Assembly: GCA_035625205.1 (NCBI GenBank)
Contig: DASPQB010000113.1
Coordinates: forward strand, 13,078 to 77,077
DNA length: 64,000 bases
Origin: Nitrospirota bacterium
Lineage (GTDB): Bacteria > Nitrospirota > UBA9217
Reading direction: 5' to 3'
Shown: piece by piece, positions 1 to 64,000 of the stretch
How positions within the stretch are numbered: position 1 is the stretch's first letter
How the letters are laid out: every line of letters starts with the position of its first letter
Program-made: the position numbers and the translations under genes
The notes under the pieces: generated by a model
What the model saw: only the letters and a program-made list of their open reading frames with translations
Told to the model about the DNA's origin: nothing
Databases searched by the model: none

Positions 1-1102
1 CGGCCAGCTTGCGTTCGGTGAAATCCTGGGCAATGAAAACCGTGCTCTGGTGAATATTCTTCTTATCATAGAGAACAGACACCGACAGCAGCACCGATAT
101 CATTTGACCGCCCTTTGCCCTGTAGGATGCCTCAAACATGCTGGTGCGTTGGTCCGAGGGCAATGACTTCACCCCTGAATATTTTTCCGATTCGTTCCCT
201 ACAAGAATCATGTCAATGGAGTTGCCTTTCAGTTCCTCTTCGCGGTAACCCAACAGGCTGCAAGCCGCGGCATTCGCCCGTATAATCTTATCTTCCTGAT
301 CGGCGACGATCAACGTGTTGATCATGCCCTCTATGATGTTATCCATGTATGACTTGGACACAGTCGTTTTATCAAGGTCCCCGGCCATGCGGTTGAAATT
401 GTCAAATAGCACCTGCAATTCGTCCGCGGCCTGCAGCGTAATCCGGGCAGTAAGGTCGCCTTTTGCGAGGCGGTCCGTCGCTCCGGCAAGTTCGGCCAGT
501 GGTTTGAAGAGAGCCCGTCTTGATACAAAAAATACGACATACCCGAGGATGATGGCCATGGCAATATTGAGCGCGAGAATGAAAAGGACGGTGTTCAGGA
601 TCTGCCGGCGGATGGCATACTGCGACAGACAAATCGTCACTTCACCGATCCTGTACTGACCCGAAAAAACAGGCACGGAAACTTCAGTCACCGCCTCTTT
701 CTTCCTAATGGCATCAATGATATCCTGGAGGTCGCTCTCTTTCGGCAGGCCTGCCAGGATTGCCTTCAATCGCGGCGAGCGGTAATTGATACTGGCAAAC
801 TGTGAGGTAGTGAGGCTTCCATTGGCATCATGGATCACGGTATACAGGATGTCTTCATCTTTGCTCGCGTCGCTGACGATGGAATCGAGCCGAATGTCGT
901 CCTTCATGATCAGCGGGTCACTGCTGAGCATGGCTATGTACGATGCGAAACTTCGACCCTTTGTAATGAGGGACCTATTCAGTATCCGACCCTCGTTTAC
1001 CGCAATGACCGTACTCAGGACCACGGTACTTATAAAGAGGATGGTCGACAGGTCTTTGAGGAATCTGTACCGAATGCTTTCATACTTACGCTGTACCGCC
1101 AT
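1..1102 (-). CDS. Partial signal-transduction sensor protein, N-terminal part only (TM helix, HAMP-like linker, PAS-like domain). The C-terminal output domain lies beyond the window start.
   Basis: An unbroken minus-strand frame runs from the ATG (complement of ~1100-1102) to the window edge. The translation MAVQRKYESIRYRFLKDLSTILFISTVVLSTVIAV... has a hydrophobic segment, a HAMP-like stretch (LAKGDLTARITLQAADELQVLFDNFNRMAGDL) and a PAS-like stretch (NTLIVADQEDKIIRANAAACSLLGYREEELKGNSIDMIL). It is absent from the ORF track because no stop falls inside the window. Confidence 0.6.
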   Translation of the reverse strand, partial: MAVQRKYESIRYRFLKDLSTILFISTVVLSTVIAVNEGRILNRSLITKGRSFASYIAMLSSDPLIMKDDIRLDSIVSDASKDEDILYTVIHDANGSLTTSQFASINYRSPRLKAILAGLPKESDLQDIIDAIRKKEAVTEVSVPVFSGQYRIGEVTICLSQYAIRRQILNTVLFILALNIAMAIILGYVVFFVSRRALFKPLAELAGATDRLAKGDLTARITLQAADELQVLFDNFNRMAGDLDKTTVSKSYMDNIIEGMINTLIVADQEDKIIRANAAACSLLGYREEELKGNSIDMILVGNESEKYSGVKSLPSDQRTSMFEASYRAKGGQMISVLLSVSVLYDKKNIHQSTVFIAQDFTERKLA

Positions 1103-1142
1103 GAGGCACCATTCCTTCCGGCAGCGGCCGAATATCGCGCTG

Positions 1143-2108
1143 CTACTTGATCTTCTTTGTCACCTTTTTCATGAATTCAGAAGGGATCGGGAACTGCCCC
1201 TCCCTCGCCGTCTTCATATTAAGAATCACCTCGAATTTTGTAGGGACATCGATGGAAAGCGAAGACGGTTTAGCGCCGCGAAGAATCTTCACTGCCTTCT
1301 CGCCGGCATGCCGGCCCACGGCATAGGGATCCGCACAAACGCCCATCAGGACTCCCTTCTCGATCAAGTCCTCAAGATGGGAAACGGTCACTACCCCGGC
1401 CTTGGTCGCCAAGTCCACAATTGTCGCAATCCGGCTGTTCACCAGATTGCTGCCGGTAATGTAGATCCCGTCCACCGTGTGCAGTACTTCCGGAAGAAGC
1501 CGATCAATGTCTTCATTGGCGGCGATAAGCACTGGAATGGTCTTGATCCCGGTTTTCGTTTGTATGTTTTCCAAATCCGTGAGTACCGACTCGGAGTTCT
1601 TCTCGCCCGCTGTATACAGCACCGCGAGCCTCTTTACTGGCCGCAGTAATTTCAGGTTGTCCAGAACCTTCACCATGGAGACCTTGGTAGAGGTCCCTGT
1701 TGTGTTGTTTCCTGAACTCTTCCACGATTTCGCTATTCCTGCTTCTACGGGGTCATAGACGACACTGAAGACAATCGGCACATCCTTGATTTCCTTAGCC
1801 AAGATCACAGCGGAAGACGTGCCCAGGGCAATTATTAAGTTAAACTTTTCGATGGCGAATTTCTGTGCCAGCTCCACAGCCTTCGCCTTATTTGCGCCCG
1901 CTTCCTCGATGAGGTAGTGCGTATTCGATCCTGTATAGCCAGCTTCGGAGAGCTTATCCTTGATGCCTTTTGCCGCCTCTAGGTATCGGGTCTCGTCACT
2001 GAATATGAGAAACCCGATTCGTTTCTCTGCACAGGCATTACTGGACATGAGCGCTGCGATAAAAAAAACAACTATGGCGAAGAACAATTTATTTAAGCTT
2101 TGCATCAT
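1143..2108 (-). CDS. Periplasmic 'ABC transporter substrate-binding protein' family protein (PF04392-like), co-oriented with the downstream sensor gene.
   Basis: The 321-aa ORF has an N-terminal signal peptide (MMQSLNKLFFAIVVFFIAALMSSNACA). Its body (KRIGFLIFSDETRYLEAAKGIKDKL...DVPIVFSVVYDPVEAGIAKSW...) is typical of this sensor-associated binding-protein family. It ends 40 nt upstream of the kinase start. Confidence 0.75.
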   Translation of the reverse strand: MMQSLNKLFFAIVVFFIAALMSSNACAEKRIGFLIFSDETRYLEAAKGIKDKLSEAGYTGSNTHYLIEEAGANKAKAVELAQKFAIEKFNLIIALGTSSAVILAKEIKDVPIVFSVVYDPVEAGIAKSWKSSGNNTTGTSTKVSMVKVLDNLKLLRPVKRLAVLYTAGEKNSESVLTDLENIQTKTGIKTIPVLIAANEDIDRLLPEVLHTVDGIYITGSNLVNSRIATIVDLATKAGVVTVSHLEDLIEKGVLMGVCADPYAVGRHAGEKAVKILRGAKPSSLSIDVPTKFEVILNMKTAREGQFPIPSEFMKKVTKKIK

Positions 2109-2988
2109 AGTCTCTCCTTATGAATCCGCCTATCCTCGGACCACTAGCGGAAACTAGTGCCAATTACAACATGGGCTTCTCTCTACGGAAATTAATACCA
2201 CCTTGTATAGAGCTCAATACCAGATTGAGGCAAAACCAGGATGTAACTAGTAACGGAAAACTATATCACAAAATTCAATTATACAAAATATATTTGTGAT
2301 CGGTTCCATGGTTTGACCGCAGGAAGAGTCGATCAACCCAGGGACTCATCGGAATGAGGTAATGCGGGCCTGATGTCTGGCCAGGGCCACGAAGTTGAGG
2401 TTGCAAATGTCTGCAGAAACGGGGTTAATAAAGGGCTTTGTCGCGTCTCACAAGGAAAATTTTTAGAGCCACGCTCAATACTTAAGGGGTCCTGAAAGGT
2501 CGTGCCGTGAAATACGCATCATCTGAGTTGCTGGAGAAAATGCCCATAGCGACCTGGTCTTCGGTCCACCCATGCGGTTTCAATCTATCCTCTGCCCGTC
2601 CGTCCAATTCTGGGACGTATAGCATACAAAAATTCGTTTTCTGCAGGACAATATCAGGGCAGAGGCAAGGTCGCCGGGAGCGGATGGAACATGTAACGTT
2701 GGGAGCCTGTCAAACGGGTCGCGTGGTCCAAGCTAAATAAAAATGATCAAAAACCATAGGCACCCTTTTTCGTCAACGGGAGGAATCAGATATCATGGAG
2801 AGTGCATGCAAGAAATTATTATTGACCGGACGTAGCGCGCATGATAACTTGTCTCTCAGACGTTCCGGTCAGAACCGGTTCATCAGCAAAGAATGATCGG
2901 GACAGATGAATTGATCAGATATCGGCAGGAGCGCATTTACTAGACTTGTCCCGCTATTCACGTTTTTCGTCTCCTGGGGAAAGGCCGC

Positions 2989-4386
2989 ATGAAATACACC
3001 AAGAGCTTCAAAGGGCAGAGATACGTCTTCGAGGATATTAAAACCCTTCTGGCTAGGGCGTCGCCGCTGCGGTCAGCGGATGAGCTGGCCGGGATTGCCG
3101 CAACCTCGGAGGAAGAGCGGGCAGTCGCCCAATGGCTCCTGTCCGATCTGCCGTTGTCGAAGTTCCTCGCGGAACCATTGATTCCGCCGGAGGAAGACGA
3201 GGTCAGCCGGCTCATAGAGGAGACCCACGACCGAACCGCATTCGCCCCGATTTCGTCTTTCACGGTGGGTGAATTTCGCGAATGGCTTTTGACCAATGCC
3301 ACCTCGGACGAAGAAATTGCTGCGATCCGATTTGGGATTACGCCGGAAATGGCAGCGGCGGTTTCCAAGATCATGCGCAACCAGGATTTGATTGCGGTAG
3401 CCAGACGCTGTTCGGTAACAACCCGGTTCCGCAACACTATTGGACTGCCGGGCCGACTCGCCACGCGGCTGCAACCCAATCATCCTACCGACGATCCCCG
3501 GGGAATCGCCGCCAGTGTGCTGGATGGGCTGCTTTACGGCAGCGGCGATGCGGTCATCGGCATTAACCCGGCGACGGATAGCCCGAAGAACGTGGAACGC
3601 CTGCTCCATCTTCTTGATGACATCATCCGGCGGCATGAAATCCCTACTCAGTCCTGCGTGCTGGCTCACATCACCACCACGCTGGAACTGATGCGCCGCG
3701 GCGCTCCGGTGGATTTGGTGTTTCAGTCCATCGCCGGGACCGAAGCGGCCAACAAAAGCTTCGGAATAAACCTGGAGCTTTTGTCCGAAGCACGCGAGAC
3801 AGCACTTGCCATGAGACGCGGAATAGTGGGCGACAACCTGATGTATTTTGAAACCGGGCAGGGCAGCGCGCTGTCAGCCAACGCCCATCACGGAATCGAT
3901 GCGCAAACCTGCGAGGCGCGGGCCTATGCCGTAGCCCGTGCGTTCTCGCCTCTCTTGGTCAATACCGTGGTCGGTTTCATCGGGCCGGAATATCTCTACG
4001 ACGGCAAACAGATTATTCGAGCCGGGCTGGAGGACCATTTCTGCGGCAAACTGCTAGGCCTGCCCATGGGTTGCGACGTGTGCTACACCAACCACGCTGA
4101 GGCTGACCAGAACGACATGGACAATCTGATGACCCTGCTCGCTGTGGCGGGCTGCACCTACATCATGGGCGTTCCCGGCGCAGACGACGTCATGCTGGCC
4201 TATCAGAGCACCTCATTCCATGACGCGCTGTATCTCCGCCGCGTACTGGGACTCAGACCCGCGCCTGAATTCGAGGATTGGCTGAACCGTATGGGGATAT
4301 TCGACGGGCGCAACGCAGTATGCCAAGGCATCAAATCGCCTCGGCTCTTAGGCGCCATCAACGAGCTGACGAAAGAGGAACTATGA
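2989..4386 (+). CDS. eutB: Ethanolamine ammonia-lyase large (heavy) subunit.
   Basis: The 465-aa ORF has full-length EutB-like sequence (MKYTKSFKGQRYVFEDIKTLLA...GINPATDS...). Its TGA overlaps the eutC ATG (ATGA). Confidence 0.93.
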   Translation: MKYTKSFKGQRYVFEDIKTLLARASPLRSADELAGIAATSEEERAVAQWLLSDLPLSKFLAEPLIPPEEDEVSRLIEETHDRTAFAPISSFTVGEFREWLLTNATSDEEIAAIRFGITPEMAAAVSKIMRNQDLIAVARRCSVTTRFRNTIGLPGRLATRLQPNHPTDDPRGIAASVLDGLLYGSGDAVIGINPATDSPKNVERLLHLLDDIIRRHEIPTQSCVLAHITTTLELMRRGAPVDLVFQSIAGTEAANKSFGINLELLSEARETALAMRRGIVGDNLMYFETGQGSALSANAHHGIDAQTCEARAYAVARAFSPLLVNTVVGFIGPEYLYDGKQIIRAGLEDHFCGKLLGLPMGCDVCYTNHAEADQNDMDNLMTLLAVAGCTYIMGVPGADDVMLAYQSTSFHDALYLRRVLGLRPAPEFEDWLNRMGIFDGRNAVCQGIKSPRLLGAINELTKEEL

Positions 4387-5162
4387 ACGACTCGTGGGTT
4401 GCCTTACGCCGGTTTACCCAGGCGCGTATAGCCTTGGGACGGGCCGGACACGCCGTTCCGACCCAGGTTCTGCTGGATTTTCAACTGGCCCATGCGAAGG
4501 CGCGGGACGCCGTGCACGTTTCCTGGAACATCGATGCTTTTGCCGGGCTGGTGCGGGACCTTGGTGAGGAGGTCCTGATCCTGGATACGCCCATCGGTAG
4601 CCGCGACGAGTATATCCGTCGGCCGGACCTCGGCCGAGTTCTCACCGAAGGATCGCGAACCAGGCTGAGGAATTCCAATATCGCTGCAGCGGACGCAGCG
4701 CTGATAGTTACGAACGGATTGTCCTCAACCGCCGTCGAGCGGCACGGGATTCCCCTCCTGCAAGCGATAACGAACGCCTATCGGACACGGCAATTGCGTA
4801 TCGCCCCGGTTTCACTGGCGGCCAACGGCCGCGTGGCTTTATCGGACGATATCGGCAGCGTTATTGCTGCGCGGGTCGCGGTAATCATCGTCGGTGAACG
4901 TCCCGGCCTCAGCGCCGCCGACAGTCTCGGCATTTACCTCACTTATGCGCCGAAACCGGGCACCACCGATGCAAAGCGTAACTGCATCTCCAACATTCGG
5001 CCACCGGAAGGTTTGAGCTACGAGGCCGCCGCTGCAAAATTGCTTTACCTGACAGAGGAAGCCATAAGGCGAAGTATTTCCGGGGTTGAGCTTAAGGATG
5101 AAATGACGGGCTTACCGGACGACGGGGAAAATATCGTAAGGCCTCCGAAGTTGCTGAGTTGA
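4383..5162 (+). CDS. eutC: Ethanolamine ammonia-lyase small (light) subunit.
   Basis: ATG 4383 overlaps the eutB stop. The translation MNDSWVALRRFTQARIALGRAGHAVPT... matches the EutC N-terminal motif. The ORF track shows a longer overlapping ORF starting at 4278; the internal ATG fits translational coupling. Confidence 0.88.
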   Translation: MNDSWVALRRFTQARIALGRAGHAVPTQVLLDFQLAHAKARDAVHVSWNIDAFAGLVRDLGEEVLILDTPIGSRDEYIRRPDLGRVLTEGSRTRLRNSNIAAADAALIVTNGLSSTAVERHGIPLLQAITNAYRTRQLRIAPVSLAANGRVALSDDIGSVIAARVAVIIVGERPGLSAADSLGIYLTYAPKPGTTDAKRNCISNIRPPEGLSYEAAAAKLLYLTEEAIRRSISGVELKDEMTGLPDDGENIVRPPKLLS

Positions 5163-5931
5163 GTTCTGGCAGATAACGCATCGACCTTACATCGGATAAA
5201 GAGCCACGCACGACTTACAGTCAGTGTCAGCTCTTACCCGTCTCAGGTGACTGAGCGAGCGGAGGGTGCGTAACTTCGTCCGAATTTTGCGGTAAGCTTG
5301 CTGGCCGCCTACGGGGTCATCGGTCTCGCCCTGCTTTGCACCGCTGCACCTCCGTGGGACCATTTATTAACGCTGATCGATACCATGCACATCGTTCGAG
5401 CGATGGTTACAATTCTCTTCTCGCCTACTGCACGCGATCATTCCGGGGCAGCGGCAGTCCGAAGCACTTCCCACCCTCATCCATCGCGACTACGGTGATC
5501 CTCGTCGTCTTTGGCGCTTTGACCGGCCCGCATGACTCCCGGATCGCAGCAAATCTGCCAGCACCATGGGGAGAAGTTTGAGAACAAATCAACTTCAGCG
5601 TTTCTCTGCTCTGGGCCGCTGTGCTGGCCAACGCTCTCTTCCGCCTCCGAGATGCTCAGGCCCCCGATGACTTTGGTAGATCGGTAACGATCTCTCGAAA
5701 CTGCTCTGATGCCGCCTCCAACTCTATATCATCTCGGGGACGACTCCGCACTTAGAACAAAGAGGGGAATAGCATTAACACCCACCTCCGCACCGACCGT
5801 GAATACAACCGTGGGCAGCCTGTCCGTTATGGTACGTTCCAAGCCGAATCCGCTCGAAGCTATGAGATTTGCGGCCATCGGAACAACCGGATATACAATC
5901 TTCGCAATTGAGTTACGTGCTGCCTTGCGGG

Positions 5932-6240
5932 CTAATAACCCGAAGCTTTTGCGAAAGCGCTTGCTTGATCATGCAGGAAATAAATATCCGGCTTGTCAAT
6001 GACACCCGCCTTCTCCATTGCCTGCCGCAAATCCAGAGATTCGGAAAACGCTTTTGCACGGTCGAGGTCTTTGGCCTCGAATAGAATAATCACCTCATTC
6101 GTCTCGTTTGCGCCGCGAAACAGATACTTCTCGGTGAGACCCGCCTCAAGCCGCTTCGGGAGGTGGGCATCATAGCCACGCTTCCACACCGAATAATCTC
6201 TGACTTTATGTCGAACAAGTATATAGGTAGTCATCTTCAA
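5932..6240 (-). CDS. Small alpha/beta-barrel protein (Dabb/ABM-like fold), function unknown.
   Basis: A 102-aa ORF (MKMTTYILVRHKVRDYSVWKRGYDAHLPKRLEAGL...). Its composition is coding-like and its size and pattern suggest a stress-responsive alpha/beta barrel. No family assignment is certain. Confidence 0.4.
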   Translation of the reverse strand: MKMTTYILVRHKVRDYSVWKRGYDAHLPKRLEAGLTEKYLFRGANETNEVIILFEAKDLDRAKAFSESLDLRQAMEKAGVIDKPDIYFLHDQASAFAKASGY

Positions 6241-6737
6241 CCTCCTGCGCTGCCGACATTCATCGCCATCTCTTCCATCAGGTCAGTACGATTGCGGCAG
6301 TTCGCTTTGTATAGCTTACTTGCATGCTTACTATAAGAATATCTCCTCTTCGTGCAATGTCAATGCTACTTAAGTCCGTCGCATATCAGCATCAGATTTG
6401 ACACAGTTTGAACCCCGCCTTACCTGCAAGCGGAAACTGATCTGGCCAGCATGCAATAGGATCACGAAATCGGTGCAGCCTGTCTTCTCGTGATCGATGT
6501 TTTATAGGTATGAACTGATTCATAATAAAGTACCACCCGCTGCGCAGTCCGTGTCACGATGCTTGATAGCTATTGTTCGGGACCCTGCCGCAGGCCTTAT
6601 TTTTTTTCAGTGATATACTTATGACATCAGATGTTCTCAGGATTGAAAAACATGTTCATGCGTGCTTCAATTCCAACGTGACGACGGTTCAGTCGCAGTT
6701 TTACTGGTTGGCTGAGCATGAATATGAGGAGGAGACT

Positions 6738-7178
6738 ATGAACACACTAGAAATCGTTAAAAAGGCTTTAGCAGAAATCGAAAAAGGGACTATCGATGCA
6801 TCGATGTATAGCGAGGACATGATCTTCAGCGGACCAGTGCCAAAGCCCCTAAAACGGGATGAGTACTTGACGCTGCTTAGGAACTTGGTCGGAGCGTCCC
6901 CCGACTGGAATTTTCATGCCCGCAACTTCACCGTCCTCGGCGACACGGTTAAGGTAACTGTCAGCATAACAGGCACGCAGACCCGGACCTTACCAGGGCT
7001 TATGCCGGGCATGCAGGCGCTGCCACCGACCAACAAGCGCTTCATTCTTCCCGAGGAGCACCTATCAATCAAGGTATGCGGAGATAAAATCTGTGAACTT
7101 GTTGCCGATGTGGTGCCAGATGGTGGCGTCATTGGAATACTGACGCAACTGGGCGTAAACATAAAGAAAGCGGCATGA
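6738..7178 (+). CDS. NTF2-like / SnoaL-like domain protein.
   Basis: A GAGGAGG RBS precedes ATG 6738. The translation MNTLEIVKKALAEIEKGTIDASMYSEDMIFSGPVPKPLKRDEYLTLLRNL...NFTVLGDTVKVTVSITG is NTF2-fold-like. The longer track ORF from 6573 lacks an RBS. Confidence 0.55.
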   Translation: MNTLEIVKKALAEIEKGTIDASMYSEDMIFSGPVPKPLKRDEYLTLLRNLVGASPDWNFHARNFTVLGDTVKVTVSITGTQTRTLPGLMPGMQALPPTNKRFILPEEHLSIKVCGDKICELVADVVPDGGVIGILTQLGVNIKKAA

Positions 7179-7836
7179 AGGCACACTGATGTCGTATGGC
7201 AAAGCGGGGCCGTTCCTCTCTCGAGCACCAGGTTGTTTCTGCCAGCAAACGGTTCCCGCTCTCCGCCGCACTAAAATCTCAGACCGCACCGATTCACGAG
7301 AAGGGTCTGATGGATGATGTTATGCGTCGTAAGCTTTGCTCTGACGCTATCTTGACAAAGATGGCGAGGTGATGAGGAAACTTCCACAATTATCGTAGAA
7401 TCTCTAGAGTTCTTGTTTCTGTTTGGAGAACGCTAAACCTCCTTCTCTAATTCTAGTCTGAACGGATATGAAAATGACCTCGCATTCATCATTGATCTAA
7501 GCCAAGTTGTTGCACCAGGTGCAGAGTTGAACGCTAAAATCCTTGAGGGTTCTAAAAAACTGAACAGACCAAAAGTGGGAATTGCTTGCTCTTGCTTTTC
7601 TTACTCGTATGCAAGCTGTATTTTGGTATTCTTGAACCTTATCATAAAATTGACTATGCAAAATTGCAGGTATTGACGAGATAGATACAAATTTTGACGA
7701 GGTGCAAAATCGCAGTTGAAACATGCGGTGTGGACTCTATACTGAATCTGTGATTGGGAAAAAACAAAACGAATAGCAGGTCACCTCTTCGTTCTGCGCG
7801 GAGGTGAATCGTTTATCCTAAGAGAATAGGTTACTG

Positions 7837-8547
7837 ATGGCTGTTAAGACAAAAGTGCTCGTGGCGCAAACTGTAATCCTGTTTCTGGTCTTTGCTGTGG
7901 CCTTATTTCTCCCGGCTGGCACCATCGCTTGGCTTTCTGGGTAGATCTTCCTCGTCCTGTTTTTTGGTTTTTACATAACCGTCAATTTATGGCTATACAG
8001 GCACAACCCTGGATTGCTCCAAGAGCGCATGACCATGTTCAAATCCAATCAAAAAATGTGGGATAAGGTCCTGTTTACCTTGATAGAAGTTCTCTTCATT
8101 GCATGGTTGGGCCTAATGTCGTTAGACGCTGTTCGATTTCGATGGTCACAATTGCCAGTCTGGCCTCAGGTTGCTGGGGCGATAATCCTGTTGTCCTCGT
8201 TTTACGTGTTTTTTCTATCTTTTCGAGTAAACCCTTACCTGTCACCAGCCGTTCACATTCAGAAAGAGCGAGGGCAGACAGTAATTTCAACAGGTCCCTA
8301 TCACTATGTACGTCATCCAATGTATTCGGCCTTCATTCCCTTTGTGATAGGAACTCCGCTCTTACTGGGATCCTGGTACGGCGTTCTTGTAGGGGCAATC
8401 CATGTGGCCATTGTTGCGAGACGAGCGGTTTTGGAAGAACGCATGTTACGGAAGGAACTTACAGGATATGACGTCTATATGGTCCGAGTCAAATATCGTC
8501 TCATCCCCTATATATCCCCTATATATGGTAGGGATGATCGTGCTTGA
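7837..8547 (+). pseudogene. Isoprenylcysteine carboxyl methyltransferase (ICMT)-family membrane methyltransferase interrupted by an in-frame TAG at 7942-7944. A downstream TTG 8014 or ATG 8029 start would lack the first TM helix.
   Basis: The frame from ATG 7837 reads MAVKTKVLVAQTVILFLVFAVALFLPAGTIAWLSG, then TAG, then IFLVLFFGFYITVNLWLYRHNPGLLQERMTMF..., continuous with track ORF 8014..8547. That ORF carries the ICMT motif GPYHYVRHPMY. Bacterial ICMT-family N-termini typically read ...FLPAGT..W..W.., so the TAG plausibly replaces a TGG (Trp) codon. Confidence 0.5.
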
Positions 8548-9170
8548 TATGAAGACGACCACCCACTCCGTTATAACTCACGTGCGCGAGGTTTATGATC
8601 AGCGGTTCCTCGAAACACCAATAGTTCATTCCGTATTCTTGCCACTGAAATCTGCTGCTTTTTGTTGTTTCATGCGATACCCATAAAAATACCCCATTGT
8701 AATTTTCGATGTATGCTATATTGAAGACATATAAGTTTCGCTTACCTTTTCTTAGTTTCGCAATGACAAATATCAGAATACGTACATATCGTGCACTCAG
8801 ATCCTTTTGATAAATAAGCAACAATGATAAAGCCAAACCCTTCGCGAGAAGGAGATGGAAATCCACGGGTCTTAAAAGACCAAAACGGCCGAGCTGCCGA
8901 AGAATGTGCTCTTTCCTCTTGCTTGGATTTCTTATTTAGCGCAGGATCAAACAATGTGGCAAGGTGGTAGGATCAGGATTCTCAACAGATTACCGAATGT
9001 GGATTACAAACTTTACGAGTCTACGCAAGCGTATTCTGAATCTGTATAATCGCTCTCTTCTCTTCGGCCGCAAACCCTGATGATGAAATGTTCAGCACTA
9101 TGTTTCGAGCAAGGAGAGCGTGCAGCACGGATAATTCGTAACCTACCGGAGGTTTAACACGAAACGGTTA

Positions 9171-11249
9171 TTGAATACATTGATTTTGGTTCTTTTCGCA
9201 GCGATCCTCCTGTTTGCCTGCGGTGGATGGGGGTGCGGTAAAAACCAAAGCCCCAAATACACCGTAACCTATAACGGCAATGGTAGCACCGGCGGCAGCG
9301 TCGCGATCGACACAACCAACTATGTGTCGGGGCAGACCGTCACGGTGCTCGGGAATACAGGAGATCTAGCAACTATCGGGTATACCTTCTCGGGCTGGAA
9401 CACGGTATCTAATGGATCTGGCACGCTCTATACGCCAGGACAGACCTTTACGATGAGTTCGGCAAATGTCACTCTGTACGCGATGTGGACAGTAACGATA
9501 GCACGCGAGCTTTACGTAGCCAATTTACTGAACGATACGGTTACCGTATTTGATTCATCCATGAGCGGGAATGTGAATGCACTGAGACAATTTGGCAACA
9601 TTACAGGCTTGAACTTGCCAGTCGGCATTGCCGTGGACATGGTCAATAACCAAATCTTTGTGGCTAACTACGATACGATCACGGTATATGGGGGTACAGC
9701 AACCGGCAATGTCGCACCGGTAAGTACCATCTCCGGCACGAACACCGGTTTGAATAACCCACAGGGCATTGACGTGGACACTGTCAATAACCAGATCTTT
9801 GTGGCTAACTCGGGGAACAACTCACTCACGGTATATGGGAGTACAGCAACCGGCAATGTCACACCGGTAAGTACCGTCTCAGGGACAAGCACTGGCTTGA
9901 GCAGCCCCGTGGGCATTGCCGTGGACACGGTTCATGACCAGATCTTTGTGGCTAACTCCAATAATAACTCCATCACAGTATATGGGAGGACAGCAATCGG
10001 CAATGTCGCACCGGTAAGTACCATCTCCGGCTCGAACACAGGCTTGAATAAACCACAGGGCCTTGCCGTGGATACGCTTCATAACCAGATCTTTGTGGCC
10101 AATGGGGGGAACAATTCGATCACGGTATATGGAAGAACAGACACCGGGAATGTCAATCCGGTAAGTGCCATTTCCGGCACAAACACCGGTTTGAGCATCC
10201 CACACTTCATTGCCGTTGACACGGTTAATAACCAGATCTTTGTGGTTAACTACCATACGATCACGGCATATGGGAGGACAGACACCGGCAACGTCATTCC
10301 GGTAAGTACCATCTACGAAACCGCAAGCACTGGTTTGAGCTACCCACAGGGCATTGCCGTGAACACGGTAAATAGCCAGATCTTTGTGACCAATTGGGGG
10401 AACAGCTCAATCACGGTATATGATTCGACAGCCATCGGGAATGCTGCACCGGTAAATACCATATCCGCTCTGAGCACTGGTTTGAACACACCAAAGGGGA
10501 TTGCCGTGGACCCAGTAACTGATCAGATCTTTGTGACTAATTGGGGTAACAGCTCAATCACGGTATATGGCATGACAGACACCGGCAATATCTCACCGGT
10601 AAGCACCATCTCCGGAACAAGTACTGGCTTGAGAAGCCCAACCAGCATTACCGCGGACACGGTCAACAACCAGATCTTCGTGGCTAACATCGGTAACAAC
10701 TCAATCACGGTATATGGCACGACAGACACCGGGAATGTCGCACCGGTAAGTACCATCCCTGGAACAAACACTGGCGTGAGCGGCCCATTCGGCATTGCCG
10801 TGGACACGGTTACTAATCAGATCTTTGTGACCAACTCCAATAATAACTCCATCAAGGTATATGGGAGGACAGCCTCCGGCAATCTCACACCGGTAAGTAC
10901 CATCTCTGGCGAAAGCACTGGCTTGAGCGGCCCATACGCTATTGCCGTGGACACGGCAGATAACCAGATCTTTGTGACCAACTTCACTAATAACTCCATC
11001 ACGGTATATGAGGGGACAGCCTCCGGCAATGTCGCACCGGTAAGTACCATCTCCGGCGCAAACACTGGCTTGAACGGACCAGTGGGTATTGCCGTGGACA
11101 CGGTAAATAACCAGATCTTTGTGGCTAACGAAAGCAGCAACTCCATCACGGTATATAGCACGACAGCCACCGGGAATGTCACGCCGGTAAGTACCATCTC
11201 CGGCGCGAACTCAGGCTTGAGCGGACCATGGGGCATTGCGATTGAGTAG
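9171..11249 (+). CDS. Surface lipoprotein with an N-terminal Listeria/Bacteroides (InlB B-repeat-like) domain followed by about 12 YVTN-family beta-propeller repeats.
   Basis: TTG start 9171 with GGAGG at 9148-9152. Lipobox: LLFACGGW. The N-terminal part TVTYNGNGSTGGSV...YTFSGWNTVSNGSG...YAMWT is repeat-domain-like. About 12 tandem 46-aa units follow (IFVANSGNNSITVYG-TATGNVAPVSTISGTNTGLNNPQGIAVDTVNNQ), resembling 40-residue YVTN propeller repeats. It ends with TAG. Confidence 0.85.
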   Translation: MNTLILVLFAAILLFACGGWGCGKNQSPKYTVTYNGNGSTGGSVAIDTTNYVSGQTVTVLGNTGDLATIGYTFSGWNTVSNGSGTLYTPGQTFTMSSANVTLYAMWTVTIARELYVANLLNDTVTVFDSSMSGNVNALRQFGNITGLNLPVGIAVDMVNNQIFVANYDTITVYGGTATGNVAPVSTISGTNTGLNNPQGIDVDTVNNQIFVANSGNNSLTVYGSTATGNVTPVSTVSGTSTGLSSPVGIAVDTVHDQIFVANSNNNSITVYGRTAIGNVAPVSTISGSNTGLNKPQGLAVDTLHNQIFVANGGNNSITVYGRTDTGNVNPVSAISGTNTGLSIPHFIAVDTVNNQIFVVNYHTITAYGRTDTGNVIPVSTIYETASTGLSYPQGIAVNTVNSQIFVTNWGNSSITVYDSTAIGNAAPVNTISALSTGLNTPKGIAVDPVTDQIFVTNWGNSSITVYGMTDTGNISPVSTISGTSTGLRSPTSITADTVNNQIFVANIGNNSITVYGTTDTGNVAPVSTIPGTNTGVSGPFGIAVDTVTNQIFVTNSNNNSIKVYGRTASGNLTPVSTISGESTGLSGPYAIAVDTADNQIFVTNFTNNSITVYEGTASGNVAPVSTISGANTGLNGPVGIAVDTVNNQIFVANESSNSITVYSTTATGNVTPVSTISGANSGLSGPWGIAIE
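9500..11249 (+). repeat. Coding tandem repeat, about 12 units of 138 bp (46 aa), near-identical at the DNA level.
   Basis: Motifs such as ccggtaagtaccatctccggc and cagatctttgtggctaac recur every 138 bp from about 9650 to 11240. Many antisense ORFs in the track are artefacts of this periodicity. Confidence 0.8.
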
Positions 11250-11463
11250 AGCCTGGTAAGATTGGCACGTTCTGTTTCCCGACATCTTTTCATCCTTGGT
11301 CTTGATCCAGGTTACTCTTGCTGCGTAGCCGATGAATTGATCAATGCCCCGATTCATGAGCGGGCGGACGTGAGACCGCACGGGAAGCGCGTACAGGAGC
11401 GGAGGGGGCGCCCCGATAAATATTACTGAGTCTCATAAGAAGCTTTTTTCTATATCTATTTTC

Positions 11464-11493
11464 TTTACAATAAACACAATTCTGTACTAAAAT
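11464..11493 (+). promoter_or_regulatory. Candidate sigma70-type promoter (TTTACA, 18-nt spacer, TAAAAT) upstream of the pilin gene.
   Basis: tttaca at 11464-11469 and taaaat at 11488-11493, with an 18-nt spacer, 128 nt upstream of ATG 11621. Sequence-pattern only. Confidence 0.3.
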
Positions 11494-11620
11494 CATGCCA
11501 GTGATAATTAAAAAAGTTCCTGGAATGATTATTCCGGCAACAAGGGGTTCACAAACCCCAGGAGGTGATCGCTGGTCTGGTAGAGGAACGTCGGGACGTG
11601 CGGATGGCAGGGAGGGTTGA

Positions 11621-12034
11621 ATGGGCATTCAACAGAATAAAGAAAAGGGGCGGGGCGGGTTCACGTTGATCGAGCTGCTGATAGTTATCGTTATCCTCGG
11701 CATTCTCGCAGGCATCGCGATACCGCAGTATTTGACCTATCTTGACAAGGCCCGGCTGACGGCATCGATTTCAACGCTCTCTTCCCTAGGGAACGACATA
11801 GAATCTTACCATCTTAGTAATGGCCAGTATCCCCTCTCGATTGATTGGGCCACTTATACCGACCAGAACGGCAACAGTATCCTTACCGCGATGACCCCAA
11901 GCATGTTCTATGGCAAGATAGAAAGTTGGCTGACCTACAGCACAGAAAACGATACCTACACCGTCACGGCGACAGCGACCGATAGCAAGCAGACGCTCCT
12001 GACGCTTTCGCCCACGGGTGTGGCTAGCAATTAG
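11621..12034 (+). CDS. Prepilin-type N-terminal cleavage/methylation domain protein (type IV pilin or pseudopilin-like).
   Basis: The leader MGIQQNKEKGRGG is followed by FTLIELLIVIVILGILAGIAIPQY. This is the classic G/F cleavage site with Glu+5 and a hydrophobic helix. The protein is 137 aa. Confidence 0.85.
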   Translation: MGIQQNKEKGRGGFTLIELLIVIVILGILAGIAIPQYLTYLDKARLTASISTLSSLGNDIESYHLSNGQYPLSIDWATYTDQNGNSILTAMTPSMFYGKIESWLTYSTENDTYTVTATATDSKQTLLTLSPTGVASN

Positions 12035-12047
12035 AGGGAGAGGACCA

Positions 12048-12635
12048 ATGCGGAAACCAATGCGGAGAAATTACCTCGTTCACAAGGGTCTCCAGATCAA
12101 GTATGCGGTCATGGTCATTGCACTGCTGTTGATCTACACGATCATCCTGATGTCGGCAATCTTTGGACCGGCATTCCACATCCTGTCTTCCGGGCAGATT
12201 TCGCTCGCGGAGCGGGCCGAAACTGCGGAAGCCGTACTCCTGCTGAACAGCTCCATGTGGCCGTGGATCTGTCTGGTCGTCCTGCTTTTCGGAGGCATCA
12301 GCATCTTCATAACACATCGGCTGGCGGGTCCCGTCTTCGCGATCAAGCGGATGCTTAAGACTCTCGGCGACGGTGACTTTAGCGCGCGGATACGGCTGCG
12401 GAAGGGGGCCGAACTGCAAGACCTGGGAGATGCAGTGAATGATATGGCGGACCGGTACGAGTCGTTCGTGTCATCGCTTGATGAGCGGCTTCGGAATGTC
12501 GCCATCGAAGTACGCGCAATGGCGCGGCAGAATGAGGCGGTGAATAAATCATCGCTGCTGTCCGAGATTGAAGCCGTGGAGCAGCTCCTGGAAAAGTGCA
12601 CCTTCAAGAAAAAGGAAAAGATCGAGACGCCGTGA
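12048..12635 (+). CDS. Membrane protein with two TM helices and a HAMP domain, no recognisable output domain.
   Basis: A GGGAGAGGA RBS precedes ATG 12048. The translation has two hydrophobic segments, then a HAMP-like stretch ITHRLAGPVFAIKRMLKTLGDGDFSARIRLRKGAELQDLGDAVNDMA, then a coiled-coil tail. It overlaps or abuts the pilin gene end. Confidence 0.7.
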   Translation: MRKPMRRNYLVHKGLQIKYAVMVIALLLIYTIILMSAIFGPAFHILSSGQISLAERAETAEAVLLLNSSMWPWICLVVLLFGGISIFITHRLAGPVFAIKRMLKTLGDGDFSARIRLRKGAELQDLGDAVNDMADRYESFVSSLDERLRNVAIEVRAMARQNEAVNKSSLLSEIEAVEQLLEKCTFKKKEKIETP

Positions 12636-13088
12636 TTCGCCCGGATAATCTAATCGCCAGGAAAGAGGAAATCGAGGCGGCGAAGCGGCGCGCTCCCCTT
12701 TTGGATACTAAGGCAAAGCCTACCAACGCAGGGATGCTCTTGTAAAAAGATCCCAACGTTTTCTATTGCATATTTTCTGGTGGCATAGTGGCTGCCTCGT
12801 TAGCTTTATGAGCCACCCCGAGGTTCGTTGCGAAGGTCAACGCGTATTTTGCATCATTTTTTTACAAGAGACCATGCACACTTTCTGGATGTCTCATGCC
12901 CTGTGAAATAAACAAACCGTTTGGCGAGACTGATGTGTTTAAAGAATGATGCACTATTAGCCTTAACAAAAAAATCCCAGGGCAGCACCTGACAATACCA
13001 CCTTTAGGGATGTGAAGCAAACATCTGAGAGGCAAATAATGCATTCAAGATTTGCACATGAAGTTCATATTCATCATTTGGATAAGAG

Positions 13089-13565
13089 ATGCTCATGAAA
13101 ATTTCCTGGTTTTCATTATACAAGGTTGTCCTTGCCCTCTGGGTCGGGGGCATGTCGATCTTCACGTTCCTGATCGCGCCGGTAATCTTTAAATCATATG
13201 GAAAAGATATGGCCAGCGATATTGTGGGGCACATCTTCCCGCGGTACTTCCTCTATGATCTCATCCTTGCAGCAGCGGCCCTCGCTTTGTTTTTTCTTTT
13301 ATCTATCGAACGGAAGGCTTTTGCAAGCCGGCTTTCGCTTGTTCTCCTGGCAGCGGCCCTTATCGTCAACGTCTTTATTGTATTTAAACTCTATCCCGAT
13401 GCGGTACAGGCGAAGCAGGAAGTGACCTCCTTTGAGCGGGAATCTCCAGACTCTCCAGCGAGAAGGAAATTTACGAGATTGCACGCCCTCAGCGCGTCAC
13501 TGAATCTTTTTCTCCTTGTTGACGGAATAATGCTGTTGATGGCTGTCCCGGCGACAGAAAAGTAG
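13089..13565 (+). CDS. DUF4149-like integral membrane protein.
   Basis: A 158-aa ORF (MLMKISWFSLYKVVLALWVGGMSIFTFLIAPVIFKSY...) has four predicted TM segments. The pattern resembles the DUF4149/TMEM205-like family. Confidence 0.5.
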   Translation: MLMKISWFSLYKVVLALWVGGMSIFTFLIAPVIFKSYGKDMASDIVGHIFPRYFLYDLILAAAALALFFLLSIERKAFASRLSLVLLAAALIVNVFIVFKLYPDAVQAKQEVTSFERESPDSPARRKFTRLHALSASLNLFLLVDGIMLLMAVPATEK

Positions 13566-13614
13566 CGAGAGGAGTCGTCTGGTGGAATCTCTGCGGGTTC
13601 ACCAAAAATCTTTT

Positions 13615-13636
13615 CCTGCTGAAAGCGGGTATTTTT
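13615..13636 (+). terminator. Candidate intrinsic terminator downstream of the DUF4149 gene.
   Basis: Stem cctgc / gcggg with loop tgaaa, followed by tattttt. It lies about 50 nt after the stop at 13565. Confidence 0.3.
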
Positions 13637-14231
13637 GCTCTTGCATTTCTGGCTAGGGCGTAAGGTGCATGTGACGTTTTTAATCCTCGTCATTAAATCG
13701 ACTAAGCAGACTTGTAGGTAATGTGGAGTTTCATACAGCATGAGCAGAGGTGGAGACTTGACTTGGAAGCATGCGGCGCGCGCTCGAGGCTACCGATGCT
13801 TCCGGTTGAATATGAAATAACGCTGCATTGGCACCGATCCGGACCCACGATGAACTCGACCAGCAGATAGATTCCCTCAACCGCATCCGGCTGATACAAT
13901 CAGCTGAGGATCAGAAAGAATAGGATGTTAGAACGAACACGACCGGACACCGGGAACTCTTACCCCCGAGCATTACTGCCAATTGAAATCGTCCGATAAC
14001 ATTACTCGCGGTAATTAAAAAAGGCAGGCTGCGCTGCAGCCTGCCTGATTGTCTGAGACATTAAAGTTCAACGACTTTTGCTCACCTCGTGAGGCAAGTA
14101 TACTATCGAACGATGCGCAACTGTTACCCTTTTCTCGGTGGAGCCGAGGAATTCTGAAACTCCGTTCGACAGCCCTTCCCTCGGTTCGCGCACGCTACCA
14201 CTCCTGAGCTTTCAAGCATTGCCGTCGGCGT

Positions 14232-14624
14232 TTATTCATGGATAGCTCCGAGTGATTCATACGTACGGCCCGAGAAATCCGTAATTCCATTTGCGATCTC
14301 GTCCGAATCGCGTAAACCGCCCGCTCCTGATCCCGAATCTTCCATCAGGGAGCCCGTCGCTTCCGCGGGAACAGACCCGAGTGATTCATACGTGCCGCCT
14401 GAGAAATCCGTAACGCCATTTGCAATCTCAGCCGAATCGCGTAAACCACCCGCTCCCGATCCCGAATCTTCCATCAGGGAGCCGGTCGCTTCTGCGGGAA
14501 CAGATCCGAGTGATTCATACGTACCGCCCGAGAAATCCGTAACGCCATTCGCAGATTCTGCGTAGGCTGTTCCTAGGGCAAGAACAAATATCACTGATAT
14601 AGTTACAACGAGAAGTTTTTTCAT
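14232..14624 (-). CDS. Small secreted protein built from three tandem 41-aa repeats, function unknown.
   Basis: Signal peptide MKKLLVVTISVIFVLALGTAYA. This is followed by 2.7 copies of ANGVTDFSGGTYESLGSVPAEATGSLMEDSGSGAGGLRDS[AD]EI. The underlying 123-bp DNA repeats are nearly identical. Confidence 0.7.
   Translation of the reverse strand: MKKLLVVTISVIFVLALGTAYAESANGVTDFSGGTYESLGSVPAEATGSLMEDSGSGAGGLRDSAEIANGVTDFSGGTYESLGSVPAEATGSLMEDSGSGAGGLRDSDEIANGITDFSGRTYESLGAIHE
14235..14558 (-). repeat. Coding tandem repeat, 123 bp x about 2.7.
   Basis: Near-perfect DNA repeats (for example gagtgattcatacgt[ag]c[cg]gcc[ct]gagaaatccgtaa...) are visible on the plus strand across 14283-14520. Confidence 0.75.
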
Positions 14625-15441
14625 ACGTGGTATCCTCCTTCACTTACTCTCCTTTAAAAAGCTGCCTTGTAGTCAATTCCAAGGCCTTATATTGATTCCT
14701 ATTATATCATACTGAAACAGTCCTGTTTATCTTTTCTTTCTTGCAATTATTTTTTTTGATACTTTATTTGCAATATACGAGCGTCTTTCACGTTTGTCAT
14801 TATTTCATTCAGCATAATGACTAGAACGCGACACCGGGTCTCTTTTGTGCGGCATCAACTGACAATTTAAGATCTCAACATCACCCTGGCCTGGTATCCT
14901 CGGACGGTGAAGGATCAGAAGAGACTGAAGAGGAAGTTATCGGTAGCCATGGAGCAATATGGCTACCGCCGAAGCGAGCTTGCTCGGCACATGGTCTTGG
15001 AGCCATGAAGAAATTATTGCTGTTCAAAAAGAGAAGCTCAGCTTGGATCAGCTTATTATTGTCCTTTTTTTTATCTTATCATAGCAATGCGCTGGATGGC
15101 ACTATATTTAAAACTGTGACGGTCATGGTGTTAGTTACGACCCCTATTCGGCATCTCTTATTTATTGGTCGTCGTTCCAGTGGCGTTCGGCGTGCCAGAT
15201 ATGGTAGAACGGCGAATAATTCTCGCTGAAGTGTTCACTCCCGAATAGTGCCTGATGTCCACCCTTACTGCACCAGCTGGAAATTGAACCGTTCATATCT
15301 TCACTGATAATGAGCATGTGATTTACCTCAATGATATTCATCGCTGCTAGCCACGACCACAACTGACACCCTCGCATTTGCGCCCTGCAATTTGTTAACA
15401 TACATATTTATTCCGGCTTCCTCACAACGCTAAGAAGTCTC

Positions 15442-15450
15442 TGGTATAAT
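15442..15450 (+). promoter_or_regulatory. Extended -10 promoter element (TGgTATAAT) upstream of the cytochrome c gene.
   Basis: tggtataat at 15442-15450. An AAAGGAG RBS sits at 15477-15483 and the ATG at 15492. Confidence 0.4.
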
Positions 15451-15491
15451 TATCGCCATGAATAATACCTCTTACGAAAGGAGCATATAGT

Positions 15492-16079
15492 ATGAGAAAG
15501 ATCACTGTTTTAGGATGCCTGATGATGGGGTTGTTCAGTTTATTCCTTGCACCAAAGGTATCATTCGCCGCCGAGCAAAAAGCGGCAGGCGGCAAACAAG
15601 CGCAAATCGCGCGAGGTCTATATCTTGTGACGGTAGCATCATGCAACGACTGTCATTCCCCCAAGAAAATGACCCCGATGGGTCCCGTCCCTGACGAGGC
15701 GAGGCTTCTTTCAGGGCAACCGGCGGACGAAAAACTGCCCGAGGTTCCGTTAAATATAATTGGCCCGGACAAATGGGGTGCAATAACCAACAACAATTTA
15801 ACAGCGTGGGTCGGCCCTTGGGGTACGAGTTATGGGGCAAATCTGTCGCCTGACCGGGACACCGGTACGGGGGCCTGGAATGAGGAACTGTTCATTAGGA
15901 TACTGCGCACCGGTAAATTTATGGCCTCCGGTCGTGACATCCTTCCGCCCATGCCCTGGTACAACTATGCCAAACTCCCGGATCGGGATCTCAAGGCAAT
16001 TTTTGCCTATCTTAAAAGCATCAAACCAGTAAAGAACCTCGTGCCTGCTCCCGTTCCCCCTGCGTCTCCTCAGCGGTAA
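15492..16079 (+). CDS. Secreted mono-haem c-type cytochrome.
   Basis: Signal peptide MRKITVLGCLMMGLFSLFLAPKVSFA. One CxxCH motif (CNDCH) and a Met-rich distal region. The protein is 195 aa. Confidence 0.8.
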   Translation: MRKITVLGCLMMGLFSLFLAPKVSFAAEQKAAGGKQAQIARGLYLVTVASCNDCHSPKKMTPMGPVPDEARLLSGQPADEKLPEVPLNIIGPDKWGAITNNNLTAWVGPWGTSYGANLSPDRDTGTGAWNEELFIRILRTGKFMASGRDILPPMPWYNYAKLPDRDLKAIFAYLKSIKPVKNLVPAPVPPASPQR

Positions 16080-16299
16080 TATTGAATCCCGAATCACCGC
16101 TACGAGGCCGGTCAGACATCGAGGAATCGTAAAAGATTTAAGAATATCTTAACTTGCAATTCCCTGTAGCCCGCTACAGGGGTCACCGCAGAGAAGGAAT
16201 GGCTTAAGAAGCCGCGGGTTTCTCAATTAACAATCGCCTTACTCTCTCTCGGTACCCTGTCAGCTTGCCGGGGGGCGCTTCAATTGAAGGAGGATCATT

Positions 16300-17250
16300 A
16301 TGGCTGAGAAGAAAATTATCGCGGTAGTGGGCGCAACCGGCGCCCAGGGTGGCGGCCTTGTTCGCGCTATCATGTCCGATAGGGGAGGCCCGTTCACGGC
16401 GCGCGCCCTTACGCGCGACCCTCATTCAGACAAGTCCAAGGCACTCGCCGCTCTCGGAGCCGAGATCGTGCAGGCCGATGTGGATGATGCGGCGAGTCTC
16501 CGGAGTGCCTTCGAGGGAGCGCACGGTGCCTATTGCGTCACTTTCTTTTGGGCGCACATGAAGCCGGAGCAGGAGCTCGCTGAGGCTCGAAGCATGGCAC
16601 AGGCGGCCAAGCAGGCGAAGGTCGCCCACGTCATCTGGTCCACGCTTGAGGACACTCGGAAGCTCGTTCCCTTGAGCGACAACCGGATGCCGACGCTGGG
16701 GGGCAAGTACAAGGTGCCGCACTTCGACGCCAAGGGGGAGGCGGACAGGATCTTCGTCGAACTCGGTGTACCAACGACCTTCCTGCTCGCATCGTTCTAC
16801 TGGGACAACCTTATCCTCTTCGGCATGGGTCCGAAAAAGGGACCGGACGGCAAATTGGCCATCACCTTCCCGATGGGCAGCGCGCGGCTTGCGGGCATCG
16901 CTGCCGAGGACATCGGCAAGTGTGCCTACGGCATTTTCAAGAAGGGGCAGGACCTCGTCGGCAAGACCGTCGGGGTCGCCGGCGAGCACCTGACCTGCGC
17001 TCAGATGGCCGCGGCGCTCGCCAAGGAGCTGGGCCAGCCGGTTCGGTACAATGAGATCACTCCGGAGGTATATCGCGGATTCGGCTTCCCGGGTGCGGAC
17101 GATCTAGGCAACATGTTCCAGGTCTATCGCGATTTCGAGAAAGAAGTTTGCGGCGCGCGCAAGCTGGACGTGTCCCGCTCGCTCAATCCCGAACTGCAGA
17201 CGTTCGAGCAGTGGCTTGCCAGCAATAAGGGCAAAATCCCGCTCGAGTAG
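16300..17250 (+). CDS. NmrA-family NAD(P)-binding protein (atypical SDR).
   Basis: AAGGAGG RBS. The N-terminal GxxGxxG motif (IAVVGATGAQGG) and the overall 316-aa sequence are typical of NmrA-like proteins. Confidence 0.88.
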   Translation: MAEKKIIAVVGATGAQGGGLVRAIMSDRGGPFTARALTRDPHSDKSKALAALGAEIVQADVDDAASLRSAFEGAHGAYCVTFFWAHMKPEQELAEARSMAQAAKQAKVAHVIWSTLEDTRKLVPLSDNRMPTLGGKYKVPHFDAKGEADRIFVELGVPTTFLLASFYWDNLILFGMGPKKGPDGKLAITFPMGSARLAGIAAEDIGKCAYGIFKKGQDLVGKTVGVAGEHLTCAQMAAALAKELGQPVRYNEITPEVYRGFGFPGADDLGNMFQVYRDFEKEVCGARKLDVSRSLNPELQTFEQWLASNKGKIPLE

Positions 17251-17814
17251 ACCGAGGGAGTCTTGACGCGATGAGGCACCCCGAGCCGTCAAGGTCGGAA
17301 TGGCGCCGCCAAACGACTGCCTGATGCTAGCGTAGAAATAGGTAGAGAGTGAGGAGTGAACACCTCCCCCCAAGTCATCGTCTTACCTACAAACTGCATT
17401 TATTGATTGTTTCGATCAAGGAGAACCACACACTTATAGCATGTCGCACGTTACAAATGAGGTACTACCTTTGAATTGCGGAATGAATCAAATATGACGA
17501 CCATAACTTGAACTCTGTGAGCCAGGAAATCGACAATAAAGCCCGGCTGGTTAATTCTATCATCCGGGCTTCAACGTTTGTTGTTCCGTCTCCGGAGTTT
17601 TCAGGCACTCATGCCCCTCCTCCGTTAAGATGTTTACCCCAAAGGCCCTTTAGGTGATGAACCCCCTACGTTATCCGGATTCGACGTTTAATATCGTGAC
17701 TTCGAGCATGATTTTGTCATCATTTACCATAGCCCTCGTTTTTCTCCGCCATCTTCGGTTATCTTAACCACCCGTAAGCTGCCCTCCGCAAGAAACTGCA
17801 CGTCATCAGAGGAA

Positions 17815-18084
17815 CTACGCAGGGGAGAGGCGAAAGTGTCTTCTTCCTGGCATTGCTTCTTTGTGATCTGCCGAAGCCTCAGCCCCTGTCAGGGCCAACC
17901 TGCAGGTCACATCGACTATCGCGTGAGCTTCTCCCTTGCTCATGTCGTTTGTCTGATAATAGATATAGTCCTCAACCATATTGCACAGCTCTTTTCGGGG
18001 AATGTCCGTCTTCAATTCAAGAACTTCCTCTTCAAACAACTTGGCAGCATAAGGAGCTACCTCTTTCTTATCTATCCTGTTCAT
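17815..18084 (-). CDS. Hypothetical small protein.
   Basis: A GGGAGG RBS precedes the ATG (complement of 18082-18084). The translation MNRIDKKEVAPYAAKLFEEEVLELKTDIPRKELCNMVEDYIYYQ... has no recognised family. Confidence 0.4.
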   Translation of the reverse strand: MNRIDKKEVAPYAAKLFEEEVLELKTDIPRKELCNMVEDYIYYQTNDMSKGEAHAIVDVTCRLALTGAEASADHKEAMPGRRHFRLSPA

Positions 18085-18254
18085 AGAGCCTCCCTTGAGG
18101 CCTGCAAACCGGCGGAACATACCTTCTTCTCCGGAGCCCCTTGCGAACTTACGAGAACGTTTCAGGGTCAGGCCTATTACTTGAATTTTTCTCCTTTCAT
18201 TGCAAGGAGGGTAAATCTTTCACGGGTGTAGCCTCGTGACACTGTGCACGCCAA

Positions 18255-18917
18255 TTAAGCGGCACGTCTTGCCCCGGCAGGCTTCAAGCCTAATTTATTT
18301 CTGATCTCCCGTGCTGGGGCGCTCGTTGCATACACCGCCGTTCCCACGTCGAACATTTTCGAGGTGCTCAAGCCTCCTACGACAACAGGGTCAAGTCCCG
18401 CATGCTTCACAAGCTCGGCGGCAGCTTTCAAACCCTCCTGGTCGTCGCTGGCTATCGGAATCCCGATCCTCTCTCCTTTTCTGGTGACTGTTTTTTTGAG
18501 GTCTTCAAAATAAACCGTATTGAACGCCCGTACTATTCTTGCGCCCGGCAGCAGACGGGCCACCACGGTGCCGGTACCACCCGCTTCTCTTCGTGCCTCT
18601 TCTGCAATCACCCCATCTCTCTCAGGATAAGGATTCGATGTGTCGATCACGATCTTGCCCTTTAAGGCGTCCTTTATTTCAGCGTCAAGCACCGGGAGCG
18701 CTTTCAAAGGAAGCGAGAGCACGATCACATCTCCAAATGCAATTGCCTCGGCGATGCTCCCGGCGCGGGCTTTGAGCCCGGTTGTCTTCACAAGGTCTTG
18801 GAGGGAATCAGGATGTCTTGAACCGTAGAAGACCTCGTATCCTGCCTTTGCTAACAAAATTCCAAGGGTTCCCCCGATATGGCCTGATCCAACAATACCG
18901 ATTTTATTTATTTTCAT
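18255..18917 (-). CDS. NADP oxidoreductase, coenzyme F420-dependent family (dinucleotide-binding, COG2085-like).
   Basis: An AAGGAG RBS precedes the second ATG. The translation MKINKIGIVGSGHIGGTLGILLAKAGYEVFYGSRHP... shows a Rossmann-fold GxGxxG motif. Confidence 0.8.
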   Translation of the reverse strand: MKINKIGIVGSGHIGGTLGILLAKAGYEVFYGSRHPDSLQDLVKTTGLKARAGSIAEAIAFGDVIVLSLPLKALPVLDAEIKDALKGKIVIDTSNPYPERDGVIAEEARREAGGTGTVVARLLPGARIVRAFNTVYFEDLKKTVTRKGERIGIPIASDDQEGLKAAAELVKHAGLDPVVVGGLSTSKMFDVGTAVYATSAPAREIRNKLGLKPAGARRAA

Positions 18918-19109
18918 GTCTTTAGCTCCTTTTTTGAACAATTGAGCGTGGTGAGACCTGGATAATCAACTCTTCTGATTAAAAGATATCACAGCCTGAA
19001 TTAATAACAATGCAACAAAAGTATATATCTGGCAATTCCTTCAGCCTAACAGTATGAACCCGATAGGCCGTTTAGTCTGCCGTGGTACCAATACTTCCTG
19101 CCTACAGTC

Positions 19110-19325
19110 TCAGCTATCACTGAAAAGATTGACGCTCCCCATGGGAAGCAGAAGCGATTGCAGACAGCAGTCAGTCTTATTGCATCTGATGGCGGGATTC
19201 AGACTAAACTTTGTCATTATTTGATTCATAGCAGGCCGTGGTACTTCCTCTTCTAAGTAAGTTGTCAAGTTTTTTTGAGACAGCTCATCCATTAAAGTCG
19301 TGTGGTTGTCGAGCTTCACCTTCAT
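19110..19325 (-). CDS. Hypothetical 71-aa ORF (weak).
   Basis: ORF track only. Weak AAAGGG RBS and no family recognised. Confidence 0.2.
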   Translation of the reverse strand: MKVKLDNHTTLMDELSQKNLTTYLEEEVPRPAMNQIMTKFSLNPAIRCNKTDCCLQSLLLPMGSVNLFSDS

Positions 19326-19819
19326 GATCCCTTTACCTAACTTCTTTTATTCTTTGAGCCTTGATGGAAATTCGTGCGGGACAGTATTTCGAGCAAGAGA
19401 GATCAAGATAGACTCCCTGACCATCCAATAAAGGAGTCTCTTATCACCCCGATGAAAAAGTGGCTTTTATCCTTCACTCTACGCTAAGAAACTTAGTGCT
19501 GTCGATCGGATTATAGCTTGCAACATGCGGTTATCAGCATAAGGATAAATCATGAAAGCGACAGAATTATCTGAGTTCAAGTTCAAAGAAAGGTTATCAT
19601 CGGGGAATTGCCGGCTTCCGAATCATTATGTTAACGTGTTGGGTGACGGAAGTCTTTGACCCGCCCTGGAGGAGTAGACCTCCGGGCAAACAACCCGAAG
19701 GTCTTTATAGTTGGATCTCATGCGATACCTGGGAACCCGTTCACACGTTCGTCAGAAAGAGCTGTTTCGATTCCTGGAGGGCTCTCTCAGTCTCTCTCTG
19801 CGTCGGTTTCCCTGTCCGC

Positions 19820-20110
19820 TCACTTTTTAAACTTCTCCTTCGCTGCAGCGACGGCGTTCTTAAGATCTGCCCATGACGTTTCCGCGCCCGCCTTCAGCGT
19901 GTCCCAGGCTTCGGTGCTCGCACCCTTCAGCTCCTGAAGTTTCTGCGTCGCGGCATCCCGCTTATCCTTAAGTTGTCTGATATGGTTTTCATACCCGGTT
20001 TTCACATCGGCCTTCGTTGTACGGGCCTTTGACTCAAACTCATCGATCTTGACGGACCACTCTTTGAGCTGCGCTGCTAACTTGTCTATATACTCTTCTC
20101 TGCTCTTCAT
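19820..20110 (-). CDS. Small coiled-coil protein (phasin/stress-protein-like), unknown function.
   Basis: An AAGGAGG RBS precedes the internal ATG. The translation MKSREEYIDKLAAQLKEWSVKIDEFESKARTTKADVKTGYENHIRQLKDKRDAATQKLQELK... is charged and helical. Confidence 0.6.
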   Translation of the reverse strand: MKSREEYIDKLAAQLKEWSVKIDEFESKARTTKADVKTGYENHIRQLKDKRDAATQKLQELKGASTEAWDTLKAGAETSWADLKNAVAAAKEKFKK

Positions 20111-20290
20111 ACCGTTTCCTCCTTTTACATGTCTGCGTATTGTCAAAATGCTACGACTACATCTTCTGATTTCTCTTTTTTCCCCTGGCGGTTCTCAAGA
20201 ATGAACTTGCCTCCCCGCTCGAAGATAGTTTTGTGGAGCTCGCAGATCAACATATATTAAAGAATGGCGCACAATAGCGATAGAAATCGC

Positions 20291-20443
20291 TCACCTCGCC
20301 TTCCTTTTCCTGATCTCTGCAAGGAGAACTTCTGGAATGGGCCGGCATCCACATTGCTTAACATGTGCCGCGTGCCAACGTAGTCTTTCTTCGAGCGAGG
20401 CCTTCTGTGGCATCTTGTTTGCCTTATGCCATTCCCTGTTCAT
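20291..20443 (-). CDS. Candidate 50-aa Cys/His-containing small protein (not in ORF track).
   Basis: GGAGGGG RBS, then ATG. The translation MNREWHKANKMPQKASLEERLRWHAAHVKQCGCRPIPEVLLAEIRKRKAR lies between the tetrahaem cytochrome gene and the coiled-coil gene on the same strand. Confidence 0.35.
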   Translation of the reverse strand: MNREWHKANKMPQKASLEERLRWHAAHVKQCGCRPIPEVLLAEIRKRKAR

Positions 20444-20462
20444 CGTCCCCTCCGCATGTTAC

Positions 20463-21002
20463 TCAGCAACACGGCTGACAGACCGATGATGCAAATTCCT
20501 GAAGGTAACCTGCATTTCTCAATGCCATCTGCATATCAAGCTTCCGGAAAGTTTTTATGTTCTCCGGAACTTTTTCCACACTAGGAAGGGCAACCGATGG
20601 CAACTGAGATGCAACTGCGCCGTATGGAATCTTCAGGTCGAAATTATGGCAAGACAGGCAATAGGTCCATGACGCGGTGTGACCGTGATGGCATGCCGTG
20701 CAGCTGACGTTGCCGAGATGAGATTTGTGAGGATTAATCGCGTGGTTAGACTTTTCCGCCATCGTTGCCAGAGAGCCGTGGCACTGGATGCACTGTGCAT
20801 TGACAGCGGTCTCGTTATCGTCGACGACGGTCTTTTCGCCGTGGCAGGCGGCGCAGTCGATCGCTTTTGCCACATGCATACCTGCCAGAAAAGCATCGTG
20901 AGACTGCTCAGCCTTGCCTGCACCGGCGTCCGCCCAGAGCGATGATGCGCGTAGCAGAAACAGTGTGATAAGCAACCAGGTAAATTTTTTTGTCGTCTTC
21001 AT
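20463..21002 (-). CDS. Secreted tetrahaem c-type cytochrome (cytochrome c3-like / small tetrahaem class).
   Basis: Signal peptide MKTTKKFTWLLITLFLLRASSLWA. Four CxxCH motifs (CAACH, CIQCH, CTACH, CLSCH). The start is chosen at the ATG preceded by GGAGAGGA; the track ORF extends to 21041. Confidence 0.8.
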   Translation of the reverse strand: MKTTKKFTWLLITLFLLRASSLWADAGAGKAEQSHDAFLAGMHVAKAIDCAACHGEKTVVDDNETAVNAQCIQCHGSLATMAEKSNHAINPHKSHLGNVSCTACHHGHTASWTYCLSCHNFDLKIPYGAVASQLPSVALPSVEKVPENIKTFRKLDMQMALRNAGYLQEFASSVCQPCC

Positions 21003-22648
21003 CCTGCTCATCCTCTCCATCCTTCGCCAGCTCTTCACCACGATGGGCCGTGCCCGGAATGCCCCTCATTGGCCTCCGGTTTTCTCGGGATAGATCATCC
21101 TCAACGTTAGGGCAGGCCATTCATGATCCTCGGTTGAGGTGTCACGCCACAATCACCACTGCGACGTCAGTAGCTCTTGATCCAACCGCCGTCCGGTAAA
21201 AGTGTATGCCGTCTATCTTGCTCTTCGCTTTTTAGCTGCCTCTATTCTTGCATTTTCCATCATGTGCCGGGCAACCTCGTTTGAAATTTCATCTTTTAGA
21301 TTGTCCAGGTCGCTATCACCCGCATCAAGTTTTTGTGAATAAACCATGTTGCCTTTTATCTTATTCCTCAGCTCTGAATGAAATTTGATGACATTCGCGC
21401 TTTTTGCTTGTATATATTTATTTCCGAACTATGCATTCATGTTCATTTTTTTGCAACCATTATGTCTTGCCTCCATTGTTCAGACCCTTCACTTTGCCGT
21501 ATATTCGAAGAGCTCTTTCTTTATTTTAGCATGAGAGAAAATTATGAGAGGAGTATTTTTTAGGGCATTCCAACAAACACAGAATGTGACCAGGTACGTT
21601 CCAAAAAAGACAAGTTCCCGTAAAGATCACGACAAAATACAACCGATTCAGTACGTTATACAGAGACTGCAGCGGTCAAGCACGATAAACGCAGGTGTCG
21701 GCAGACTCAGCAGGCTTTCTCAAACCGAAGCTGTGAGATGAGTATGGTTCGTAGAGATGGGTCGATGTTCGGGTCAATAGTGTTCGTTTCTTTTTTGCAT
21801 GTCTGGTTTGCCGCGCGCAGGCTTGTCGGAAAGTCACAACACTTTCAAAAATGATATAATATTTCAGTGTATCTATAACTAATACTACCTGAAAGATGTG
21901 TTTGAAAATCATAAAGCATAATTAATCAACAGGGGAAAATTTATTAGCCGGCAAATGATGCATATGGGATTTGCCTCAATGATTCGGGTTTGGTCTATCG
22001 GGATCGGAACAGCAGAATATCATATATTTGCGAAGCTTTCTGAGATAGATGCCCTTCTCATTGCTTCAATGATTTTGACTGAAATGAGCAGATCGATATT
22101 CTCGAAACGGACAGTTCTAAGTTGTTTATTGCCTTTTCTGCACTCTTCATTTGCGTTGCTTTCCCTACTTTTAATTTATGCGGCACTTTTGCGCCACTAT
22201 CCATAGGTTTCTTCATAGATTCCGTTTTAATAGGGATAGTGATACGGATGATTAATAATCAACTCCTTCCTGCACTATTGCCTTAAAATTTTTCGCTGAA
22301 CATAATATTACATTTGTACTGATATTCTTCAGCTATTAGGCGGAAAGGTGTTCTGTAAAAAGCAAAAAAACGATCACCGAAGCACACAGGCACTATGCTC
22401 CAATGAATATCAACGGCCGCGCTCAAGCCACGTGGATAGCCATGGCTCGCAGTCATACACAAAGCTCAGCCTGCACATGGTTCAGGTAACCCTACGCACA
22501 CCAAAAAGGCTTACTATCTTCAGAGGAAGTCGCCGAATAAGAACGATGAGAAAGATCCGACGTGTTATCGCCGACAGTATAGCGCCTGGCGACGTCTTTC
22601 ATCAATCAGGACTGTCGGGCCTTAAGAAATAAGAGGGATAAACAAACA

Positions 22649-24364
22649 ATGACAAAAGGCAAGAGGGAGGCACTCGACATACGGTTGCCTGTTTTTCAGG
22701 GGATCTTTCCCATAAAAGGATCCCGGATGCTGACAGATATCATAGCCGGCCTCACGCTGGCGGCGCTCGCTATTCCTGAGGTGATGGGCTATACAAAAAT
22801 CTCCGGTACGCCGGTAATCACGGGCCTCTATACCATCCTCATTCCCATGACCCTATTCGCACTTTTCGGCTCATCGCGGCACCTCGTCGTCGGTGCCGAC
22901 TCTGCCACTGCGGCCATTCTCTCAGGCGCTCTCGCCGGGATTGCCGTGTCCGGATCGGCCGAATGGCTTGCACTGGCAGAAGTCCTTGCGTTCCTGTCGG
23001 CTGGTTTCCTGATCATCGCCCGTATTATTCGCCTGGGATTCCTTGCGGATTTTCTGTCTCGAACGGTGCTCATAGGGTTCCTGTCAGGCGTAGGTGTCCA
23101 AGTTTCTCTCGGCGAAATCTCGAGTATGTTAGGGCTACCTGGAGGAGGGCATGACCCATTCCACAAGATCATCAACGATCTACACCAGGTCGAACAGACG
23201 AGTTTCTATTCCCTGGGTGTCTCCGTGGCTGTGCTGGCGATCATCATCGGAGCGAAAAAGATTTCGAAAAAGATCCCTGGCGCGCTCATAGCTGTGACAG
23301 CTGCCATTGTAGCCAACTCGGTGTTCAATTTTGAAGCTCATGGCGCACATGTTCTTGGCGCGGTTCCGAGCGGCCTGCCGGAGATCGGCCTGCCGGACGT
23401 CCATTGGGATAACGGCCTTATCCTGAAATTGCTTCCCACCGCTTTCGCAATGTTCGTGGTGATCCTGGCCCAGAGCGCAGCGACGTCCCGCGTCTATGCG
23501 ACCCGCTACAGCGAGCGCTTCAGCGAAAATGTGGATCTGGTAGGCCTTGGCCTTGCCAATATCGGAGCCGCGTTGAGCGGGACGTTTGTGGTGAACGGAA
23601 GTCCGACCAAGACTCAGATGGTCGATAGTGCGGGTGGTCGCAGTCAGCTCGCGCAGATTACCACAAGCGTCATTGTCTTGTTGGTATTGCTGTTTCTGAC
23701 GGGTCCACTGGCCAGCATGCCAATTGCCGCCCTCTCAGCGGTAGTCTTCCTGATCGGTGTTGAACTGATCGATGTCAACGGGATGCGAAAGATCTGGGTA
23801 CAACGCCGGCCTGAATTCTGGGTGGCGTTGATCACGGCCATCGCGGTGGTCTGCGTCGGCGTCGAGCAGGGCATTCTCCTTGCGATGGTACTATCACTCA
23901 TCGAGCACGTGAGGCGAAGCTACCGATGTAAGAACGCTGTGCTCGCACCTGACGAGATAGGTGGCTGGCGGTCATTGCCGGTGAGCACTCCCGAACAAAT
24001 ACGGCCCGGCCTGCTGGTATATCGCTTCAGTCACACGATGTACTATGCAAACGCCGAACAGCTTTCAAGGGAGGTCATCGAACTCGCAAACGGGGCACAG
24101 CCCCCTCTGGTCTGGCTCTGTATCGAGGCGTCAGCGATTGCGGATGTAGATTTCACTGCGGCATCCACCCTTCGCGATATCCACAGCACGCTGAAGAAGC
24201 AGGGGATCCGGATCGTGTTTTCCGAAATGATCGACCTCGTCAAGGCTGAGTTGGACAAGTATGAGCTTACCAAGCTGTTTGGGAAAGACGCCTTCTACGA
24301 GACCATCAATGCAGTAGTAAGCGCATATGACAAGAGGTTGGTGAACAACGAAGAAAGAAAATGA
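22649..24364 (+). CDS. SulP-family anion transporter with a C-terminal STAS domain.
   Basis: The 571-aa ORF has a typical SulP N-terminus (DIIAGLTLAALAIPEVMGYTKISG) and a C-terminal STAS-like region. Confidence 0.9.
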   Translation: MTKGKREALDIRLPVFQGIFPIKGSRMLTDIIAGLTLAALAIPEVMGYTKISGTPVITGLYTILIPMTLFALFGSSRHLVVGADSATAAILSGALAGIAVSGSAEWLALAEVLAFLSAGFLIIARIIRLGFLADFLSRTVLIGFLSGVGVQVSLGEISSMLGLPGGGHDPFHKIINDLHQVEQTSFYSLGVSVAVLAIIIGAKKISKKIPGALIAVTAAIVANSVFNFEAHGAHVLGAVPSGLPEIGLPDVHWDNGLILKLLPTAFAMFVVILAQSAATSRVYATRYSERFSENVDLVGLGLANIGAALSGTFVVNGSPTKTQMVDSAGGRSQLAQITTSVIVLLVLLFLTGPLASMPIAALSAVVFLIGVELIDVNGMRKIWVQRRPEFWVALITAIAVVCVGVEQGILLAMVLSLIEHVRRSYRCKNAVLAPDEIGGWRSLPVSTPEQIRPGLLVYRFSHTMYYANAEQLSREVIELANGAQPPLVWLCIEASAIADVDFTAASTLRDIHSTLKKQGIRIVFSEMIDLVKAELDKYELTKLFGKDAFYETINAVVSAYDKRLVNNEERK

Positions 24365-24587
24365 ACACGTCAGTCCAAATGTTCCCTAAATAATGAGAAC
24401 GAGTTTATCTATCGATACACTTAGGGCCCGTCACGTAAAGTCAGGTCACTATCCCCTCTCCCACCGTCCAAATAATGCAAAGGTTTATATCCTGTAACCA
24501 TGTTTATTACGCTTAAGGACCCAAACAGGCAGTTAGAAAAGTTAGAAAAAGAGGGCTACAGGTTACACTGTAATACCTTAAAAGGCT

Positions 24588-24635
24588 TGGTAGCGGGGAC
24601 AGGATTTAAACCGGCGACCTTCGGGTTATGAACCC
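24588..24635 (-). other. 48-nt fragment matching the 3' half of initiator tRNA-fMet (anticodon loop to CCA), degenerate. Probable att-site remnant or tRNA pseudogene.
   Basis: The minus strand reads GGGTTCATAACCCGAAGGTCGCCGGTTTAAATCCTGTCCCCGCTACCA. It has the CAU anticodon loop with the GGG/CCC stem, variable loop AGGTC, T-arm, acceptor 3' strand and CCA. There is no matching 5' acceptor strand upstream, and the T-stem has mismatches. Confidence 0.55.
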
Positions 24636-25004
24636 TCTAACGATCGGCCAGTACCAGTCGCACATTTATGGCTCATGAGCAAAGCAATTAATCCTGCCCA
24701 TCCAGGAGAAACCTTGAAAAAGGATTTTTTATTTAGCTGGGCTCTTCACTCGGACTAAAAGCATCCTATCCCCTCCCGCTTCTGAAAGGACGCAGTTTTA
24801 AAGATACCTCAGGGGTGACTCCCGTTTATATACTAGGTGCACATAACAAGGGGGAAGGAATCCTATCGGTCCCCTTGTGTTATTTCCCGTCAACAAGACC
24901 ACTCTCTCCTCTACCATACAATTCTGCATAATCACAGCATTCAGGTTCCCAGCCGGAGATTCTGGATGGGAACCGAGAAGTACCGTGCCAGCATCAGTTC
25001 AGCG

Positions 25005-26217
25005 TAAGCGTCGTGGTGCCGCTCACGCCACCTCTCATACGTGCCGTTATGGTAACAGTGCCTGCACTCAAACCTTCCACCTGCCCCTTTCTATCTCTAA
25101 AATAACCGTTGAACGCCGCGATAGAACGATTTGAAGAAGTCCAGGCCAGGCTCCAGGAATTGGTCAGATTCTGCGTTACGCCGCCGAAATAGTACGCGGT
25201 TGCTGTGAGTTGCAGCGTCTGCCTGACTTGAATACTTGGGTTGACCGGCGTTATTACGATACTCTGCAGCGTGGCCGATGGTACGGTGAGCTGGGTCTTC
25301 CGGTCACGATTCCCCCGGCTTTAGCAAAGTGGCGCTAATGCTTGTCGCATCGGTGCAAATGGGCGTCACTAGGCCATTGGATTGGAGTGGAAGGCTTTCC
25401 TGATTTCAGCAATCCTCTTGTTTGAAGACTTCCAGGTCACCTGGGTGGTCAGGTCCTTAGGGGAGGAATCCGAAAAGGTTCCCATCGCCGTGAATTGCTG
25501 GGTCGCCCCGATGGAAATCGTAGCATTGCTGGGCGTGATCGTGATGGTTTTCAGGGTAACAGTTGCTACGGTGAGAGTCACCGAAACGGAATTGGTAACA
25601 GTCCCCGATACCGCCGTTATGACAGTCGTCCCGGCTCCGACCGATGTCGCCAGCCCGTTGGTGACTCCCGCATTACTGATGGTCGCAACGGCGCCGTTTG
25701 ATGAATTCCAAGTCACGAGCGCGGTAAGGTTCTGGGTCGTGCTGTCAGAATAGGTACCGGTCGCGGTAAACTGCAGCGAAGTTCCCAGGGCGATCTGGGA
25801 AGACGCGGGCCGTTATGACGATGGATGACAGCGTTGCCGAAGTTACGGTGAGAGTCGAAGTTCCCGAAATGCTTCCGAGCGATGCCGTGATTGTCGTCGA
25901 ACCGAGTACAACGGGGGTAGCCAGGCCGTTGGAACCCGCAGCGTTGCTAATGGCTGCAACATCTGTATTCGATGAGCTCCAGACCACCCCTCTCGTCAGG
26001 TCCTGCACGGAACCACCAGAATAATTGCCGCTCGCTGTAAACTGCTGGGGTAGTCCCATCGGGATGATCGAGTTGAACGGCACGACATCAATCGACTGCA
26101 GCGTTACCGTTGGCGCGTCAGCCGTAAGCGTGGTGCTGCCCGAAAAGCCACCCAGGGTAGCGGTGATCGTGGCTGTTCCCGCTCCTATAGAGGTCGCCAG
26201 TACACTGGAATACCATT
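25005..26217 (-). pseudogene. Bacterial Ig-like (Big_2) repeat surface-protein gene, 5'-truncated and split by at least three frameshifts.
   Basis: Consecutive minus-strand pieces each encode Big_2-like domains (...TATITATLGGFSGSTTLTADAPTVTLQSI...; ...VTWKSSNKRIAEI...; ...QLTATAYYFGGVTQNLTNSWSLAWTSSNRSIAAFNGYF...VTITARMRGGVSGTTTLTLN). They lie in three different frames. The upstream frame opens directly after a stop in AT-rich DNA with no start codon. Confidence 0.6.
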
Positions 26218-26372
26218 AAATATTGTATATAACATAATAAAAGTTTATTAATAATTTTTTGCTGTATGCATTTCATACTGTTTTACTGTTTCTGGCAGTA
26301 TTCCGTTAGAAATCTATTAGAAACTCAATCGCCTCAATAATCAATTACTATTACAAATACTTATCCTTTTCG

Positions 26373-26790
26373 CATGTACACGCGGAAGTGGCTTTGTGGC
26401 GGTCCCGCAAAGAAGGATGCCCAACGTTTTCTTATCGAAAAGCTTGATGCGTTAAACAACGGCACATACCGCGAATCTTCCGTCATCCCCTTTGATCCGT
26501 TCGGGGATAAATGATAAATGGATGAAGAATTATGCCGAGAAGAACGTACGATCCAATACTCGCGCCCCAGTATAAAGACATCATCAATCTTCTATTAAAA
26601 CCTGCATTTGGACTTTGTAAAGTGAAACAAATCACGACAGGCATGCTACAGGAGGTTAGTACAGACAGGCTTAATTAAGTATTGAACGAAACCAAGTGGG
26701 CTAAGTACAGCCTCATTTCGATACCATTCAAGAATGCCGTGTTGAACAATGTACCTTGATACCACGTCAGCTCGCTGCGGGGTGTTCACT
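26373..26790 (+). pseudogene. Tyrosine recombinase (phage-type integrase) N-terminal remnant, multiply frameshifted, catalytic domain absent.
   Basis: Short frames encode MYTRKWLCGGPAKKDAQRFLIEKLDALNNG, then (shifted) TYRESSVIPFDPFGDK, then MPRRTYDPILAPQYKDIINLLLKPAFGLCKVKQITTGMLQEV. These resemble the arm-binding and SAM-like N-terminal region of integrases. No R..H..R..Y catalytic domain follows. Confidence 0.45.
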
Positions 26791-26892
26791 TAACTTTGAT
26801 ATAATTCGCGATATAATGATTCTGAAGGATTTTGCTTAATTTAACCGCACATTGAAATTACGATCAGTTTTCGCTACAGAAAGAGGCGTTTC

Positions 26893-28140
26893 ATGAAAAT
26901 CAGTATTATATCCGATACCCACTTTGGCCATGAGACCTGTACCCTTGTTCAGAAACAAGGTGATAGTATCGTCATGGGACCGAAGTATGACGCTTTTCTA
27001 AAAGCCGTAGGTACGGGAAACGATTACCTTGTTATGGTCGGGGACGTACTCGATTATTCCAGAGCGAGTTATGAACACGCCTATCAGTATGCCCAGGTAT
27101 TCTTTCAACAGATACAACGAGATGGGATTGCGCATCAAATAATCTATATCGCGGGAAATCACGACGCAGATATCTGGCATATCGTTCAGCAACAACGCGC
27201 CGTGATTAACAGACTGCTCCATGGGAAACTTCCGGTACCATTCGAGCACTCCGTGGCCGGAATCATCGACGACCGACAGGGCAGTCCCCACCGGGGTTTT
27301 ACTCTAAGCAGCGGTTCTGCAAAAACATCGGAACTAAAGTACGGCGGTATGTTCCTTGACTCTATAACCGGCACCACGAGTCCGACGGTATTCAATTTTG
27401 TCTTTCCGAGCCTCTATATCGTAACTGATGAGGAAAGCATCATCGTAACGCACGGGCACTATCTTGAACCTTATTGGTCTATTCTCGGAGAACTGTTAAT
27501 GAAGATCGTATCAGATGACTTGAATGTCAAAGAAATCGACTCTGAAACGATGGTGGAACTGAACTTCCCCTTCAATCAGCTCGGATGCACGGGCATAGGA
27601 CATACGGGAGTGTTGGCCAGTCTAGCACGCCAGATCGAACGGCAAATAAACGATCGGGACCTGGCGCATATTCAGAAATACCTGGATCGCTCGATCACAG
27701 TAATAGATAATGCCGCGAATTTAGGGTGGGTCAAAAAGGTGATCGCACATTACGCTATGCATAAAATGGAAGAACACATCCTGGACGCTCTTAAGAATTC
27801 ACAGAAGTCCCACTATGGCACGGACTTTCTTTCCAAACAAGAAGTACAGGATAGATTCCGACGGTTCTATAGTGCTTGTCTGCTTGAAATTAAAGCACTA
27901 AATGATGCGATGAATCTCGGCATGCCGAAGCCGCGGAAATTCGTTTTTGGCCATACTCACCGACCGATTGCGTGGAACGACCCTCAGCCACCCACTTTGG
28001 AAACAGCGTCTAAAGCTGCCCCACAAGCCGTGACGCTGTACAACACCGGCGGCTGGCTCGAGGATGAGGGGAAGTTTTGCGGCGCTGAAGTGTTCATCCA
28101 TGAAACAGAACGCGGGTTCTCGTCGGTTTCCATCCGATAA
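26893..28140 (+). CDS. Calcineurin-like metallophosphoesterase with an insertion of about 130 aa between motifs V and VI.
   Basis: The motif set is complete: DTHFG (I), GDVLD (II), GNHD (III), THGH (V), GHTH (VI). A long non-conserved stretch lies between V and VI. The protein is 415 aa. The gene sits alone, directly right of the integrase remnant. Confidence 0.85.
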   Translation: MKISIISDTHFGHETCTLVQKQGDSIVMGPKYDAFLKAVGTGNDYLVMVGDVLDYSRASYEHAYQYAQVFFQQIQRDGIAHQIIYIAGNHDADIWHIVQQQRAVINRLLHGKLPVPFEHSVAGIIDDRQGSPHRGFTLSSGSAKTSELKYGGMFLDSITGTTSPTVFNFVFPSLYIVTDEESIIVTHGHYLEPYWSILGELLMKIVSDDLNVKEIDSETMVELNFPFNQLGCTGIGHTGVLASLARQIERQINDRDLAHIQKYLDRSITVIDNAANLGWVKKVIAHYAMHKMEEHILDALKNSQKSHYGTDFLSKQEVQDRFRRFYSACLLEIKALNDAMNLGMPKPRKFVFGHTHRPIAWNDPQPPTLETASKAAPQAVTLYNTGGWLEDEGKFCGAEVFIHETERGFSSVSIR

Positions 28141-28665
28141 ACAAGGATATAATAATAAGTGAAACAAAGAGGAAAATTCGATAGTCGTATTGATGTTATT
28201 TTCAGAAGGGAATCTTGATTTTTTATGTCAGGTATTGGTACATATTGAGCCCTGCGATGGTCTTTGCGATGGATGTCAGCTGGATTGTTAGGCCTTACCG
28301 CACTTATTGTCTGTGTTCAAGGCGGGACACTAGGTCCTGCAATGAAATAAAGGAGGAAACTTCCAGAAAAAACTTGACATCCTTTTCGTCGTCTGATATA
28401 AGTCGCCAAGAGTCGTCATGTTGAATTATATCGCAATAATGATTCAAAAAGTCAGGAGGTGATGTCAATGGACGGTGGCCCAAGTAGCCTACATACCATG
28501 TGCGAGATAACTATCTCGATGCTGTCGGCAATAACGAAAAGAATGGGCCGTCCGTTGCTCGCCTCTCTCATGCCTCTCTCCTCCTAGTCCTAGCGGCCGT
28601 TCTCTTCTTTCCATTATTTCCGATAGTGCTTCCTGTGCCATGCAGAATACTCATAAGCGCATGGT

Positions 28666-28688
28666 CCGTGAATGTTTATTGTTCACGG
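28666..28688. promoter_or_regulatory. Inverted repeat CCGTGAA-N9-TTCACGG, 28 nt upstream of the porin start. Candidate metalloregulator operator.
   Basis: Perfect 7-bp arms. Its position fits an operator overlapping the promoter or 5'UTR of the porin / NRAMP operon. Confidence 0.3.
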
Positions 28689-28715
28689 TGCACTCAGACA
28701 GCGGAGGTACGGATA

Positions 28716-30098
28716 ATGGACTTCATCAAAATCATTTTGTTTTCTCGGCAACTTCTGAAAAAAAGAGCGTATTTTGCTGTAACATTGCTCATCGTGGCAG
28801 CCTGTGACACAGCGTCAGCTGAAACTGCGGCTGAACCTTCCTGGGCGCCCCAATTACTGGGGTTGCAAGCAACGATAATCTATCAGAACATGCCGCCGTT
28901 TCCAAGCCCCTATGAAGGACCGCACAGCCTGACGTTTGAACACGGCGAAGGACAGGGGCATACCGAAACGTATGGCGTCTACCTGGGCTCCCAGGTAGCC
29001 CCGACGCTCCAGGCCTACCTTGATATTGAACAGGCCCGCGGTAATGGGATCAGCAACGCCCTTGGGTTGGGCGGCATCACGGACGGTGATGTGATCAGGC
29101 AGGGTTCGGTTGATTTGGGACAGAACCCGTATATCGCGCGATTCTTCTTTCGCTACCTCGTTCCCTTGTCGCAGGGAAAAGATCCTGTAGCCACCCGGGG
29201 CATGGATCAGCTCCCCGGAAATGAGCCCGGGAGGAGGGTGGAGATGAAGATCGGGTTAATAGCTGCAACGGATGATTTCGATCTCAACCGCTACGCCAAC
29301 AATACGCGGACCCAATTTATGAACTGGGGGCTCATCAACAACACCGCGTGGGATTTTGCCGCAGACACCCGTGGGTATAGCTACGGTTTCGTTGTTGCTT
29401 TAGTCGAGCCGTCCTGGAGATTGGCGTTCGGCAGCTACCAAATGCCGACCATGGCCAACGGCAATACCTTTGATGGCCATATCGGACAGGCTCGTGGCGA
29501 TAACCTGGAACTCACGCTCAGGCCGAATCAGCAGGGCACGGTCCTTCGTTTTCTCGCCTACCGTAATCTTGCACGCATGGGAGATTATGCGGAAGCGATT
29601 GCGATAGGCGACGCAAGTTCTAGAACGCCGGACATTGCCGGGGATGACCGCCTCGGACGTTCAAAATACGGTTTTGGCATAAATCTAGAGCAGCCGCTCG
29701 CAGATGACGGCGAAACGGGGTTTTTTGCGAGGCTCGGCTGGAACGACGGCCATACGGAAGATTTTGCATTTACGGAAGTTGACCGGCACGTGAGCGCCGG
29801 CGTACAGGTGAGCGGTCTGCATTGGAGCCGGACGGACGACCGTTTAGGAGTCGCGTATGTATGGCACGGGATATCACCGGAGCATCGCGATTATCTGGCT
29901 GCAGGCGGCACTGGATTTATGCTCGGTGACGGCAAGCTCAACTATGGATTAGAACAGATCCTTGAAACTTATTACCGCGTTCAGCTTGGTCGATACGCAC
30001 AGCTAACCCCTGATTTTCAATACATACAGAATCCCGGCTATAACCGAGACCGAGGGCCCGTTGAAGTATATTCTCTGCGCGTTCGCCTTAGCTATTAA
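28716..30098 (+). CDS. OprB-family (carbohydrate-selective-porin-like) outer-membrane porin; MnoP-like by context.
   Basis: A GGAGG RBS precedes ATG 28716. Signal peptide MDFIKIILFSRQLLKKRAYFAVTLLIVAACDTASA. The body is OprB-like and ends with an aromatic C-terminal residue (..RVRLSY). The longer track ORF from 28500 lacks a signal peptide. Confidence 0.8.
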   Translation: MDFIKIILFSRQLLKKRAYFAVTLLIVAACDTASAETAAEPSWAPQLLGLQATIIYQNMPPFPSPYEGPHSLTFEHGEGQGHTETYGVYLGSQVAPTLQAYLDIEQARGNGISNALGLGGITDGDVIRQGSVDLGQNPYIARFFFRYLVPLSQGKDPVATRGMDQLPGNEPGRRVEMKIGLIAATDDFDLNRYANNTRTQFMNWGLINNTAWDFAADTRGYSYGFVVALVEPSWRLAFGSYQMPTMANGNTFDGHIGQARGDNLELTLRPNQQGTVLRFLAYRNLARMGDYAEAIAIGDASSRTPDIAGDDRLGRSKYGFGINLEQPLADDGETGFFARLGWNDGHTEDFAFTEVDRHVSAGVQVSGLHWSRTDDRLGVAYVWHGISPEHRDYLAAGGTGFMLGDGKLNYGLEQILETYYRVQLGRYAQLTPDFQYIQNPGYNRDRGPVEVYSLRVRLSY

Positions 30099-30121
30099 AT
30101 TATCGGGAAGGAGGATATTCA

Positions 30122-31393
30122 GTGAATATTTTTGCACGGCTTTATTACCGATACCGTAGGATGTCTAAGGCGATGCGGCTTTTTTTGCTTACCGCGGGCC
30201 CCGGAATTATCGTGATGGTTGCTGATAACGATGCCGGAGGGATCACGACTTACACTGCGACCGGCGCCAAATACGGGATGCACCTTTTGTGGTTTCTGAT
30301 TCTTCTGGGTCCTGTGGCTTATTATGTTCAGGAGATGACCGTACGCCTGGGCGCGGTCACCAAACGAGGACACGCAGAGGCCATCTTCTCGGCTTTCGGC
30401 CGTGTTTGGGGTTGGTTTTCTTTGCTGGACCTGGTTATGACCGACTGGCTGACTATGATCACCGAGTTCATCGGTATGACCGCGGCTTTGAGCATCTTCC
30501 ACATTCCCCCTGTTATAACGGTCGTGATCTGCTGGATTATCATGGGTGCCATGATCTCTACTGGTCGATACTGGACCTGGGAGAAAATCGCACTTTTATT
30601 CTGCGGTATCAATCTTATCTACATTCCGGCGGCGTTCATGGTGCACCCTTCGGTGAAGGACATTGCCTTTAACAGCACGGTTCCGCATTTTCCGCCGGGC
30701 GGCTTTACGAACGAGCTGTTCTTCCTCCTAATGGCCAATATCGGGACGACTATCGCACCGTGGATGCTGTTCTTCCAGCAGAGCTCGGTCGTGGACAAGG
30801 GTCTTCATGAGAAGGACATCAAGTTCGGGAAGATCGACACGGCGATTGGCGCGGTTCTGACAGTCGTTGTAGCGATGGTTTTAATAATCGTTTGCGGTAT
30901 ACTGCTTAATGGCGTGCCGGTGGATGATGCCGCGGTAGCGGCCAGACAGATCATGCCCCAAAGCAGCATCATCGGCACATTGATAGCAATAGGTCTTTTT
31001 GATGCAGGGCTGCTCGGCGCGATCTGCATTTCGCTTGCCAGTTCGTGGGCTTTTGGGGAAGTCTTCGGTTGGGCCCACTCGCTGAACGATAACGTCAGGG
31101 AAGCGCCATGGTTTTATGCCTATTATATCTTTGACCTGCTGCTTGCCGGAACTGTCGTGCTCATTCCGGGCGCGCCTCTCGTCCTGATCACGCTCTTTGT
31201 CCAGGTGATAGCGACAACCTTGCTGCCTGCCGCGTTAGTCTTTCTGATTCTGCTTCTGAACGACAAAAAGACGATGGGTGAGTATGTCAATACGCGGTGG
31301 CAGAACATCATTAATATCAGCATTGTCGCCATGGTTATTGCGCTTTCCACGATGTATGGCCTCAGCACCCTCTTTCCAGGTATGTTTAATTAG
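30122..31393 (+). CDS. NRAMP-family divalent metal (Mn2+/Fe2+) transporter (MntH-like).
   Basis: GTG start with GGAGG RBS. The translation ...LLTAGPGIIVMVADNDAGGITTYTATGAKYG... is characteristic of the NRAMP/MntH fold. About 11 TM segments. Confidence 0.88.
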   Translation: MNIFARLYYRYRRMSKAMRLFLLTAGPGIIVMVADNDAGGITTYTATGAKYGMHLLWFLILLGPVAYYVQEMTVRLGAVTKRGHAEAIFSAFGRVWGWFSLLDLVMTDWLTMITEFIGMTAALSIFHIPPVITVVICWIIMGAMISTGRYWTWEKIALLFCGINLIYIPAAFMVHPSVKDIAFNSTVPHFPPGGFTNELFFLLMANIGTTIAPWMLFFQQSSVVDKGLHEKDIKFGKIDTAIGAVLTVVVAMVLIIVCGILLNGVPVDDAAVAARQIMPQSSIIGTLIAIGLFDAGLLGAICISLASSWAFGEVFGWAHSLNDNVREAPWFYAYYIFDLLLAGTVVLIPGAPLVLITLFVQVIATTLLPAALVFLILLLNDKKTMGEYVNTRWQNIINISIVAMVIALSTMYGLSTLFPGMFN

Positions 31394-31408
31394 TCAAGGA
31401 GATTAGTC

Positions 31409-31585
31409 ATGATAAAGAATTTTTTCAATCACAGTTATGCGAAAATCCGCGAAATTAATAAAAAATACGAGACTCCCAGCATCGAGATGTCCAAGTGGGT
31501 AAAGTTCTCACTGTTGTTATTACGCCTCTATCTTTTTACTCTGATAGGCTTAATGCTATACAAATTCATTTCATTGCTAAAATAA
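31409..31585 (+). CDS. Candidate 58-aa membrane peptide between the NRAMP and MgtE_N/CBS genes (below ORF-track size cut-off).
   Basis: An AAGGAG RBS sits 7 nt before ATG 31409. The translation MIKNFFNHSYAKIREINKKYETPSIEMSKWVKFSLLLLRLYLFTLIGLMLYKFISLLK has one C-terminal TM helix. It is tightly packed between its neighbours. Confidence 0.4.
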   Translation: MIKNFFNHSYAKIREINKKYETPSIEMSKWVKFSLLLLRLYLFTLIGLMLYKFISLLK

Positions 31586-31597
31586 CGGGAGGGCCCC

Positions 31598-32875
31598 ATG
31601 AACACCCCGATCGGAAAGAAGCCAGAAAACATCGAAGCCGCGTATTACCTGAGCGATCTTATCGGTACCAAAGTTCTTAATGGCGATAAGAAAATAGGAA
31701 AACTCCGGGATATCGTCATTATTGAACAGGGAAAGCTCCCTGTCGTGACTCATTTTATGGTTCAACGGCCCTTTGGCCGTAAATCGCTCATGGTTCCCTG
31801 GGAGCGTGTGGTGGCTGTTAACGCAAGGCGGATCATGGTCGATCTCGAGGTCATAGAGCCTTTTGAGGGAGAACCTACGGAATCGCAGGTACTTTTGAAC
31901 GATCATATCGTGGACAAAAAGGTTCTTGATATGGACGACAACGAGGTCGATGTAGTATATGACATCAAACTGGCATTACGTAATCGAGTGATGTATGTAA
32001 CTGATGTTGACTTCAGCAAACACGCTCTGTTTAAGAGGCTTGGCCTCAAACCGCTCATGAAACTGTTGTTTGGCGATTCCGACTTCATCAAAAAGGATAC
32101 GCTCTCCTGGTCCTATGTCCAGCCGTTGCCAAAGCATATCGGCAGCTTTAATGGCGATGTGAAACTCACGGTCCTGAAGGAGAAGCTTCTGGAGATTCCC
32201 CCGGTCGATCTCGCGGACATCCTGGAGGAACTGAGCGGAGAGCAACGGCTTGCCATCTTTAATCAACTGGAAACCGAGCATGCGTCGGATACTCTGGAAG
32301 AAATCGAACCGCGGGTTCAGCGCCAGATCATCTCTTCTATCAAAAGGGATCGGGCTGCGGAACTGATTAATGCCATGACCCCTGCACAGGCGGCTGATAT
32401 TATAGCCATCCTTCCCGGTTCAGAAGCCGACGAAATTCTTAAGCTGATAGATAAGGAAAATGCCGAAAAGATTCACTACATGCTGGACAAGCAGGACGAG
32501 AAGATCATAAACTTCACGACGTCGCATTTTATCAAGCTTCCGCCCCATACGCGAGTGAGCCGGGTTCTCGAACAGTTTCGCGAGATCGCGCGGGACATGG
32601 ACGAGATCATGTACCTTTACATTGTCGATGAAAAAAACACTTTGCTGGGCGTGGTAGATATCAAAGAAGTGTTAAAGGCCAATGGTGACGATACACTGGC
32701 CGATATCATGACGACGAACGTCATCGACTTGAATCCGGAAAATACACTCCTTGAAGCCGCCGAAATGTTCTCAAGATACAGCTTCCGGGCTATTCCCGTG
32801 ACTGATGAGAATAAGATCATTCTGGGTCTGATCCCTTATCGCGACATTATGAACCTGAAGCATCGATTCATTTGA
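31598..32875 (+). CDS. Soluble PRC-barrel / MgtE-N-terminal-domain / tandem-CBS protein (no membrane domain).
   Basis: PRC-barrel-like N-terminus (LSDLIGTKVLNGDKKIGKLRDIVIIEQG). MgtE_N-like middle (PVDLADILEELSGEQRLAIFNQLETEHASDTLEEIEP...AADIIAILPGSEADEILKLIDKENAEKI). Two CBS-like motifs near the C-terminus. No hydrophobic segments. Confidence 0.75.
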   Translation: MNTPIGKKPENIEAAYYLSDLIGTKVLNGDKKIGKLRDIVIIEQGKLPVVTHFMVQRPFGRKSLMVPWERVVAVNARRIMVDLEVIEPFEGEPTESQVLLNDHIVDKKVLDMDDNEVDVVYDIKLALRNRVMYVTDVDFSKHALFKRLGLKPLMKLLFGDSDFIKKDTLSWSYVQPLPKHIGSFNGDVKLTVLKEKLLEIPPVDLADILEELSGEQRLAIFNQLETEHASDTLEEIEPRVQRQIISSIKRDRAAELINAMTPAQAADIIAILPGSEADEILKLIDKENAEKIHYMLDKQDEKIINFTTSHFIKLPPHTRVSRVLEQFREIARDMDEIMYLYIVDEKNTLLGVVDIKEVLKANGDDTLADIMTTNVIDLNPENTLLEAAEMFSRYSFRAIPVTDENKIILGLIPYRDIMNLKHRFI

Positions 32876-33350
32876 CATCCTCCCCGGCCTGAAGGAGCCA
32901 AGGATTCCCGAATCAGGCCCTACTACTGAGAACCACTGTTGATTCTGTTTTCGGATGCGGCAGAGCGCCCATATACAATGGGCTCAACTAGAGCGGCGCA
33001 AACCTCGGTGTATTTCCTGATTAGCGGTCCATTGACTACGGTATGCAGAAGTGGTAACGTATTCAGGATTTTGATTCTTGATATCACTCCCTTACGCCGG
33101 CAGTGGAAAGTCACCTGCTGCGCCGGACAGTCGTGAGGTGACGTTGCATGCTAGTTAGCCTTTCTGTTATTTAGCAGGCCAGTGAGAACCGTCTCAGCGA
33201 GCTAAGCGAAATAATCTCGGCTTTAAAGAAATCACATGTGTCATATTGCCACCTCGCAAAGGACGCTCCCTCGCAATGACAATTTGAGGGTTTAACAGTG
33301 ACACCACTTCTGGCCTACTAGTTTATCGTCATCGGTATAGGATTGTTCAT

Positions 33351-34037
33351 ATGAGCGTGCGTTGTTTGATCATAGAGGACGAAGCGGATACTGCTCGCTT
33401 TATCTGCAATGGCCTCAAGGAAGCGGGTTATACCGTAACGTGGTGCAGGAAAAGCGTGGAGGGACTCGATATTGCCACCAGTGAACAATGGGACATCATC
33501 ATCCTCGACCGAATGCTGCCGGGAAACATAGATGGACTTTCGATTGTCAAAACCCTGAGGGAACTCGGTAAAACGACCCCTGTTCTGATCCTAAGCGCCT
33601 TGGCAAGTCTGGACGAACGTGTGCGCGGGCTGCACGAGGGCGGCGATGATTATCTCACCAAGCCCTTTGCCTTTGCCGAATTGTTCGCACGGGTAGAGGC
33701 GCTTACTCGCAGAGCCAAGCTGTCGGAGGACGTTGGAGAGTTGCGGATCGCCGATCTTACACTCGATCTGCGGGCGCGCAAAGTTGAGCGCGGGGGGAAG
33801 CCGATCCCCCTCCAACCCCGTGAATTTCGGTTGCTCGAATACCTGGTTAGGCACCAGGATCAAATTGTCACGCGCACGATGCTGTTGGAGTCTGTCTGGG
33901 AATATCGCTTCGATCCCCAGACGAATGTGATCGATGTCCAGATCAGCCGCCTGCGCAGCAAGATTGATAAGGGTTTCTCGCCTCCACTTCTGCACACGGT
34001 ACGTGGTGCTGGCTATATGGTGAGTGACCATGACTAA
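33351..34037 (+). CDS. OmpR-family response regulator (REC + winged-helix).
   Basis: 228 aa. REC stretches ...IIILDRMLPG... and ...YLTKPF.... C-terminal ...LLEYLVRHQDQIVTRTMLLESVWEY...VIDVQISRLRSKID.... Confidence 0.9.
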   Translation: MSVRCLIIEDEADTARFICNGLKEAGYTVTWCRKSVEGLDIATSEQWDIIILDRMLPGNIDGLSIVKTLRELGKTTPVLILSALASLDERVRGLHEGGDDYLTKPFAFAELFARVEALTRRAKLSEDVGELRIADLTLDLRARKVERGGKPIPLQPREFRLLEYLVRHQDQIVTRTMLLESVWEYRFDPQTNVIDVQISRLRSKIDKGFSPPLLHTVRGAGYMVSDHD

Positions 34038-35391
34038 GCTCTGGAGGTCGGTCGCATTTCGCCTGGCGCTCTTTTGCGGTGTGCTCGTCATCGGTTCAAC
34101 TGCTGTTTTTTCCGCTATTTTTTACTTCGGGACCATCAGAAAGCTGGACCAGCAGGTCAACCAGAAAATAGCGTCCATCACAGAACGGCTTGCAACGAAT
34201 TTCGAAGCCAGGGGATTTGAGTCGCTGCAGCGGGAAATACAAAGTCTCCTTACCGACAAGTTCGATGTCGATACAGAGATTTATTTCCTCGTCGGACCCG
34301 ATGGACAACAAGTCGTCGGCAATCTGTCGGACTGGAAAGAGACTGCAGCACCGTTTGATGAACCGATCAATCGGGAAGTCATTCGCGACGGACTCCCTTC
34401 GTCGGCCCGGCTGGTGCTGCACAAACTGCCGAATGGCGCCGTCCTTATCGTCGGTCGCGACATGAAGGATCTGAACGGTATCGCGACGCTAATATGGCAC
34501 ACCATTGGTTTCGGCAGCGTCTCTGCCTTGGTGTTGGCCATTGGCGGCACAATCCTCTTTCGTTATCTGCTGGAACGCCGCGTCGGTGCGATCCGTCAAA
34601 CAGTCGAGGAAATCGAGGCAGGGAATCTGGCTAAACGAATACCTGTTTCCGGCGTCGAGGATGAATTTGCCCGCCTGAGCGACGACATGAACCGTATGCT
34701 CGATAGAATCGAGCACTTGATGGATGGTGTTAGGCACGTTTCCAACACGATTGCGCACAACGTGCGAACTCCTCTTGGCCAAATCCGCGGGCACCTCGAC
34801 GAGTCGCTTCGTGCAGGTGCCAATGCATCACGGCTTGCCGAGGCAGCTGAATTCTCTATAGCGCAAGTTGATGGCTTGACAAGTGTTCTTGACAAGCTTC
34901 TTCAGATCGCTGAATCTGAATCCGGCACACGGCGCCAGCCCTTCAAACCCGTGATCTTGCGCGAGGTGGTCACCACGGTCGTCGAACTCTATGATGCCAT
35001 AGCAGAGGCGCAAGGCATCGTTCTGACTACAAACATCGAAGGCGACCCGAAGACAATCGGAGACAAGGACCTTCTGGTGAGCGCGCTTGCCAACCTACTC
35101 GATAATGCGCTCAAATACGGGGGACGTTCTGTGACAGTCTGTGTGCGCGAAACACCGGAGGCGGGAACTGTTTCACTCGTGGTTCAGGACGACGGGCCTG
35201 GGATTCCGCCTGAGGAGCAGCCCAAGGTGATCCAGCGCTTCTACCGTCTTGATCAGAGAGTACCCGGCACGGGCCTCGGTCTTTCGATCGTGGCCGCCAT
35301 TGCTCATCTTCATGAAGCTGCGCTCCACCTGGAGGATGCCGGTCCGGGACTTCTGGCCCGCATTGTCCTGCCCCTCTGCGTCTCAATCTGA
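34024..35391 (+). CDS. Sensor histidine kinase (2 TM, HAMP, HisKA, HATPase_c).
   Basis: Its start overlaps the stop of the regulator gene. H-box HNVRTPLGQIRGHLD. N-box ...LLDNALKYG.... G-boxes DDGPGIP and GTGLGLSIV. Confidence 0.9.
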   Translation: MTMTKLWRSVAFRLALFCGVLVIGSTAVFSAIFYFGTIRKLDQQVNQKIASITERLATNFEARGFESLQREIQSLLTDKFDVDTEIYFLVGPDGQQVVGNLSDWKETAAPFDEPINREVIRDGLPSSARLVLHKLPNGAVLIVGRDMKDLNGIATLIWHTIGFGSVSALVLAIGGTILFRYLLERRVGAIRQTVEEIEAGNLAKRIPVSGVEDEFARLSDDMNRMLDRIEHLMDGVRHVSNTIAHNVRTPLGQIRGHLDESLRAGANASRLAEAAEFSIAQVDGLTSVLDKLLQIAESESGTRRQPFKPVILREVVTTVVELYDAIAEAQGIVLTTNIEGDPKTIGDKDLLVSALANLLDNALKYGGRSVTVCVRETPEAGTVSLVVQDDGPGIPPEEQPKVIQRFYRLDQRVPGTGLGLSIVAAIAHLHEAALHLEDAGPGLLARIVLPLCVSI

Positions 35392-35658
35392 TTCTACAAG
35401 CGAACTTATTCTGTCCAGTCCACGGCCTTCATCCGTAATTCAGCCGCTTCTCAAACCTTTTCTCAACCTTTCCAAATGGTAATCTAACGGAAATAGTCCT
35501 GTAATGTTCTGGCTGGTATTATAACATCAGGTTTGTGTTACGCGTTAAAATCAAGATGAGATAGCATTTTTACGGGGCCAAAGGCAATAAATTCGGACTT
35601 CCTGACGTCGCGATGCCAGGAGATGTGAATTTCTTAACCGGCCAGAGAAGCTAAGTCT

Positions 35659-36345
35659 ATGAGCATGCATTGTTTGATTATAGAAAATGAAGCGGATACC
35701 GAACGTTTTATACGCACCGGTCTCAGGGAAGTTGGTTATATAGTTACTTCGTGCAGGGAAAGTGCGGAAGGTTTGCATTATGCCACCTCCAGACAATGGG
35801 ATATAATAATTCTTGACAGAATGTTGCCGGGCAACGTCGACGGCATGTTTATCGTCAAGACGTTGAGAGCATTGGGAAAAACTACTCCGGTTCTGATTCT
35901 ATGCTCCCTCACAAGTTGGGACGAGCGTGTCCGCAGCCTGCGTGAGGGCGGCAATGATTACCTCACCAAGCCATTCCCCTTCTCTGAATTGTTGGCACGA
36001 GTGGATGGCTTGACTCGGCGGTCCAAGCTCTTGGAGGACGTGGGAGAGCTGAGGGTGGCAGATCTCAAACTGGACTTGCGGACGCGCAGGGTAGAGCGCA
36101 AAGGTAAACCGATCTTCCTGCAGCCCCGCGAATTTCGCTTGCTCGAATATCTGGTCATGCATGAGGATCAAATCGTCACGCGGACGATGCTGCTGGAATC
36201 AGTCTGGGACTATCATTTTATCGATCGGCCTAACGTCATTGATGTCCAGATTAGCCGTCTGAGGAGCAAAATTGACAAGGGTTTCTCTCCGCCGCTTGTG
36301 CACACGATACGCGGCGCGGGCTATATGGTAAGCGAGGATTGCTAG
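35659..36345 (+). CDS. Second OmpR-family response regulator, a paralogue of 33351..34037 (about 70% identical), with no kinase immediately downstream.
   Basis: The translation MSMHCLIIENEADTERFIRTGLREVGY...LLEYLVMHEDQIVTRTMLLESVWDY...VIDVQISRLRSKIDKGFSPPLVHTIRGAGYMVSEDC matches the first regulator almost residue for residue. Confidence 0.9.
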   Translation: MSMHCLIIENEADTERFIRTGLREVGYIVTSCRESAEGLHYATSRQWDIIILDRMLPGNVDGMFIVKTLRALGKTTPVLILCSLTSWDERVRSLREGGNDYLTKPFPFSELLARVDGLTRRSKLLEDVGELRVADLKLDLRTRRVERKGKPIFLQPREFRLLEYLVMHEDQIVTRTMLLESVWDYHFIDRPNVIDVQISRLRSKIDKGFSPPLVHTIRGAGYMVSEDC

Positions 36346-36437
36346 CAATTGAATCAAACATTCGGACGACATCCTTGCATGAGCTTAAATGAATTAAAAC
36401 TCTGGAAAGTCAGTTAGTTCTCTAACGAGGTAGATCC

Positions 36438-37475
36438 ATGCGATTCAAGGGAAGTAATCTATTGGGCTTGGGTGCAGTGATATTACTCGCCTTCCTGACC
36501 GGCGTATATTTCGCTAAAAGTTCTGATATGCCACTGAAATCAGGGTTTGGCTCCGGGCAGGAAAATGTTGCAGAAGGACAGACGCCATCTGATCTGTCTT
36601 CGAGCCGCGAATCAGACGAACCTCTCGCTTCCCAAAGCTTAACATTGGGAGAGACACAGCTCAAATCCATCAAGGTCGCACCGGTCGGAAAGCATCCCTT
36701 CGCGGTTGAGCGGGAAGCGGTTGGAAGCATCGATTTCGATGAAGATCTTTCGGTTGTCCAGGCTGAATCCGCCTTGATCGGCGCTGCGGCGACCTTCGAA
36801 GTGACCAGCAAGGAACTTGCGCGCGCCAAGGCCCTTTACGCGACCAATGTTGGCGTGTCGCAAAAGGAGCTGGATCAGGCCATTTCCGATAAGCAAACCG
36901 CCGAGGGCGCCTTCAAAGCCGCACACGATGCAGTCCGCGTCCTTGGCAAGACGGAGACCGAAATTGATCACATGATCGCATCGGGCAAGATTGAACCTGC
37001 CCTGGTCAGCCGGGTAGCCGTTGCGTATGTCTCCGAAAGCGATACGCCGCTTCTTCATGTAGGGCAGCCGGTTACCGTCAAGGTCATGGCCTATCCTGAC
37101 CGCGTGTTTGAAGGTAAAGTCACGAAGATATACGCGGTCGTTGAACCGGATACCCATAGAACCAAGATCCGCGCCAAAATTGCTGATCGCAAGAATGAGC
37201 TGCGTCCCGGAATGCTGATCAGTGTCATGATTCGAATTCAAGAACCCGTGGAAGCCAACGCGATACCGGTCACTGGCGTGGTCCGCGAAGGCGATGGTAC
37301 GATGACGGTATGGTTCACTACCGACCGCCATCGCTTCATACGAAAACCGGTCAAGCTCGGTCTGCAAAAAGACGGCTGGTATCAGATAGTCGAAGGTCTG
37401 CAGCCAGGCGAACTGGTCGTTACTGAAGGCGGCATATTCCTCAGCAACATGTTGGAAGCGCCGCCAACTGATTAG
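36438..37475 (+). CDS. Efflux RND periplasmic adaptor subunit (membrane-fusion protein, CzcB/CusB-like).
   Basis: 345 aa with an N-terminal TM anchor. Biotinyl-lipoyl-like and beta-barrel stretches (..GKVTKIYAVVEPDTHRTKIRAKIADRKNELRPGMLISVMI..). Immediately followed by the pump gene. Confidence 0.88.
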   Translation: MRFKGSNLLGLGAVILLAFLTGVYFAKSSDMPLKSGFGSGQENVAEGQTPSDLSSSRESDEPLASQSLTLGETQLKSIKVAPVGKHPFAVEREAVGSIDFDEDLSVVQAESALIGAAATFEVTSKELARAKALYATNVGVSQKELDQAISDKQTAEGAFKAAHDAVRVLGKTETEIDHMIASGKIEPALVSRVAVAYVSESDTPLLHVGQPVTVKVMAYPDRVFEGKVTKIYAVVEPDTHRTKIRAKIADRKNELRPGMLISVMIRIQEPVEANAIPVTGVVREGDGTMTVWFTTDRHRFIRKPVKLGLQKDGWYQIVEGLQPGELVVTEGGIFLSNMLEAPPTD

Positions 37476-37477
37476 CC

Positions 37478-40400
37478 ATGTTTAAGTCTCTCATAGCATT
37501 TTGCCTGAGCCGCCGAGCGATTGTGGTTGCCGCGCTGATACTATTTGCCGGCGCTGCGTTTCTCGCGTATCAAAAGCTCAACATCGAGGCCTATCCGAAT
37601 CCAGCACCGGTCATCCTGGAGATTACCGCGCAGGCGCCAGGCCTGTCTGCCGAGGAGATGGAGAAGTACTACTCGCGCCCAATCGAAATCGGGCTCTACA
37701 CGACTCCCGGCATTGCTGTCATCCGCTCCACTTCGTTTTACGGCCTGTCTTTTGTCCGTGTCGTTTTTCACTATGGGGTGGATTATCACTTCGCTTACAG
37801 CCAGGCGGCCATCGCGCTGCAACAAAATGTCAGTCTTCCGGGCAATCTGGTGCCCACCATTCAACAGAACAGCGGGACCGGGGAAATCTTTCGTTACCAG
37901 GTGGTGGGCCCGAAGCATTTCGGAATAGCCAACCTCCGCACCATTCAGGACTGGATCGTAGCGCGCCGGTTATTGACCATTCCCGGCATCGTTGCGGTCA
38001 ACAGTTGGGGCGGTCCAACAAAGCAATTCGAGGTAGAAGCTGATCCCCGCAAATTGGAGGCGTACAACGTCACGGTGCCCCAAATCCTGACCGCGCTGGG
38101 CAACGCTAACATCAATGTGGGCGGAAGAGAAATCCGCATCGGCCAGCAATCAATCAACATCCGTGGCGTCGGCCTGATTGACGACGGTGGCAATGATGAT
38201 TTGACCCAAGGCTTCAAGGTTGGTGACATTGAAAACGTTGTCCTGACTCAGTCGAACGGGGTTCCTGTACAGGTAAAGGATGTTGCGAAGGTGCACGTAG
38301 GCAATAGGCCGAGGCTTGGAATCTGGGGCCACGACCTGGAGGACGACGGGGTGGCGGCGATTGTTGTCATGAGCCGCGTCGAACGCGCTCATGACATGCT
38401 GCCTAAGGTCAGAGCTGAAATTGACACGATGAATCACGATGGAAGCCTGCCGCCGGGAGTCAAGCTTGTCCCCTTTTATGATCGAGGATCGCTGATCAAC
38501 GTCACGACCCGCACCGTGTTGCACAACCTCATCTTCGGATGCCTTCTTGTCCTCTTCATTCAATGGATTTTCCTCGGCAATTTCCGCAGCGCGATCATCG
38601 TCGGACTGAACATCCCCTTTGCGCTTTTTTTCGCAATCATTCTCCTCGTGATTCAAGGCGAAAGCGCGAACCTGCTTTCGGTCGGTGCCATTGATTTCGG
38701 CATCATCGTGGATTCAGCGGTGATACTTGTCGAGAATATCTTCCGCACTTCCCAAGGGCGCCCGGAGGAAAGACAGGGTATGCTCCAAAATCTTGCCGAA
38801 GGCTTTTGGGGGCCGGACCCGACGAAAATCTCACTGCATACGACTTCGGCCCACGCATGGACAGATCGCTTGCGGCTTATTCTGGTCAGCGCGATACAAG
38901 TGGACAAGGCGGTTTTTTTCTCAACCTTGATCACCGTGGCAGCCTTCGTACCGCTTTTTACGATGCAGGGAGTCGAGGGAGCGATATTCGGCCCCATGGC
39001 GCGCACCTACGGGTACGCATTGGCGGGCGCCTTGATCGCAACGTTCACCGTCACGCCTGTCCTTGCGTCCTTGCTGCTCCCCGAGCGTGTGAAGGAAACC
39101 GAGACCATCTTCGTCCGCGCGCTACACCGCCTGTATGACCCGGCGCTGCGTTTCGCCCTCGCCCACCGCGCGATCATGGTGATGATTGGAATTGCTTTTA
39201 TCGCCGTGGCCGGATTTCTGATACCGCGTCTCGGAAGCGAATTCCTGCCTCACCTCGAAGAAGGCAATTTTTGGATACGCGCTTCCATGCCGATGACACT
39301 TTCGCTGGAAGACGGCGAGGCAGCGACAAAAAAAATGCGGGCGGTTCTCCTGAGATTTCCAGAGGTCACTACCGTGACGTCTCAACACGGCCGGCCGGAT
39401 GACGGCAGCGACGCGGCACCATTTTCCAACGTCGAGCTGTTCGCGGTACTCAAGCCGCCCGACCAATGGCGCACTGGCATGAACAAGGAAAAACTGACCG
39501 AACAGATCAACGCGGATCTTGAGCACGAGCTGCCCGGGGTCTTCTTCAACTTCTCTCAGTATATCCAGGATAACGTCGAGGAGGCCATTTCAGGCGTTAA
39601 AGCCGACAATTCTGTCAAGATCGTAGGCCCCAATCTCGAAACATTGACCAACCTGGCCGAGCAGGTAAGGGACCAGATGAGCAAGGTACGCGGTATTGCC
39701 GACCTCGGTATTTTCCCTGTCCTCGGTCAGCCGAATCTGAACATCAAGGTAGACCGCGCCAAAGCCGCGAGGTATGGCCTGAATACCGGTGACATCAACA
39801 CGGTCATTCAAGCAGCGCTGGGCGGTACGGTAGCGACATCGGTATTGGAGGGGGACCGCCAGTTCGACCTGGTTGTCCGCTACCCTCCCGCATACCGTGA
39901 CAGCATAGAGAGAATCCGCAACGTGAAGGTGGCCTATCAAACAGGGAGCGGCGCCAATGCTTACCTTCCCTTGCGTGAACTGGCAACGATCACGTTGGAT
40001 ACGGGAGCGGCCTGGATTTATCACGAGAGCATGCAGCGCTTCATCCCGGTCAAGTTCAGTGTGCGCGGTCGCGACCTCGGTGGCACTGTTGCCGAAGCAC
40101 AGGAGCGCATCGCGCAAAACGTGAAACTTCCGAGCGGCTATCGACTAATCTGGGCAGGCGAGTTCGGAGATCTGCAGCACGCTAAAAGGCGCTTGGAAGT
40201 AATCGTGCCGATCAGCCTCGTGCTCATCCTGGGGTTGCTCTACGCCACGTTCAATTCGCTCCGCGACAGTCTGATGGCGCTCGCAGGAATCCCCTTCGCG
40301 GTTGCCGGCGGTATATTGGCACTCTACATCTCCGGTCTTAATTTCAGCATCTCCGCCGCCGTTGGTTTTGTATCACTCTTTGGGGTATCAGTCATGAACG

Positions 40401-40702
40401 GCATCCTGATGATTACCTATTACAACCAGGAAAGGCTTCGCGGAGGCAGGCCTCTTGAAGCGATGAACCACGCCGCCTCAACCCGTATGCGGCCGCTACT
40501 CATGACGAGTCTCTCCGCCTGCATCGGCCTCTTCCCTGCAGCGATTTCGACCGGGATCGGAAGCCAGGTGCAGCGACCGCTTGCCACCGTGATCGTAGGC
40601 GGCATGTTTATCGGTCCAATCATCCTGCTGGTAGTTGTGCCGCCGCTACAAATGCTCTTCCTGGGGAAAAAGCATGAAACGACAAAGATAACTGCCGAGT
40701 AA
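37478..40702 (+). CDS. Heavy-metal-efflux (HME) RND permease, CzcA/CusA family.
   Basis: The 1074-aa N-terminus MFKSLIAFCLSRRAIVVAALILFAGAAFLAYQKLNIEAYPNPAPVILEITAQAPGLSAEEMEKYYSRPIEIGL is typical CzcA-family. 12 TM segments and two large periplasmic loops. Confidence 0.93.
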   Translation: MFKSLIAFCLSRRAIVVAALILFAGAAFLAYQKLNIEAYPNPAPVILEITAQAPGLSAEEMEKYYSRPIEIGLYTTPGIAVIRSTSFYGLSFVRVVFHYGVDYHFAYSQAAIALQQNVSLPGNLVPTIQQNSGTGEIFRYQVVGPKHFGIANLRTIQDWIVARRLLTIPGIVAVNSWGGPTKQFEVEADPRKLEAYNVTVPQILTALGNANINVGGREIRIGQQSINIRGVGLIDDGGNDDLTQGFKVGDIENVVLTQSNGVPVQVKDVAKVHVGNRPRLGIWGHDLEDDGVAAIVVMSRVERAHDMLPKVRAEIDTMNHDGSLPPGVKLVPFYDRGSLINVTTRTVLHNLIFGCLLVLFIQWIFLGNFRSAIIVGLNIPFALFFAIILLVIQGESANLLSVGAIDFGIIVDSAVILVENIFRTSQGRPEERQGMLQNLAEGFWGPDPTKISLHTTSAHAWTDRLRLILVSAIQVDKAVFFSTLITVAAFVPLFTMQGVEGAIFGPMARTYGYALAGALIATFTVTPVLASLLLPERVKETETIFVRALHRLYDPALRFALAHRAIMVMIGIAFIAVAGFLIPRLGSEFLPHLEEGNFWIRASMPMTLSLEDGEAATKKMRAVLLRFPEVTTVTSQHGRPDDGSDAAPFSNVELFAVLKPPDQWRTGMNKEKLTEQINADLEHELPGVFFNFSQYIQDNVEEAISGVKADNSVKIVGPNLETLTNLAEQVRDQMSKVRGIADLGIFPVLGQPNLNIKVDRAKAARYGLNTGDINTVIQAALGGTVATSVLEGDRQFDLVVRYPPAYRDSIERIRNVKVAYQTGSGANAYLPLRELATITLDTGAAWIYHESMQRFIPVKFSVRGRDLGGTVAEAQERIAQNVKLPSGYRLIWAGEFGDLQHAKRRLEVIVPISLVLILGLLYATFNSLRDSLMALAGIPFAVAGGILALYISGLNFSISAAVGFVSLFGVSVMNGILMITYYNQERLRGGRPLEAMNHAASTRMRPLLMTSLSACIGLFPAAISTGIGSQVQRPLATVIVGGMFIGPIILLVVVPPLQMLFLGKKHETTKITAE

Positions 40703-40713
40703 AGGGAAGCACC

Positions 40714-40986
40714 ATGAAAGCATTGTTTTTTTGGATATCAGCTTTAGCAATGGCTATCGGGCTATCAGCGGCTCATGCTGCCTTTGCCAAACCAAACAAC
40801 GTCGCTCAGGCCGTTGCAACCCAAGAATCCGACAATCTCCGGACGCAACATCGGGAAAATACGGTCACAGGACCCCATAGACTATACGTTGCAGCCCAAA
40901 AAACCCGTAAATCCGGACGTAGCGACACGAAAACCAAAAAAAGCAGTTCATGCATCAATGGAACAACGATTCATCGTAAGCATTAG
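40714..40986 (+). CDS. Candidate small secreted protein between the pump and outer-membrane-factor genes.
   Basis: AAGGGAAG RBS. Signal peptide MKALFFWISALAMAIGLSAAHAAFA. 90 aa with no family recognised. It could be spurious, but its position mimics the small periplasmic proteins of some metal-efflux operons. Confidence 0.35.
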   Translation: MKALFFWISALAMAIGLSAAHAAFAKPNNVAQAVATQESDNLRTQHRENTVTGPHRLYVAAQKTRKSGRSDTKTKKSSSCINGTTIHRKH

Positions 40987-41006
40987 CGCTCTCTTAAGGA
41001 AATACC

Positions 41007-42515
41007 ATGTCCTCAAAACGCTTCCACTTCATCGCTGCAACGTTGTCAATTGTTGCCCTCGTCTCAGGCTGCGCCGTGGGTCCGAACTTCCATCGCCCAG
41101 CGCCGCCCGCGATTAACGGGTATACGCCTGAGCCGCTGACTGCTACGACTTCTACCGCCAACGTAGCTGGCGGAGAGGAACAATGCTTTGTCATGGGTAT
41201 GGACATTCCTAAACAGTGGTGGGTATTATTCAAGTCGCCGCCGCTCAATGCGCTGGTGGAAAAATCGCTCAAGACCAACCCAACGATCGAGGCAGCGAAG
41301 GCAGCCTTGCGCCAGGCCCGGGAAAACGTCGCCGCCCAGGTGGGCTCTTACTATCCCGCCGTCCAGGCCGGTTATTCAGCCAGCCGCACGAAGGACTCGG
41401 GCACCATTTCGCCCGTGCTGTTTTCGGGCCAGGAACCTTACACGCTCCATACCGCTCAGGTGAGTGTGGGCTTTGCGCCAGACGTGTTCGGCGGCAACCG
41501 GCGGCAGGTAGAGTCTCTGACTGCCCAGGCCGATTTCCAGCGCTTCCAGCTCGAGGCGACTTATCTCACGCTGACGTCGAATGTGGTGGCTGCGGCCATC
41601 CAGGAGGCTTCGTTACGAGCTCAGATTTCCTCAACGCAGAGCATTATCAAGATCGAGACTGAGATGCTCGACCAGCTGCACCAGCAGTTCAAAGTCGGTT
41701 ATGCTGCTGGGCTGGATGTGGCTGCGCAGGAAGCTGCCCTTGCCCAGGTGCAGCAGACCTTGCCGCCATTACAAAAGCAGCTAGCGCAAACTCGCGATCT
41801 GCTTGTGGCTCTTGCCGGCCGCTTTCCAAATGAGGAGTTGGAAGAGAAGTTCGAGCTTGCGGCGCTCAGCCTTCCGCAGGAGCTGCCGGTGAGCCTCCCC
41901 TCCAAGCTTGTGGAACAGCGTCCGGACGTGCGCGCTGCCGAAGAGCAGGTGCATTCCTCCAGCGCCCAGGTCGGTGTGGCGGTCGCCGCCATGCTGCCGA
42001 ATATTACCCTGAGCGCCGATTTGGGAAGTACCGCTACCGCGATCAGCCATTTATTTACCCCCGGAAACGGTTTCTGGAGCCTGGCCGGTGATCTGACGCA
42101 GCCGATCTTTCAGGGGGGCACCTTGCTGCACAGGAAACGGGCTGCTGAAGCAGGCCTGGATCAGGCTCAGGCTGAGTATCGTAACACGGTGATCGCCGCC
42201 TTCCAAAACGTGGCGGACACACTCCATGCGATCCAATCCGATGCCGATGCCCTGAAGGCAGCAGTGGCTTTCCAACAGGCCGCCAAACGAAGCCTCGACC
42301 TAGCACAGAAGCAGTTCGAAGTCGGCTACGTCAATTATTTATCGTTGCTCGCCGCCGAACAGGCGTATCATCAGGCAGTTATCAATCTTGTACAGGCTAA
42401 GGCTAATCGTTTTGCCGACACTGCAGCATTATTTATGGCGCTTGGCGGCGGCTGGTGGAACGGCCCGGACGACACATCTGCGCCAACGGCATCAGAGGCT
42501 TCCGGTCGCCGTTGA
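41007..42515 (+). CDS. Outer-membrane efflux factor lipoprotein (NodT/TolC family, CzcC-like).
   Basis: Lipobox LVSGCAV. Two TolC-like repeat halves. 502 aa. Confidence 0.88.
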   Translation: MSSKRFHFIAATLSIVALVSGCAVGPNFHRPAPPAINGYTPEPLTATTSTANVAGGEEQCFVMGMDIPKQWWVLFKSPPLNALVEKSLKTNPTIEAAKAALRQARENVAAQVGSYYPAVQAGYSASRTKDSGTISPVLFSGQEPYTLHTAQVSVGFAPDVFGGNRRQVESLTAQADFQRFQLEATYLTLTSNVVAAAIQEASLRAQISSTQSIIKIETEMLDQLHQQFKVGYAAGLDVAAQEAALAQVQQTLPPLQKQLAQTRDLLVALAGRFPNEELEEKFELAALSLPQELPVSLPSKLVEQRPDVRAAEEQVHSSSAQVGVAVAAMLPNITLSADLGSTATAISHLFTPGNGFWSLAGDLTQPIFQGGTLLHRKRAAEAGLDQAQAEYRNTVIAAFQNVADTLHAIQSDADALKAAVAFQQAAKRSLDLAQKQFEVGYVNYLSLLAAEQAYHQAVINLVQAKANRFADTAALFMALGGGWWNGPDDTSAPTASEASGRR

Positions 42516-42632
42516 CGGGAAGGCGCAACGCACTTGTTCTGGTCTATATCCTGTCGCACGACCAGCGACGTCTACCTACGCTCTTATTCACAAAGTTATA
42601 AAAAGTGAATCCTCTCAAATAAGCCAACACTC

Positions 42633-42977
42633 ATGATTGTCGATGATGGGTTGAATTTCGCCGAATCACCATAGCTCGCACGTGAAGATGAATTTTCGGT
42701 GTCCATCGCGGGCAGTCTTAAGAGCGCTCGGGAGGCTCTCGAGATGACTTCTCCTGCCGTTATTCTGCTCGATTTGCGCCTGCACGACGGCGATGGGATT
42801 GAGTTTCTTCGCGTATGCAAGAAGTCCACCAAAATGCCGGTGGGCATTATCATAACAGCCTATGCAACAAGGGAGCGTTCCGTAACGTCGATGACTGAAG
42901 GGGCCGTAGCTTACCTTGTCAAACCTTTTGGCAGCGAAAAATTAAAAAAAGACCTCAGAAAATATGTTACGGCTTAA
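42633..42977 (+). pseudogene. Single-domain CheY-like response-regulator receiver with an in-frame TAG at 42672-42674 (14th codon).
   Basis: The frame from ATG 42633 reads MIVDDGLNFAESP, then TAG, then LAREDEFSVSIAGSLKSAREALEMTSPAVILLDLRLHDGDGIEF...ITAYATRE...AYLVKPFGSEKL. All REC landmarks are present (DD pocket, phospho-Asp, T, K). Track ORF 42699..42977 starts at a GTG after the stop and would lack the acidic pocket. Confidence 0.5.
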
Positions 42978-43185
42978 CCTCTCTTGAAAAAGTTTTTGGC
43001 ACAAGTGAAAGTTCGGTATCCGGCAGGGGTGATGCGATCAATCAGCAGTGAAAAATAATGGCTGCAGCAGATCGTCTCAGCGTTTTAGGGTAACCTGCGG
43101 CCATGAATCAGCATTTTGTGATATAGTTGACAAATAAATACCTCTTCCTGCAGCTCACGCAGTTCCGAGGGAATGGAGAACCATT

Positions 43186-44922
43186 GTGGAGCACCACGCC
43201 GAGGTTATAAGGGGTGGGGTGTGGCATCAGCGGATTCCCAGTTGGCGGGATCTGATAGTGATCGTATTAGTGCTGGCAATCGTGATCCTCATCGGAGTTG
43301 GAACCCGCCAGATGGTCGCGCCCCTGCTGGTTGCGCAGCAACCGGAGATCACGCTCTCGCCGAAGGTCTTGCCGCTCTTTGCCCTGCGCACGACGATGCG
43401 AATGCTTGCGGCACTTGCTGCGTCTCTGATCTTTACCTTCACATACGCCACACTGGCCGCCAAGAGTCGCCGGGCCGAGATAGTGCTCCTCCCGCTCCTC
43501 GATGTGCTCCAGTCGGTGCCAATACTCGGATATCTCTCCTTCACGGTTGTCTTTTTCGTGTCGCTGTTTCCCCACAGCATGCTCGGGATGGAGCTCGCTG
43601 CCATCTTCGCGATCTTCACCAGTCAGGCATGGAACATGGCGTTCAGCTTCTACCAATCCCTGAGAACGATTCCGCGTGATCTCGATGAGGCAAGCCGCAG
43701 CTTCCGGCATTCGGGCTGGCAGCGATTCTGGCGTCTCGAGGTGCCGTTTGCGATGCCAGGTCTTATCTGGAACATGATGATGTCCATGTCGGGGGGATGG
43801 TTTTTCGTCGTGGCTTCCGAAGCCATCTCGGTAGGGAACACCCAATTCACGTTGCCTGGCATCGGGTCTTATGTCGCGCGCGCAATCCAAGATCGCGATC
43901 TTGCCGCCGTGGGATGGGCAATCATCGCGATGACCCTGACGATTCTCATCTACGATCAACTGCTCTTCCGTCCTCTGGTGGCCTGGGCGGAGAAGTTCCG
44001 GTTTGAGCAGACCGCAGCTCAGATCGTACCAAGGAGCTGGGTACTCGAGCTGGTTCGCCGAACGAAGCTGCTGAGATTCATCGGGGAACCGGTCGGGACA
44101 GGGATACAGTTCGTGGGACGGGCACGGCTCGTGCTCCCTTCAGCCGTGCGTCGCCTCCATCGCTGGTCACCCTCTCGTGGCGTCGTTGATGTCGCCTGGT
44201 ATGGGTTCATCCTGGCTGCCATCGGCTATGGCGTTTGGGCCCTGATGCAGTTCGCGGGGACCAAATTGTCCTGGGGCGATGTCGCAATCGCTGCGAGTAA
44301 TGGCGCTCTCACCTTACTTCGCGTCGCCATCTTAATTATTATCGCAACGGCGATCTGGGTTCCGATCGGCGTGGGCGTGGGCCTGCGACCGAAGCTGGCC
44401 GAGAAGGTCCAGCCCATCGTGCAGTTTCTCGCCGCCTTTCCAGCCAACCTACTCTTTCCCGTCGCGGTCTTCCTCATCGTGCGGTTTAACCTTGCCCCAA
44501 AGATCTGGCTGAGCCCATTGATGATTCTCGGGACGCAGTGGTACATCCTCTTCAACGTCATCGCCGGTGCGTCTGCTTTTCCAAGCGATTTCAGGGAGGC
44601 TGCCGCGAGCTTCCGCATCCGGGGCTTGCGGTGGTGGCAGGATGTGATGCTCCCCGGGATATTTCCCTATTACGTTACCGGTGCCATCACGGCGTCCGGT
44701 GGCGCCTGGAACGCAAGCATTGTCTCCGAGGCAGTCAGCTGGGGACCAACAACGCTCAGCGCCTCGGGCCTCGGCGCCTATATCGCTCAGATGTCAGCGG
44801 CAGGTGACTATCCGCGAATCGCCCTCGGCATCGTGGTCATGTCAGTGCTCGTCATCGCTATGAACAGGCTGCTTTGGCGGCCGCTCTACGCCTTCGCGGA
44901 ACGTCGGACTCGGCTCGATTAA
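43186..44922 (+). CDS. ABC transporter permease with two fused BPD-type transmembrane domains (NitT/TauT-like).
   Basis: 578 aa, about 12 TM segments. The EAA-like loop pattern appears twice (..DEASRSFRHSGWQRFWRLEVPFAMPG.. and ..REAAASFRIRGLRWWQDVMLPGIFP..). Confidence 0.85.
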   Translation: MEHHAEVIRGGVWHQRIPSWRDLIVIVLVLAIVILIGVGTRQMVAPLLVAQQPEITLSPKVLPLFALRTTMRMLAALAASLIFTFTYATLAAKSRRAEIVLLPLLDVLQSVPILGYLSFTVVFFVSLFPHSMLGMELAAIFAIFTSQAWNMAFSFYQSLRTIPRDLDEASRSFRHSGWQRFWRLEVPFAMPGLIWNMMMSMSGGWFFVVASEAISVGNTQFTLPGIGSYVARAIQDRDLAAVGWAIIAMTLTILIYDQLLFRPLVAWAEKFRFEQTAAQIVPRSWVLELVRRTKLLRFIGEPVGTGIQFVGRARLVLPSAVRRLHRWSPSRGVVDVAWYGFILAAIGYGVWALMQFAGTKLSWGDVAIAASNGALTLLRVAILIIIATAIWVPIGVGVGLRPKLAEKVQPIVQFLAAFPANLLFPVAVFLIVRFNLAPKIWLSPLMILGTQWYILFNVIAGASAFPSDFREAAASFRIRGLRWWQDVMLPGIFPYYVTGAITASGGAWNASIVSEAVSWGPTTLSASGLGAYIAQMSAAGDYPRIALGIVVMSVLVIAMNRLLWRPLYAFAERRTRLD

Positions 44923-44931
44923 GAGGCTTTA

Positions 44932-46239
44932 ATGGACATCCAGTCGGACAACGTCATACTCAACCTCCACAACATCTGTATGGCTTTCGCCAAGCCTTCC
45001 GGCGAGCTCCTGCCGGTGCTGGCCGACATCGACGTATCGTTGCTTAAAGGCGAGATCCTCGGTCTGCTCGGACGCTCGGGTGCGGGGAAGTCGACCTTAC
45101 TGCGCATCGCCGGAGGGCTCATCAAGCCGACGTCAGGCGACGTTACTTACCAGGGAGCACCGCTAAGCGGCCCCGCAGAAGGTATCGCAGTCGTGTTCCA
45201 AACCTTCGCACTCTTTCCCTGGCTTACCGTGCTCGAGAATGTCGAGGTTGGCCTCGATGCGCTTGGACAGACTCGTGAAGAAGCCCGCCGTCGGGCGCTT
45301 TCTGCCATCGACCTCATCGGGCTTGATGGCTTTCAATCAGCCTACCCACGCGAGCTGTCGGGCGGAATGCGCCAACGAGTAGGTTTTGCAAGGGCGATTG
45401 TCATTGATCCAACCGTGCTCCTCATGGACGAGCCCTTTTCCGCGCTTGACGTTCTGACCGCCGAAACCTTGCGCACCGAGTTCCTCGATCTCTGGATAGA
45501 GCATAAGCTGCCGACGAAAGCAGTATTTTTGGTCACCCACAACATCGAAGAAGCAGTATTTATGTGCGACCGGATCTTGGTTCTCTCCTCGAATCCCGGG
45601 CGCATCGCGGAAGATATTCCCGTACTGCTCCCGCATCCGCGCAATCGGCTGGATGAAGCATTTCACGAAATGGTTGATGAAATCTATTCGACGCTCACCT
45701 CTCGATCGATCGCGTCTATCGGGGCGCACGGCCAGGTTCACGGAGGCTTGATGCAGCCTCTTCCTCGGGTTTCAGTGAATCAGATCAGCGGCCTCATCGA
45801 AACGCTGCTTACACCAACTTACGCCGAGCATGCTGACCTGGCCAAAATCGCTGGATCTCTGGTTCTCGAAGTAGACGACCTTTTCCCGATCGCGGAGGCT
45901 CTCCACATCCTGGAGTTTGCCGAGCTTAAAGAAGGCACTCTCAAGCTGACTGCAGCAGGCCGGCTATTCGCAGAGAGCAGTACGGAGGAGCGCAAGCGGC
46001 TGTTTAACGAGCACCTGCTCCAGTTCGTGCCTCTCGCCGCCCACATCTACCATGTCCTGAGCGAGCGTGAAGGCCATATCGCGCCGCGGGTAAGATTCGA
46101 GGCTGAACTCGAGGATCATTTGAGCCGGCGTGATGCGGAAAAGACGCTCCGGACAGCTATTGACTGGGGACGGTACGCCGAGCTTTATGACTATGATGAT
46201 AAGTCACGGAGATTCACGACCATTCGCCCCACCGAATGA
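44932..46239 (+). CDS. ABC transporter ATP-binding protein with a C-terminal extension of about 170 aa (AAA-associated-like), NitT/TauT family.
   Basis: Walker A GRSGAGKST. Signature LSGGMRQRV. Walker B LLMDEP. H-loop THN. No substrate-binding-protein gene is adjacent. Confidence 0.9.
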   Translation: MDIQSDNVILNLHNICMAFAKPSGELLPVLADIDVSLLKGEILGLLGRSGAGKSTLLRIAGGLIKPTSGDVTYQGAPLSGPAEGIAVVFQTFALFPWLTVLENVEVGLDALGQTREEARRRALSAIDLIGLDGFQSAYPRELSGGMRQRVGFARAIVIDPTVLLMDEPFSALDVLTAETLRTEFLDLWIEHKLPTKAVFLVTHNIEEAVFMCDRILVLSSNPGRIAEDIPVLLPHPRNRLDEAFHEMVDEIYSTLTSRSIASIGAHGQVHGGLMQPLPRVSVNQISGLIETLLTPTYAEHADLAKIAGSLVLEVDDLFPIAEALHILEFAELKEGTLKLTAAGRLFAESSTEERKRLFNEHLLQFVPLAAHIYHVLSEREGHIAPRVRFEAELEDHLSRRDAEKTLRTAIDWGRYAELYDYDDKSRRFTTIRPTE

Positions 46240-46322
46240 GCGGCGCATACCAGGTATAAAGAAGATCGGAAAATTAACGCCATTGCCAACTTTCATGCGG
46301 GATTCAGGTTTAATCCACATTA

Positions 46323-46811
46323 TCATTGCGAGTTTCCAGGTGACAGTTTGCTCACAGAATTATGATGATCCTGCACATCAGCGATAATTGCGTCGAGGTT
46401 GAATTTATGCCAATCCAACATAGCGGAGTGCAGGGATGACCGGGCATCACTCAAAGCTCTGGCTCTTGCGGTGCCTTCAAGAGGATGATAAAGCTTTGGG
46501 TTCGCCTCAAGAAGGACTTTGCTCTCACTCAGTAAAAATAAGAAAGCCTTCGCTTTTTGCGGCACATAGGGGAAGACTCCCATCCGCACATTGTGGCACC
46601 ACTTACACACGGCCGTGGTCGTATCGGATGTTAGAATACTGGTAACCATCGAACCGTGGCGGGTTACGCATTCAGGGCCCTTTCCCGCTGATTCAGGCAT
46701 CTTGTAATGGAGGCTCTGGGTAAATTTATAGACTCTGCCCCATGGCATTTGCCGCAGGTTGACGGGATGTTCCTGAGGACACTCTACTTGATAAAACGTT
46801 GAACAGAGCAA
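46323..46811 (-). CDS. Doubtful 162-aa ORF containing a CxxCH motif.
   Basis: ORF track only. The sequence ...TAVCKWCHNVRMG... could be a haem-binding site, but there is no signal peptide and no RBS. The region may be non-coding. Confidence 0.2.
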   Translation of the reverse strand: MLCSTFYQVECPQEHPVNLRQMPWGRVYKFTQSLHYKMPESAGKGPECVTRHGSMVTSILTSDTTTAVCKWCHNVRMGVFPYVPQKAKAFLFLLSESKVLLEANPKLYHPLEGTARARALSDARSSLHSAMLDWHKFNLDAIIADVQDHHNSVSKLSPGNSQ

Positions 46812-47090
46812 TTAATGTATGTCAACTAGTTAAGGAGACGATGTGGACGTGACCCCAGTGTTTTAAATATTGTTTGTTAATGACAGAACTCAAATACCGA
46901 TAGCTCATTAAGTTAAGGTAATATTCACCTACATAAGATTTTTTTGTACACTCGAAGCTTTTTCCCTCTCCTTCATCACCGTTGTAAAACCCTTGACGAA
47001 ACTAAGCCTATTGTGCAATACTTTTTCCATGTCCTCACCGCATTTTACAGGAAAAGGAATCTATTACATTGAGGGTGGGGTGCTCCGCCC

Positions 47091-48206
47091 ATGAATTTCC
47101 GTTTGCTAGCAGGGTTATTCATTGTCCTTCTGTTCATCAAACCCGCCCATGCCACCCAATCCACCATCACCGAAGCAGACGGCTATTCCTGCATGGGAGA
47201 CGACAAATCCCGAAAACAGACGGAGCAGGCCGCGATGATTGATGCGAAAAAAAATGCTGCAGAGTATACATCGACGTATATCAAAAGTGAAACTCAGGTA
47301 AAAGATTTTGCGCTCCAAAAAGACCTTGTCTCGGCCTACACCAACGCCGAAGTGAAAGTCATTGAAGATCTTGAAAAAGGATGGTATAAAGACCCCTCCT
47401 CCGGGGCTTGCTATAAAATAAAGATTAAGGCTGAGGTAACCCCTGACGAAAAGGCAATGGAAAAGCTATCCCAGGCCACTGCTGGTACGACTGACCAGGG
47501 GAATATCTATCTTCCTGTTGCTCCGCCTCCGGTATTTGGTATTGGACCATCTTCACAGACGGAAGTCGCCGCTCCTGATGTTGTGGTGATTCCTAGTGGA
47601 GAAACATATGTGTACATGGTGCCGAACACGACGGGGGTTTACTTTTACAGTGACTATTGGTATCGGTATTATGAAGGTTATTGGTTCCGGTCGCCTATCT
47701 ATGCAGGAAAGTGGGGAATGGTTACTCCAACCATGGTTCCTCGCGAGGTAGCGAACGTGCCGCCCGAATACCCTCACTATCTACCGCCCGATTATTACAG
47801 AATTCATTACAATGATCTCCACCAGCACTGGCAAGAATGGGACCACAACCACGAGTGGCACAACCGTGACTGGTACAAGACGGAAATGAAACCTGATGTC
47901 ATAGCTCACAGGCAAGCTCTCGTCAACCAGGAGCGAGAGCAGCATCGCATAGCGATAGAACGAAAACACCAGGAAGCTAAGCAACAGCTCCAGCAGCAAG
48001 AGCAGCAACGCATCCATATAGAACGCGAACATCAAGGGGTAACGCGTCTGACACAGCAGCAAGAACAGAACCGCTTACAAAAGGATCACAAGAGCCAAAG
48101 TGCACAGCGACAGATGCAGCAAGATCGTAAAACTAAGCATCAAGGCAAAGGAAAGGGCAAGAAAAAGAAAAAAGGCAAGCGACAAAAAAAGGATAAGCAC
48201 GAATAG
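47091..48206 (+). CDS. Secreted protein with an LPP20-like N-terminal domain, a Trp/Tyr-rich segment, a His/Trp/Gln-rich coiled region and a poly-Lys tail.
   Basis: Signal peptide MNFRLLAGLFIVLLFIKPAHA. An LPP20-like stretch GYSCMGDDKSRKQTEQAAMIDAKKNAAEYTSTYIKSETQV with a second Cys at ..GACYKIK... Then YFYSDYWYRYYEGYWFRSPIY. Then HYNDLHQHWQEWDHNHEWHNRDWY. A Q/E/R-rich repeat region. Ends ...KGKGKKKKKGKRQKKDKHE. Confidence 0.7.
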   Translation: MNFRLLAGLFIVLLFIKPAHATQSTITEADGYSCMGDDKSRKQTEQAAMIDAKKNAAEYTSTYIKSETQVKDFALQKDLVSAYTNAEVKVIEDLEKGWYKDPSSGACYKIKIKAEVTPDEKAMEKLSQATAGTTDQGNIYLPVAPPPVFGIGPSSQTEVAAPDVVVIPSGETYVYMVPNTTGVYFYSDYWYRYYEGYWFRSPIYAGKWGMVTPTMVPREVANVPPEYPHYLPPDYYRIHYNDLHQHWQEWDHNHEWHNRDWYKTEMKPDVIAHRQALVNQEREQHRIAIERKHQEAKQQLQQQEQQRIHIEREHQGVTRLTQQQEQNRLQKDHKSQSAQRQMQQDRKTKHQGKGKGKKKKKGKRQKKDKHE

Positions 48207-48789
48207 GATGCTCCTAAAACGTTAAGCCTGCGGAACGATGTCCTTGGGGCCAAAATGACCCTTGCCCTAGATGGTGTCATTGGGTGAACGATACTCCTGT
48301 AGCTGTTGAAGTTGCATATCTTTGAAACATATTAAATTATCTTCTATATATATGTTATGGCATACCGCGAACATACCTCATCGAAGTCCGTTTTATTTCT
48401 TGACAAAAAGTTGCACTCTTGTATAGTCAAAGCATCCTCGGAAATCCAACCACCTATGCACGAAACATTAGCAGTTTGAACTAAGGCAGCTGAAGACGGG
48501 CTTTCGGATTTGAACTTAAGACTGATTTTTGTGCCTTACCATAATAAACTTCATTGTCATAACTTCCTTACGTTCAGAACTCTGAATGAAATCAGCACCA
48601 TCATTTATCCTTACTCATACACCTGCGTGACCTTGTTTGATGAATACTGAATTCATGTGACCATAAGGGAAAGCAAGGGTTTTTTATTTATCTAGATATG
48701 GCTTAATAGCGGGTGAAATTATTAAGCAGAATCATTCCTGACGCCAACGAAGAGTTATTAATTCGTGCGGTCTCTAAGGAGGAAAAATT

Positions 48790-49077
48790 ATGAGTAAGCC
48801 GGAAAGCGAAGGAGTGTTGGCAGCTATTTCAAAAAATGAACGATACATACTAAGGCATTTAAAATTGTTTCAATTAGCAGGACTATGTGCTGCGCTTTTT
48901 GGGGCAGTAGGAATACTCACAGGCTTTCACAACGTTACATCTCGACCAATGGCACCCAATGAATCAGTTATTAATCGAGTTCTGATCTTTTTTTCATATA
49001 GTATCATCATGTTTGGTTGGCTTTTCTACATAATGGTTCGTCTTGTAGAAAAGCTTAAAAAACATTTTGATGTTTGA
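48790..49077 (+). CDS. Small membrane protein (2 TM), hypothetical.
   Basis: Strong RBS TAAGGAGG. 95 aa with two hydrophobic helices. Confidence 0.5.
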   Translation: MSKPESEGVLAAISKNERYILRHLKLFQLAGLCAALFGAVGILTGFHNVTSRPMAPNESVINRVLIFFSYSIIMFGWLFYIMVRLVEKLKKHFDV

Positions 49078-49111
49078 TTCGGTATCTTGGTGACAGGAGA
49101 TTTCGTTCCCT

Positions 49112-49348
49112 ATGTTGGACCAGCGGTTCAACTTGCTACAATCGGGCAATTATCGGGATTTGATTGATGCGTATAGTAAAGCAATAGAACTGAATCCGAA
49201 ATATGCGGAGGCATATTACGGTCGAAGGATTGCTTATCAGAAATTAGGAAATACTAATATGGTTATCCAAAATCTTAAGATAGCTGCGAAGTTAGGATAT
49301 AAACAAGCCCAAACCTATGTAACTTCGCAGGGAATAGAATGGCGATAA
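49112..49348 (+). CDS. Small TPR-repeat protein.
   Basis: A 78-aa ORF (..YSKAIELNPKYAEAYYGRRIAYQKLGN..) with the classic TPR consensus. Confidence 0.5.
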   Translation: MLDQRFNLLQSGNYRDLIDAYSKAIELNPKYAEAYYGRRIAYQKLGNTNMVIQNLKIAAKLGYKQAQTYVTSQGIEWR

Positions 49349-49715
49349 AACATTGCTGAGTTTGGGCTGTGTTCTCATTTCCTTGACTAAAAAGATTTCC
49401 TCGTGAGACACGACAAAAGCCCTTCAGAAACCCCGTTTCCCCGTTTTTTCAACCTCAATTTCATAACCCTGATTAGACATTAGATCTGATTCATATCGTT
49501 CCGATGAGTCCCAAAGATAATCGACTCTTCAAGCGATCGAACCATAGCACCGATCACAAATTCATTTTAAATCATTGCATTTTCTGATATAGTTTTCAAT
49601 TAGTAACTCCATCCTGAAACAATTGAGTATGCCAATCTTTGAAAAACTGTAATTTTTACACTGAATTGTGGATGATCGAAATGACGTCGTCGCCAAAAAA
49701 TACTGGGAGGCTTGC

Positions 49716-50237
49716 ATGGGAAATCTTATCAAAGGAGATATGGTTCGTCACGAACGATTCGGTATAGGCCGCATTGAGGAAACATCGGTTGGCGGGATCA
49801 AGCAGGACTGTACCGTCTACTTCCCCCGTCTGGACAAAAGCGTAGTTGCCTCGGAAGACGAACTCCAGATCCTCTCCGACACCGAAACCACTGCCTACGA
49901 AATGATGAAGCTTGCGGTATTCGAAGTCAGCCGTGAAGAGATACCGTGGACCGAGTTTGGGAACCGCTGGCAGGGAGGAGAGATGATCCTCAAGCCGGGT
50001 GATCCGAAGCTCGCGTCAAAGAGCGTTTCCATCGAAACCTTTTTTCACAAGATCGTGATGATCCGCGACCGTTTGCGGGTCATGGAAGCGCAGATCAATT
50101 CACACAAGGTCCTCACCGATGCCGAAAAGGTCGATTTGCAGCAATATATCACGCGCATTTATGGTTCACTCACCACCTTCAATATACTGTTTAAGGACAA
50201 GAGCGGCCACTTCATCGGGCAGAAGGGAGAGGCGTGA
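49716..50237 (+). CDS. Hypothetical protein.
   Basis: A GGGAGG RBS precedes ATG 49716. The translation MGNLIKGDMVRHERFGIGRIEETSVGG... is coding-like but has no family recognised. Confidence 0.5.
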   Translation: MGNLIKGDMVRHERFGIGRIEETSVGGIKQDCTVYFPRLDKSVVASEDELQILSDTETTAYEMMKLAVFEVSREEIPWTEFGNRWQGGEMILKPGDPKLASKSVSIETFFHKIVMIRDRLRVMEAQINSHKVLTDAEKVDLQQYITRIYGSLTTFNILFKDKSGHFIGQKGEA

Positions 50238-50387
50238 GGATGCAGGGGTAAATGCCCGATAAAGTCATATTCTAATTAGCACAAGAGGAGTTCTTTAATA
50301 AGAATATAAGCGTGAGCAGCCTGGCAAGAAAAATAATACTCGGATTCGCTTGTATCAGGCATGTTTTCCCAGCCAGAGGAGGCTTGT

Positions 50388-50894
50388 ATGGAAGGCAAAT
50401 GCGTATCGAACAGCAGCGTCATCATGGCGCAGATGATGATCCCCCAGGACGCGAACCCCGCAGGGAACGTCCACGGCGGTGTTGTCGTGAAGATCATCGA
50501 TGAGGCAGCCGGAGTGGTCGCCGCGCGACATACCCGTATGAACGTTGTCACTGCGTCCATCGACCGCATGGACTTTCATCACCCTATTTTCGTCGGCGAC
50601 CTCCTTTTTTTCAAGGCAAGCCTGAACTTTGTCGGTAAGACTTCCATGGAGATCGGCGTGCGCGTGGAGGCCGAAAACCTGAAGACCGGGGAGGTGCGCC
50701 ACGCAGCCTCGGCTTATCTCACCTACGTTGCCATAGACCACCAGGGTAAACCCGTGCCCGTCCCGCCGCTTATTCTCGAGACCGAGGAGGAACGGCGCAG
50801 AAACAACGACGCGCGCTCCCGCAGGTCCCTGCGGCTGGCCGAGCGGAACCGGCAGGCGCAGCACAAACTCGACTCGGACGCCCGTTCGCAATGA
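50388..50894 (+). CDS. Hotdog-fold acyl-CoA thioesterase (YciA-like).
   Basis: A GAGGAGG RBS precedes ATG 50388. The translation ..IMAQMMIPQDANPAGNVHGGVVVKIIDEAAGVVAARH..DRMDFHHPIFVGDLL.. is typical. Confidence 0.8.
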   Translation: MEGKCVSNSSVIMAQMMIPQDANPAGNVHGGVVVKIIDEAAGVVAARHTRMNVVTASIDRMDFHHPIFVGDLLFFKASLNFVGKTSMEIGVRVEAENLKTGEVRHAASAYLTYVAIDHQGKPVPVPPLILETEEERRRNNDARSRRSLRLAERNRQAQHKLDSDARSQ

Positions 50895-51057
50895 GGTTAT
50901 GATGACTGTGTAAGACCTAGAATCTGCAAAGATGGAATTCCTGATAAGGTTGTATAGTACAGCCAGTAACTAAATAATCAAGGGGATCATCTTTTAGGGT
51001 GAAGACGTACCTGAACTCGAGAAGATGACGATTCCACAGATCGGGGGGCTAGTAGCC

Positions 51058-51478
51058 TCAGGCATGTGGAAGAATAGTCGTTGATGAGCTGAAAATGGAC
51101 AGTAGATTGTCTTTCCAAAGCAGCTTTATTCCCCTGCTTTCCAATATTTCATTTGTGGCAGTGATAAAATCAAATACTTTGGCAATTCCCATATAAGGCA
51201 CAGCCTGATATACAATTTCTTTTATTTCAATCGGAGTTACCCCTCCATTCAACGCGCCACCGAGCATCACTTTATATTCGCCTAAAGCCTGGCTTGCAAT
51301 CATTGATCCCAGGATAACCATCAACCTTGTTCTGGTATCTAAGTTTCCATACCTCAGCACTTCGTCAAAGGCAAAATTGTCAAATACTTCTCTCAGTTCC
51401 GGATCTGTTTTTTTAATGTTGATTGATGATCCGGGAACAGTTCCTCATGGTTTTTGTCTGCTGTTTCACTTCTCCTCA
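51058..51478 (-). pseudogene. Carboxymuconolactone decarboxylase (CMD/AhpD-like) family gene with a -1 frameshift in an A7 run.
   Basis: The frame from ATG (complement 51476-51478) reads MRRSETADKNHEELFPDHQSTLKKQIRN then stop. A shift of one base (the A7 run at about 51404-51410 would need A8) gives ..STLKKTDPELREVFDNFAFDEVLRYGNLDTRTRLMVILGSMIASQALGEYKVMLGGALNGGVTPIEIKEIVYQAVPYMGIA.., a canonical CMD sequence. Confidence 0.6.
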
Positions 51479-51535
51479 TTGTTTAAAACCTCATTTTCAT
51501 ATCGTGAAGTCACCTTTTTTACTATGTTGATAAAT

Positions 51536-52027
51536 TCAACTCTTTAAGTTCGTGATGTTCATTTTCCCCAACCACTCCGATACCTCGTCTAGCGTGGTTT
51601 TCAAATCCTTTCCCCTAATTGCAACACCATCCAGCAAGGTCGATTTTGGGCAAAGTTTTGAAATATCCGTAATGCTTCGTCCCAGACCGCTTCCGCCGTG
51701 CGTGCAAAACGGTACAATGGTTTTTCCCGAGAAATCGTATTCCGACAAAAAGGTTTTGACTGGAGCGGGAAACGTGCTCCACCAAATAGGGTAGCCTATA
51801 AAAACCACATCATACGACTCGATATTCTCAATTTTTGTTTTTAATGCCGGTTTGTAGCCGGAATCCAGTTCTTGCCTTGCCTGTTTTACAACCGCATCGT
51901 AATCATGTGGATACGGCTGTACGGCCTGAACTTCAAAAATGTCGCCGCCCACGCTCTTGCAAATGTGGTTGGCGATTTCACGGGTATTGCCGCTGCGGGA
52001 AAAATAGGCCACCAGGATCTTTCTCAT
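51536..52027 (-). CDS. Flavodoxin-family FMN protein.
   Basis: MRKILVAYFSRSGNTREIA... (flavodoxin FMN-loop). 163 aa. Confidence 0.85.
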   Translation of the reverse strand: MRKILVAYFSRSGNTREIANHICKSVGGDIFEVQAVQPYPHDYDAVVKQARQELDSGYKPALKTKIENIESYDVVFIGYPIWWSTFPAPVKTFLSEYDFSGKTIVPFCTHGGSGLGRSITDISKLCPKSTLLDGVAIRGKDLKTTLDEVSEWLGKMNITNLKS

Positions 52028-52276
52028 ATCCGCCTCGTTTCGCGTCTATTCAGCAGACTTATCAGTAAAGTAAAACTCCTGTGCGGTACTCATGGGAGGG
52101 GAATCGCACCGGGATCTTGATCGTGATCGAGGCGAGAACTATTGATTGTATCCTTGCATATCGTAATATAGTTTTCCGTCAACCGTTCTTCCTTCTTTCC
52201 GGGTTCAGCAGATTTGATCATGGCATGCAAACGCTCTTCTCATATATGCCCGTAAAACTGCTTGGTAATCGATTTA

Positions 52277-53269
52277 TCAGTACCTAATCCGTACGACCCC
52301 GACCTTATTCATCCCGCTGCACGCGATGTAAATATCACCGCCTGGCGTTGGTGCAATGTTGCGGACAACCCCGCCGCCCGATGGAATATCCCATTTTGCA
52401 AATGTTGCTTCTTTCGGATCAAAGCGGACAACGGTGTTCGGTTCCAAACCTGATTCACTGTACCACACCATACTATCCGGCGTAATGGCAATGCCGTAAG
52501 GCCGTGAATCTTTTCCTCCCGGGGACAGCCACTCGTTGACTCTGCCGTTCTTCGGATCCAATCTCCCCAGATATCCCCGCTGATAGTCCGTGTAAAAAAT
52601 GATATCATCACGGGTAATTGCCAATCTTCGTGGTCGTGCGCCTTCCGGCAACAAGTATTCATTGATCTCCATCGTCTTCGGGTTAATTCTCCCGATTTTG
52701 TTCGTCCCGAATTCACAGAAAAAGGGCACTCCTCTTGAGTCTACAACAATTCCGTATGGTTTCGAATCAGCGGTGGGCGACGGTCTTAACGTAATGGTCC
52801 CGTTCTGGGGGTCGAGTCTACCTACAAAGTTTCCTAGTTGGACCGTAAACCAGAGCATACCTGCATGGTCGAATACCAGAGAGTGCGGATCGTGTGCTAA
52901 GTGGCTGGGCATGGGATATTCTTTCACCTTGCCGGTGCGCGGATCAAGCCTTCCTATATAGCCTTTGTAATTGGCGGTGAACCAAATATAGCCATCCGTA
53001 TCCACAGTGAGCCCGTGCGGCCCGGAATCTGGAGTCTTGAGCCGGTACTCCTTTATCGTTCCTGTCGCTGGATCGAGCTTCCCGATCGTGTTCGCAAGAA
53101 TGCCTGTATACCAGAGCGATCCGTCAGGCCCCACAGCAGGATCGTGGGGAAAGGATTTCGGTGTCGGTACGTCCCATTCTTTAATTGATGCCGTCCCGGT
53201 TCCGAAAGCGACGAGTGATACATAAGCAATACAGAGAATAAAGGGGGTATGGAGGTTTCTGCGGCTCAT
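52277..53269 (-). CDS. Secreted beta-propeller protein of the Vgb (streptogramin-lyase-like) family.
   Basis: Signal peptide. Repeated IGRLDP.TG...EY / GP.G...D.DG..WF blades. 330 aa. Confidence 0.7.
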   Translation of the reverse strand: MSRRNLHTPFILCIAYVSLVAFGTGTASIKEWDVPTPKSFPHDPAVGPDGSLWYTGILANTIGKLDPATGTIKEYRLKTPDSGPHGLTVDTDGYIWFTANYKGYIGRLDPRTGKVKEYPMPSHLAHDPHSLVFDHAGMLWFTVQLGNFVGRLDPQNGTITLRPSPTADSKPYGIVVDSRGVPFFCEFGTNKIGRINPKTMEINEYLLPEGARPRRLAITRDDIIFYTDYQRGYLGRLDPKNGRVNEWLSPGGKDSRPYGIAITPDSMVWYSESGLEPNTVVRFDPKEATFAKWDIPSGGGVVRNIAPTPGGDIYIACSGMNKVGVVRIRY

Positions 53270-54107
53270 TGAGATCTCCTCTGAAGGAATGACAATAGCC
53301 CACTCTGCTTAGTATTATTATACTCCTATTATACTCCGGTCTTGTCGACACCGTCGTATCGCTGCCGTTCTTGGGAAGCCAGTTGTTTCTTGATGAAAGA
53401 AAGACGCAGCAAATTACAATCCGTTGCGAATCCGGTTCTCAATATTCAAGATGGAATCTATTAAAAGTGAAGATAGGAATTTAAAAAAATAACTCATCAT
53501 GAATATAATTACGGCAGAAGTTCCCGCATTGATAAGAAACCTGAAGAACGCTTTAACCTGCGAGTATTTTAATCTAGGCGTCAAGGTAGCCTTATTCCTG
53601 GTCTGCGACCCGAGAAATTGACCCGCCTCTTCTGCCGTTAATGACTCTATTTTCTTTCCACGAAAAGATTTCAGAGTCAGAGTAGATGTGATAATCTTCA
53701 CATGCCAGAAATAGCACTGCAATTTTCTGGATTTGCTTCTGACATAGGCAAGGACTCGGACTGAGGATGCAATGGGGCATCAAGAGGCGTGATCTTATCC
53801 TGTATTGATTATATATTTTTAAAACCCTTAATTTGATCTAAAAGGTCCTATCACTCAAAAGACTAGCAAATGTTAGTAAGTCAGTCTTGTCCCATCTCAT
53901 GCCTTTCCTAATCCGTTCATCGACAAATATGCAAATATGAGTGATCCGCTATTGTCGGAAATGTCCAATGATTCCAAGTGAGGTGGAAAGTTGAAGTAGA
54001 GGACAAATGGCTCTAATCTTCGATAATCATGTTTGCAGGTCGACAAGCAAAATACAACCGTTTCGAAAATTTCGATAACACGCCAAGACACGAAAATTTA
54101 ATAAAAA

Positions 54108-54138
54108 TGTAATACGGGTGTAACAATGCCTGTGTATA
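54108..54138 (+). promoter_or_regulatory. Candidate Pho-box-like direct repeats (TGTAATA / TGTAACA / TGTGTAT at about 11-bp spacing) upstream of the first pstS.
   Basis: Three 7-mers begin at 54108, 54119 and 54131, about 40-65 nt upstream of the pstS ATG. An AAAGGAG RBS sits at 54161-54167. Confidence 0.3.
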
Positions 54139-54174
54139 GTGGCCCGTGGTAGCTCACTCTAAAGGAGAATTAAC

Positions 54175-55197
54175 ATGAAGGCTATGCGTTGGGGTTCGAT
54201 TGTTTTAGTTGTGGCGTTATTCATAGGTTTTACTGCATTGGGAGAAGCCTCCGACCTTGTAAAGCTGCAGGGTGCAGGGGCCAGCTTTCCCGCTCCGCTC
54301 TATTTCAAGTGGTTTAAAGCCTACAGCGGTTCACACAACAATGTGCAAATCGACTACCAATCGGTTGGCAGCGGTAGCGGTGTTAAGAGCTTCATGGACA
54401 AAACCGTGGACTTCGGCGCCAGCGATGCGGCAATGACACCGGAGGAGATGGCCCAGGTAGGCGCTGGGGTACAATGCCTCCCTATAACCGCCGGCAGTAT
54501 AGTGCTGGCATACAATGTACAGGGCGTGTCCGATTTGAAGCTATCCCGGAAAGCCTACGCTGACATCTTTTTGGGCAAGATCAAGAAGTGGAACGATCCC
54601 TTGATCGCCAAGTCCAACCCAGGAGTCAACCTTCCCGACATCCCAGTCAATGTAGTTGTGAGAGCCGACAGCAGCGGCACGACTTTTGTATTTACAAAGC
54701 ATTTGAGTGCCATTAGTCCTGACTTCGCCAAGAGTCCCGGCACCAATAAGATGCCTAACTGGCCAACAGGAACTCGTTCTAAAGGCAATGAGGGTGTCAC
54801 GGCAAGTATCAAGACGACGCCCGGGGCCATTGGCTACATCGAGTATGGCTATGCGAGAAGTCAGAAGCTTCCTATGGCAATCCTGGAGAACAAGTCAGGC
54901 AAGTATGTAACGGCTACTTCGGCATCAGGACAGGCTGCCCTCGCTTCAGCAAAAATACCAAGCGATCTGATAGCTTGGGTCTCTGACCCTGCTGCCAAGG
55001 ATGCCTATCCTATCGTCACTTACACCTGGCTTGTTTTTTACAAGAACTACCCTGACAAAAAGAAAACTTCGGTACTCAAGGACCTCTTGAAATACGTCGT
55101 GACTGACGGCCAGAAAGATGCTGATCCTCTTGGGTATATCCCTCTGCCAAAAGCCGTAAGCGAAAAAGTGATTACTGCACTTCAGAACATTCAGTAG
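54175..55197 (+). CDS. pstS: Phosphate ABC transporter substrate-binding protein.
   Basis: Signal peptide. GAGASFPAPLYFKWFKAY..YQSVGSGSG..DFGASDAAM.. is canonical PstS. Confidence 0.9.
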   Translation: MKAMRWGSIVLVVALFIGFTALGEASDLVKLQGAGASFPAPLYFKWFKAYSGSHNNVQIDYQSVGSGSGVKSFMDKTVDFGASDAAMTPEEMAQVGAGVQCLPITAGSIVLAYNVQGVSDLKLSRKAYADIFLGKIKKWNDPLIAKSNPGVNLPDIPVNVVVRADSSGTTFVFTKHLSAISPDFAKSPGTNKMPNWPTGTRSKGNEGVTASIKTTPGAIGYIEYGYARSQKLPMAILENKSGKYVTATSASGQAALASAKIPSDLIAWVSDPAAKDAYPIVTYTWLVFYKNYPDKKKTSVLKDLLKYVVTDGQKDADPLGYIPLPKAVSEKVITALQNIQ

Positions 55198-55209
55198 ACA
55201 GGTGCAATA

Positions 55210-56232
55210 ATGCCAGACATAAATCCAATATCAAGGCCACCTACGCGTTCTCAACAAATCGTGGATACTGCGTTCCGCTTGCTATGCTATGGTTTCGCGT
55301 GGCTTTCGGTCCTCATGGTGGCATTCATCATGCTGGAGATCGCTGCCAAGGCTGTGCCAGCTATGCGTCAGTACGGGCCCGGATTCCTCGTTGGAACCAC
55401 CTGGGACCCTAACACCGGACAGTTCGGGATTCTTCCGGAGATCTGGGGGACGCTCTACACATCTTTCCTTGCCCTGTTCATCGGTACGATCTTCGGGGTG
55501 GCGGCGGCAATATTCCTGAGCGAAGGGTTCCTGGCCCAAGCTGTGTTTCATATCTTGAAGGCTTTCAATCTGCAATTCCATCCGATGCTGGGCAAATTGC
55601 CCGACCGGATGGAGGCCGTGCTGAAGAACCTGATTGAACTGTTAGCCGCGATCCCAAGCGTCGTTTACGGGTTATGGGGCCTGTTTGTGATCATTCCCCT
55701 TATACGGCCTGCATGCAATTGGCTGAACCTGAAACTCGGGTGGATTCCCCTGTTTAGTACCACGCTGACTGGCCCCGGAGTGCTGCCGGCGGTTATCGTC
55801 CTGGCTATCATGATTCTACCAACGATTACGGCCATCAGTCGTGACGCCCTGGTGTCGGTGCCTCCGAAACTCCGGATGGCCGCCTACGGCATGGGTGCCA
55901 CGCGATGGGAGACCATCCTGGCGGTCATCATTCCTACAGCCTTCCGTGGTATTGTCGGGGCAGTCATTCTGGCTTTCGGACGCGCTCTGGGAGAGACGAT
56001 GGCACTGGCCATGCTCGTTGGGAACGCCAACCGAATCAGCGTTTCGTTGTTTTCCCCAGCAAACACCCTGGCGGCGCTCCTGGCCAACAACTTCCCGGAA
56101 GCTGCGAAGAAGGATGTAGGGGTGCTTATGTATGCGGCACTTGTCCTTCTGGCAATTACGCTGTTTGTCAACATCGCAGGGGCGCTCATCCTTCAGAGGG
56201 CATCAGCCGCACAGGAGGGGGGAAAGGCATGA
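55210..56232 (+). CDS. pstC: Phosphate ABC transporter permease.
   Basis: 340 aa, 6 TM, with the PstC-type EAA loop. Gene order supports the call. Confidence 0.88.
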   Translation: MPDINPISRPPTRSQQIVDTAFRLLCYGFAWLSVLMVAFIMLEIAAKAVPAMRQYGPGFLVGTTWDPNTGQFGILPEIWGTLYTSFLALFIGTIFGVAAAIFLSEGFLAQAVFHILKAFNLQFHPMLGKLPDRMEAVLKNLIELLAAIPSVVYGLWGLFVIIPLIRPACNWLNLKLGWIPLFSTTLTGPGVLPAVIVLAIMILPTITAISRDALVSVPPKLRMAAYGMGATRWETILAVIIPTAFRGIVGAVILAFGRALGETMALAMLVGNANRISVSLFSPANTLAALLANNFPEAAKKDVGVLMYAALVLLAITLFVNIAGALILQRASAAQEGGKA

Positions 56233-57176
56233 ACACGAAAGATATCGCCTTGAAACCACCTATGCAACCCCTTAGACCTGACATAAATCCATTTGCCGGC
56301 GTGGACTTCCCTGAACTGGAGAAATCCCTCCGGCGTCCCCGCACGCTTGTTGGCCTGCTCCTGAGCAGCCTGGTATCTGCGATGACGCTGTTGGCTCTGG
56401 TTCCCCTGTTCTCCGTGTTGTTGATGTTGCTCTGGCGTGGCGGCCAGAGACTCAGCCTGGCTATCTTCACGCAATTGCCGCCCGCGCCATTGGAGCAAGG
56501 CGGGGGATTCGGAAACGCAATCCTCGGCACACTGATTATGGTCGCCTTCGCAGCATTGATCAGTATACCGCTCGGAATTCTCAGCGCTGTGTACCTGGCT
56601 CAGGCGAGGCCGGAGAGCCCTCTCGCCGGCGCGGTCAGATTCGGGGCCAAGATCTTAACAGGGTTTCCGTCTATCCTTGCCGGCGTGTTCGCCTATGGCG
56701 TCCTGGTACTGGCTTTTGGCGGCTACTCCGCGATCGCAGGAGGTGTTGCCCTTTCAATACTGATGCTGCCGACTATCATCCTGACCGCTGAAGACTCCAT
56801 CCGTATGGTTCCGGCAAAGATGCGGGAAGCGTCAATCGGGATGGGGGCTACTCCCACGCAGACCACCTGGATGGTCCTCTTGCCTACAGCCATGCCCGGC
56901 ATTCTTACCGGTATCATGCTTGCGGTAGCCCGCGCAGCTGGTGAAACCGCGCCATTGCTCTTCACAGCCCTTTTCAGCAACTACTGGATATTCGGGGGTG
57001 GATTTGACCTCAATCAGCCGACTGCGTCTTTAGCGGTGCTCATATATAACTTTGCAAGCATGCCCTTTGAGAACCAGGTAGACCTCGCCTGGGTGGCGGC
57101 ACTAGTTCTCGTATTGCTGGTGTTGATCACCAATCTTATCGGGCAGGCGTTCTCACGCCGTCAAATTCAGGATTAG
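56229..57176 (+). CDS. pstA: Phosphate ABC transporter permease.
   Basis: ATG 56229 overlaps the pstC TGA (ATGA). The sequence MNTKDIALKPP... is PstA-like. The track ORF extended from 55905 is an overlap artefact. Confidence 0.88.
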   Translation: MNTKDIALKPPMQPLRPDINPFAGVDFPELEKSLRRPRTLVGLLLSSLVSAMTLLALVPLFSVLLMLLWRGGQRLSLAIFTQLPPAPLEQGGGFGNAILGTLIMVAFAALISIPLGILSAVYLAQARPESPLAGAVRFGAKILTGFPSILAGVFAYGVLVLAFGGYSAIAGGVALSILMLPTIILTAEDSIRMVPAKMREASIGMGATPTQTTWMVLLPTAMPGILTGIMLAVARAAGETAPLLFTALFSNYWIFGGGFDLNQPTASLAVLIYNFASMPFENQVDLAWVAALVLVLLVLITNLIGQAFSRRQIQD

Positions 57177-57188
57177 GAGTGTCTCGAC

Positions 57189-58043
57189 ATGGCAAAGGCA
57201 ATCCACCCAGAAAAAAGTTCTAACTGCCGGAATGACAACGCTAACGGACCGGCCAAGGCATGCAGGAATGATGGAGTTGTAATAGACTGTAAGATCGATG
57301 AACTTTACTACAGCACCTTTAAAGCCGTCCGTGATACGTCTATCCCGGTAAGCAAGAATAAAATCACGGCCTTCATCGGACCGTCAGGGTGCGGGAAAAG
57401 TACGGTTTTGCGCTGCCTGAACAGGATGAACGACCTGGTGCGGGGTTTCCGGTTCAAAGGCCACGTGCACTTCCTCGGCAAGGATATCTATCACCCTTCT
57501 GTAGATGCAACAGCCGTACGACGCTTTATCGGCATGGTATTTCAACAGCCTAACCCATTCGCCATGAGCATTTATAATAACGTCGCATTCGGCTTGAGGT
57601 TGAATAGTTATAGAGGACCAGTGGCCGAGAGGGTCGAAGATGCTTTGAAACGTGCCGCGCTGTGGGATGAGGTCAAGGACAAGCTGCACAAGAGCGGCCT
57701 TTCACTGTCCGGCGGGCAACAGCAGCGACTCTGCATTGCGAGGGCCATAGCCACAGAGCCGGAGGTCCTGCTCATGGATGAGCCGTGCTCCGCTCTCGAC
57801 CCTATCGCCACACGCAAGATCGAAGAACTCATGGTGGAACTCAAGACACGCTACACGATTGCCATTGTTACCCATAATCTGCAGCAGGCGCAGCGTGTCG
57901 CCGACAACACCGCTTTCCTGTACGTAGACACCTCGGGCGGTGGCAGGTGCGGATACCTTGTCGAGTTCGGTGAGTCGAAGCAGGTATTTAGTGAACCCAG
58001 AGAACAGTACACCAAAGACTACATCAGCGGTCAGTTCAGCTAA
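57189..58043 (+). CDS. pstB: Phosphate ABC transporter ATP-binding protein.
   Basis: Walker [10 protein letters not shown], signature LSGGQQQRL, Walker B LLMDEP. PstB-typical 284 aa. Confidence 0.9.
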
Positions 58044-58154
58044 CGACATCGTGCCGATTTCGCGAAGCACTGTCAGGTGTACATTCCAGGTCTACGGCTC
58101 ACGGTCAATGCTCACAGAAGTGGGGCTCCCCATTATCCACAGAGAGAAAATATT

Positions 58155-59261
58155 ATGCGAATTTACAAAGCAATCCATGTGGCATTGAGAGGTACTGCTT
58201 CTTTTTTGGCATTGATCGTTCTTCTGGGAAGTGTCCAGGGTTGTTCTTTGCAAGATGGCAGGGAGAAAAAGGTCGAATCGCCTCCCGGCAGTGTTCTTTT
58301 GCGCGGGGCCGGAGCTACCTTCCCCTCGCCGCTCTACAAACGCTGGTTTGATGTCTACCGCGAGAACCAGCCCAAGACCATCATTACCTACGACAGCGTG
58401 GGCAGTGGAGAAGGCATCCGGCGGTTCATCGGAAAGAACGTCAAAGAGGAGGAGTTAGTGGATTTCGGAGCCAGCGACGCCGCGATGAGTGACGAGGATA
58501 TCGCAAAGGTCCAAAACAGCGTGGTGTTGCTGCCCTTTACAGCCGGCAGCGTAGTACTCGCCTACAACCTCCCCCACATGGACGTTGATCTCAAGCTCTC
58601 GCGAAAGGCTTATGCCGGCATATTCCAGGGTGATATCAAGAAATGGAACGACCCTGCAATCGCAAAAACCAATCCGGGTGTGAAGCTTCCGAATTTATCT
58701 ATCGCGACCGTTGTGCGTCAGGATAGCAGCGGCACAACTTATGCGTTCACGAAACACCTCGATGCCATAAGTGAAAAGTGGCGCGCAGAGCATGGTCCAG
58801 CTACTCTGCTAAATTGGCCCGGCAACGCAATGCGGGCAAAGGGTAATGAGGGTGTTGCCGCTCGCATCAGCCAGTCAATCGGCTCTATCGGCTATGTCAG
58901 CAATGAGTTCGCCCGCAAGCTGGGGCTGAAGTTGGCAGTGCTTGAGAACAGGGAAGGGAATTTCGTCAAGCCGACGGAGCAGAGCTGCACAGCGGCGTTG
59001 GCTACCGCAGAGATGCCTGAGAACCTGAGAGTCTTTGTGCCGGATCCCTCGGGGCAGGATGCTTACCCGATCGTCACCTTTAGCTGGATCCTGCTCTACA
59101 AAAACTATACGGACGCTGAAAAGGCAAAGTCTATACGTACCCTGTTCCAGTGGTGCCTGCTGGATGGTCAGAAATACGCCCCTCAACTTGGATACGTCCC
59201 GCTGCCGGCGAAAGTCACTGATAGAATCCTGGCAGCACTCAATGCTGTCGGGCCGCGGTAG
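58155..59261 (+). CDS. pstS: Second phosphate-binding protein paralogue (lipoprotein).
   Basis: ATG 58155. Lipobox LLGSVQGCS. GAGATFPSPLYKRWFDVY..YDSVGSGEG..DFGASDAAM. Confidence 0.85.
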   Translation: MRIYKAIHVALRGTASFLALIVLLGSVQGCSLQDGREKKVESPPGSVLLRGAGATFPSPLYKRWFDVYRENQPKTIITYDSVGSGEGIRRFIGKNVKEEELVDFGASDAAMSDEDIAKVQNSVVLLPFTAGSVVLAYNLPHMDVDLKLSRKAYAGIFQGDIKKWNDPAIAKTNPGVKLPNLSIATVVRQDSSGTTYAFTKHLDAISEKWRAEHGPATLLNWPGNAMRAKGNEGVAARISQSIGSIGYVSNEFARKLGLKLAVLENREGNFVKPTEQSCTAALATAEMPENLRVFVPDPSGQDAYPIVTFSWILLYKNYTDAEKAKSIRTLFQWCLLDGQKYAPQLGYVPLPAKVTDRILAALNAVGPR

Positions 59262-59733
59262 CACCACGTGGACCTACCCTCTCGCGACTTTCAGGAAAGA
59301 CGCTGGAGGAAGTGTGACCCCATTCGCCTAATGCCCTCCAGAGCCGGTTACGCAATAACTGTTGAGCGTGATAGTGACCTTCCCGTGCCTGCTTTCTTAC
59401 ATCAGCCACTCTTTTCCAAAATAGATTTGTCGTAGACAGCATTTTTACCGTGGTGAATAGTCTTCAACCAGGAACATTCCTAACCATGTTACTAAGCTGC
59501 TATTTTTCAACGTTGCGTGCACATCCGACTGTATTACTGCCCAATCCAGCGAGTTCATCCGTTTTGAACAGCACCTGATGTTTAGGGGGAACCCGTTTTC
59601 AATCAACACAGGTTACCGTTGCAAGCCAATAACATATCTTGTCCGAAAAAGGGATTTGGCGCTTTTTTTGGACAGCAATGAAAATACGTGATAACATATA
59701 GTGCTCCAGTTGATATAGCTATCAGGTGAACTA

Positions 59734-60708
59734 ATGGTGCGAAACCCGATTGATATAAAGGAAATCATTCAGGATCAGACACTTTACGCAGCGGCTGATC
59801 TCGGGTCCAATAGTTTTCATATGATTATAACACGATGCACCAATGACCAGTTTGCCGTAATAGACAAGGCCAGAGTAGTAGTGCGGCTCGCGGACGGCAT
59901 TATCAAAGGAAACGGCCTTGAGATCGGGACTCAGGAGCGTGCATTTGAGGCACTCCGTCATTTTCGGGAACTCCTGAGAAGAGTACCTTCATTCAATATC
60001 CGCGCTGTCGGCACCAGCGCTCTACGTCAGCTCTCTGAACAGAAAAACTTTCTCACCGCTGCCGGCGATATCCTCGGTCTTCCTATTGAAATAATCACGG
60101 GGATGGAGGAAGCGCGTCTTATCAACCTTGGAGTCTCCGGTACCATGAAAAGCCAGGGTGCTGCCCGGTTGATTGTGGATATCGGCGGCGGCAGTACTGA
60201 GATTATCGTCGCAAAAGACACGACCATTCTTGTGGCTGAGAGTCTGTCGATGGGCTGTGTGACCTTCAGCAAGTGTTTCTTCCCGAACGCAACGATATCA
60301 CGGAGACGATTTGGTCAGGCTCAGGCTGCAGCCGGTAATTTGCTGGAGACGGTCATGGACAGTTTCCGTGGTGTTGCATGGCTCGATGTCATCGGCACCT
60401 CCGGCACAATCAAGACGACGAGAAAAGTTATCAATTATCAGGGAGGGGGCGGCAAAGAGATCAGTAGTGTTTCGCTGGACAGCTTGATCGAGAGGGTAGT
60501 CAGTGCCGGCAGAGTAGACAACCTTCTTACGATCGGGGGTCTCGCAGAGGACCGGGCACCGGTCTTTCCCGGAGGACTTGCGATTCTGAAAAGCATTATG
60601 GACCGCTTTGCTATTAAAAGCATGAAAGTTTCAAAAATGGCCATGCGAGAGGGGATTATCTTTGACCTTCTGCGCAAAAAGACACCAGAACGTTTTGTGA
60701 GTCGTTAG
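59734..60708 (+). CDS. ppx: Ppx/GppA-family phosphatase (exopolyphosphatase-like, two actin-fold domains only).
   Basis: ..AAADLGSNSFHMIITR...DIGGGSTEI.. are the hallmark motifs. 324 aa. Confidence 0.85.
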   Translation: MVRNPIDIKEIIQDQTLYAAADLGSNSFHMIITRCTNDQFAVIDKARVVVRLADGIIKGNGLEIGTQERAFEALRHFRELLRRVPSFNIRAVGTSALRQLSEQKNFLTAAGDILGLPIEIITGMEEARLINLGVSGTMKSQGAARLIVDIGGGSTEIIVAKDTTILVAESLSMGCVTFSKCFFPNATISRRRFGQAQAAAGNLLETVMDSFRGVAWLDVIGTSGTIKTTRKVINYQGGGGKEISSVSLDSLIERVVSAGRVDNLLTIGGLAEDRAPVFPGGLAILKSIMDRFAIKSMKVSKMAMREGIIFDLLRKKTPERFVSR

Positions 60709-62851
60709 GCATCCCCTGCAGTGCGTGAGTATCTCTCCAGGAGGGCAGACTGCGCGGAAAATGATTTTTCCGTTCCCGGTTCGAGTTTTCGGTGCGTTCC
60801 ATCGCTTTGGAGCAGCCAGGCCTGCGAGTTGTCCTTCAGATAATATTCGAGATCTTCAATAAGCCGCTGGCGAAGTTCTGTGCGCTCAACAGGGAAGCAA
60901 GTTTCGACGCGGCGAAAAAAGTTTCGCTCCATCCAATCGGCGCTGCAGCAGAATACCTCCGGTTTTCCGTCGTTATGGAAATACAGCACACGGGTATGCT
61001 CAAGAAAACGCCCGACAACAGAACGTACCGTGATGTTCTCCGATATTCCGGGTATGCCCGGACGCAGGCTGCACGTGCTTCTGATGATAAGCTGTATCCG
61101 TACCCCGGCTTTCGAAGCCCGGTAGAGCGCTTGAATAATCCCCGGTTCAGTGAGATGATTAAGTTTAGCGATAATGCGCGCCGGCTGCCCCTTCTCTGCG
61201 TTTTGCGCTTCACGCTCGATCTTGTTCAGTAAGGCATCATGGAGGGAAAAAGGTGCATCGAAAAGTTTTTTGAGCTTTCCAACTTTACCGAGACTTGTTA
61301 ACTGGAAAAAAAGATGGTGCACATCCTCCGTAATCTCCCTGTCGGACGTAAAGAAGCTGTAGTCAGTATATAACCTGGATGTCCGGGCATGATAGTTGCC
61401 CGTTCCCAAATGCACGTACTTACGTATGTCCCCCTCTTCCCGCCTGACCACGAGGATCATTTTTGCGTGCGTCTTATAGCCTACAACGCCGTAGGTTATA
61501 TGGGCGCCTGCATCTTCAAGCCGGCTTGAAAGCGCAATGTTTGCCTCCTCGTCAAAACGAGCCTTGAGTTCAATGACAACAGTCACCTCTTTACCTGCCC
61601 GCGCAGCAGCGACAAGAGCATCAACGATTGCCGACTCCGGTCCGGTCCGGTACAGGGTCTGCTTAATGGCGAGGACATCCGGGTCACGTGCGGCTTCGGC
61701 GACAAAGTCGATGACTGAGACGAACGACTCAAAGGGGTGATGGAGGAGGATATCCTTTTCCCTTATCCGGTCAAACAGGTTTGTTTTCCTCGCTATTTTC
61801 CGCGGAATCTTGGGCGTAAACGTCTGGTATTTGAGGTCAGGACGGTCCACCAGGTCGTATATTGCCATGAGCCGGTGAAGATTCACCGGACCATCAACCT
61901 GAAAAAGGTCCTCGCCAGTCAAAGCAAATTTGTCGAGGAGGAAGGATATTATGTCAGCTGAACAATTATCAGCCACTTCAAGTCGTACCGCATCTCCATA
62001 CCGGCGGGACAAAAGTTCTCCTTCCAGTGCCCCCCGGAGGTCGGCTATTTCTTCCTCGTCAAGGTAAAGCTCACTGTTTCGCGTCACCCTGAACTGGTAA
62101 CATCCGACCACATCCATCCGCGGGAACAGGTCATCAATGAATTCATGGATTATGGAAGACAAAAACACAAAGTCACAGGGACCGCTCCCCGTCTCATTTT
62201 GCGGCAGTTTAATTACCCGCGGCAGAGACCTCGGCGCCTGAACAACCGCCATGCCGCCTTTTCTGCCAAAAGCGTCTTTCCCTTTGAGGGCCACGATAAA
62301 ATTGAGACCTTTGTTGAGAATACGCGGGAACGGATGTGCCGGATCAAGACCGACCGGGCTCAGGATAGGCATCACATGATTAACGTGGGCTCGCAGCCAT
62401 TCTCGTTGACGGGAAGTCCACTCCATCCTTGGAAGCAACCTGATTCCCTCCCTGGAAAGAGCAGGGACCAACACCTCGTTGAAGACCCGAAACTGCTCGG
62501 CGACCAGTGCGTGAGAGCGAACAGTAATCTCCCTGATTATGTCGGCTGGCGCAATGTTGTCGGCGCCTCGCTGAACCGATCCTGATGCTATTTTCTGCTT
62601 CAGGCCGGCCACTTTTATTTCAAAGAACTCATCATGATTGGTGTCAGTTATGCAGAGGAATTTCAGTCTTTCGAGGAGGGGGTTACCCAAATCGGTCGCC
62701 TGAGCAAGAACTCGGAAGTTGAATTCGAGCTGGCTGAGCTGCCAGTTGATGAATAACTCAGGTCGTCCAAGAGCAGACTCATGGTCCTGAGAGTGCGTCG
62801 TTTTCTTTGATTTCACGATTGTTAGCCTCCTTGGGCTGGAACAGCTTTTCA
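60705..62851 (-). CDS. ppk: Polyphosphate kinase 1.
   Basis: A 715-727-aa ORF with PPK1 N-, H- and two PLD-like C-domains (..FRVLAQATD.., ..HAKMILVVRRE..GTGNYHARTSRLYTDYS.., ..IIRSTCSLRPG..). It is convergent with ppx and overlaps it by 4 nt. Confidence 0.9.
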
Positions 62852-63979
62852 TGACCAGTGCAGGATAGTTGCACCGCAAGCATAGCAAGGATCAGATTCA
62901 TAAGAAAGCGGATTATTGACTGAACGAATCATATGGCATCGGGTAGTATCGCCTGTAAGAAGGCGTGTGAAAGAGCGCTGGTTGCTCTGTCGAGAGCGAA
63001 TCTGGTTTTCGACAACGGGGTATTCATATACCTTTTATAGGCAACAAAATCATGCCGCAACATCATACACGGGACAATATTGTCGCAGCACGTTAAGCTC
63101 TGCAATCGGCTTATCTCCTCTTCACGGCACCATGCAGAAGTCGCGAGAGAGTCGGTTAAGGAGCCGCTGCGGGATGGCGGAACAAAAAGAGATGGGCGCT
63201 GTTAAAATCAACCGGAGATCAGCTTGGTTGCCAGAGATATGTCTTCCGAAGGTCGTCTACCCGCTTTGCTATTTCATTCCAAACAGTGATTCTTGTATAG
63301 CTTCTGCCGAACTAAATGGCATTCGCGTCTGCATTTGCTACATCACGCTCTTGGCTTATACAGGAACGTGAAGAGCTCCGGTTGAAGGAATTCTTCTCTC
63401 ATCAAATCTTGCAGCCCAACCAGGTATTACATCAAGGGAAGCCGTTCCGATCTACCGTGATTCTAGTATCATCGGCACGGAATGAACCTTTATCTGTTTG
63501 ACGGGAGCTTGAAAATACATTAAGAGAATATCATACTTTGCATTTATTGGAAATAATTTACTTATGCGTTCTTCCCTCAAGATTTAAAATTATTCATTAC
63601 TTGCCTACGGTTCATGTTCATAGAGCGCGGCATTTGCTATAGTTGAAAGAGAAGTCATAGGGGAGTTCCTGGCAAAAGAGTGTGCGTAAATGGAACGGCT
63701 ACCACTATAGTTCTACGAGGGATTAAAAAAATTAATCAATTCCTGACAGAACATTTCTAGTCACTCCATAGAATGAGGTATCCAAAACGTCTAGGGTTAG
63801 GGGCGCAGTATATAAATAATACAGGCAACGCGCCCGGTTCTCGAAAAAAAGCAGGCCTGATTTCCCAGAATGAGTATTCCGGAAAATCAAACCAAAAATC
63901 AATAGGAAAAGTTGCCGTGATGCAGTGGCAGCGAAAAAGGACAGCGATGGATGATACCAACATGAGAGGAGGACTGGCC

Positions 63980-64000
63980 ATGGCGAACACACAGACAGAG
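63980..64000 (+). CDS. Start of an unidentified gene running off the window end.
   Basis: A GAGAGGAGG RBS, then ATG GCG AAC ACA CAG ACA GAG. Only 7 codons are visible. Confidence 0.2.

Follow-up and report, generated by a model that had tools for sequence, protein, structure and literature searches.

The locus analysed here, from a Nitrospirota MAG, places a lipoprotein gene with a long repeat array ahead of genes for a type IV pilin and a small HAMP-domain membrane protein, and the question that it raises is whether the three encode one surface system, or merely lie beside one another. All three open reading frames are present in the window, by which we mean the whole 64-kb stretch of DNA analysed, as they were earlier described, although the public annotation has later starts for the lipoprotein and HAMP genes (Table). 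The arrangement is best explained as two independent units side by side: the lipoprotein gene, and a self-contained operon of the pilin and what we call the mini-HAMP protein.

Table. Features of the locus, numbered from the first nucleotide of the window.
Feature	Position	Strand	Details
sigma70-like site	8763-8792		just upstream of candidate riboswitch
Candidate c-di-GMP-I (GEMM-I, 'GGC' variant) riboswitch aptamer	8823..8902	+	in leader of lipoprotein gene
NHL-repeat lipoprotein gene	9171..11249	+	692 aa, TTG start; public annotation: TTG 9180, 689 aa
12-blade propeller array	9507..11246	+	blades of 45-49 aa; 147-bp period from 9678
sigma70-like promoter candidate	11464..11493	+	TTTACA-18-TAAAAT; 10/12 consensus positions
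Palindrome	11588-11599		ACGTC-GG-GACGT; in conserved leader downstream of promoter candidate
RBS	11610-11616		GGGAGGG; in pilin-HAMP leader
Orphan type IV pilin gene	11621..12034	+	137 aa
Mini-HAMP gene	12048..12635	+	195 aa from the ATG of the public annotation; ORF 12018-12635
HAMP domain of mini-HAMP protein	12306-12455		

The lipoprotein comprises a signal peptide with a lipobox, one InlB-B/Listeria-Bacteroides repeat and 12 blades. Its N-terminus (MNTLILVLFAAILLFA followed by C) has the predicted lipobox (L-F-A-C) and cysteine (Cys17) of a bacterial lipoprotein, the latter at least 90% conserved among 20 relatives, with the caveat that the n-region of this predicted signal lacks K or R when read from the called start. 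The head (approximately aa 30-107) had been likened to InlB B-repeats, and indeed scores 41.8 bits against PF09479 over aa 30-104, above the cut-off of 27; it is 60-73% identical to repeats of many proteins. The blades, by contrast, were originally assigned to the YVTN type, but no YVTN repeat model was found among the NCBIfam hits to the lipoprotein at E <= 0.01, and the YncE equivalog was rejected, with 56.5 bits where 400 are required. The NHL model (PF01436) instead reaches 164.3 bits on the array, in nine stretches, against a cut-off of 20; the Pfam E-values are 1.3e-49 for NHL, 3.4e-27 for Lactonase and 1.1e-10 for Flg_new. The blades belong to the same broad superfamily as YVTN repeats, but NHL is the better label.

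Twelve tandem units were counted, as predicted, of which the first is divergent and blades 2-12 all begin QIFV. Their period is 147 bp (49 aa), rather than the 138 bp (46 aa) first proposed, and TRF finds 10.6 copies of this period with 77% matches. Nor are the units near-identical, as had been claimed: the mean identity of blades 2-12 is approximately 75% in DNA and 65% in protein (maxima of 88% and 80%), and the longest exact word common to blades is 35 bp. The AF2 model of the lipoprotein has a pLDDT above 90 over residues 110-689, with four strands in each of the 12 blades, and the best PDB matches from Foldseek are tandem double propellers, such as LRP6 E3E4, aligned over approximately 640 columns. 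Of the one or two beta-propellers that the original prediction envisaged, pending a structural model, both lines of evidence fit two; hence the array probably forms a pair of six-bladed propellers, the division into six and six being suggested by the model and these matches.

The resemblance between blades had been attributed to recent amplification or homogenisation. Some homogenisation is supported, as dS between blades has a median of approximately 0.5 but falls to 0.07 for blades 10 and 11, and blades are more similar within one protein (0.61) than between proteins (0.54). Recent amplification is not, and we reject it together with the predicted copy-number variation, given the 75% identity, the brevity of the longest shared word, the 12 blades of relatives and the agreement of two independent assemblies across the array, which also dismisses an assembly artefact in the repeat. 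The 12-blade layout is common to proteins just 44-56% identical, recurring in the relatives P0145 and P0177, and in P0193 if one boundary missed by the split pattern is allowed. Easy slippage is unlikely, because the units are too diverged, and no variation in their number was seen.

Homologues of the lipoprotein number in the hundreds, many of them sharing the InlB-B head, and the nearest full-length relative is 56% identical. It is best explained as an unremarkable binding protein from a very large family, facing the surface or the periplasm, and alone would be routine. It shares with NHL and YncE-like beta-propeller lipoproteins, and with tandem six-bladed propellers such as the YWTD pairs of LRP6, the 49-aa four-stranded blades, 12 to a protein, the lipobox and, often, the head, and is distinguished from them by moderate homogenisation of blades within the gene and by its leader. 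There, cmscan aligned a GEMM-I element over its full length (1-80/80) at 48.5 bits, below the family gathering score of 59, with an E-value of 2.4e-8 for the whole window; it is the sole Rfam match at E <= 0.001 in the 64 kb. No GEMM-I-like element was found upstream of two NHL lipoprotein relatives, and we therefore treat the one here as no more than a candidate, through which expression of the lipoprotein is possibly controlled by a c-di-GMP-type riboswitch.

The case for a three-part surface system, in which lipoprotein, pilin and HAMP protein would act together and the number of repeats would vary, rests on the adjacency of the genes on one strand, in the window as well as in further assemblies of this strain. 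The original prediction had proposed searching for this neighbourhood in related genomes, and held that finding the pilin and HAMP genes in unrelated contexts, with the lipoprotein not conserved, would make the grouping coincidental. Half of this was found: synteny outside this strain preserves the adjacency of pilin and HAMP genes, which were never apart, but not that of the lipoprotein, which is absent beside the pair in every other lineage. Hence the trio is coincidental, and the three-gene system is rejected. Also against it are the spacer of 371 nt between lipoprotein and pilin genes, the pair's own conserved promoter-like region, the separate leader of the lipoprotein and the constancy of its blade number in relatives and between assemblies, and we regard it as very improbable. 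The lipoprotein is an ordinary, strain-specific neighbour of the pair, and the pilin and mini-HAMP genes very probably constitute a functional module to which it does not belong.

The evidence for this module comes from 27 loci in which a family-type pilin of 134-150 aa lies directly upstream of a family-type, two-TM, HAMP-only protein of approximately 195 aa. The core-family HAMP genes, defined as scoring above 225 bits, all have such a pilin directly upstream where the contig leaves room, as is true of L001-L014 and L016-L028, although L022 has no room; reverse look-ups from the pilins likewise reach the HAMP gene. Approximately 19 pairs are distinct, namely 17 complete ones that share less than 90% identity, together with L072 and L073, and they come from Nitrospirota, Geobacter and Smithella MAGs, as well as unbinned metagenome contigs. 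The genes lie -4 to +13 nt apart in 24 of the 25 loci measured, and in the window, given the annotated ATG, there is no overlap but a gap of 13 nt. Frameshifts in the pair in L012 were rejected as pseudogenisation and are instead assembly errors, because trpG and trpC of the same locus are frameshifted too. Judged from these sequences, the two genes form a tightly coupled cassette that has been retained in at least two phyla. The divergences of the pilin and HAMP proteins correlate (r = 0.89), which would be expected of any co-inherited neighbours.

Both genes are small, adjacency alone is no proof of interaction, and the two could be a frozen accident, co-transcribed and vertically inherited but functionally unrelated. 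This is quite unlikely, as the pair is intact across at least two phyla and its flanks vary by lineage, including trpD and trpC on either side, argJ/secA, an AmiC-like amidase and radical SAM; it has moved as a unit into the trp operon, argJ/secA and amidase locations, with a spacing of no more than 13 nt retained throughout. A recurrent third gene was sought beside the pair in these loci and not found. Most of the loci are short metagenomic contigs, and the finding that pilus and T2SS genes are absent from the 64-kb window and the longer loci relates to approximately 10 loci that have 5 kb or more of flanking sequence; genes for a prepilin peptidase and assembly machine were likewise not found in the window or the relatives' flanks. 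The pairing is non-standard, as the original prediction had it, lacking pilus genes nearby and possessing its own conserved upstream region. The last 60 nt or so of the leader are conserved in 4/4 aligned lineages, despite their different upstream genes, and the hexamers of the promoter-like element predicted ahead of the pilin are kept in L004 and L007, although the number of sigma70-like sites in the region does not exceed that in shuffles. We infer that this element acts as the promoter of the pilin-HAMP operon. A literature search returned nothing relevant on pilin-HAMP pairing or on HAMP-only proteins, and the cassette appears to be previously undescribed.

The upstream partner is best explained as a small type IVa pilin that looks competent for assembly. 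It has a 13-aa leader, with cleavage predicted between G13 and F14, and a mature protein of 124 aa without cysteines. The prepilin site originally recognised, G|FTLIE, is borne out by class III signal models (PF07963, 34.5 against 21.2 bits; TIGR02532, 33.2 against 16.3), and across the family G-1 (G13) and E+5 (E18) are invariant, with Tyr24 and Tyr27 of the mature protein conserved. The fold is that of a pilin, a long alpha1 helix packed on an antiparallel sheet, and is closest to filament-forming pilins, and TDQNGN and YP are among the motifs conserved on the surface of the head. Identity as GspG was rejected, TIGR01710 reaching 55.5 of the required 88.85 bits over residues 13-72 only, and PF08334 an E-value of 0.028; NCBIfam offered no named model for either member of the pair. 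Relative to the small type IVa pilins PilA4 of Thermus thermophilus, PilA-N of Geobacter and PilE of P. aeruginosa, this protein has no disulfide, is encoded outside a pil locus, and has a globular-domain sequence for which no relative was found in the PDB.

The downstream partner begins with a basic motif (RRNYLVHKGLQIKY). Its two helices, TM1 (approximately aa 18-42) and TM2 (approximately aa 69-91), are separated by a periplasmic loop of 26 aa; the HAMP domain is followed by a short coiled coil of low conservation, and the protein ends some 59 aa past HAMP. As the loop is so short, the protein has no sensor domain of its own. PF00672, starting from the end of TM2 as is typical of HAMP domains, scores 35.6 bits against a cut-off of 25 and is the only Pfam match; no NCBIfam model reached its cut-off, so the description of a two-TM HAMP protein without an output domain stood. 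The GP of AS1 is invariant in the family, in which conservation is 0.69 and 0.74 for the TM helices, 0.62 for HAMP and 0.42 for the C-terminus. The sequence is 100% identical to an NCBI 'HAMP domain-containing protein [Nitrospirota bacterium]'. Some relatives are named as MCPs or histidine kinases in their sources, an identity rejected here because there is no output domain, kinase and MCP models scoring below 33 bits against cut-offs of at least 290. Fusions to output domains were absent among the top 150 mini-HAMP representatives. These proteins belong to a large unnamed family of HAMP-only proteins of around 200 aa, spanning dozens to hundreds of 50%-identity clusters.

How might such a pair function? 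By analogy with PilA-PilS or PilA-PleC, the membrane helix of the pilin may be read within the membrane by the mini-HAMP protein, a tentative reading to which we give somewhat less than an even chance. The pilin would be cleaved by a prepilin peptidase encoded elsewhere and would remain in the inner membrane, anchored there by the alpha1 helix, which the unusually conserved TM1/TM2 bundle of a mini-HAMP dimer would bind. The amount or state of membrane-resident pilin, altered by extension and retraction or by ligand binding to the head, would then switch the conformation of HAMP, and this would be relayed through the C-terminal coil to a cytoplasmic partner. The support for direct binding is indirect. 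Firstly, the synteny of the two genes is obligate. Secondly, they are translationally coupled. Thirdly, the TM helices are more conserved than HAMP itself. Against this, the coil that would carry the output is poorly conserved, and tight operon coupling is equally expected of a role in assembly or as a chaperone.

In the latter role, the mini-HAMP protein would send no signal onwards and would serve as a dedicated membrane escort, one that keeps this pilin stable or controls its admission to a pilus or pseudopilus machine whose genes lie elsewhere. Such a chaperone would account for the coupling at -4 to +13 nt, which suggests stoichiometric co-production, for the lack of an output domain or conserved downstream partner, and for the weakly conserved C-terminal region. 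It would not account for a HAMP domain that is well conserved, above the Pfam cut-off and canonical in its features (Pro in AS1), as to our knowledge HAMP occurs solely as a module that converts signals. The mini-HAMP protein is also unrelated to the accessory proteins known for pilins. We consider this unlikely.

A split receptor, in which the pilin-like protein is a detachable, membrane-held periplasmic sensor whose head binds ligand, and the mini-HAMP protein supplies the TM and cytoplasmic half, seems similarly doubtful. The missing periplasmic domain, the conserved motifs on the pilin head and the distance of the pair from pilus machinery in all cases would be consistent with it, as would the partners of distant mini-HAMP relatives, which lie directly downstream of envelope-exposed proteins: HEAT-repeat proteins with a signal peptide (15 loci), TonB-like anchors (4) and other prepilins (3). 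Such an upstream partner was present in approximately 19 of 31 loci with room for one, a tally from a crude hydrophobicity heuristic applied to raw ORFs. The same partners speak for the intramembrane reading as well. Yet the invariant E+5 and G-1, and the conserved Tyr24 and Tyr27, are hallmarks of processed, polymerised pilins, and the fold is closest to those that form filaments. Extended to the whole family, there is a small chance that mini-HAMP proteins are the common TM half of widespread two-piece envelope receptors, with exchangeable, separately encoded sensing halves: this clade would use a type IV pilin, a GC-rich clade a HEAT-repeat protein with a signal peptide, and a further clade a TonB-like anchor. 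In that case the pilin fold would have been co-opted for a sensor anchored in the membrane, and not for a fibre subunit.

Were intramembrane reading of the pilin helix correct, the occurrence of the cassette from Nitrospirota to Geobacter and Smithella would make pilin-based signalling a portable module, and two small proteins would provide a minimal system in which to study the switching of a HAMP domain by one membrane helix. We know of pilins acting as signals to membrane sensors in only a few model organisms, in which the sensor is a conventional kinase. Among these, PilS has six TM helices and lacks a HAMP domain. In Pseudomonas aeruginosa PilA binds PilS within the membrane, and in Caulobacter crescentus the TM helix of PilA binds TM1 of the kinase PleC, such that the sensor's TM bundle reports the inner-membrane pool of pilin (PMC7196804 and its reference 50; PMC6058289). 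The geometry that we infer here is the same, a pilin alpha1 helix against a two-TM bundle. PilS and PleC are each a complete histidine kinase that carries its own output, whereas the sensor here would be a protein of approximately 195 aa with HAMP alone, and neither of them is the translationally coupled partner of an orphan pilin. Minor pilins and PilY1 similarly act on the FimS-AlgR two-component system, providing pilin-like inputs to a membrane sensor (PMC5979040), as is proposed here, but the genes for those pilins belong to a pilus operon, the pilus that they prime is a known one, and FimS is a kinase. If the pilin/mini-HAMP pair does sense as proposed, it would follow the logic of PilA-PilS and PilA-PleC, but hard-wired as a dedicated cassette, the sensor half of which has no output domain.

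The pilin and HAMP genes very probably constitute a functional module to which the lipoprotein does not belong. All three open reading frames of the original prediction were present in the window, and it was their grouping into one surface system that failed when the same neighbourhood was sought in relatives. Firstly, wherever the HAMP protein is 79-83% identical to that of the window, the pilin and HAMP genes adjoin 13 nt apart, as they do in the window, and the upstream gene is different: a radical-SAM/SPASM gene and a 30-aa ORF in contig L003, and small ORFs on the other strand, with no known function, in L004-L007. Secondly, an NHL lipoprotein accompanies the pair in no relative outside the window's own strain. 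Thirdly, the 371-nt spacer preceding the pilin contains the separate promoter-like element that had been predicted, with both hexamers conserved in L004 and L007, and the four lineages aligned all retain the last ~60 nt of the leader, including a palindrome and the ribosome-binding site GGGAGGG. As this leader is preserved despite differing upstream genes, the pair is, judging from sequence, its own transcription unit, and the trio is not a unit. The palindrome itself might act as an operator or form an RNA hairpin.

In the public annotation the HAMP gene starts at ATG 12048 (195 aa), 13 nt after the pilin gene, so that the two do not overlap; the HAMP product is 100% identical to the NCBI entry 'HAMP domain-containing protein [Nitrospirota bacterium]'. 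The lipoprotein is called from TTG 9180 (689 aa). Its N-terminus ends in L-F-A-C, with the cysteine at least 90% conserved among 20 relatives, and the exact start is uncertain, because the n-region lacks K/R from the called start, which lies 18 nt from GGAGG. An 84-kb ENA metagenome contig (L001) overlaps the window, and the independent ENA assembly differs from the window at 18 of 20,588 bases, one of them within the lipoprotein gene, with length equal. Nothing points to mis-assembly or copy-number variation of the blade array.

Coordinates of features in the window and in related loci
Feature	Locus	Position (strand)	Details
PEMT/ICMT-family methyltransferase gene	window	8014-8547 (+)	near NHL lipoprotein gene
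PEMT/ICMT-family methyltransferase gene	L071	1127-1702 (-)	near gene of lipoprotein relative P0193
Opposite-strand ORF	window	8519-8866	overlaps candidate aptamer; probably spurious
Sigma70-like site	window	8763-8792	~30 nt upstream of candidate aptamer
Candidate c-di-GMP-I 'GGC' variant riboswitch aptamer	window	8823-8902 (+)	full-length Rfam match
Lipoprotein gene	window	9171-11249 (+)	NHL-repeat protein
Blades 10 and 11	window	10818-11111	
Promoter-like element	window	11464-11493	TTTACA-18-TAAAAT
Palindrome	window	11588-11599	ACGTC-GG-GACGT, 22 nt upstream of pilin ATG
Pilin gene	window	11621-12034 (+)	137 aa
HAMP gene	window	12048-12635 (+)	two TM helices
Signal-peptide repeat protein	window	14232-14624 (-)	130 aa, no Pfam match
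Second, unrelated beta-propeller protein	window	52277-53269 (-)	Vgb_lyase/SGL family, 330 aa
Phosphate cluster	window	54175-62888	two PBP_like_2 binding proteins, Pst-type permeases, ABC ATPase, Ppx/GppA, polyphosphate kinase
secA	L003 (Nitrospirota)	90-2729	~7 kb upstream of pair
Pair between trpD and trpC	L008 (Nitrospirota)	2143-3227	tryptophan operon
Pair between trpD and trpC	L012 (Nitrospirota)	9563-10369	tryptophan operon
secA	L011 (Geobacter)	6079-8931 (-)	convergent, ~70 nt from pair
Altered pilin	L019	3459-3821	globular half replaced by unrelated basic sequence
ExbB/TolQ-like, ExbD/TolR-like, TonB_2 anchor and mini-HAMP genes	L039	3780-6342	mini-HAMP 98 nt downstream

The lipoprotein adds one more member to a very common class of protein; the database holds hundreds of proteins of 600-1100 aa with its repeat unit, many of which also have its InlB-B head. 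The predicted head corresponds to one Listeria-Bacteroides/InlB-B repeat (Pfam, aa 30-104), and splitting the protein bore out the 12 tandem blades, of 45-49 aa each, with the first divergent and QIFV opening blades 2-12. The finer description was mistaken: Tandem Repeats Finder gives a period of 147 bp (10.6 copies, 77% matches), not 138 bp or 46 aa, and blades 2-12 average 75% identity in DNA and 65% in protein, reaching at most 88% (blades 10 and 11) and 80% (blades 5 and 9) respectively, with no exact word common to two blades longer than 35 bp, so they are not near-identical. Nor are they of YVTN type, as Pfam assigns NHL (E 1.3e-49, overlapped by Lactonase and Arylesterase matches), while the NCBIfam matches, lactonase and YncE, are sub-threshold and include no YVTN repeat model. 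An AlphaFold2 model built on 20 relatives gives each blade four strands and exceeds a pLDDT of 90 from residue 110 onwards, and its best PDB matches (LRP6 E3E4, LRP4, LRP2, Aip1 and Pwp2) are all tandem double-propeller proteins, aligned over ~640 columns. LRP6 E3E4 shares this arrangement, its own propellers being two six-bladed YWTD domains; from the model we infer two six-bladed propellers, narrowing the predicted 'one or two'.

The nearest full-length relative, P0145 (56% identity), splits into 12 blades, as does P0177, and P0193 has 12 once one boundary missed by the split pattern is allowed for. Mean blade identity within proteins (0.61 in the window, 0.60 in P0145) exceeds that between them (0.54), and only blade 1 retains positional orthology. 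Among eight 49-codon blades, median dS is 0.51 and dN 0.21 (Nei-Gojobori). As the 12-blade layout is old and fixed, and synonymous divergence between blades unsaturated, the sequences point to slow gene conversion, not recent amplification; of the predicted recent amplification or homogenisation, only the latter survives, in this slower form. The copy-number variation thought likely finds no support, given the 12 blades of relatives and the equal length of the ENA assembly. Blades 10 and 11 (dS 0.07 vs dN 0.16, with too few sites for significance) may record a recent conversion followed by amino-acid diversification. Elsewhere in the window, the 130-aa protein is built of 2.4 tandem copies of a unit of 129 bp or 43 aa (ANGVTDFSGGTYESLGSVPAEATGSLMEDSGSGAGGLRDS.EI), which at 90% identity is much more uniform than the propeller blades.

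An Rfam scan, run to exclude known RNAs in leaders, gave one match at E <= 0.001 in the 64 kb: a c-di-GMP-I-GGC element ~270 nt before the lipoprotein start. Its 48.5 bits fall short of the gathering score (59), with E 2.4e-8 for the window as a whole. No clear terminator was found, and no such element occurs in the long leaders of two lipoprotein relatives. It is a candidate riboswitch by sequence match, which, if real, would tie the lipoprotein to a c-di-GMP-controlled surface lifestyle.

The pair, meanwhile, is widely distributed. A word-indexed search returned only 16 HAMP relatives, and a pilin search 11 close relatives, beyond which matches merge into generic pilins; a family HMM separates the two (at least 169 bits against at most 71). 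Contigs looked up individually, a scan of species-representative genomes and a metagenome scan anchored on the HAMP protein together yielded 27 loci with a core-family HAMP gene (>225 bits), and a family pilin lies directly upstream in every one with room, which L022 lacks. In 24 of 25 loci the two genes are spaced by -4 to +13 nt, and two reverse look-ups from a separate pilin sub-branch also led to a HAMP gene. The sole exception to this tight coupling is L019, where the altered pilin, 233 nt from the HAMP gene, may reflect either an insertion or the disruption of a pilin. With 90% identity as the limit, 17 complete pairs count as distinct, to which L072 and L073 are added, and pilin and HAMP divergences are correlated (r = 0.89). 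Where hosts are named, they are MAGs of Nitrospirota, Geobacter and Smithella. The flanking genes, largely housekeeping, vary from lineage to lineage: the pair lies between trpD and trpC in two other Nitrospirota assemblies and between argJ and secA in Geobacter, and in the Smithella type it comes after an AMIN-amidase/LysM gene and a 160-aa protein. Frameshifts in L012 are assembly errors, because trpG and trpC are also hit, and the proximity of secA in two lineages may be coincidence. No third gene recurs across the loci compared, neither the window nor the longer flanks of relatives contain pilus or type II secretion genes, and the window has no other prepilin motif. Neither NCBIfam nor the literature searched yielded a curated family, publication or annotation for the cassette. 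The synteny of the pair is obligate and portable, and its genes are translationally coupled; that they are co-transcribed but functionally unrelated is very unlikely.

The HAMP protein has a basic motif at its N-terminus (RRNYLVHKGLQIKY), two TM helices, TM1 and TM2, joined by a 26-aa loop, and, after these, a canonical HAMP domain and a coil of ~50 aa. As predicted, it has two TM helices and no output domain, with all NCBIfam models below their cut-offs. Mean column identity is highest in TM2 (0.74) and TM1 (0.69), followed by the HAMP domain (0.62), loop (0.57) and C-terminus (0.42), and the invariant residues (QxKY, YT, WP, FG..SIFxTH and GP) cluster within and beside the membrane. A profile search run exhaustively against 1.84 billion representatives yielded 33 clusters at E <= 1e-30 and a long tail of full-length HAMP-only proteins (185-225 aa, ~100 bits), none fused to an output domain. 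Remote mini-HAMP genes (40-105 bits) share the N-terminal motif and TM2-HAMP junction, with longer periplasmic segments. In 15 GC-rich loci (L032-L034, L037, L042, L043, L046, L052, L054, L059-L061, L066-L068) a signal-peptide HEAT_2-repeat protein of 234-336 aa is encoded a little way upstream of them, apparently another conserved, undescribed pair; in four (L039, L040, L045, L051) they follow ExbB/TolQ-like, ExbD/TolR-like and TonB_2 C-terminal anchor genes, and in three they adjoin a different prepilin gene. Judged by a crude test of hydrophobicity, 19 of 31 remote loci with room have, upstream on the same strand, a gene whose product carries a signal peptide or an N-terminal anchor, and several of the seeming misses are contig-truncated members of the HEAT group. 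This suggests that mini-HAMP proteins as a rule act together with an envelope-exposed partner encoded by a gene of its own.

The pair consists of a genuine pilin, which bears the hallmarks of processing and assembly, and a HAMP protein that lacks sensor and output domains and is most constrained in its membrane helices. The pilin might not polymerise, and instead form one half of a split receptor, which is unlikely; equally doubtful is a mini-HAMP acting as an escort or chaperone. Our tentative preference, possible rather than probable, is intramembrane pilin sensing by the mini-HAMP: the alpha1 helix of the processed pilin would bind the TM bundle of a mini-HAMP dimer in the inner membrane, and through this binding the size or state of the pilin pool would switch the HAMP domain. 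Such binding would mirror PilA-PilS and PilA-PleC, in the latter of which the first 17 pilin residues bind TM1 of the kinase (PMC7196804 and its reference 50; PMC6058289), and the proposed pilin input would be similar to that of the minor pilins that feed FimS-AlgR (PMC5979040). The cassette resembles known pilin-to-sensor coupling in principle.

Follow-up and report, generated by a model that had tools for sequence, protein, structure and literature searches.

How did the 3' end of an initiator tRNA, a broken Big_2 repeat gene and the N-terminus of a tyrosine integrase come to lie side by side within about 2.2 kb of a Nitrospirota genome? The three pieces had been noticed in a preliminary description of a 64-kb stretch of DNA from a metagenome assembly (the window), where they were read as the fossil of an old integrative element. 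We found that all three remnants are real and that the fossil reading is supported. What survives in these 2.2 kb is probably a dead mobile element, of the kind that targets the initiator-tRNA gene. Such a scar is an everyday outcome of genome evolution and an ordinary feature.

An initiator-tRNA fragment on the minus strand

The tRNA piece is located at 24588..24635 on the minus strand, exactly as the quoted 48-mer had been given. It consists of the last 48 nt of an initiator tRNA-Met gene and runs from three bases of the anticodon stem through the CAU loop, variable region and T arm to the 3' strand of the acceptor stem and CCA. The anticodon region reads GGG-TTCATAA-CCC, a CAU anticodon with consecutive G-C pairs as in initiator-type tRNAs. 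The 5' boundary lies 3 nt before the anticodon loop, with the break at position 29, and there is no complete cloverleaf: the 5' strand of the acceptor stem and the D arm are absent and the T loop is altered (C56>T). In 28 Gb of E. coli genomes, BLASTN matched annotated tRNA-Met genes at 89.8% identity across 49 nt (E=1e-8); the median was 4 copies per genome. Infernal, applied to the fragment alone, returned a 5'-truncated tRNA match to model positions 27-71 with 16.2 bits (gathering score 29). The lack of a 5' half nearby was confirmed with ARAGORN, which detected no tRNA in the whole 64-kb window, and with Rfam, where no tRNA was found in 23500-27500 at E<=10 or window-wide at the gathering score. 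Hence, neither program revealed a complete tRNA that would speak against a scar.

Comparison with the functional metagenomic initiator tRNA of locus L114 showed 45 of 48 positions to be identical. The changes are C32>T, an A>C exchange in the T stem that gives a C.T mismatch, and C56>T at a near-invariant position. Mismatches in the T stem had been noted before, and the one made by substitution stands; the 'CCTGT' strand, on the other hand, is native to this tRNA type and no lesion, so that the substitutions total only three. An exact 32-mer of the fragment had no match in JGI metagenomes, and a relaxed pattern returned five ordinary tRNA-Met genes from IMG/VR, which are of use as comparators only. 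The piece had also been described as a direct repeat of the sort left at island ends. Here the fragment itself holds, whereas neither a partner repeat nor an intact tRNA-fMet is present within the 64 kb, and consequently an island cannot be delimited.

Between the CCA end of the fragment and the stop codon of a SulP gene lies a spacer of 223 nt (24365..24587, GC 0.41). It gave no Pfam match in six frames and presumably represents the chromosomal sequence that originally followed the tRNA. On its other side the fragment is followed by a 300-nt segment (24636..24936), which showed no Pfam match and no DNA match to any of the loci fetched for this study. A peptide encoded within this segment (~24681-24761, plus strand) resembles the N-terminus of HigA over 16 residues (TIGR02607, E=0.011, 15.5 bits, cut-off 47.7). 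It had no Pfam match, and HigA-like chains in the PDB were reached only at E~0.7; the similarity is not significant.

Remnant of a tyrosine integrase

At the right end of the region, 26374..~26790 on the plus strand encodes residues ~28-150 of a tyrosine integrase of ~390 residues, that is, part of the arm-binding domain and the SAM-like core-binding domain. Using the relative P0121 as query, tblastn produced three HSPs in three frames (26386-26511, 26504-26560 and 26544-26744) that span residues 28-144 with a combined E=1.9e-26. The stitched peptide matched Phage_int_SAM_3 (PF14659) with 33.2 bits (E=6e-8), above the cut-off of 22.6. A remnant of the catalytic domain (R-H-R-Y) was not found anywhere in the window, and tblastn with five relatives gave N-terminal HSPs only. 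An integrase N-terminus spread over at least three frames and devoid of its catalytic domain, as proposed from the short ORFs, is thus borne out. Three lesions affect the gene. A stretch of 7 bp is duplicated in tandem at 26506-26519 (GATAAAT/GATAAAT), a frameshift of 1 nt lies near 26545-26556, and an in-frame TAA follows at 26676-26678. A word-indexed protein search with the stitched sequence found no match, and exhaustive HMMER was therefore needed to collect relatives; it yielded 144 proteins (best E=7.6e-33, best identity 59%). To the left of the tRNA fragment, a search for an integrase C-terminus matched only the antisense of the tRNA itself, and an attL/attP-type fragment was rejected.

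Related integrases and their target

P0149-like integrase loci were fetched from metagenomes, and those with at least 150 nt beyond the integrase were regarded as informative (n=52). An initiator-tRNA 3' motif lies within 500 nt of the integrase at 33 of these loci, as a complete tRNA in 26 and as a fragment only in seven. All seven fragments begin exactly at the anticodon loop CTCATAA, and the boundary of the window fragment is of the same kind, the 'anticodon-centred' attP class. According to ARAGORN, the tRNA-Met(CAT) is located on the strand opposite the integrase, with its 3' end toward the integrase stop codon. The sequence is of the initiator type in all but L143, which has an elongator-type tRNA-Met. 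Other tRNAs serve as target at only 4 loci; tRNA-Thr, tRNA-Leu or tRNA-Cys are used by some integrases of similar N-terminal identity. As a proxy for target choice we also considered a C-terminal 'tRNA antisense' peptide, which occurred in 3 of 53 full-length matches and was too insensitive.

The best full-length homologue, P0133, reveals the order HTH_17, integrase, tRNA-Met and ribosomal-protein operon, and its tRNA-Met overlaps the 3' end of the integrase gene by 22 nt. The relatives carry an HTH_17/excisionase-like gene directly upstream of the integrase, mobile-element genes (AEP primase, TrwB-like ATPase, HTH) on the 5' side and housekeeping genes beyond the tRNA. The nearest relatives of the remnant (P0121 with 59%, L164, L156 and L137 with 47-50% identity) are themselves truncated or on short contigs, and give no reading of the target site. 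A far-end repeat was not found within the fetched flanks (up to 6 kb) of the related loci, and hence element size and repeat length are not directly measurable. Viral contigs gave only 4 matches to the integrase alignment, all of them weak, indicating that the related elements are not typical catalogued viruses.

Since the related integrases mostly adjoin an initiator tRNA or a 3' fragment of it that starts at the anticodon loop, these data strengthen the reading of the region as a scar. The orientation fits as well: the fragment lies to the left on the minus strand and the integrase, on the plus strand, points away to the right, as a displaced fragment and an integrase at opposite ends of an element would. 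We consider it probable that the region is a decayed integrative element whose tyrosine integrase inserted it into the 3' half of tRNA-fMet, with the crossover in the anticodon loop. We read 24588-24635 as the tRNA 3' end that this element displaced, an attR-type repeat, and infer that fragment and integrase come from one element, of which the fragment would form the attR end.

A truncated Big_2 gene between the two remnants

The central piece (24994..26215, minus strand) is a pseudogene corresponding to residues ~280-690 of a Big_2 repeat protein of ~690 aa. Its stitched translation contains four PF02368 repeats (E=1.3e-35, 121.6 bits), so that significant profile matches exist for the Big_2 and the integrase translations alike. 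When intact ~690-aa homologues were used in tblastn, residues 282-412 aligned at 26209-25811 (frame -1) and residues 413-670 at 25809-25027 (frame -2); off-register HSPs were numerous and the repeats resemble each other. The frame shifts at ~25810 and then out and back near 25300-25420, in agreement with the at least three frame changes claimed before. While the C-terminus and the stop codon are kept, the N-terminal ~40% (~280 residues) is absent. The intact homologues have 650-700 aa and are up to 67% identical to the pseudogene, and a 115-aa Big_2 ORF is not on record as an exact product.

The abrupt start at an AT-rich junction was likewise confirmed. Similarity begins at ~26209-26215 and adjoins 158 nt with 25% GC (26216..26373) that have no detectable similarity to other sequences. 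This junction stands in place of the 5' part of the Big_2 gene on one side, and on the other side it replaces the first ~27 integrase codons and the excisionase gene expected upstream.

The Big_2 gene may have been either cargo of the element or chromosomal. Its 3' flank (24937..24993, minus strand) is conserved in the chromosomal homologue L089: window positions 24937-24995 align with L089 12045-12103 at ~80% identity over 59 nt, directly after the stop codon of the L089 gene. Synteny matches obtained via Big_2 homologues are confined to the gene and these 59 nt, and no mobile-element genes occur in the contexts of the homologues. Because a flank of chromosomal type is kept, the gene may not have been cargo; taken together with the host-like GC content of the pseudogene (0.56), this makes the gene possibly chromosomal, which would require an additional rearrangement. 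The same features, and the position of the Big_2 gene directly on the 5' side of the tRNA, would also be expected if a native tRNA-fMet had lost its 5' half by ordinary deletion next to its original neighbour Big_2, with the integrase stemming from an unrelated event that truncated Big_2. That the window holds no direct repeat agrees with such a course, which we nonetheless regard as unlikely. The break lies at most 3 nt from the anticodon loop, just where the related fragment-only att sites begin, and the remnant of an integrase from a group that mostly targets tRNA-fMet is found only 1.7 kb away in the expected orientation, an improbable coincidence.

Synteny, composition and assembly

Adjacent pieces of the scar form a GC mosaic (0.25, 0.43 and 0.56), and the junctions at 24636, 26216 and ~26790 are abrupt. 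This mosaic lends support to the decayed element that we prefer. It would also suit a more complex origin, in which two elements of a tandem or composite array occupied a tRNA-fMet hotspot and deletions, possibly with an inversion, brought in a chromosomal Big_2 segment. Rearrangement in this lineage is extensive; in the relative L176, for instance, only 2.5 kb separate the metallophosphoesterase gene from the gene found at 49669-50283 of the window. The relative L094 carries a degenerate tRNA-like fragment upstream of its integrase. An array of two elements is, on the contrary, less parsimonious, and a second fragment and a second integrase piece are both absent from the window; we give this origin a low probability. 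An Rfam scan of the repeat arm at 49300-49700 yielded nothing.

The neighborhood was further compared by way of the flanking genes. Eighty genome loci reached via SulP showed no DNA or translated similarity to the scar, and a SulP relative with 87% identity shares zero neighbours. A metallophosphoesterase relative with 87% protein identity has other genes on both sides, and nucleotide similarity is restricted to 26864-28139. Gene order round both flanking genes thus differs even at 87% protein identity. A relative with an empty site was not found, and no relative examined has such an order of intact genes, which argues against an intact ancestral arrangement.

It is very improbable that the scar is an artefact, either through a chimeric contig or through error frameshifts in the repetitive Big_2 DNA. 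The Big_2 repeats are alike and the source is a metagenome assembly, but an ENA contig, compared over 21.7 kb, shows 13 SNPs relative to the window, two of them within the Big_2 pseudogene, and zero indels, so that every frameshift is common to both. Over the integrase remnant and onward across the junction to the metallophosphoesterase gene, an independent Logan contig assembled from another run shows no difference. That the tRNA half is still functional, as a split-tRNA half or a tRNA-like regulatory RNA, has next to no probability, since only the persisting 45/48 identity to a functional tRNA speaks for it, while a 5' partner is missing, C56 is mutated, the T stem has a mismatch, no promoter-like site is reported beside the fragment, and the break lies at position 29 instead of 37/38, where the halves of split tRNAs are joined.

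Proposed history of the scar

If the region is a decayed element, as we prefer, integration would have rebuilt tRNA-fMet beside the integrase gene, and the former 3' part of the tRNA (45-48 nt) would have ended up at the opposite end of the element, where it would now form the fragment at 24588-24635. The parent tRNA-fMet would carry the 3' end GGTCGCAGGTTCAAATCCTGTCCCCGCTACCA. Later decay would have taken the integrase catalytic domain along with the adjacent regenerated tRNA, probably in a single deletion, and on the other side the excisionase gene with the first ~27 codons of the integrase. It is thus to a deletion that the window probably owes its lack of a matching direct repeat or intact tRNA. 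The leftover integrase piece would have gained the 7-bp duplication, the frameshift and the nonsense codon, and the tRNA fragment its three substitutions, while the Big_2 gene between both remnants would have lost its 5' 40% and become frameshifted. The remnants are neutral DNA; recombination is no longer possible and the element is fixed in place. A less likely reading is that the scar is not wholly inert, and that an element-linked deletion could have cost the genome one of its initiator-tRNA genes.

Where the scar ends on the right we observed a promoter-like site, TTAACT-16-TATAAT (26790..26817, plus strand); the intact metallophosphoesterase gene (26893-28140) begins 76 nt downstream of it. 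The site is a consensus match only, and the number of such sites in the region is not above shuffle expectation. The upstream region of the gene is not common to its 87%-identical orthologue. Leftover element DNA (26756-26863) that includes this site may now drive the metallophosphoesterase gene; if true, it would be a modest example of promoter capture from a dead mobile element. Independently of this, the intact elements related to the scar may constitute an undescribed family of integrative elements, with an integrase frame that ends in the T arm of tRNA-fMet, an AEP primase and a TrwB-like ATPase as candidate traits. We give these further readings a low probability.

The meaning of the scar is mainly one of annotation. 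It shows where tRNA-fMet once served as an integration site in the genome of an uncultured Nitrospirota bacterium, at a spot prone to rearrangement. The ENA assembly calls genes at four short ORFs that coincide wholly or in part with the tRNA fragment or with pieces of the pseudogenes; these ORFs do not merit annotation as proteins. As a by-product, we obtained ~40 metagenomic loci of an integrase group that prefers the initiator-tRNA gene with an anticodon-loop crossover, a possible input for att-site prediction tools.

Comparison with known systems

Multi-repeat Big_2 surface proteins of 650-700 aa from Nitrospirota and others share with the pseudogene its four repeats and native C-terminus, at up to 67% identity. 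Unlike them, the pseudogene lacks the N-terminal ~280 residues, any signal peptide included, and has at least three frameshifts; the conserved GerE-type regulator that neighbours these genes is also missing. The integrase remnant resembles tyrosine recombinases (PF14659 + PF00589) in its SAM-like domain, recognized at 33 bits, and is colinear with residues ~28-150 of two-domain integrases of 390-400 aa. It differs from them in that PF00589 is absent, the frame is broken three times and a start-codon context is missing.

Islander islands consist of a tyrosine integrase, a regenerated tDNA and a displaced 3' tDNA fragment, and include an anticodon-centred attP class 'A' (PMC4383910). In contrast to these islands, the scar is reduced to ~2.2 kb, and its one large piece of 'cargo' is a pseudogene that is possibly chromosomal. 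Lacking the regenerated tRNA as well as the excisionase and the catalytic domain of the integrase, the scar is a fossil and not a delimitable island. The likeness extends to the sublocation and the arrangement. The 3' tDNA fragment starts at the anticodon stem-loop, as in class A, and the integrase remnant lies nearby in the same orientation as in intact relatives. In these intact relatives the integrase abuts the 3' end of the tRNA, which separates a mobile from a housekeeping side, just as in Islander islands.

Remnants of an integrase and a Big_2 gene

A peptide of 125 aa, stitched from three plus-strand frames between 26374 and ~26760, matches Phage_int_SAM_3 with 33.2 bits (cut-off 22.6), and the best lone ORF reaches 22.7 bits. 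A word-indexed protein search with this stitched peptide gave no matches. An exhaustive HMMER search returned 144 proteins, many of them integrases of 350-470 aa, with P0121 as the best match (59% identity, query 5-121 versus protein 28-144, E=7.6e-33), and the relatives that were tested carry both PF14659 and PF00589. Using P0121 in tblastn, we obtained one HSP in each plus-strand frame, at 26386-26511 (frame 1), 26504-26560 (frame 2) and 26544-26744 (frame 3), and the three are colinear. Integrase catalytic-domain similarity was absent from the entire window. The preliminary description, which had noticed integrase N-terminal ORFs in at least three frames and no catalytic domain, was therefore correct on this point. 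Reading of the DNA located three lesions: a 7-bp tandem duplication of GATAAAT (26506-26512 and 26513-26519) at the first frame change, a 1-nt change around 26545-26556 at the second, and an in-frame TAA at 26676-26678.

On the minus strand, at 24994-26215, lies the Big_2 pseudogene. Pieces of Big_2 repeats are present in each of the three minus-strand frames (24960-26230), every one significant singly, and the stitched peptide comprises four repeats (E=1.3e-35), which bears out the shifting reading frame reported earlier. Intact homologues are 650-700 aa long and reach up to 67% identity. Residues 282-412 of one of these, P0003, align by tblastn to 26209-25811 (frame -1) and residues 413-670 to 25809-25027 (frame -2), with an out-and-back frame change around 25300-25420. 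This placement indicates that the N-terminal ~40% was lost, and that the C-terminus and the stop codon (24994-24996) were retained. About 59 nt 3' of the stop are still similar to the sequence that follows the homologous gene in locus L089. In the two readable neighbourhoods of homologues we found GerE-type regulators and metabolic genes, no mobile-element genes, and no further matches to the window apart from the gene and its 3' flank. The integrase piece and the junction, at GC contents of 0.43 and 0.25, are poorer in GC than the pseudogene (0.56), and the 158 nt at 25% GC located 5' of the integrase remnant also truncate the Big_2 gene. Thus, although it lies inside the inferred element, the Big_2 pseudogene looks chromosomal, given its GC content and conserved 3' flank. 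It was either cargo of the element or imported by an additional rearrangement.

An assembly artefact as the cause of the frameshifts was ruled out. Contig k141_355813 of ENA ERZ27251267 matches the window over 21.7 kb with no indels and 13 substitutions, two of them in the Big_2 pseudogene, and a Logan contig from a different run is identical across 26334-26960. Hence, the frameshifts are real.

A tRNA-fMet fragment without its tRNA

The minus-strand sequence at 24588-24635, read from the window, is GGGTTCATAACCCGAAGGTCGCCGGTTTAAATCCTGTCCCCGCTACCA, the same 48-nt initiator-tRNA 3' fragment that had been described before. ARAGORN detected no tRNA in the whole 64 kb; likewise, Rfam covariance searches revealed no tRNA near the fragment at E<=10, as the scar reading requires, and none window-wide at gathering thresholds. 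Similarity to tRNA ends at 24635, with neither an acceptor 5' strand nor a D arm beyond. The fragment alone gave a 5'-truncated tRNA match in Infernal (model positions 27-71; 16.2 bits versus a gathering score of 29). Its specific similarity is much stronger than this score suggests: in a BLASTN search of 28 Gb of E. coli genomes, each of the 5,426 genomes had annotated tRNA-Met genes that matched the fragment (89.8% over 49 nt, E=1e-8). Compared with tRNAs adjoining related integrases, identity is highest to that of locus L114 (45/48), the three changes being C32>T, an A>C in the T-stem and C56>T in the T-loop. The T-stem mismatches pointed out previously hold in part: the "CCTGT" strand is native to this tRNA type, but the A>C change does create one mismatch.

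Flanking genes and synteny

No empty-site comparator was found among relatives of the SulP gene to the left and the metallophosphoesterase gene to the right. The closest SulP homologues are from Nitrospirota MAGs. Neighbours of both genes differ even in relatives at 87% protein identity, and DNA similarity to the metallophosphoesterase relative is limited to 26864-28139. The metallophosphoesterase itself (26893-28140) is intact, 415 aa long and slightly low in GC (0.48). It gives weak matches to two candidate families of defence proteins, PDC-S10 of PADLOC (E=9e-7) and DS8_antiphage of NCBIfam (E=1e-3). The metallophosphoesterase orthologue in locus L176 (87% identity) adjoins a TnpB-like gene in a wholly different neighbourhood. 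The gene at 49669-50283 shares 89% DNA identity with L176 6861-7474, which lies 2.5 kb upstream of the metallophosphoesterase there; its window counterpart lies 21.5 kb downstream, a shift that points to extensive rearrangement in the lineage.

Other features were observed in the window. The two arms of an inverted repeat of 171 nt, 75% complementary to each other, lie 47 kb apart at 2237-2407 and 49446-49616, and a shorter third copy pairs 2253-2295 with 52137-52179. The arm at 49446-49616, directly upstream of the ORF at 49668, had no matches in an Rfam scan. A c-di-GMP-I riboswitch at 8822-8901(+) (47.6 bits, gathering score 35) precedes a 692-aa ORF (9171-11249) made of 147-nt tandem repeats, with nine overlapping copies at 9678-11297 starting mostly 147 nt apart. 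Upstream of SulP, 1.6 kb at 21042-22648 have a GC content reduced to 0.43 and no long ORF; this stretch could harbour more gene remnants.

Related integrases mostly reside at tRNA-fMet

The nearest relatives of the remnant are truncated or on short contigs, and its target preference was therefore taken from the wider integrase group. We fetched 80 metagenome loci with P0149-like relatives and scanned them for tRNAs. In 36 loci ARAGORN placed a tRNA-Met(CAT) and the integrase on opposite strands. The tRNA 3' end overlaps the integrase stop codon or is no more than ~100 nt away from it in 35 of these; the exception, L119, has its tRNA-Met ~2.1 kb downstream. Apart from an elongator-type tRNA-Met in L143, all these tRNAs are of initiator type, start with CGCGGGG or TGCGGGG and contain GGGCTCATAACCC or a close variant. 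Where at least 150 nt past the integrase were available (52 loci), the initiator 3' motif was found less than 500 nt away in 33, as complete tRNAs in 26 and as fragments only in seven. Four loci have other targets, namely tRNA-Thr (two), tRNA-Leu and tRNA-Cys.

Among full-length homologues of the remnant, P0133 is the best; in its locus, HTH_17 and integrase genes are followed by a tRNA-Met, which shares 22 nt with the integrase end, and then by a ribosomal-protein operon. Genes 5' of the L135 integrase encode an AEP-type primase and a TrwB-like ATPase, and a Na+/H+ exchanger lies past the tRNA; L114 has an HTH gene ahead of its integrase, and past its tRNA a gene of the phosphoglucomutase/phosphomannomutase family. 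Adjacency to tRNA-fMet, together with mobile-element and housekeeping flanks, identifies these relatives as integrative elements at tRNA-fMet, and from this wider group we infer the same preference for the remnant.

In many intact relatives (L091-L170, L179; e.g. L179 1194-2421) the integrase frame enters the tRNA-fMet antisense and stops within the T arm, so that the att site overlaps the integrase 3' end; such proteins terminate in ...GSGGRI or ...LVAGxGFEPxTxGL. L094 is atypical for the group: no tRNA follows the integrase, and its tRNA-fMet-like 3' fragment (5740-5789), which is degenerate and altered in the anticodon loop, lies ~210 nt upstream instead of downstream. The integrase at L164 2081-3212, one of the nearest relatives of the remnant at 47% identity, is also cut, at about residue 266, and the break is overlapped by an ORF in opposite orientation, which by eye we take to resemble an AbiEii-type toxin.

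A probable fossil of a tRNA-fMet-targeting element

The plus-strand order in intact relatives is element interior, integrase (+), tRNA (-) and chromosome. A displaced 3' fragment hence belongs on the minus strand at the left element end, where its CCA should face the original downstream flank. The window follows this order and reads SulP, 223 nt, fragment (-), ~1.7 kb and integrase remnant (+) directed right; the ~240 integrase codons and the regenerated tRNA expected after the remnant are absent. Reading the fragment as attL or attP is argued against by the left flank, where no integrase C-terminus exists besides the antisense of the tRNA itself. The data support a reading of the region as what is left of an integrative element that targeted tRNA-fMet, which is a feature of an ordinary kind; the old element proposed in the preliminary description is thereby sharpened by the tRNA-fMet link of related integrases.

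Relatives have an HTH_17 or excisionase-like gene upstream of the integrase, whereas the window has 158 nt of low-GC DNA instead. The Islander database relies on the same principle of a displaced fragment at the opposite end, and counts an anticodon-centred attP class (PMC4383910). This class is shared by all seven fragment-only loci of related integrases, in which the tRNA similarity starts exactly at the anticodon loop.

Follow-up and report, generated by a model that had tools for sequence, protein, structure and literature searches.

The locus analysed here lies in a 64,000-nucleotide stretch of DNA from a Nitrospirota bacterium (referred to below as the window) and comprises four genes that form an operon for metal uptake, the family of which is known. 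An OprB-type porin, an NRAMP-family transporter, a 58-aa membrane peptide, and a protein with PRC, MgtE_N, and CBS domains are arranged head to tail as one operon (Table 1), separated by gaps of 23, 15, and 12 nt, with a ribosome-binding site before each gene and a Shine-Dalgarno (SD) sequence at every junction. Pfam bears out the gene content, order, and domain calls of the first-pass annotation of this DNA at the same coordinates, and two small elements that it had described, the peptide and a short upstream open reading frame (uORF), are both present and both conserved in relatives. Two-component genes begin 475 nt downstream of the last gene; copies approx. 91% identical lie near leader-porin units at two related loci (L115 and L109) in differing arrangements, and this proximity may reflect inherited synteny only.

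Table 1. Features of the operon and its surroundings (positions in the window).
Feature	Coordinates	Strand	Basis or remark
Probable sigma-70 promoter: TTGACA (28374-28379), 17-nt spacer, TATAAG (28397-28402)	28374..28402	+	sequence reading
Conserved structured 5' leader	28446..28715	+	alignment and consensus fold
Helix P1: uORF SD and AUG (28455-28481) paired with 28545-28567	28455..28567	+	14 leaders
uORF, 39 codons, MDGGPSS...LLASLMPLSS	28468..28587	+	SD AGGAGG at 28454-28459, 8 nt upstream
Anti-SD/anti-AUG strand (TCCATTATTTCCG...CTTCCTGT)	28610..28636	+	pairs with porin SD and start codon (28695-28720)
Palindrome CCGTGAA-N9-TTCACGG, hairpin helix 8 of the leader	28666..28688	+	leader comparison
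OprB-family outer-membrane porin, 460 aa, N-terminal signal sequence	28716..30098	+	Pfam PF04966
NRMT-type SLC11/NRAMP transporter, 423 aa, GTG start, SD GGAAGGAGG	30122..31393	+	Pfam Nramp, E 2.9e-71
58-aa single-pass membrane protein, undescribed family	31409..31585	+	ORF between transporter and sensor
Soluble PRC/middle beta domain/MgtE_N/CBS-pair protein, 425 aa, MgtE-like sensor	31598..32875	+	Pfam
OmpR-type response regulator and HAMP histidine kinase	33351..35391	+	Pfam; possible regulator, membership uncertain

Judged by its sequence, the transporter is of the magnesium type (NRMT) within the NRAMP family, not of the manganese type. Its TM1 carries NDAGG (within VADNDAGGITTY), in which DxxG replaces the DxxN of classical NRAMPs, and its TM6 reads IGTTIAPWM, i.e., TxxA rather than A/CxxM, with Trp at the classical coupling-His position. 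These are the motifs by which NRMTs are defined (DxxG; TxxA/T; PMC8806188), and among orthologues they hold in 69 of 70 and 71 of 71 sequences, respectively. The classical transition-metal site (DPGN / A-x-x-M-P-H) is absent from the transporter, which has DAGG and APW instead, the selectivity Met being exchanged for Ala and the Asn for Gly. The NCBIfam MntH and Nramp models score far under their cut-offs, and classical NRAMPs of solved structure reach at most 65 bits, whereas the best solved relative is Eggerthella lenta EleNRMT (7QIA; 206 bits, E 7.8e-60). EleNRMT, which has the same ion site (identical NDAGGI and IGTTIAPWM), carries Mg2+ and Mn2+ but not Ca2+ and shows no H+ coupling (Ramanadane et al. 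2022, eLife, PMC8806188); that study dealt with the isolated protein. In the EleNRMT lineage, a 91% identical relative has its sensor gene upstream, encoding a C-terminal membrane helix, and lacks the 58-aa gene.

The product of the last gene resembles the cytosolic half of MgtE, a channel in which the N and CBS domains bind Mg2+ and close the pore. Pfam detects in it a PRC domain (PF05239; E 7.5e-9, 35.9 bits against a cut-off of 21.2), MgtE_N (E 1.1e-22, 80.9 bits), and two CBS domains (E 1.3e-19, 70.6 bits), and finds neither an MgtE membrane domain nor a DNA-binding domain; the protein stops 5 residues past CBS2. The family profile matches the cytosolic domain of Thermus thermophilus MgtE (2YVY) with E 1.3e-32 over residues 191-419, and TIGR00400 scores 132.8 bits, under its cut-off of 232.75, over the cytosolic part only. 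An AF2 model (pLDDT 78.5) has MgtE cytoplasmic domains as its top Foldseek matches (E about 1e-19) and places strands over residues 14-81, the PRC region, with pLDDT 80-93. The protein is 59-93% identical across many phyla, and numerous acidic residues of its N domain are invariant. Its initial description as the sensing half of MgtE without the pore agrees with these results, since the MgtE_N domain and the CBS pair are present and the membrane domain is not. The N domain and CBS pair are homologous in sequence and fold to those of the MgtE channel (2YVX/2YVY), but in the present locus they belong to a polypeptide of their own, extended by a PRC barrel and a second beta domain, whose partner is a carrier of the unrelated LeuT fold. 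The sensor of the EleNRMT lineage is 26% identical over the full length and ends in its own membrane helix; this peptide-free arrangement appears to be new.

The 58-aa peptide is found in 79 of 79 loci from Bacteria and Archaea, always between the transporter and the sensor; this occurrence and the occasional fusion of the peptide to the transporter appear to be new. The ORF is a coding sequence, as judged from its codon-position identities (0.93/0.98/0.71). The motif IN.KY..P is kept in all 74 of 74 copies, and there are seven Lys/Arg residues before the helix and one after it. Neither Pfam nor NCBIfam has a match to the peptide, which is annotated as 'hypothetical' in every source, and the family comprises 137 representatives after 50% clustering. 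The peptide is sometimes fused to the transporter: in P0411 and P0368 the transporter C-terminus is joined to an extra membrane helix and the peptide, and in P0431 the peptide stands in place of transporter TM11. The P0411 fusion lies on a real contig, where the sensor gene is next; three such fusions might be no more than rare accidents. MgtS, MgtR, MntS, and KdpF are examples of small membrane proteins modulating metal transporters; like the peptide, they have fewer than 60 residues and are encoded together with a cation transporter, to which they presumably bind. However, there is no sequence similarity between them and the 58-aa peptide, whose conservation extends from Archaea to Proteobacteria, invariably with its gene between those of carrier and sensor.

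The linkage of transporter, peptide, and sensor is near universal. An NRAMP gene is present in 78 of 80 loci, the remaining two contigs being cut, and all contigs long enough to show it, from many bacterial phyla and from Methanomicrobiales, keep the order transporter-peptide-sensor, with gaps of mostly approx. 10-20 nt. Unbiased clustering of neighbouring ORFs revealed no other universal neighbour. Thus, of the four-gene module outlined by the first-pass annotation, co-conservation, the check that it had itself suggested, is very strong for three genes, whereas a porin homologue adjoins the cassette in only 10 of 80 loci. The same annotation regarded the arrangement as unusual and outside any described system, but the pairing of NrmT genes with a gene for the MgtE cytoplasmic domain had been published, with its function left open, by Shin et al. 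(2014, PLoS Genet, PMC4072509). [quoted passage not shown] They differ in that the published sensor gene is upstream ('mgtE-nramp operons', Acp2976/2977), whereas in the present locus the carrier gene comes first and the sensor gene last, with the 58-aa peptide between them; because of this opposite gene order, the A. capsulatum gene is assigned to another sub-family. That paper does not mention the peptide, the PRC barrel, the link to a porin, or the leader of Nitrospirota. Its authors proposed feedback regulation by the MgtE-like fragment, with a chaperone role as an alternative. In the sole published test, complementation by the A. capsulatum NrmT-group transporter was stronger for a Mn2+ defect than for a Mg2+ defect, the latter being rescued only weakly, and rescue was unchanged by co-expression of the MgtE-like gene (PMC4072509).

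In 7 of 80 loci, an M-box (ykoK) Mg2+ riboswitch (RF00380, 98-143 bits) controls an orthologous cassette whose transporter is 68-80% identical, which supports Mg2+ as the substrate only indirectly. Three of these loci belong to Acidobacteriota; the other four come from MAGs of Geobacteraceae or other deltaproteobacterial groups. No M-box was detected in the window, whether at the gathering score, in a permissive scan of 28100-28800, or with our own M-box model. For the Mn2+ yybP-ykoY riboswitch, an Rfam scan of the window and of 22 loci gave no hit that reached the gathering score.

The porin matches PF04966 with E 9e-39 (134.3 bits against a cut-off of 22.9) over profile positions 27-371 of 372, and its hydrophobic N-terminus is followed by ASA-ETAA. 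The longest ORF, starting at 28500, was rejected as the porin gene in favour of the ATG at 28716, which is preceded by GGAGG (28703-28707). Porin homologues adjoin the cassette upstream, downstream, or divergently, in at least four phyla, and at one locus (L041) a second M-box ends 86 nt upstream of the porin start, directly before the gene. This recurrence beside the cassette, once behind an M-box of its own, appears to be new, and a literature search found no OprB-type porins linked to Mg2+ or the M-box.

Upstream of the porin, CTTGACA-N17-TATAAG is kept in 8 of 13 related leaders, and the DNA around it cannot be aligned. The leader itself is 80-82% identical to those of two relatives (L001 and L083), as against 60-71% at third codon positions of the neighbouring genes, and again the DNA upstream is unalignable. 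In its consensus fold, 94.6% of cells are paired (35-47% in slid controls), with 96.7% and 90.5% in helices 5 and 6. For helix P1, 92.5% of cells are paired over 14 leaders (37-52% in slid controls) and five pairs are changed on both sides, a count equalled in 1 of 500 shuffles; leader covariation is drawn from closely related sequences. A 19-mer inside the anti-SD block served as a search pattern, and its invariance among metagenome hits is by construction. The uORF is intact in 11 of 13 close relatives, its stop position being fixed while TAG, TAA, and TGA vary; one relative has an in-frame 3-nt deletion, and distant leaders keep a MDGGP-type start with uORFs of 27-36 codons. The palindrome noticed by the first-pass annotation does exist and is unique in the window (0.24 chance matches expected even with up to 2 mismatches), but its proposed overlap with the promoter is not supported: the conserved promoter lies approx. 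265 nt upstream, and the palindrome is a leader hairpin 28 nt before the porin start. One position of its stem is A-U, G-U, or G-C depending on the leader, L102 has a compensatory change, U-G wobbles in L093 preserve RNA pairing while breaking the DNA symmetry, and L100 and L109 have lost the hairpin. Conservation in related genomes shows that neither the palindrome nor the uORF is a mere chance occurrence.

Both elements are part of a conserved structured leader that is confined to Nitrospirota and appears to be new; a covariance model built in this analysis (R2) finds its 5' module in Nitrospirota loci only. The same leader also precedes genes for HMA_2 (heavy-metal-associated-like) proteins in Nitrospirota. 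The leader-porin unit directly follows an MntP-like gene in L104 and has CDF genes upstream of it in L083 and L115; such a context of HMA_2, CDF, and MntP-like (efflux) genes is as compatible with a transition metal as with Mg2+. The Mg2+-responsive mgtA leader contains the mgtL uORF, and the present leader similarly is a long 5' leader with a short ORF before a probable Mg2+-uptake gene, occupying the position held by the M-box, likewise a long leader, in orthologous cassettes. It differs from both in that it sequesters ribosome-binding sites, forms no terminator, and matches no Rfam family by sequence or structure.

Taken together, we lean, with modest confidence, towards a regulated divalent-cation uptake operon that most likely serves Mg2+, with Mn2+ as a probable second substrate, in which the sensor would gate the carrier and the peptide would bridge the two. 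The hydrated ion would cross the outer membrane via the OprB-type channel and would then be taken over the inner membrane by the NRMT-type SLC11 carrier, a member of the proton-uncoupled, Mg2+/Mn2+ branch of NRAMPs. As NRMT imports Mg2+ without proton coupling, the membrane potential alone would overfill the cell. The sensor, whose C-terminal 230 residues are homologous to the MgtE N and CBS domains, might read cytoplasmic Mg2+, possibly together with a nucleotide, and throttle the carrier in the replete cell, as its homologous domains do in MgtE. The 58-aa accessory subunit would lie against the carrier with its N-terminus in the cytoplasm, where its conserved N-terminal segment could serve as the dock for the sensor, and the structured leader, with the ribosome-binding sites of uORF and porin sequestered in helices, would set expression. 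Indirect evidence for a physical association comes from the transporter-peptide fusions and from the EleNRMT lineage, in which the peptide is absent and the sensor carries a membrane helix itself. Counting against the Mg2+ reading are the missing M-box in the window and its presence at only 7 of 80 loci, the A. capsulatum results (PMC4072509), and the HMA_2, CDF, and MntP-like context of the leader.

The first-pass annotation had proposed instead a Mn2+ acquisition module similar to MnoP/MntH, in which porin and NRAMP would import Mn2+ and the CBS protein would sense it. A 2011 study by Hohle et al. is said to have described that the Bradyrhizobium japonicum outer-membrane channel MnoP works with the NRAMP-family importer MntH. 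Both cases combine an outer-membrane channel and, for the inner membrane, an NRAMP-family importer of a divalent metal; however, MntH is a classical Mn2+/H+ NRAMP, whereas the carrier of the present locus is NRMT-type. EleNRMT carries Mn2+ too, the A. capsulatum protein rescued a Mn2+ uptake mutant and acted only weakly for Mg2+, and the genes found upstream of, or behind, related leaders (MntP-like, CDF, and HMA_2) would suit such a module. Nonetheless, we consider it unlikely: the canonical transition-metal site is missing and the NRMT site is present, orthologues stand under the Mg2+ M-box and none under yybP-ykoY in the loci scanned, the partner protein is homologous to a Mg2+ sensor, and the A. 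capsulatum precedent comes from the sensor-first sub-family.

It is also conceivable, although we give it a somewhat smaller chance, that the carrier imports Mg2+ while the PRC/MgtE_N/CBS protein is a metal chaperone or buffer, or a regulator of expression, rather than a gate, with the peptide as an independent stabilising subunit. The chaperone alternative raised by Shin et al., together with co-expression that had no effect, points this way, as do the occurrence of PRC-barrel domains in macromolecule-binding proteins, a weak match of the N-terminal PRC region to RimM, and the loosely connected domains of the AF2 model (pTM 0.40). However, a membrane-anchored sensor encoded beside the carrier in the EleNRMT lineage better suits a membrane-proximal partner, one complex is suggested by the strictly kept order of the three genes and by transporter-peptide fusions with the sensor gene next in line, and Pfam detects no DNA-binding domain. 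It is improbable that the porin is an ordinary sugar-type OprB channel whose proximity to the cassette is fortuitous and that the palindrome serves as a DNA operator bound by a transcription factor instead of an RNA element. In favour of this view, 70 of 80 cassettes lack an adjacent porin, the name OprB refers to carbohydrate selectivity, a dimeric regulator could bind to a perfect 7-N9-7 palindrome, and a two-component system is close by. Against it, the porin recurs in three different positions and once has its own M-box, and the palindrome lies far downstream of the promoter, passes through G-U intermediates that suit RNA only, and is missing from two otherwise intact leaders.

Returning to the gated Mg2+ uptake operon, a bolder and decidedly tentative proposal would combine two parts. 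The 58-aa protein would be an obligatory third subunit that tethers the MgtE-type sensor to the NRMT carrier, forming a ligand-gated three-part SLC11 transporter, and the 'MDGGP' uORF leader would represent a new class of metal-responsive translational riboregulator, a stand-in for the M-box, with a small regulon made up of the porin, the NRMT cassette, and HMA_2 proteins. If this is true, a LeuT-fold carrier unrelated to MgtE has in effect acquired MgtE-style gating by way of a membrane tether, which would be a micro-protein of its own in the present sub-family but fused to the sensor in the EleNRMT lineage. No follow-up of the MgtE-like partner described in 2014 was found in the papers searched. 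The very wide conservation and the natural fusions now back a clonable and testable hypothesis for its role, namely that it forms one complex with the carrier and the 58-aa adaptor. In addition, the OprB-type porin is a candidate outer-membrane route for Mg2+, and the lineage-specific leader may be a new metal-responsive RNA.

The locus is a real operon of four closely spaced genes (see table), which the first-pass annotation described correctly but mislabelled as a Mn2+ acquisition module. The genes, the palindrome and the uORF are found at the coordinates proposed, the gaps between the genes are 23, 15 and 12 nt, and a good Shine-Dalgarno sequence is present at every gene; the operon observation is therefore confirmed, with the exception of the porin start, which is the ATG at 28716 and not the longest-ORF start. 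The protein encoded by the last gene is 100% identical to one in a Nitrospirota metagenome-assembled genome, and a 475-nt gap separates this gene from a downstream response-regulator/histidine-kinase pair. The operon contains an NRMT-type cassette (carrier, 58-aa peptide, and PRC/MgtE_N/CBS sensor, the last being the known MgtE-like partner), most likely for Mg2+.

Features of the operon and its leader (window coordinates)
Feature	Coordinates	Strand	Remark
uORF	28468-28587		39 codons
Palindrome	28666-28688		CCGTGAA-N9-TTCACGG
OprB-family porin	28716-30098	+	gene 1 of 4
NRAMP-family carrier	30122-31393	+	gene 2 of 4; GTG start
58-aa ORF	31409-31585	+	gene 3 of 4
425-aa sensor	31598-32875	+	gene 4 of 4; PRC-barrel, MgtE_N and two CBS domains, no membrane domain

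Beyond the operon, positions 33351-42515 encode a response regulator, a histidine kinase, a second response regulator, and then an HlyD/AcrB/OEP efflux operon. Related locus L115 carries this block at approx. 91% identity; there, a CDF gene and a unit of leader (the structured 5' region) and porin follow the block instead of preceding it. Elsewhere in the window, a c-di-GMP-I riboswitch (RF01051, 8822-8901 (+), 47.6 bits, E 3e-6) lies approx. 270 nt upstream of a gene for a 692-aa protein (9171-11249) with NHL, lactonase, and Flg_new repeats.

The carrier had been taken for a Mn2+-type NRAMP, a reading that its ion-site residues do not bear out. In classical NRAMPs, TM1 carries DxxN and TM6 A/CxxM, and the corresponding motifs of the Mg2+-transporting NRMT clade are DxxG and TxxA/T (PMC8806188). 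The motifs of the window carrier, NDAGG and GTTIAPW, are those of Eggerthella lenta NRMT (EleNRMT, PDB 7QIA), including the Trp at the position of the His of proton-coupled NRAMPs. EleNRMT is also its best solved match (206 bits, with classical NRAMPs at 65 bits or less); this protein transports Mg2+ and Mn2+, not Ca2+, and shows no proton coupling (PMC8806188). The main argument for Mg2+ as the substrate is that, among the best 80 of 382 sensor relatives, seven loci (three from Acidobacteriota and four from Geobacteraceae or other deltaproteobacterial MAGs) have an M-box (the Mg2+ riboswitch RF00380) ahead of an orthologous cassette, and that the carriers of these cassettes share the ion-site motifs of the window carrier. 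Mg2+ is predicted with moderate confidence to be the main substrate of the window carrier. The alternative, Mn2+ or another metal, draws on the ability of EleNRMT to carry Mn2+ and on neighbouring genes in Nitrospirota, which include CDF and MntP-like efflux genes as well as HMA_2 genes. Mn2+ is also favoured by a result of Shin et al. (2014), in which the A. capsulatum carrier rescued Mn2+, not Mg2+, uptake (PMC4072509); however, the A. capsulatum gene is of another gene-order type than the window cassette.

The same study bears on the sensor. The first-pass annotation considered the coupling of a pore-less MgtE-like protein to an NRAMP an unusual arrangement, but Shin et al. (2014) reported that most NrmT-group genes adjoin a homologue of the MgtE N-terminal cytoplasmic domain, and the genomic association had therefore already been published. 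For the MgtE-like partner, they put forward either feedback regulation or a function as a chaperone, and co-expression was without effect in the sole pair tested, that of A. capsulatum (PMC4072509). Our literature searches found no later work on the association of NrmT with its MgtE-like partner. Residues 191-419 of the window sensor match MgtE cytosolic domains (E 1.3e-32), which are also the best fold matches of its AF2 model (pLDDT 78.5); the model comprises a PRC barrel (14-81), a second beta/alpha region (100-175), a helical N domain, and a CBS pair.

The linkage of carrier, peptide, and sensor was upheld far beyond the window. Scanning a single genome from each species yielded 382 sensor relatives. 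The 80 best of these loci were retrieved and represent Nitrospirota, Desulfobacterota, Acidobacteriota, Proteobacteria, Chlorobiota, Ignavibacteria, Omnitrophota, Melainabacteria, other bacteria, and Methanomicrobiales archaea. Among these best 80, a carrier (67-91% identical) lies immediately upstream of the sensor in 78, the contigs of the remaining two being cut, and a 58-aa gene stands between carrier and sensor in all 79 loci in which that DNA is present. Codon-position identities of 0.93/0.98/0.71 indicate that this gene is coding. Its consensus is ..K[IV]REINxKYxxPxIEMSxxVKxSLLxLRxYLxxLVxLLxYKFITLL, with the IN.KY..P motif in 74 of 74 copies, and the seven K/R residues ahead of the helix versus one after it predict an N-in topology. 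The peptide belongs to no Pfam or NCBIfam family, and its only annotation is 'hypothetical'; a search without a word index gave 137 representatives at 50% clustering. When the 2359 ORFs of the 80 loci were clustered all against all, no other universal neighbour of the cassette came to light; the clustering returned only porins (8-10 loci), CDF genes (5), P-type ATPases (3-5), and lineage-specific synteny. Locus L058, which holds an acidobacterial cassette, also has a group II intron (RF02003 and RF00029) at 11403-12158 (-), a few kb downstream.

Three of the 137 peptide representatives are fusions. In P0411 (L123 13-987) and P0368, the carrier C-terminus is followed by an extra hydrophobic helix as a linker and the peptide module, whereas P0431 has the peptide in place of carrier TM11; the topology of all three is compatible with an N-in peptide. 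P0411 lies on a real contig, where the sensor gene comes next. The carrier of another locus is 91% identical to EleNRMT and has a homologous PRC/MgtE_N/CBS gene upstream; neither a peptide homologue (six-frame reading of both flanks) nor an M-box (our own M-box model) was detected there. The sensor at this locus ends in its own hydrophobic helix, and sensors of the window sub-family (415-449 aa) have no C-terminal hydrophobic tail. In either design, a membrane tether would go with the sensor, as part of the same polypeptide in the EleNRMT-type locus and as a separate protein in the window sub-family; one lineage of the sensor-first design was covered. Together with this design, the natural carrier-peptide fusions hint that the cassette proteins may form a physical complex.

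The porin is an optional member of the system. Homologues (34-85% identity) adjoin the cassette in 10 of the best 80 loci (four upstream, five downstream, and one divergent) and span at least four phyla. In L041, a Geobacteraceae locus, a second M-box (9294-9462) ends 86 nt before the start of an OprB porin homologue ORF at 9548; with the M-box directly ahead, this homologue would be a riboswitch-controlled Mg2+ gene. This recurrence and the L041 M-box argue for a functional link between porin and cassette. Literature searches found no papers tying OprB-type porins to Mg2+ or the M-box. An MntP-like putative Mn efflux gene (L104 218-865) and CDF cation-efflux genes (L083 1982-2734 and L115 10793-11488) lie directly upstream of leader-porin units, which hints that the porin may also serve transition metals. 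Within the porin signal sequence (window 28716-28800), LIVAAC fits a lipobox and the subsequent ASA-ETAA fits signal peptidase I.

The region ahead of the porin is a structured leader. Its probable promoter (TTGACA-17-TATAAG, 28374-28402) is kept in relatives in which the flanking DNA is unalignable, and from 28446 to the porin start, identity with L001 and L083 is 80-82% versus 60-71% at third codon positions. Ten further leaders, every one ahead of a porin gene, came from a metagenome search with a 19-mer of this region; the 19-mer is invariant among these metagenome leaders by construction, since it served as the search pattern. Of 13 leaders, 11 have an intact uORF, whose stop position is retained (TAG, TAA, or TGA), and one leader shows an in-frame deletion. 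In the consensus fold, the Shine-Dalgarno sequence and AUG of the uORF are sequestered within a long helix, P1; across 14 closely related leaders, P1 is 92.5% paired (37-52% in slid controls), and five pairs are changed on both sides, a number reached by 1 of 500 shuffles. A second long-range pairing joins the porin Shine-Dalgarno sequence and AUG to the invariant block TCCATTATTTCCG...CTTCCTGT. In L001, the closest relative of the window, a tandem duplication (4400-5129) comprises a complete promoter, the uORF leader, and the first porin codons, followed by a second promoter, leader, and full porin gene.

The palindrome, proposed as a possible operator common to other metal genes, finds no support as such in the 64-kb window, which contains no further copies of it or of the 19-mer. 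It forms a hairpin within the second leader domain, that of the porin pairing; one stem position varies between A-U, G-U, and G-C, and the whole hairpin is deleted in two leaders. A transcriptional terminator was rejected because no U-run follows the hairpin.

No Rfam family matched the leader, either over the whole window at gathering score or in a permissive scan of 28100-28800, which gave noise only, and it was not found outside Nitrospirota loci. Within distant Nitrospirota loci, the same 5' module (P1 and a uORF whose product begins MDGGP) stands directly upstream of carrier and HMA_2 genes. We infer that the leader plays the role that the M-box has elsewhere. M-box loci contain no conserved small ORF between M-box and carrier. 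Copies before small HMA_2 genes (L009 3913-4024, L083 7477-7591, and L084 3389-3503) suggest a small Nitrospirota regulon under a common MDGGP-uORF leader. Thus far undescribed are the near-universal 58-aa membrane protein of the cassette, the recurrent OprB porin beside it, the lineage-specific structured uORF leader, and the alternative fused-tether design of the EleNRMT lineage.

Follow-up and report, generated by a model that had tools for sequence, protein, structure and literature searches.

An open reading frame in a free-living, uncultured Nitrospirota bacterium raises the question of whether a protein of extreme composition is real and, if so, what it is built from and what it does. 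The frame lies in a stretch of DNA of 64,000 nucleotides, which is called the window here. An earlier note on this DNA, made from the sequence alone, described a secreted protein in which an LPP20/FlgP-type domain with two Cys is followed by low-complexity stretches rich in aromatic residues, His, Gln and Lys; it suggested that these might bind metal, nucleic acid or an anionic surface, and considered that they might be an artifact of assembly or annotation.

The proteins with which such a first domain invites comparison are partly understood. FlgP, Lpp20, FlgT and dodecin share an SHS2-like fold, and FlgP and FlgT sit in outer-membrane-associated rings (PMC12222027). Lpp20 and Tip-alpha are structural homologues of each other (PMC7999756). 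Much less is available for the other domains that occur in this protein and its relatives: the literature holds only passing mentions of DUF4384, in 7 papers, and our literature search found no paper on the family of the aromatic module described below.

In this study, we examine the coding reality, domain structure, relatives and genomic context of the window protein. It is near certain that the gene encodes a genuine exported protein of five modular parts. As to function, we favor, at a probability of about one half, a structural tether or scaffold of the periplasm or envelope that would be held by an electrostatic polybasic anchor and would not be an enzyme.

Results

Coding reality of the gene

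The gene, its candidate upstream signals and the parts of its product are as follows.

46993..47022, + strand: sigma-70-like promoter candidate from a consensus scan (TTGACG, 18-nt spacer, AATACT, with TG before the -10 element)
47071..47080, + strand: Shine-Dalgarno-like purine-rich stretch GAGGGTGGGG, read from the sequence, ending 10 nt before the ATG
47091..48206, + strand: complete coding sequence, 371 aa plus stop, ATG start
47091..47153, + strand: predicted type-I (Sec) signal peptide, aa 1-21, without a lipobox Cys
47154..47468, + strand: predicted SHS2-like N-terminal domain (Lpp20/Tip-alpha/FlgT/dodecin type), aa 22-126, with invariant C34 and C107
47469..47567, + strand: flexible Pro-rich linker, aa 127-159, with an invariant PVAPPP (pLDDT about 32)
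47568..47888, + strand: predicted aromatic-core domain, apparently undescribed, aa 160-266, with a six-strand beta part (aa 164-211, containing YFYSDYWYRYYEGYWF) and a helical W-x2-W-x5-W part
47889..48137, + strand: polar, Q/E/R/K/H-rich long helix predicted by AF2, aa 267-349
48138..48203, + strand: disordered polybasic (Lys-rich) C-terminal tail, aa 350-371, with 11 K and 1 R in 22 residues

The promoter candidate, a pattern match only, agrees with the consensus at 9 of 12 positions and precedes the start codon by about 70 nt, and GAGGGTGGGG may act as a Shine-Dalgarno sequence. The translated product is identical to HYA86726.1, a GenBank "hypothetical protein" from an 85-kb contig of a Nitrospirota MAG. 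The strings that had been quoted from it (aa 184-199, 239-262, 298-315 and 353-371) are all present in the frame, and so is the extreme composition that had been remarked upon. With the other window ORFs that reach 200 aa (31 in number) as background, the protein stands far outside: W plus Y reach 23 per 106 aa (background maximum 12), K reaches 11 among the final 22 aa (maximum 6), Q reaches 22 per 83 aa (maximum 14) and H reaches 6 per 24 aa (maximum 4). No paralog of either the N-terminal domain or the aromatic module occurs elsewhere in the 64-kb window.

A composition of this kind, in a gene that has long gaps on both sides and lies in a region of falling GC, might suggest that a short LPP20-like gene had been fused to non-coding DNA or to a frameshifted read-through, which would make up the C-terminal two-thirds. 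The earlier note had reasoned that homologues would then end after the first domain and leave the tail unconserved, but the opposite was found. In about 19 full-length orthologs, which come from independent assemblies and are 46-77% identical to the window protein, no segment is missing, and the module, helix and K-rich tail share one frame. Calculated segment by segment against three orthologous genes, dN/dS was below 1 throughout, at 0.03-0.05 for the N-terminal domain, 0.07-0.2 for the aromatic module, 0.26-0.42 for the helix plus Lys tail (about 0.4 for the polar helix alone) and 0.6-0.74 for the Pro linker. As judged from these ratios, purifying selection acts on all segments of the protein, and a frameshift artifact is therefore excluded. 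The confidence of the predicted module fold and the presence of the module in more than 1000 other protein clusters, both described below, likewise stand against an artifact, and together these four lines of evidence refute it, its remaining probability being negligible.

Signal peptide and N-terminal domain

The protein begins with a basic n-region, a hydrophobic core and an A-x-A motif, all of which are kept in 19/19 orthologs. The type of signal peptide was judged by rule: the signal ends in AHA, with predicted cleavage before TQ, the first Cys is residue 34, so that a lipobox is lacking, and the orthologs are all of the A-x-A, type-I class. The proposal that the protein is secreted is thus upheld as far as export goes; a type-I signal peptide predicts export across the inner membrane only, and implies no more exact location. 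Cys occurs exactly twice in the protein, as C34 and C107; the two residues lie in the N-terminal domain and are invariant among its relatives, DUF4384 paralogs included. Two invariant Cys are typical of an oxidizing compartment and were thus counted in favor of export, and C34 and C107 probably form a disulfide.

An AlphaFold model of the N-terminal domain, built on the 19-sequence alignment, has a beta-alpha-alpha-beta-beta order at a pLDDT of 75-87. The model shows a three-stranded beta-sheet with an alpha-helix across one face and resembles solved members of the SHS2-like fold class (InterPro IPR024952), with fold matches to Lpp20 (7.5), Tip-alpha (7.5), the FlgT-containing LPHT ring (7.0), dodecins (about 7), RcsF (6.8) and HP1454 (6.0). 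The core of this list coincides with the proteins to which PMC12222027 assigns an SHS2-like fold. Sequence profiles gave a different answer. In searches of the window protein against Pfam and NCBIfam, the N-terminal domain matched no curated profile, and a search of PDB sequences with a profile of the domain gave no meaningful match. LPP20 (PF02169) matched neither the whole protein nor the isolated domain, even at E<=10, and reached only 5/27 relatives of the domain (best E 0.03, all below threshold). FlgT_N (PF16548) did not match the window protein and came closer in its relatives, of which 15/27 gave matches that were again all below threshold (best E 2e-4); one of them, P0028, scored 18.4 bits, against a cut-off of 28.8, over profile positions 3-86 of 87.

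The earlier assignment to an LPP20/FlgP-type domain with two Cys therefore holds in part: the fold class, from comparison of the model with solved structures, and the two Cys are borne out, and membership of the family is not, since no profile matches. On the strength of the model, the N-terminal domain is a distant, new member of a known SHS2-like fold class, and not a member of the LPP20 family.

The differences from the solved relatives are considerable. Identity to the H. pylori proteins Lpp20 (HP1456, PDB 5ok8) and Tip-alpha (HP0596, PDB 3gio/2wcr) is only 7-14%. Lpp20 is a lipoprotein, whereas the window protein lacks a lipobox, and about 245 residues of the latter (aromatic domain, helix and Lys tail) are absent from both Lpp20 and Tip-alpha, whose host is a pathogen and not a free-living bacterium. 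A ring former of the FlgP type is also not indicated, in that the model has a helix at aa 73-84, with no hairpin, where FlgP carries its ring-forming beta-hairpin insert. In contrast to FlgP and FlgT, the window protein has neither a lipid anchor nor flagellar genes nearby.

An aromatic-core domain

The aromatic and His-rich stretches had been taken for low-complexity sequence. Instead, aa 160-266 form a single domain that is predicted to be ordered and is conserved, and its aromatic residues are an invariant scaffold. Modeled alone by AlphaFold with 101 family sequences, this module reached a pLDDT of 95.8 and a pTM of 0.87. In the model, six short strands (aa 164-211) are followed by short helices, one of which carries the W-x2-W-x5-W motif, and the stretch that had been called His-rich falls within this helical part. 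The family was defined by alignments, which give the signature P-x6-Y-x9-F-x4-W-x-R-x5-W-x9-W-x8-P ... W-x2-W-x5-W, and its invariant positions are P168, Y175, F185, W190, R192, W198, W208, P217, W247, W250 and W256. The window protein has all 11 of them, together with the signal peptide, the PVAPPP linker and a net-positive tail.

Searches of Pfam, NCBIfam and PDB found no relative of the module, in agreement with the view that no comparable architecture has been described. The lone Pfam/NCBIfam match of the whole protein, to BRICHOS, had an E-value of 2.9 and was taken as noise. A divergent DUF4384 domain was considered and rejected, as the module has no PF14326 match and hhalign gave a probability of 0.1% against proteins that combine the N-terminal domain with DUF4384; homology to the C-terminal domain of clostripain-like C11 proteases (PDB 6mzo) was likewise tested and not borne out. 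No catalytic signature was seen in the window protein with Pfam or NCBIfam. It is strongly supported, on the predicted structure, that the module is an undescribed, compact, globular domain, with no solved-structure relative detectable among the Pfam, NCBIfam and PDB entries searched.

Linker, polar helix and polybasic tail

The segments that flank the module are far more variable. Except for PVAPPP, the sequence of the Pro-rich linker varies among orthologs. In the polar segment that follows the module, composition is conserved and sequence poorly so. AF2 predicts a single helix at 268-349 with a pLDDT of 70-77; if helical throughout, the segment would span about 12 nm. The features of aa 267-349 fit neither a coiled coil of the canonical kind nor a single helix of the ER/K type: the segment is 16% hydrophobic, its best heptad a/d occupancy is 0.33, and opposite-charge pairs at i/i+3-4 number 9, with no excess over the 8.2 +/- 2.4 in shuffled sequences. 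The helix may be partly disordered. The C-terminus is K-rich in nearly all orthologs and differs among them in sequence and length.

The module family

A search of 1.84 billion cluster representatives (clusters at 50% identity) with a profile of the module returned 1176 of them at E<=1e-3, 359 at <=1e-10 and 87 at <=1e-30. A second search gave 547 proteins at E<=1e-5, and the best 120 of these are all unnamed hypotheticals without a precomputed Pfam domain. Among species-representative genomes, the module occurs only in MAGs, which belong to Nitrospirota, Thermodesulfovibrionales, Nitrospiraceae, Geobacterales, other Thermodesulfobacteriota, Syntrophorhabdales and one Planctomycetales; a tblastn search of plasmid records gave no match.

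The typical member, of 150-200 aa, consists of an export signal, often an alternating strand of the "GVNVNI" type, a Pro-rich stretch, the module and a low-complexity tail. In a sample of 100 members, a hydrophobic export signal stands at the N-terminus of 96, a lipobox is present in 15, and the tail is net-positive in 86 (median net charge +6, median length 75 aa). Such a family-wide basic tail is compatible with an anionic partner. Other tails of the family are Pro-, Gln- or Gly-rich instead of Lys-rich. Some striking architectures occur among P0129, P0130, P0162, P0194, P0214 and P0221: an FHA domain, Zn-ribbon, TM segment, module and Q/P-rich tail; two modules with a Lys/Ser/Asn-rich tail of ~250 aa; and a fourfold tandem repeat in which only the beta half of the module is present, with poly-Pro between the copies. 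A further architecture consists of a Zn-ribbon, TM segment, module and Pro-rich tail. From these arrangements, the beta half can apparently act as an independent repeat. Since members carry export signals, and since the module is placed after the TM segment where there is one, the module is consistently extracytoplasmic.

Two groups of proteins lie nearest to the window protein. The closest true sequence relatives are proteins of Nitrospirota and Thermodesulfobacteriota (P0028, for example) that join the N-terminal domain to DUF4384 (PF14326). They number in the hundreds, are also solitary genes, and share with the window protein the signal peptide and N-terminal domain, at about 60% identity, and both Cys, but are about 286 aa long, with DUF4384 following the linker. 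The stand-alone module proteins (P0143, P0121, P0275 and P0281, for example) share the module invariants, export signal, Pro-rich stretch and basic low-complexity tail, but lack the SHS2-like N-terminal domain and the long polar helix; they are mostly 150-200 aa long (~170), and all are unnamed metagenome hypotheticals. Comparison of these sequences strongly supports an origin of the window-protein lineage by domain replacement, with DUF4384 and the aromatic module as the alternatives, and not by divergence. The combination of this N-terminal domain with the aromatic module is new and would make the window protein a novel form of exported, Lpp20-like envelope protein. On a pair of related contigs (L005 and L006), the DUF4384 paralog is directly followed by a gene for a 1074-aa WD40 beta-propeller protein, which is absent at other DUF4384 loci.

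Gene neighborhood

Upstream of the gene lie an RND efflux system (AcrB-type protein at 37478-40702, outer-membrane factor at 41007-42515) and, after it, an ABC transporter, with a fused permease at 43186-44922 and an ATPase at 44932-46239 that bears a C-terminal AAA_assoc_C (PF09821). Downstream are small unknown or TPR ORFs, of which three on the same strand encode a membrane-like protein of 95 aa (48790-49077), a TPR protein of 78 aa (49112-49348) and a protein of 189 aa with no Pfam match (49668-50237); a thioesterase is also among the neighbors, and flagellar genes are not. The gene itself stands between apparently non-coding gaps of 850 bp (46240-47090) and 580 bp (48207-48789), of which the former contains a lone minus-strand ORF (46323-46811; 162 aa, no Pfam match). 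GC drops from 0.59 at 44-46 kb to 0.41 at 48-50 kb. The gaps and the falling GC may mark a small acquired islet or a regulatory region.

Elsewhere, orthologs lie in differing contexts, which are free of flagellar genes. When 330 flanking ORFs from 36 genome loci were clustered by BLAST, only generic response regulators and a synteny among four near-identical genomes emerged, and the Pfam-annotated contexts of 7 further proteins all differ. The window gene and the members of its family are solitary genes, without operon partners. At one locus (L046, 4001-5695), the gene of a typical short module protein is directly followed, in the same orientation, by genes for a BON-domain protein, for an unknown protein of 147 aa and for a Gly-zipper lipoprotein whose end is rich in His and Arg, and this gene set resembles an envelope-stress cluster; the BON/Gly-zipper association does not recur in the 36 genome loci.

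Discussion

A tether or scaffold is proposed for the window protein from architecture, location and charge only. After Sec export and cleavage of the signal peptide, the mature protein would consist of the SHS2-like domain, the Pro linker, the aromatic domain, the polar helix and the poly-Lys end, in that order. By analogy with its solved relatives, the SHS2-like domain would mediate protein-protein association near the outer membrane. The aromatic domain would serve as a second binding knob for an envelope partner; to judge from the invariant Arg set among its invariant Trp, Tyr and Phe, its ligand may be polymeric or anionic. The polar helix would act as a spacer, and the polybasic tail would provide an electrostatic hold on an anionic surface, for which phospholipid or LPS head groups, peptidoglycan-associated or extracellular polymers, and mineral are candidates. 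We give this mechanistic part perhaps one chance in three. The variable gene neighborhood gives no support to a tether.

The same tail has other conceivable uses. As a secreted protein like Tip-alpha, which is reported to bind DNA, the window protein might use its poly-Lys tail to bind the extracellular DNA of a biofilm, or an acidic exopolysaccharide. With Tip-alpha among the best fold matches of the N-terminal domain, 12 K/R in the 22 tail residues and basic tails throughout the family, this has some appeal, but Lpp20, FlgT and dodecin, none of which is a DNA binder, match the fold just as well, and the protein has a Sec signal only, with no linked secretion-system genes. The tails of other members, moreover, are rich in Pro, Gln or Gly, and binding of a polycation to DNA is therefore not the common function of the module. 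Overall, we consider a role of this kind unlikely. Still less probable is that the hydrated, charged tail protects the envelope in osmotic or desiccation stress in the manner of a hydrophilin, as the OsmY/OsmB-type neighbors at L046 might suggest. The tails are indeed long, charged and predicted to be disordered, and the short member at that locus is directly upstream of the BON-domain and Gly-zipper genes, yet such an association was found in 0/36 genome loci and the window gene has no such neighbors.

Binding of metal, which the earlier note had suggested on account of the aromatic and His-rich segments, is not supported by the conservation of those segments. If the His-rich and aromatic stretches chelated metal or bound Fe/Mn oxide, with the Lys tail aiding adsorption to the mineral, the His residues of the module (7) and of the helix (6) would be the natural ligands, and the distribution of the family in Nitrospirota, Geobacterales and other Thermodesulfobacteriota, which are lineages that handle metals and minerals, would be in keeping with this, as would its occurrence in a MAG from a Mn-oxidizing enrichment (L030). 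However, of the 15 His beyond residue 150, the 19 orthologs conserve only three, H239, H246 and H285, and the remaining 12 swap with R, K, N or Q. No His is invariant across the family, there are no Cys/Met clusters and no linked metal-handling genes, and what is conserved (W, Y, F, P and one R) is typical of a structural core or of a polymer-binding face. A metal or mineral binder is accordingly about as improbable as a stress protectant, though far less so than an artifact.

The tether or scaffold might be one instance of something wider. It is conceivable, though we advance it tentatively and at less than even odds, that the module is a new fold and that, in Nitrospirota and Thermodesulfobacteriota, it founds a large, unrecognized family of domains that serve as anchors outside the cytoplasm. 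Such a domain, always paired with a disordered and usually polycationic tail, would form a new two-part device for attachment to the envelope or surface, joined in the window protein to an Lpp20-like scaffold and in other cases to FHA/Zn-ribbon transmembrane signaling proteins.

If these conclusions are true, a domain family of more than 1000 clusters at 50% identity, whose structure is predicted with very high confidence and which has no counterpart in Pfam, NCBIfam or PDB, would merit an experimental structure and a family entry of its own. It would also represent an unstudied class of envelope protein in environmentally important, uncultured Nitrospirota, Thermodesulfovibrionales, Geobacterales and Syntrophorhabdales. 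The SHS2-like head that is joined to either DUF4384 or the module, and the module that recurs in FHA/Zn-ribbon membrane proteins, would offer a clean example of domain shuffling, which may in turn help to assign a function to DUF4384.

Further variation is seen in single members of the family. P0067 has duplicated helix-type repeats ("GLSDEVIISVI / GVSNKVIEAM") at aa 40-100, before its Pro-rich linker, with no Pfam match. A groundwater Nitrospirae MAG has a tandem pair of aromatic-module ORFs (L016, 4254-5680).
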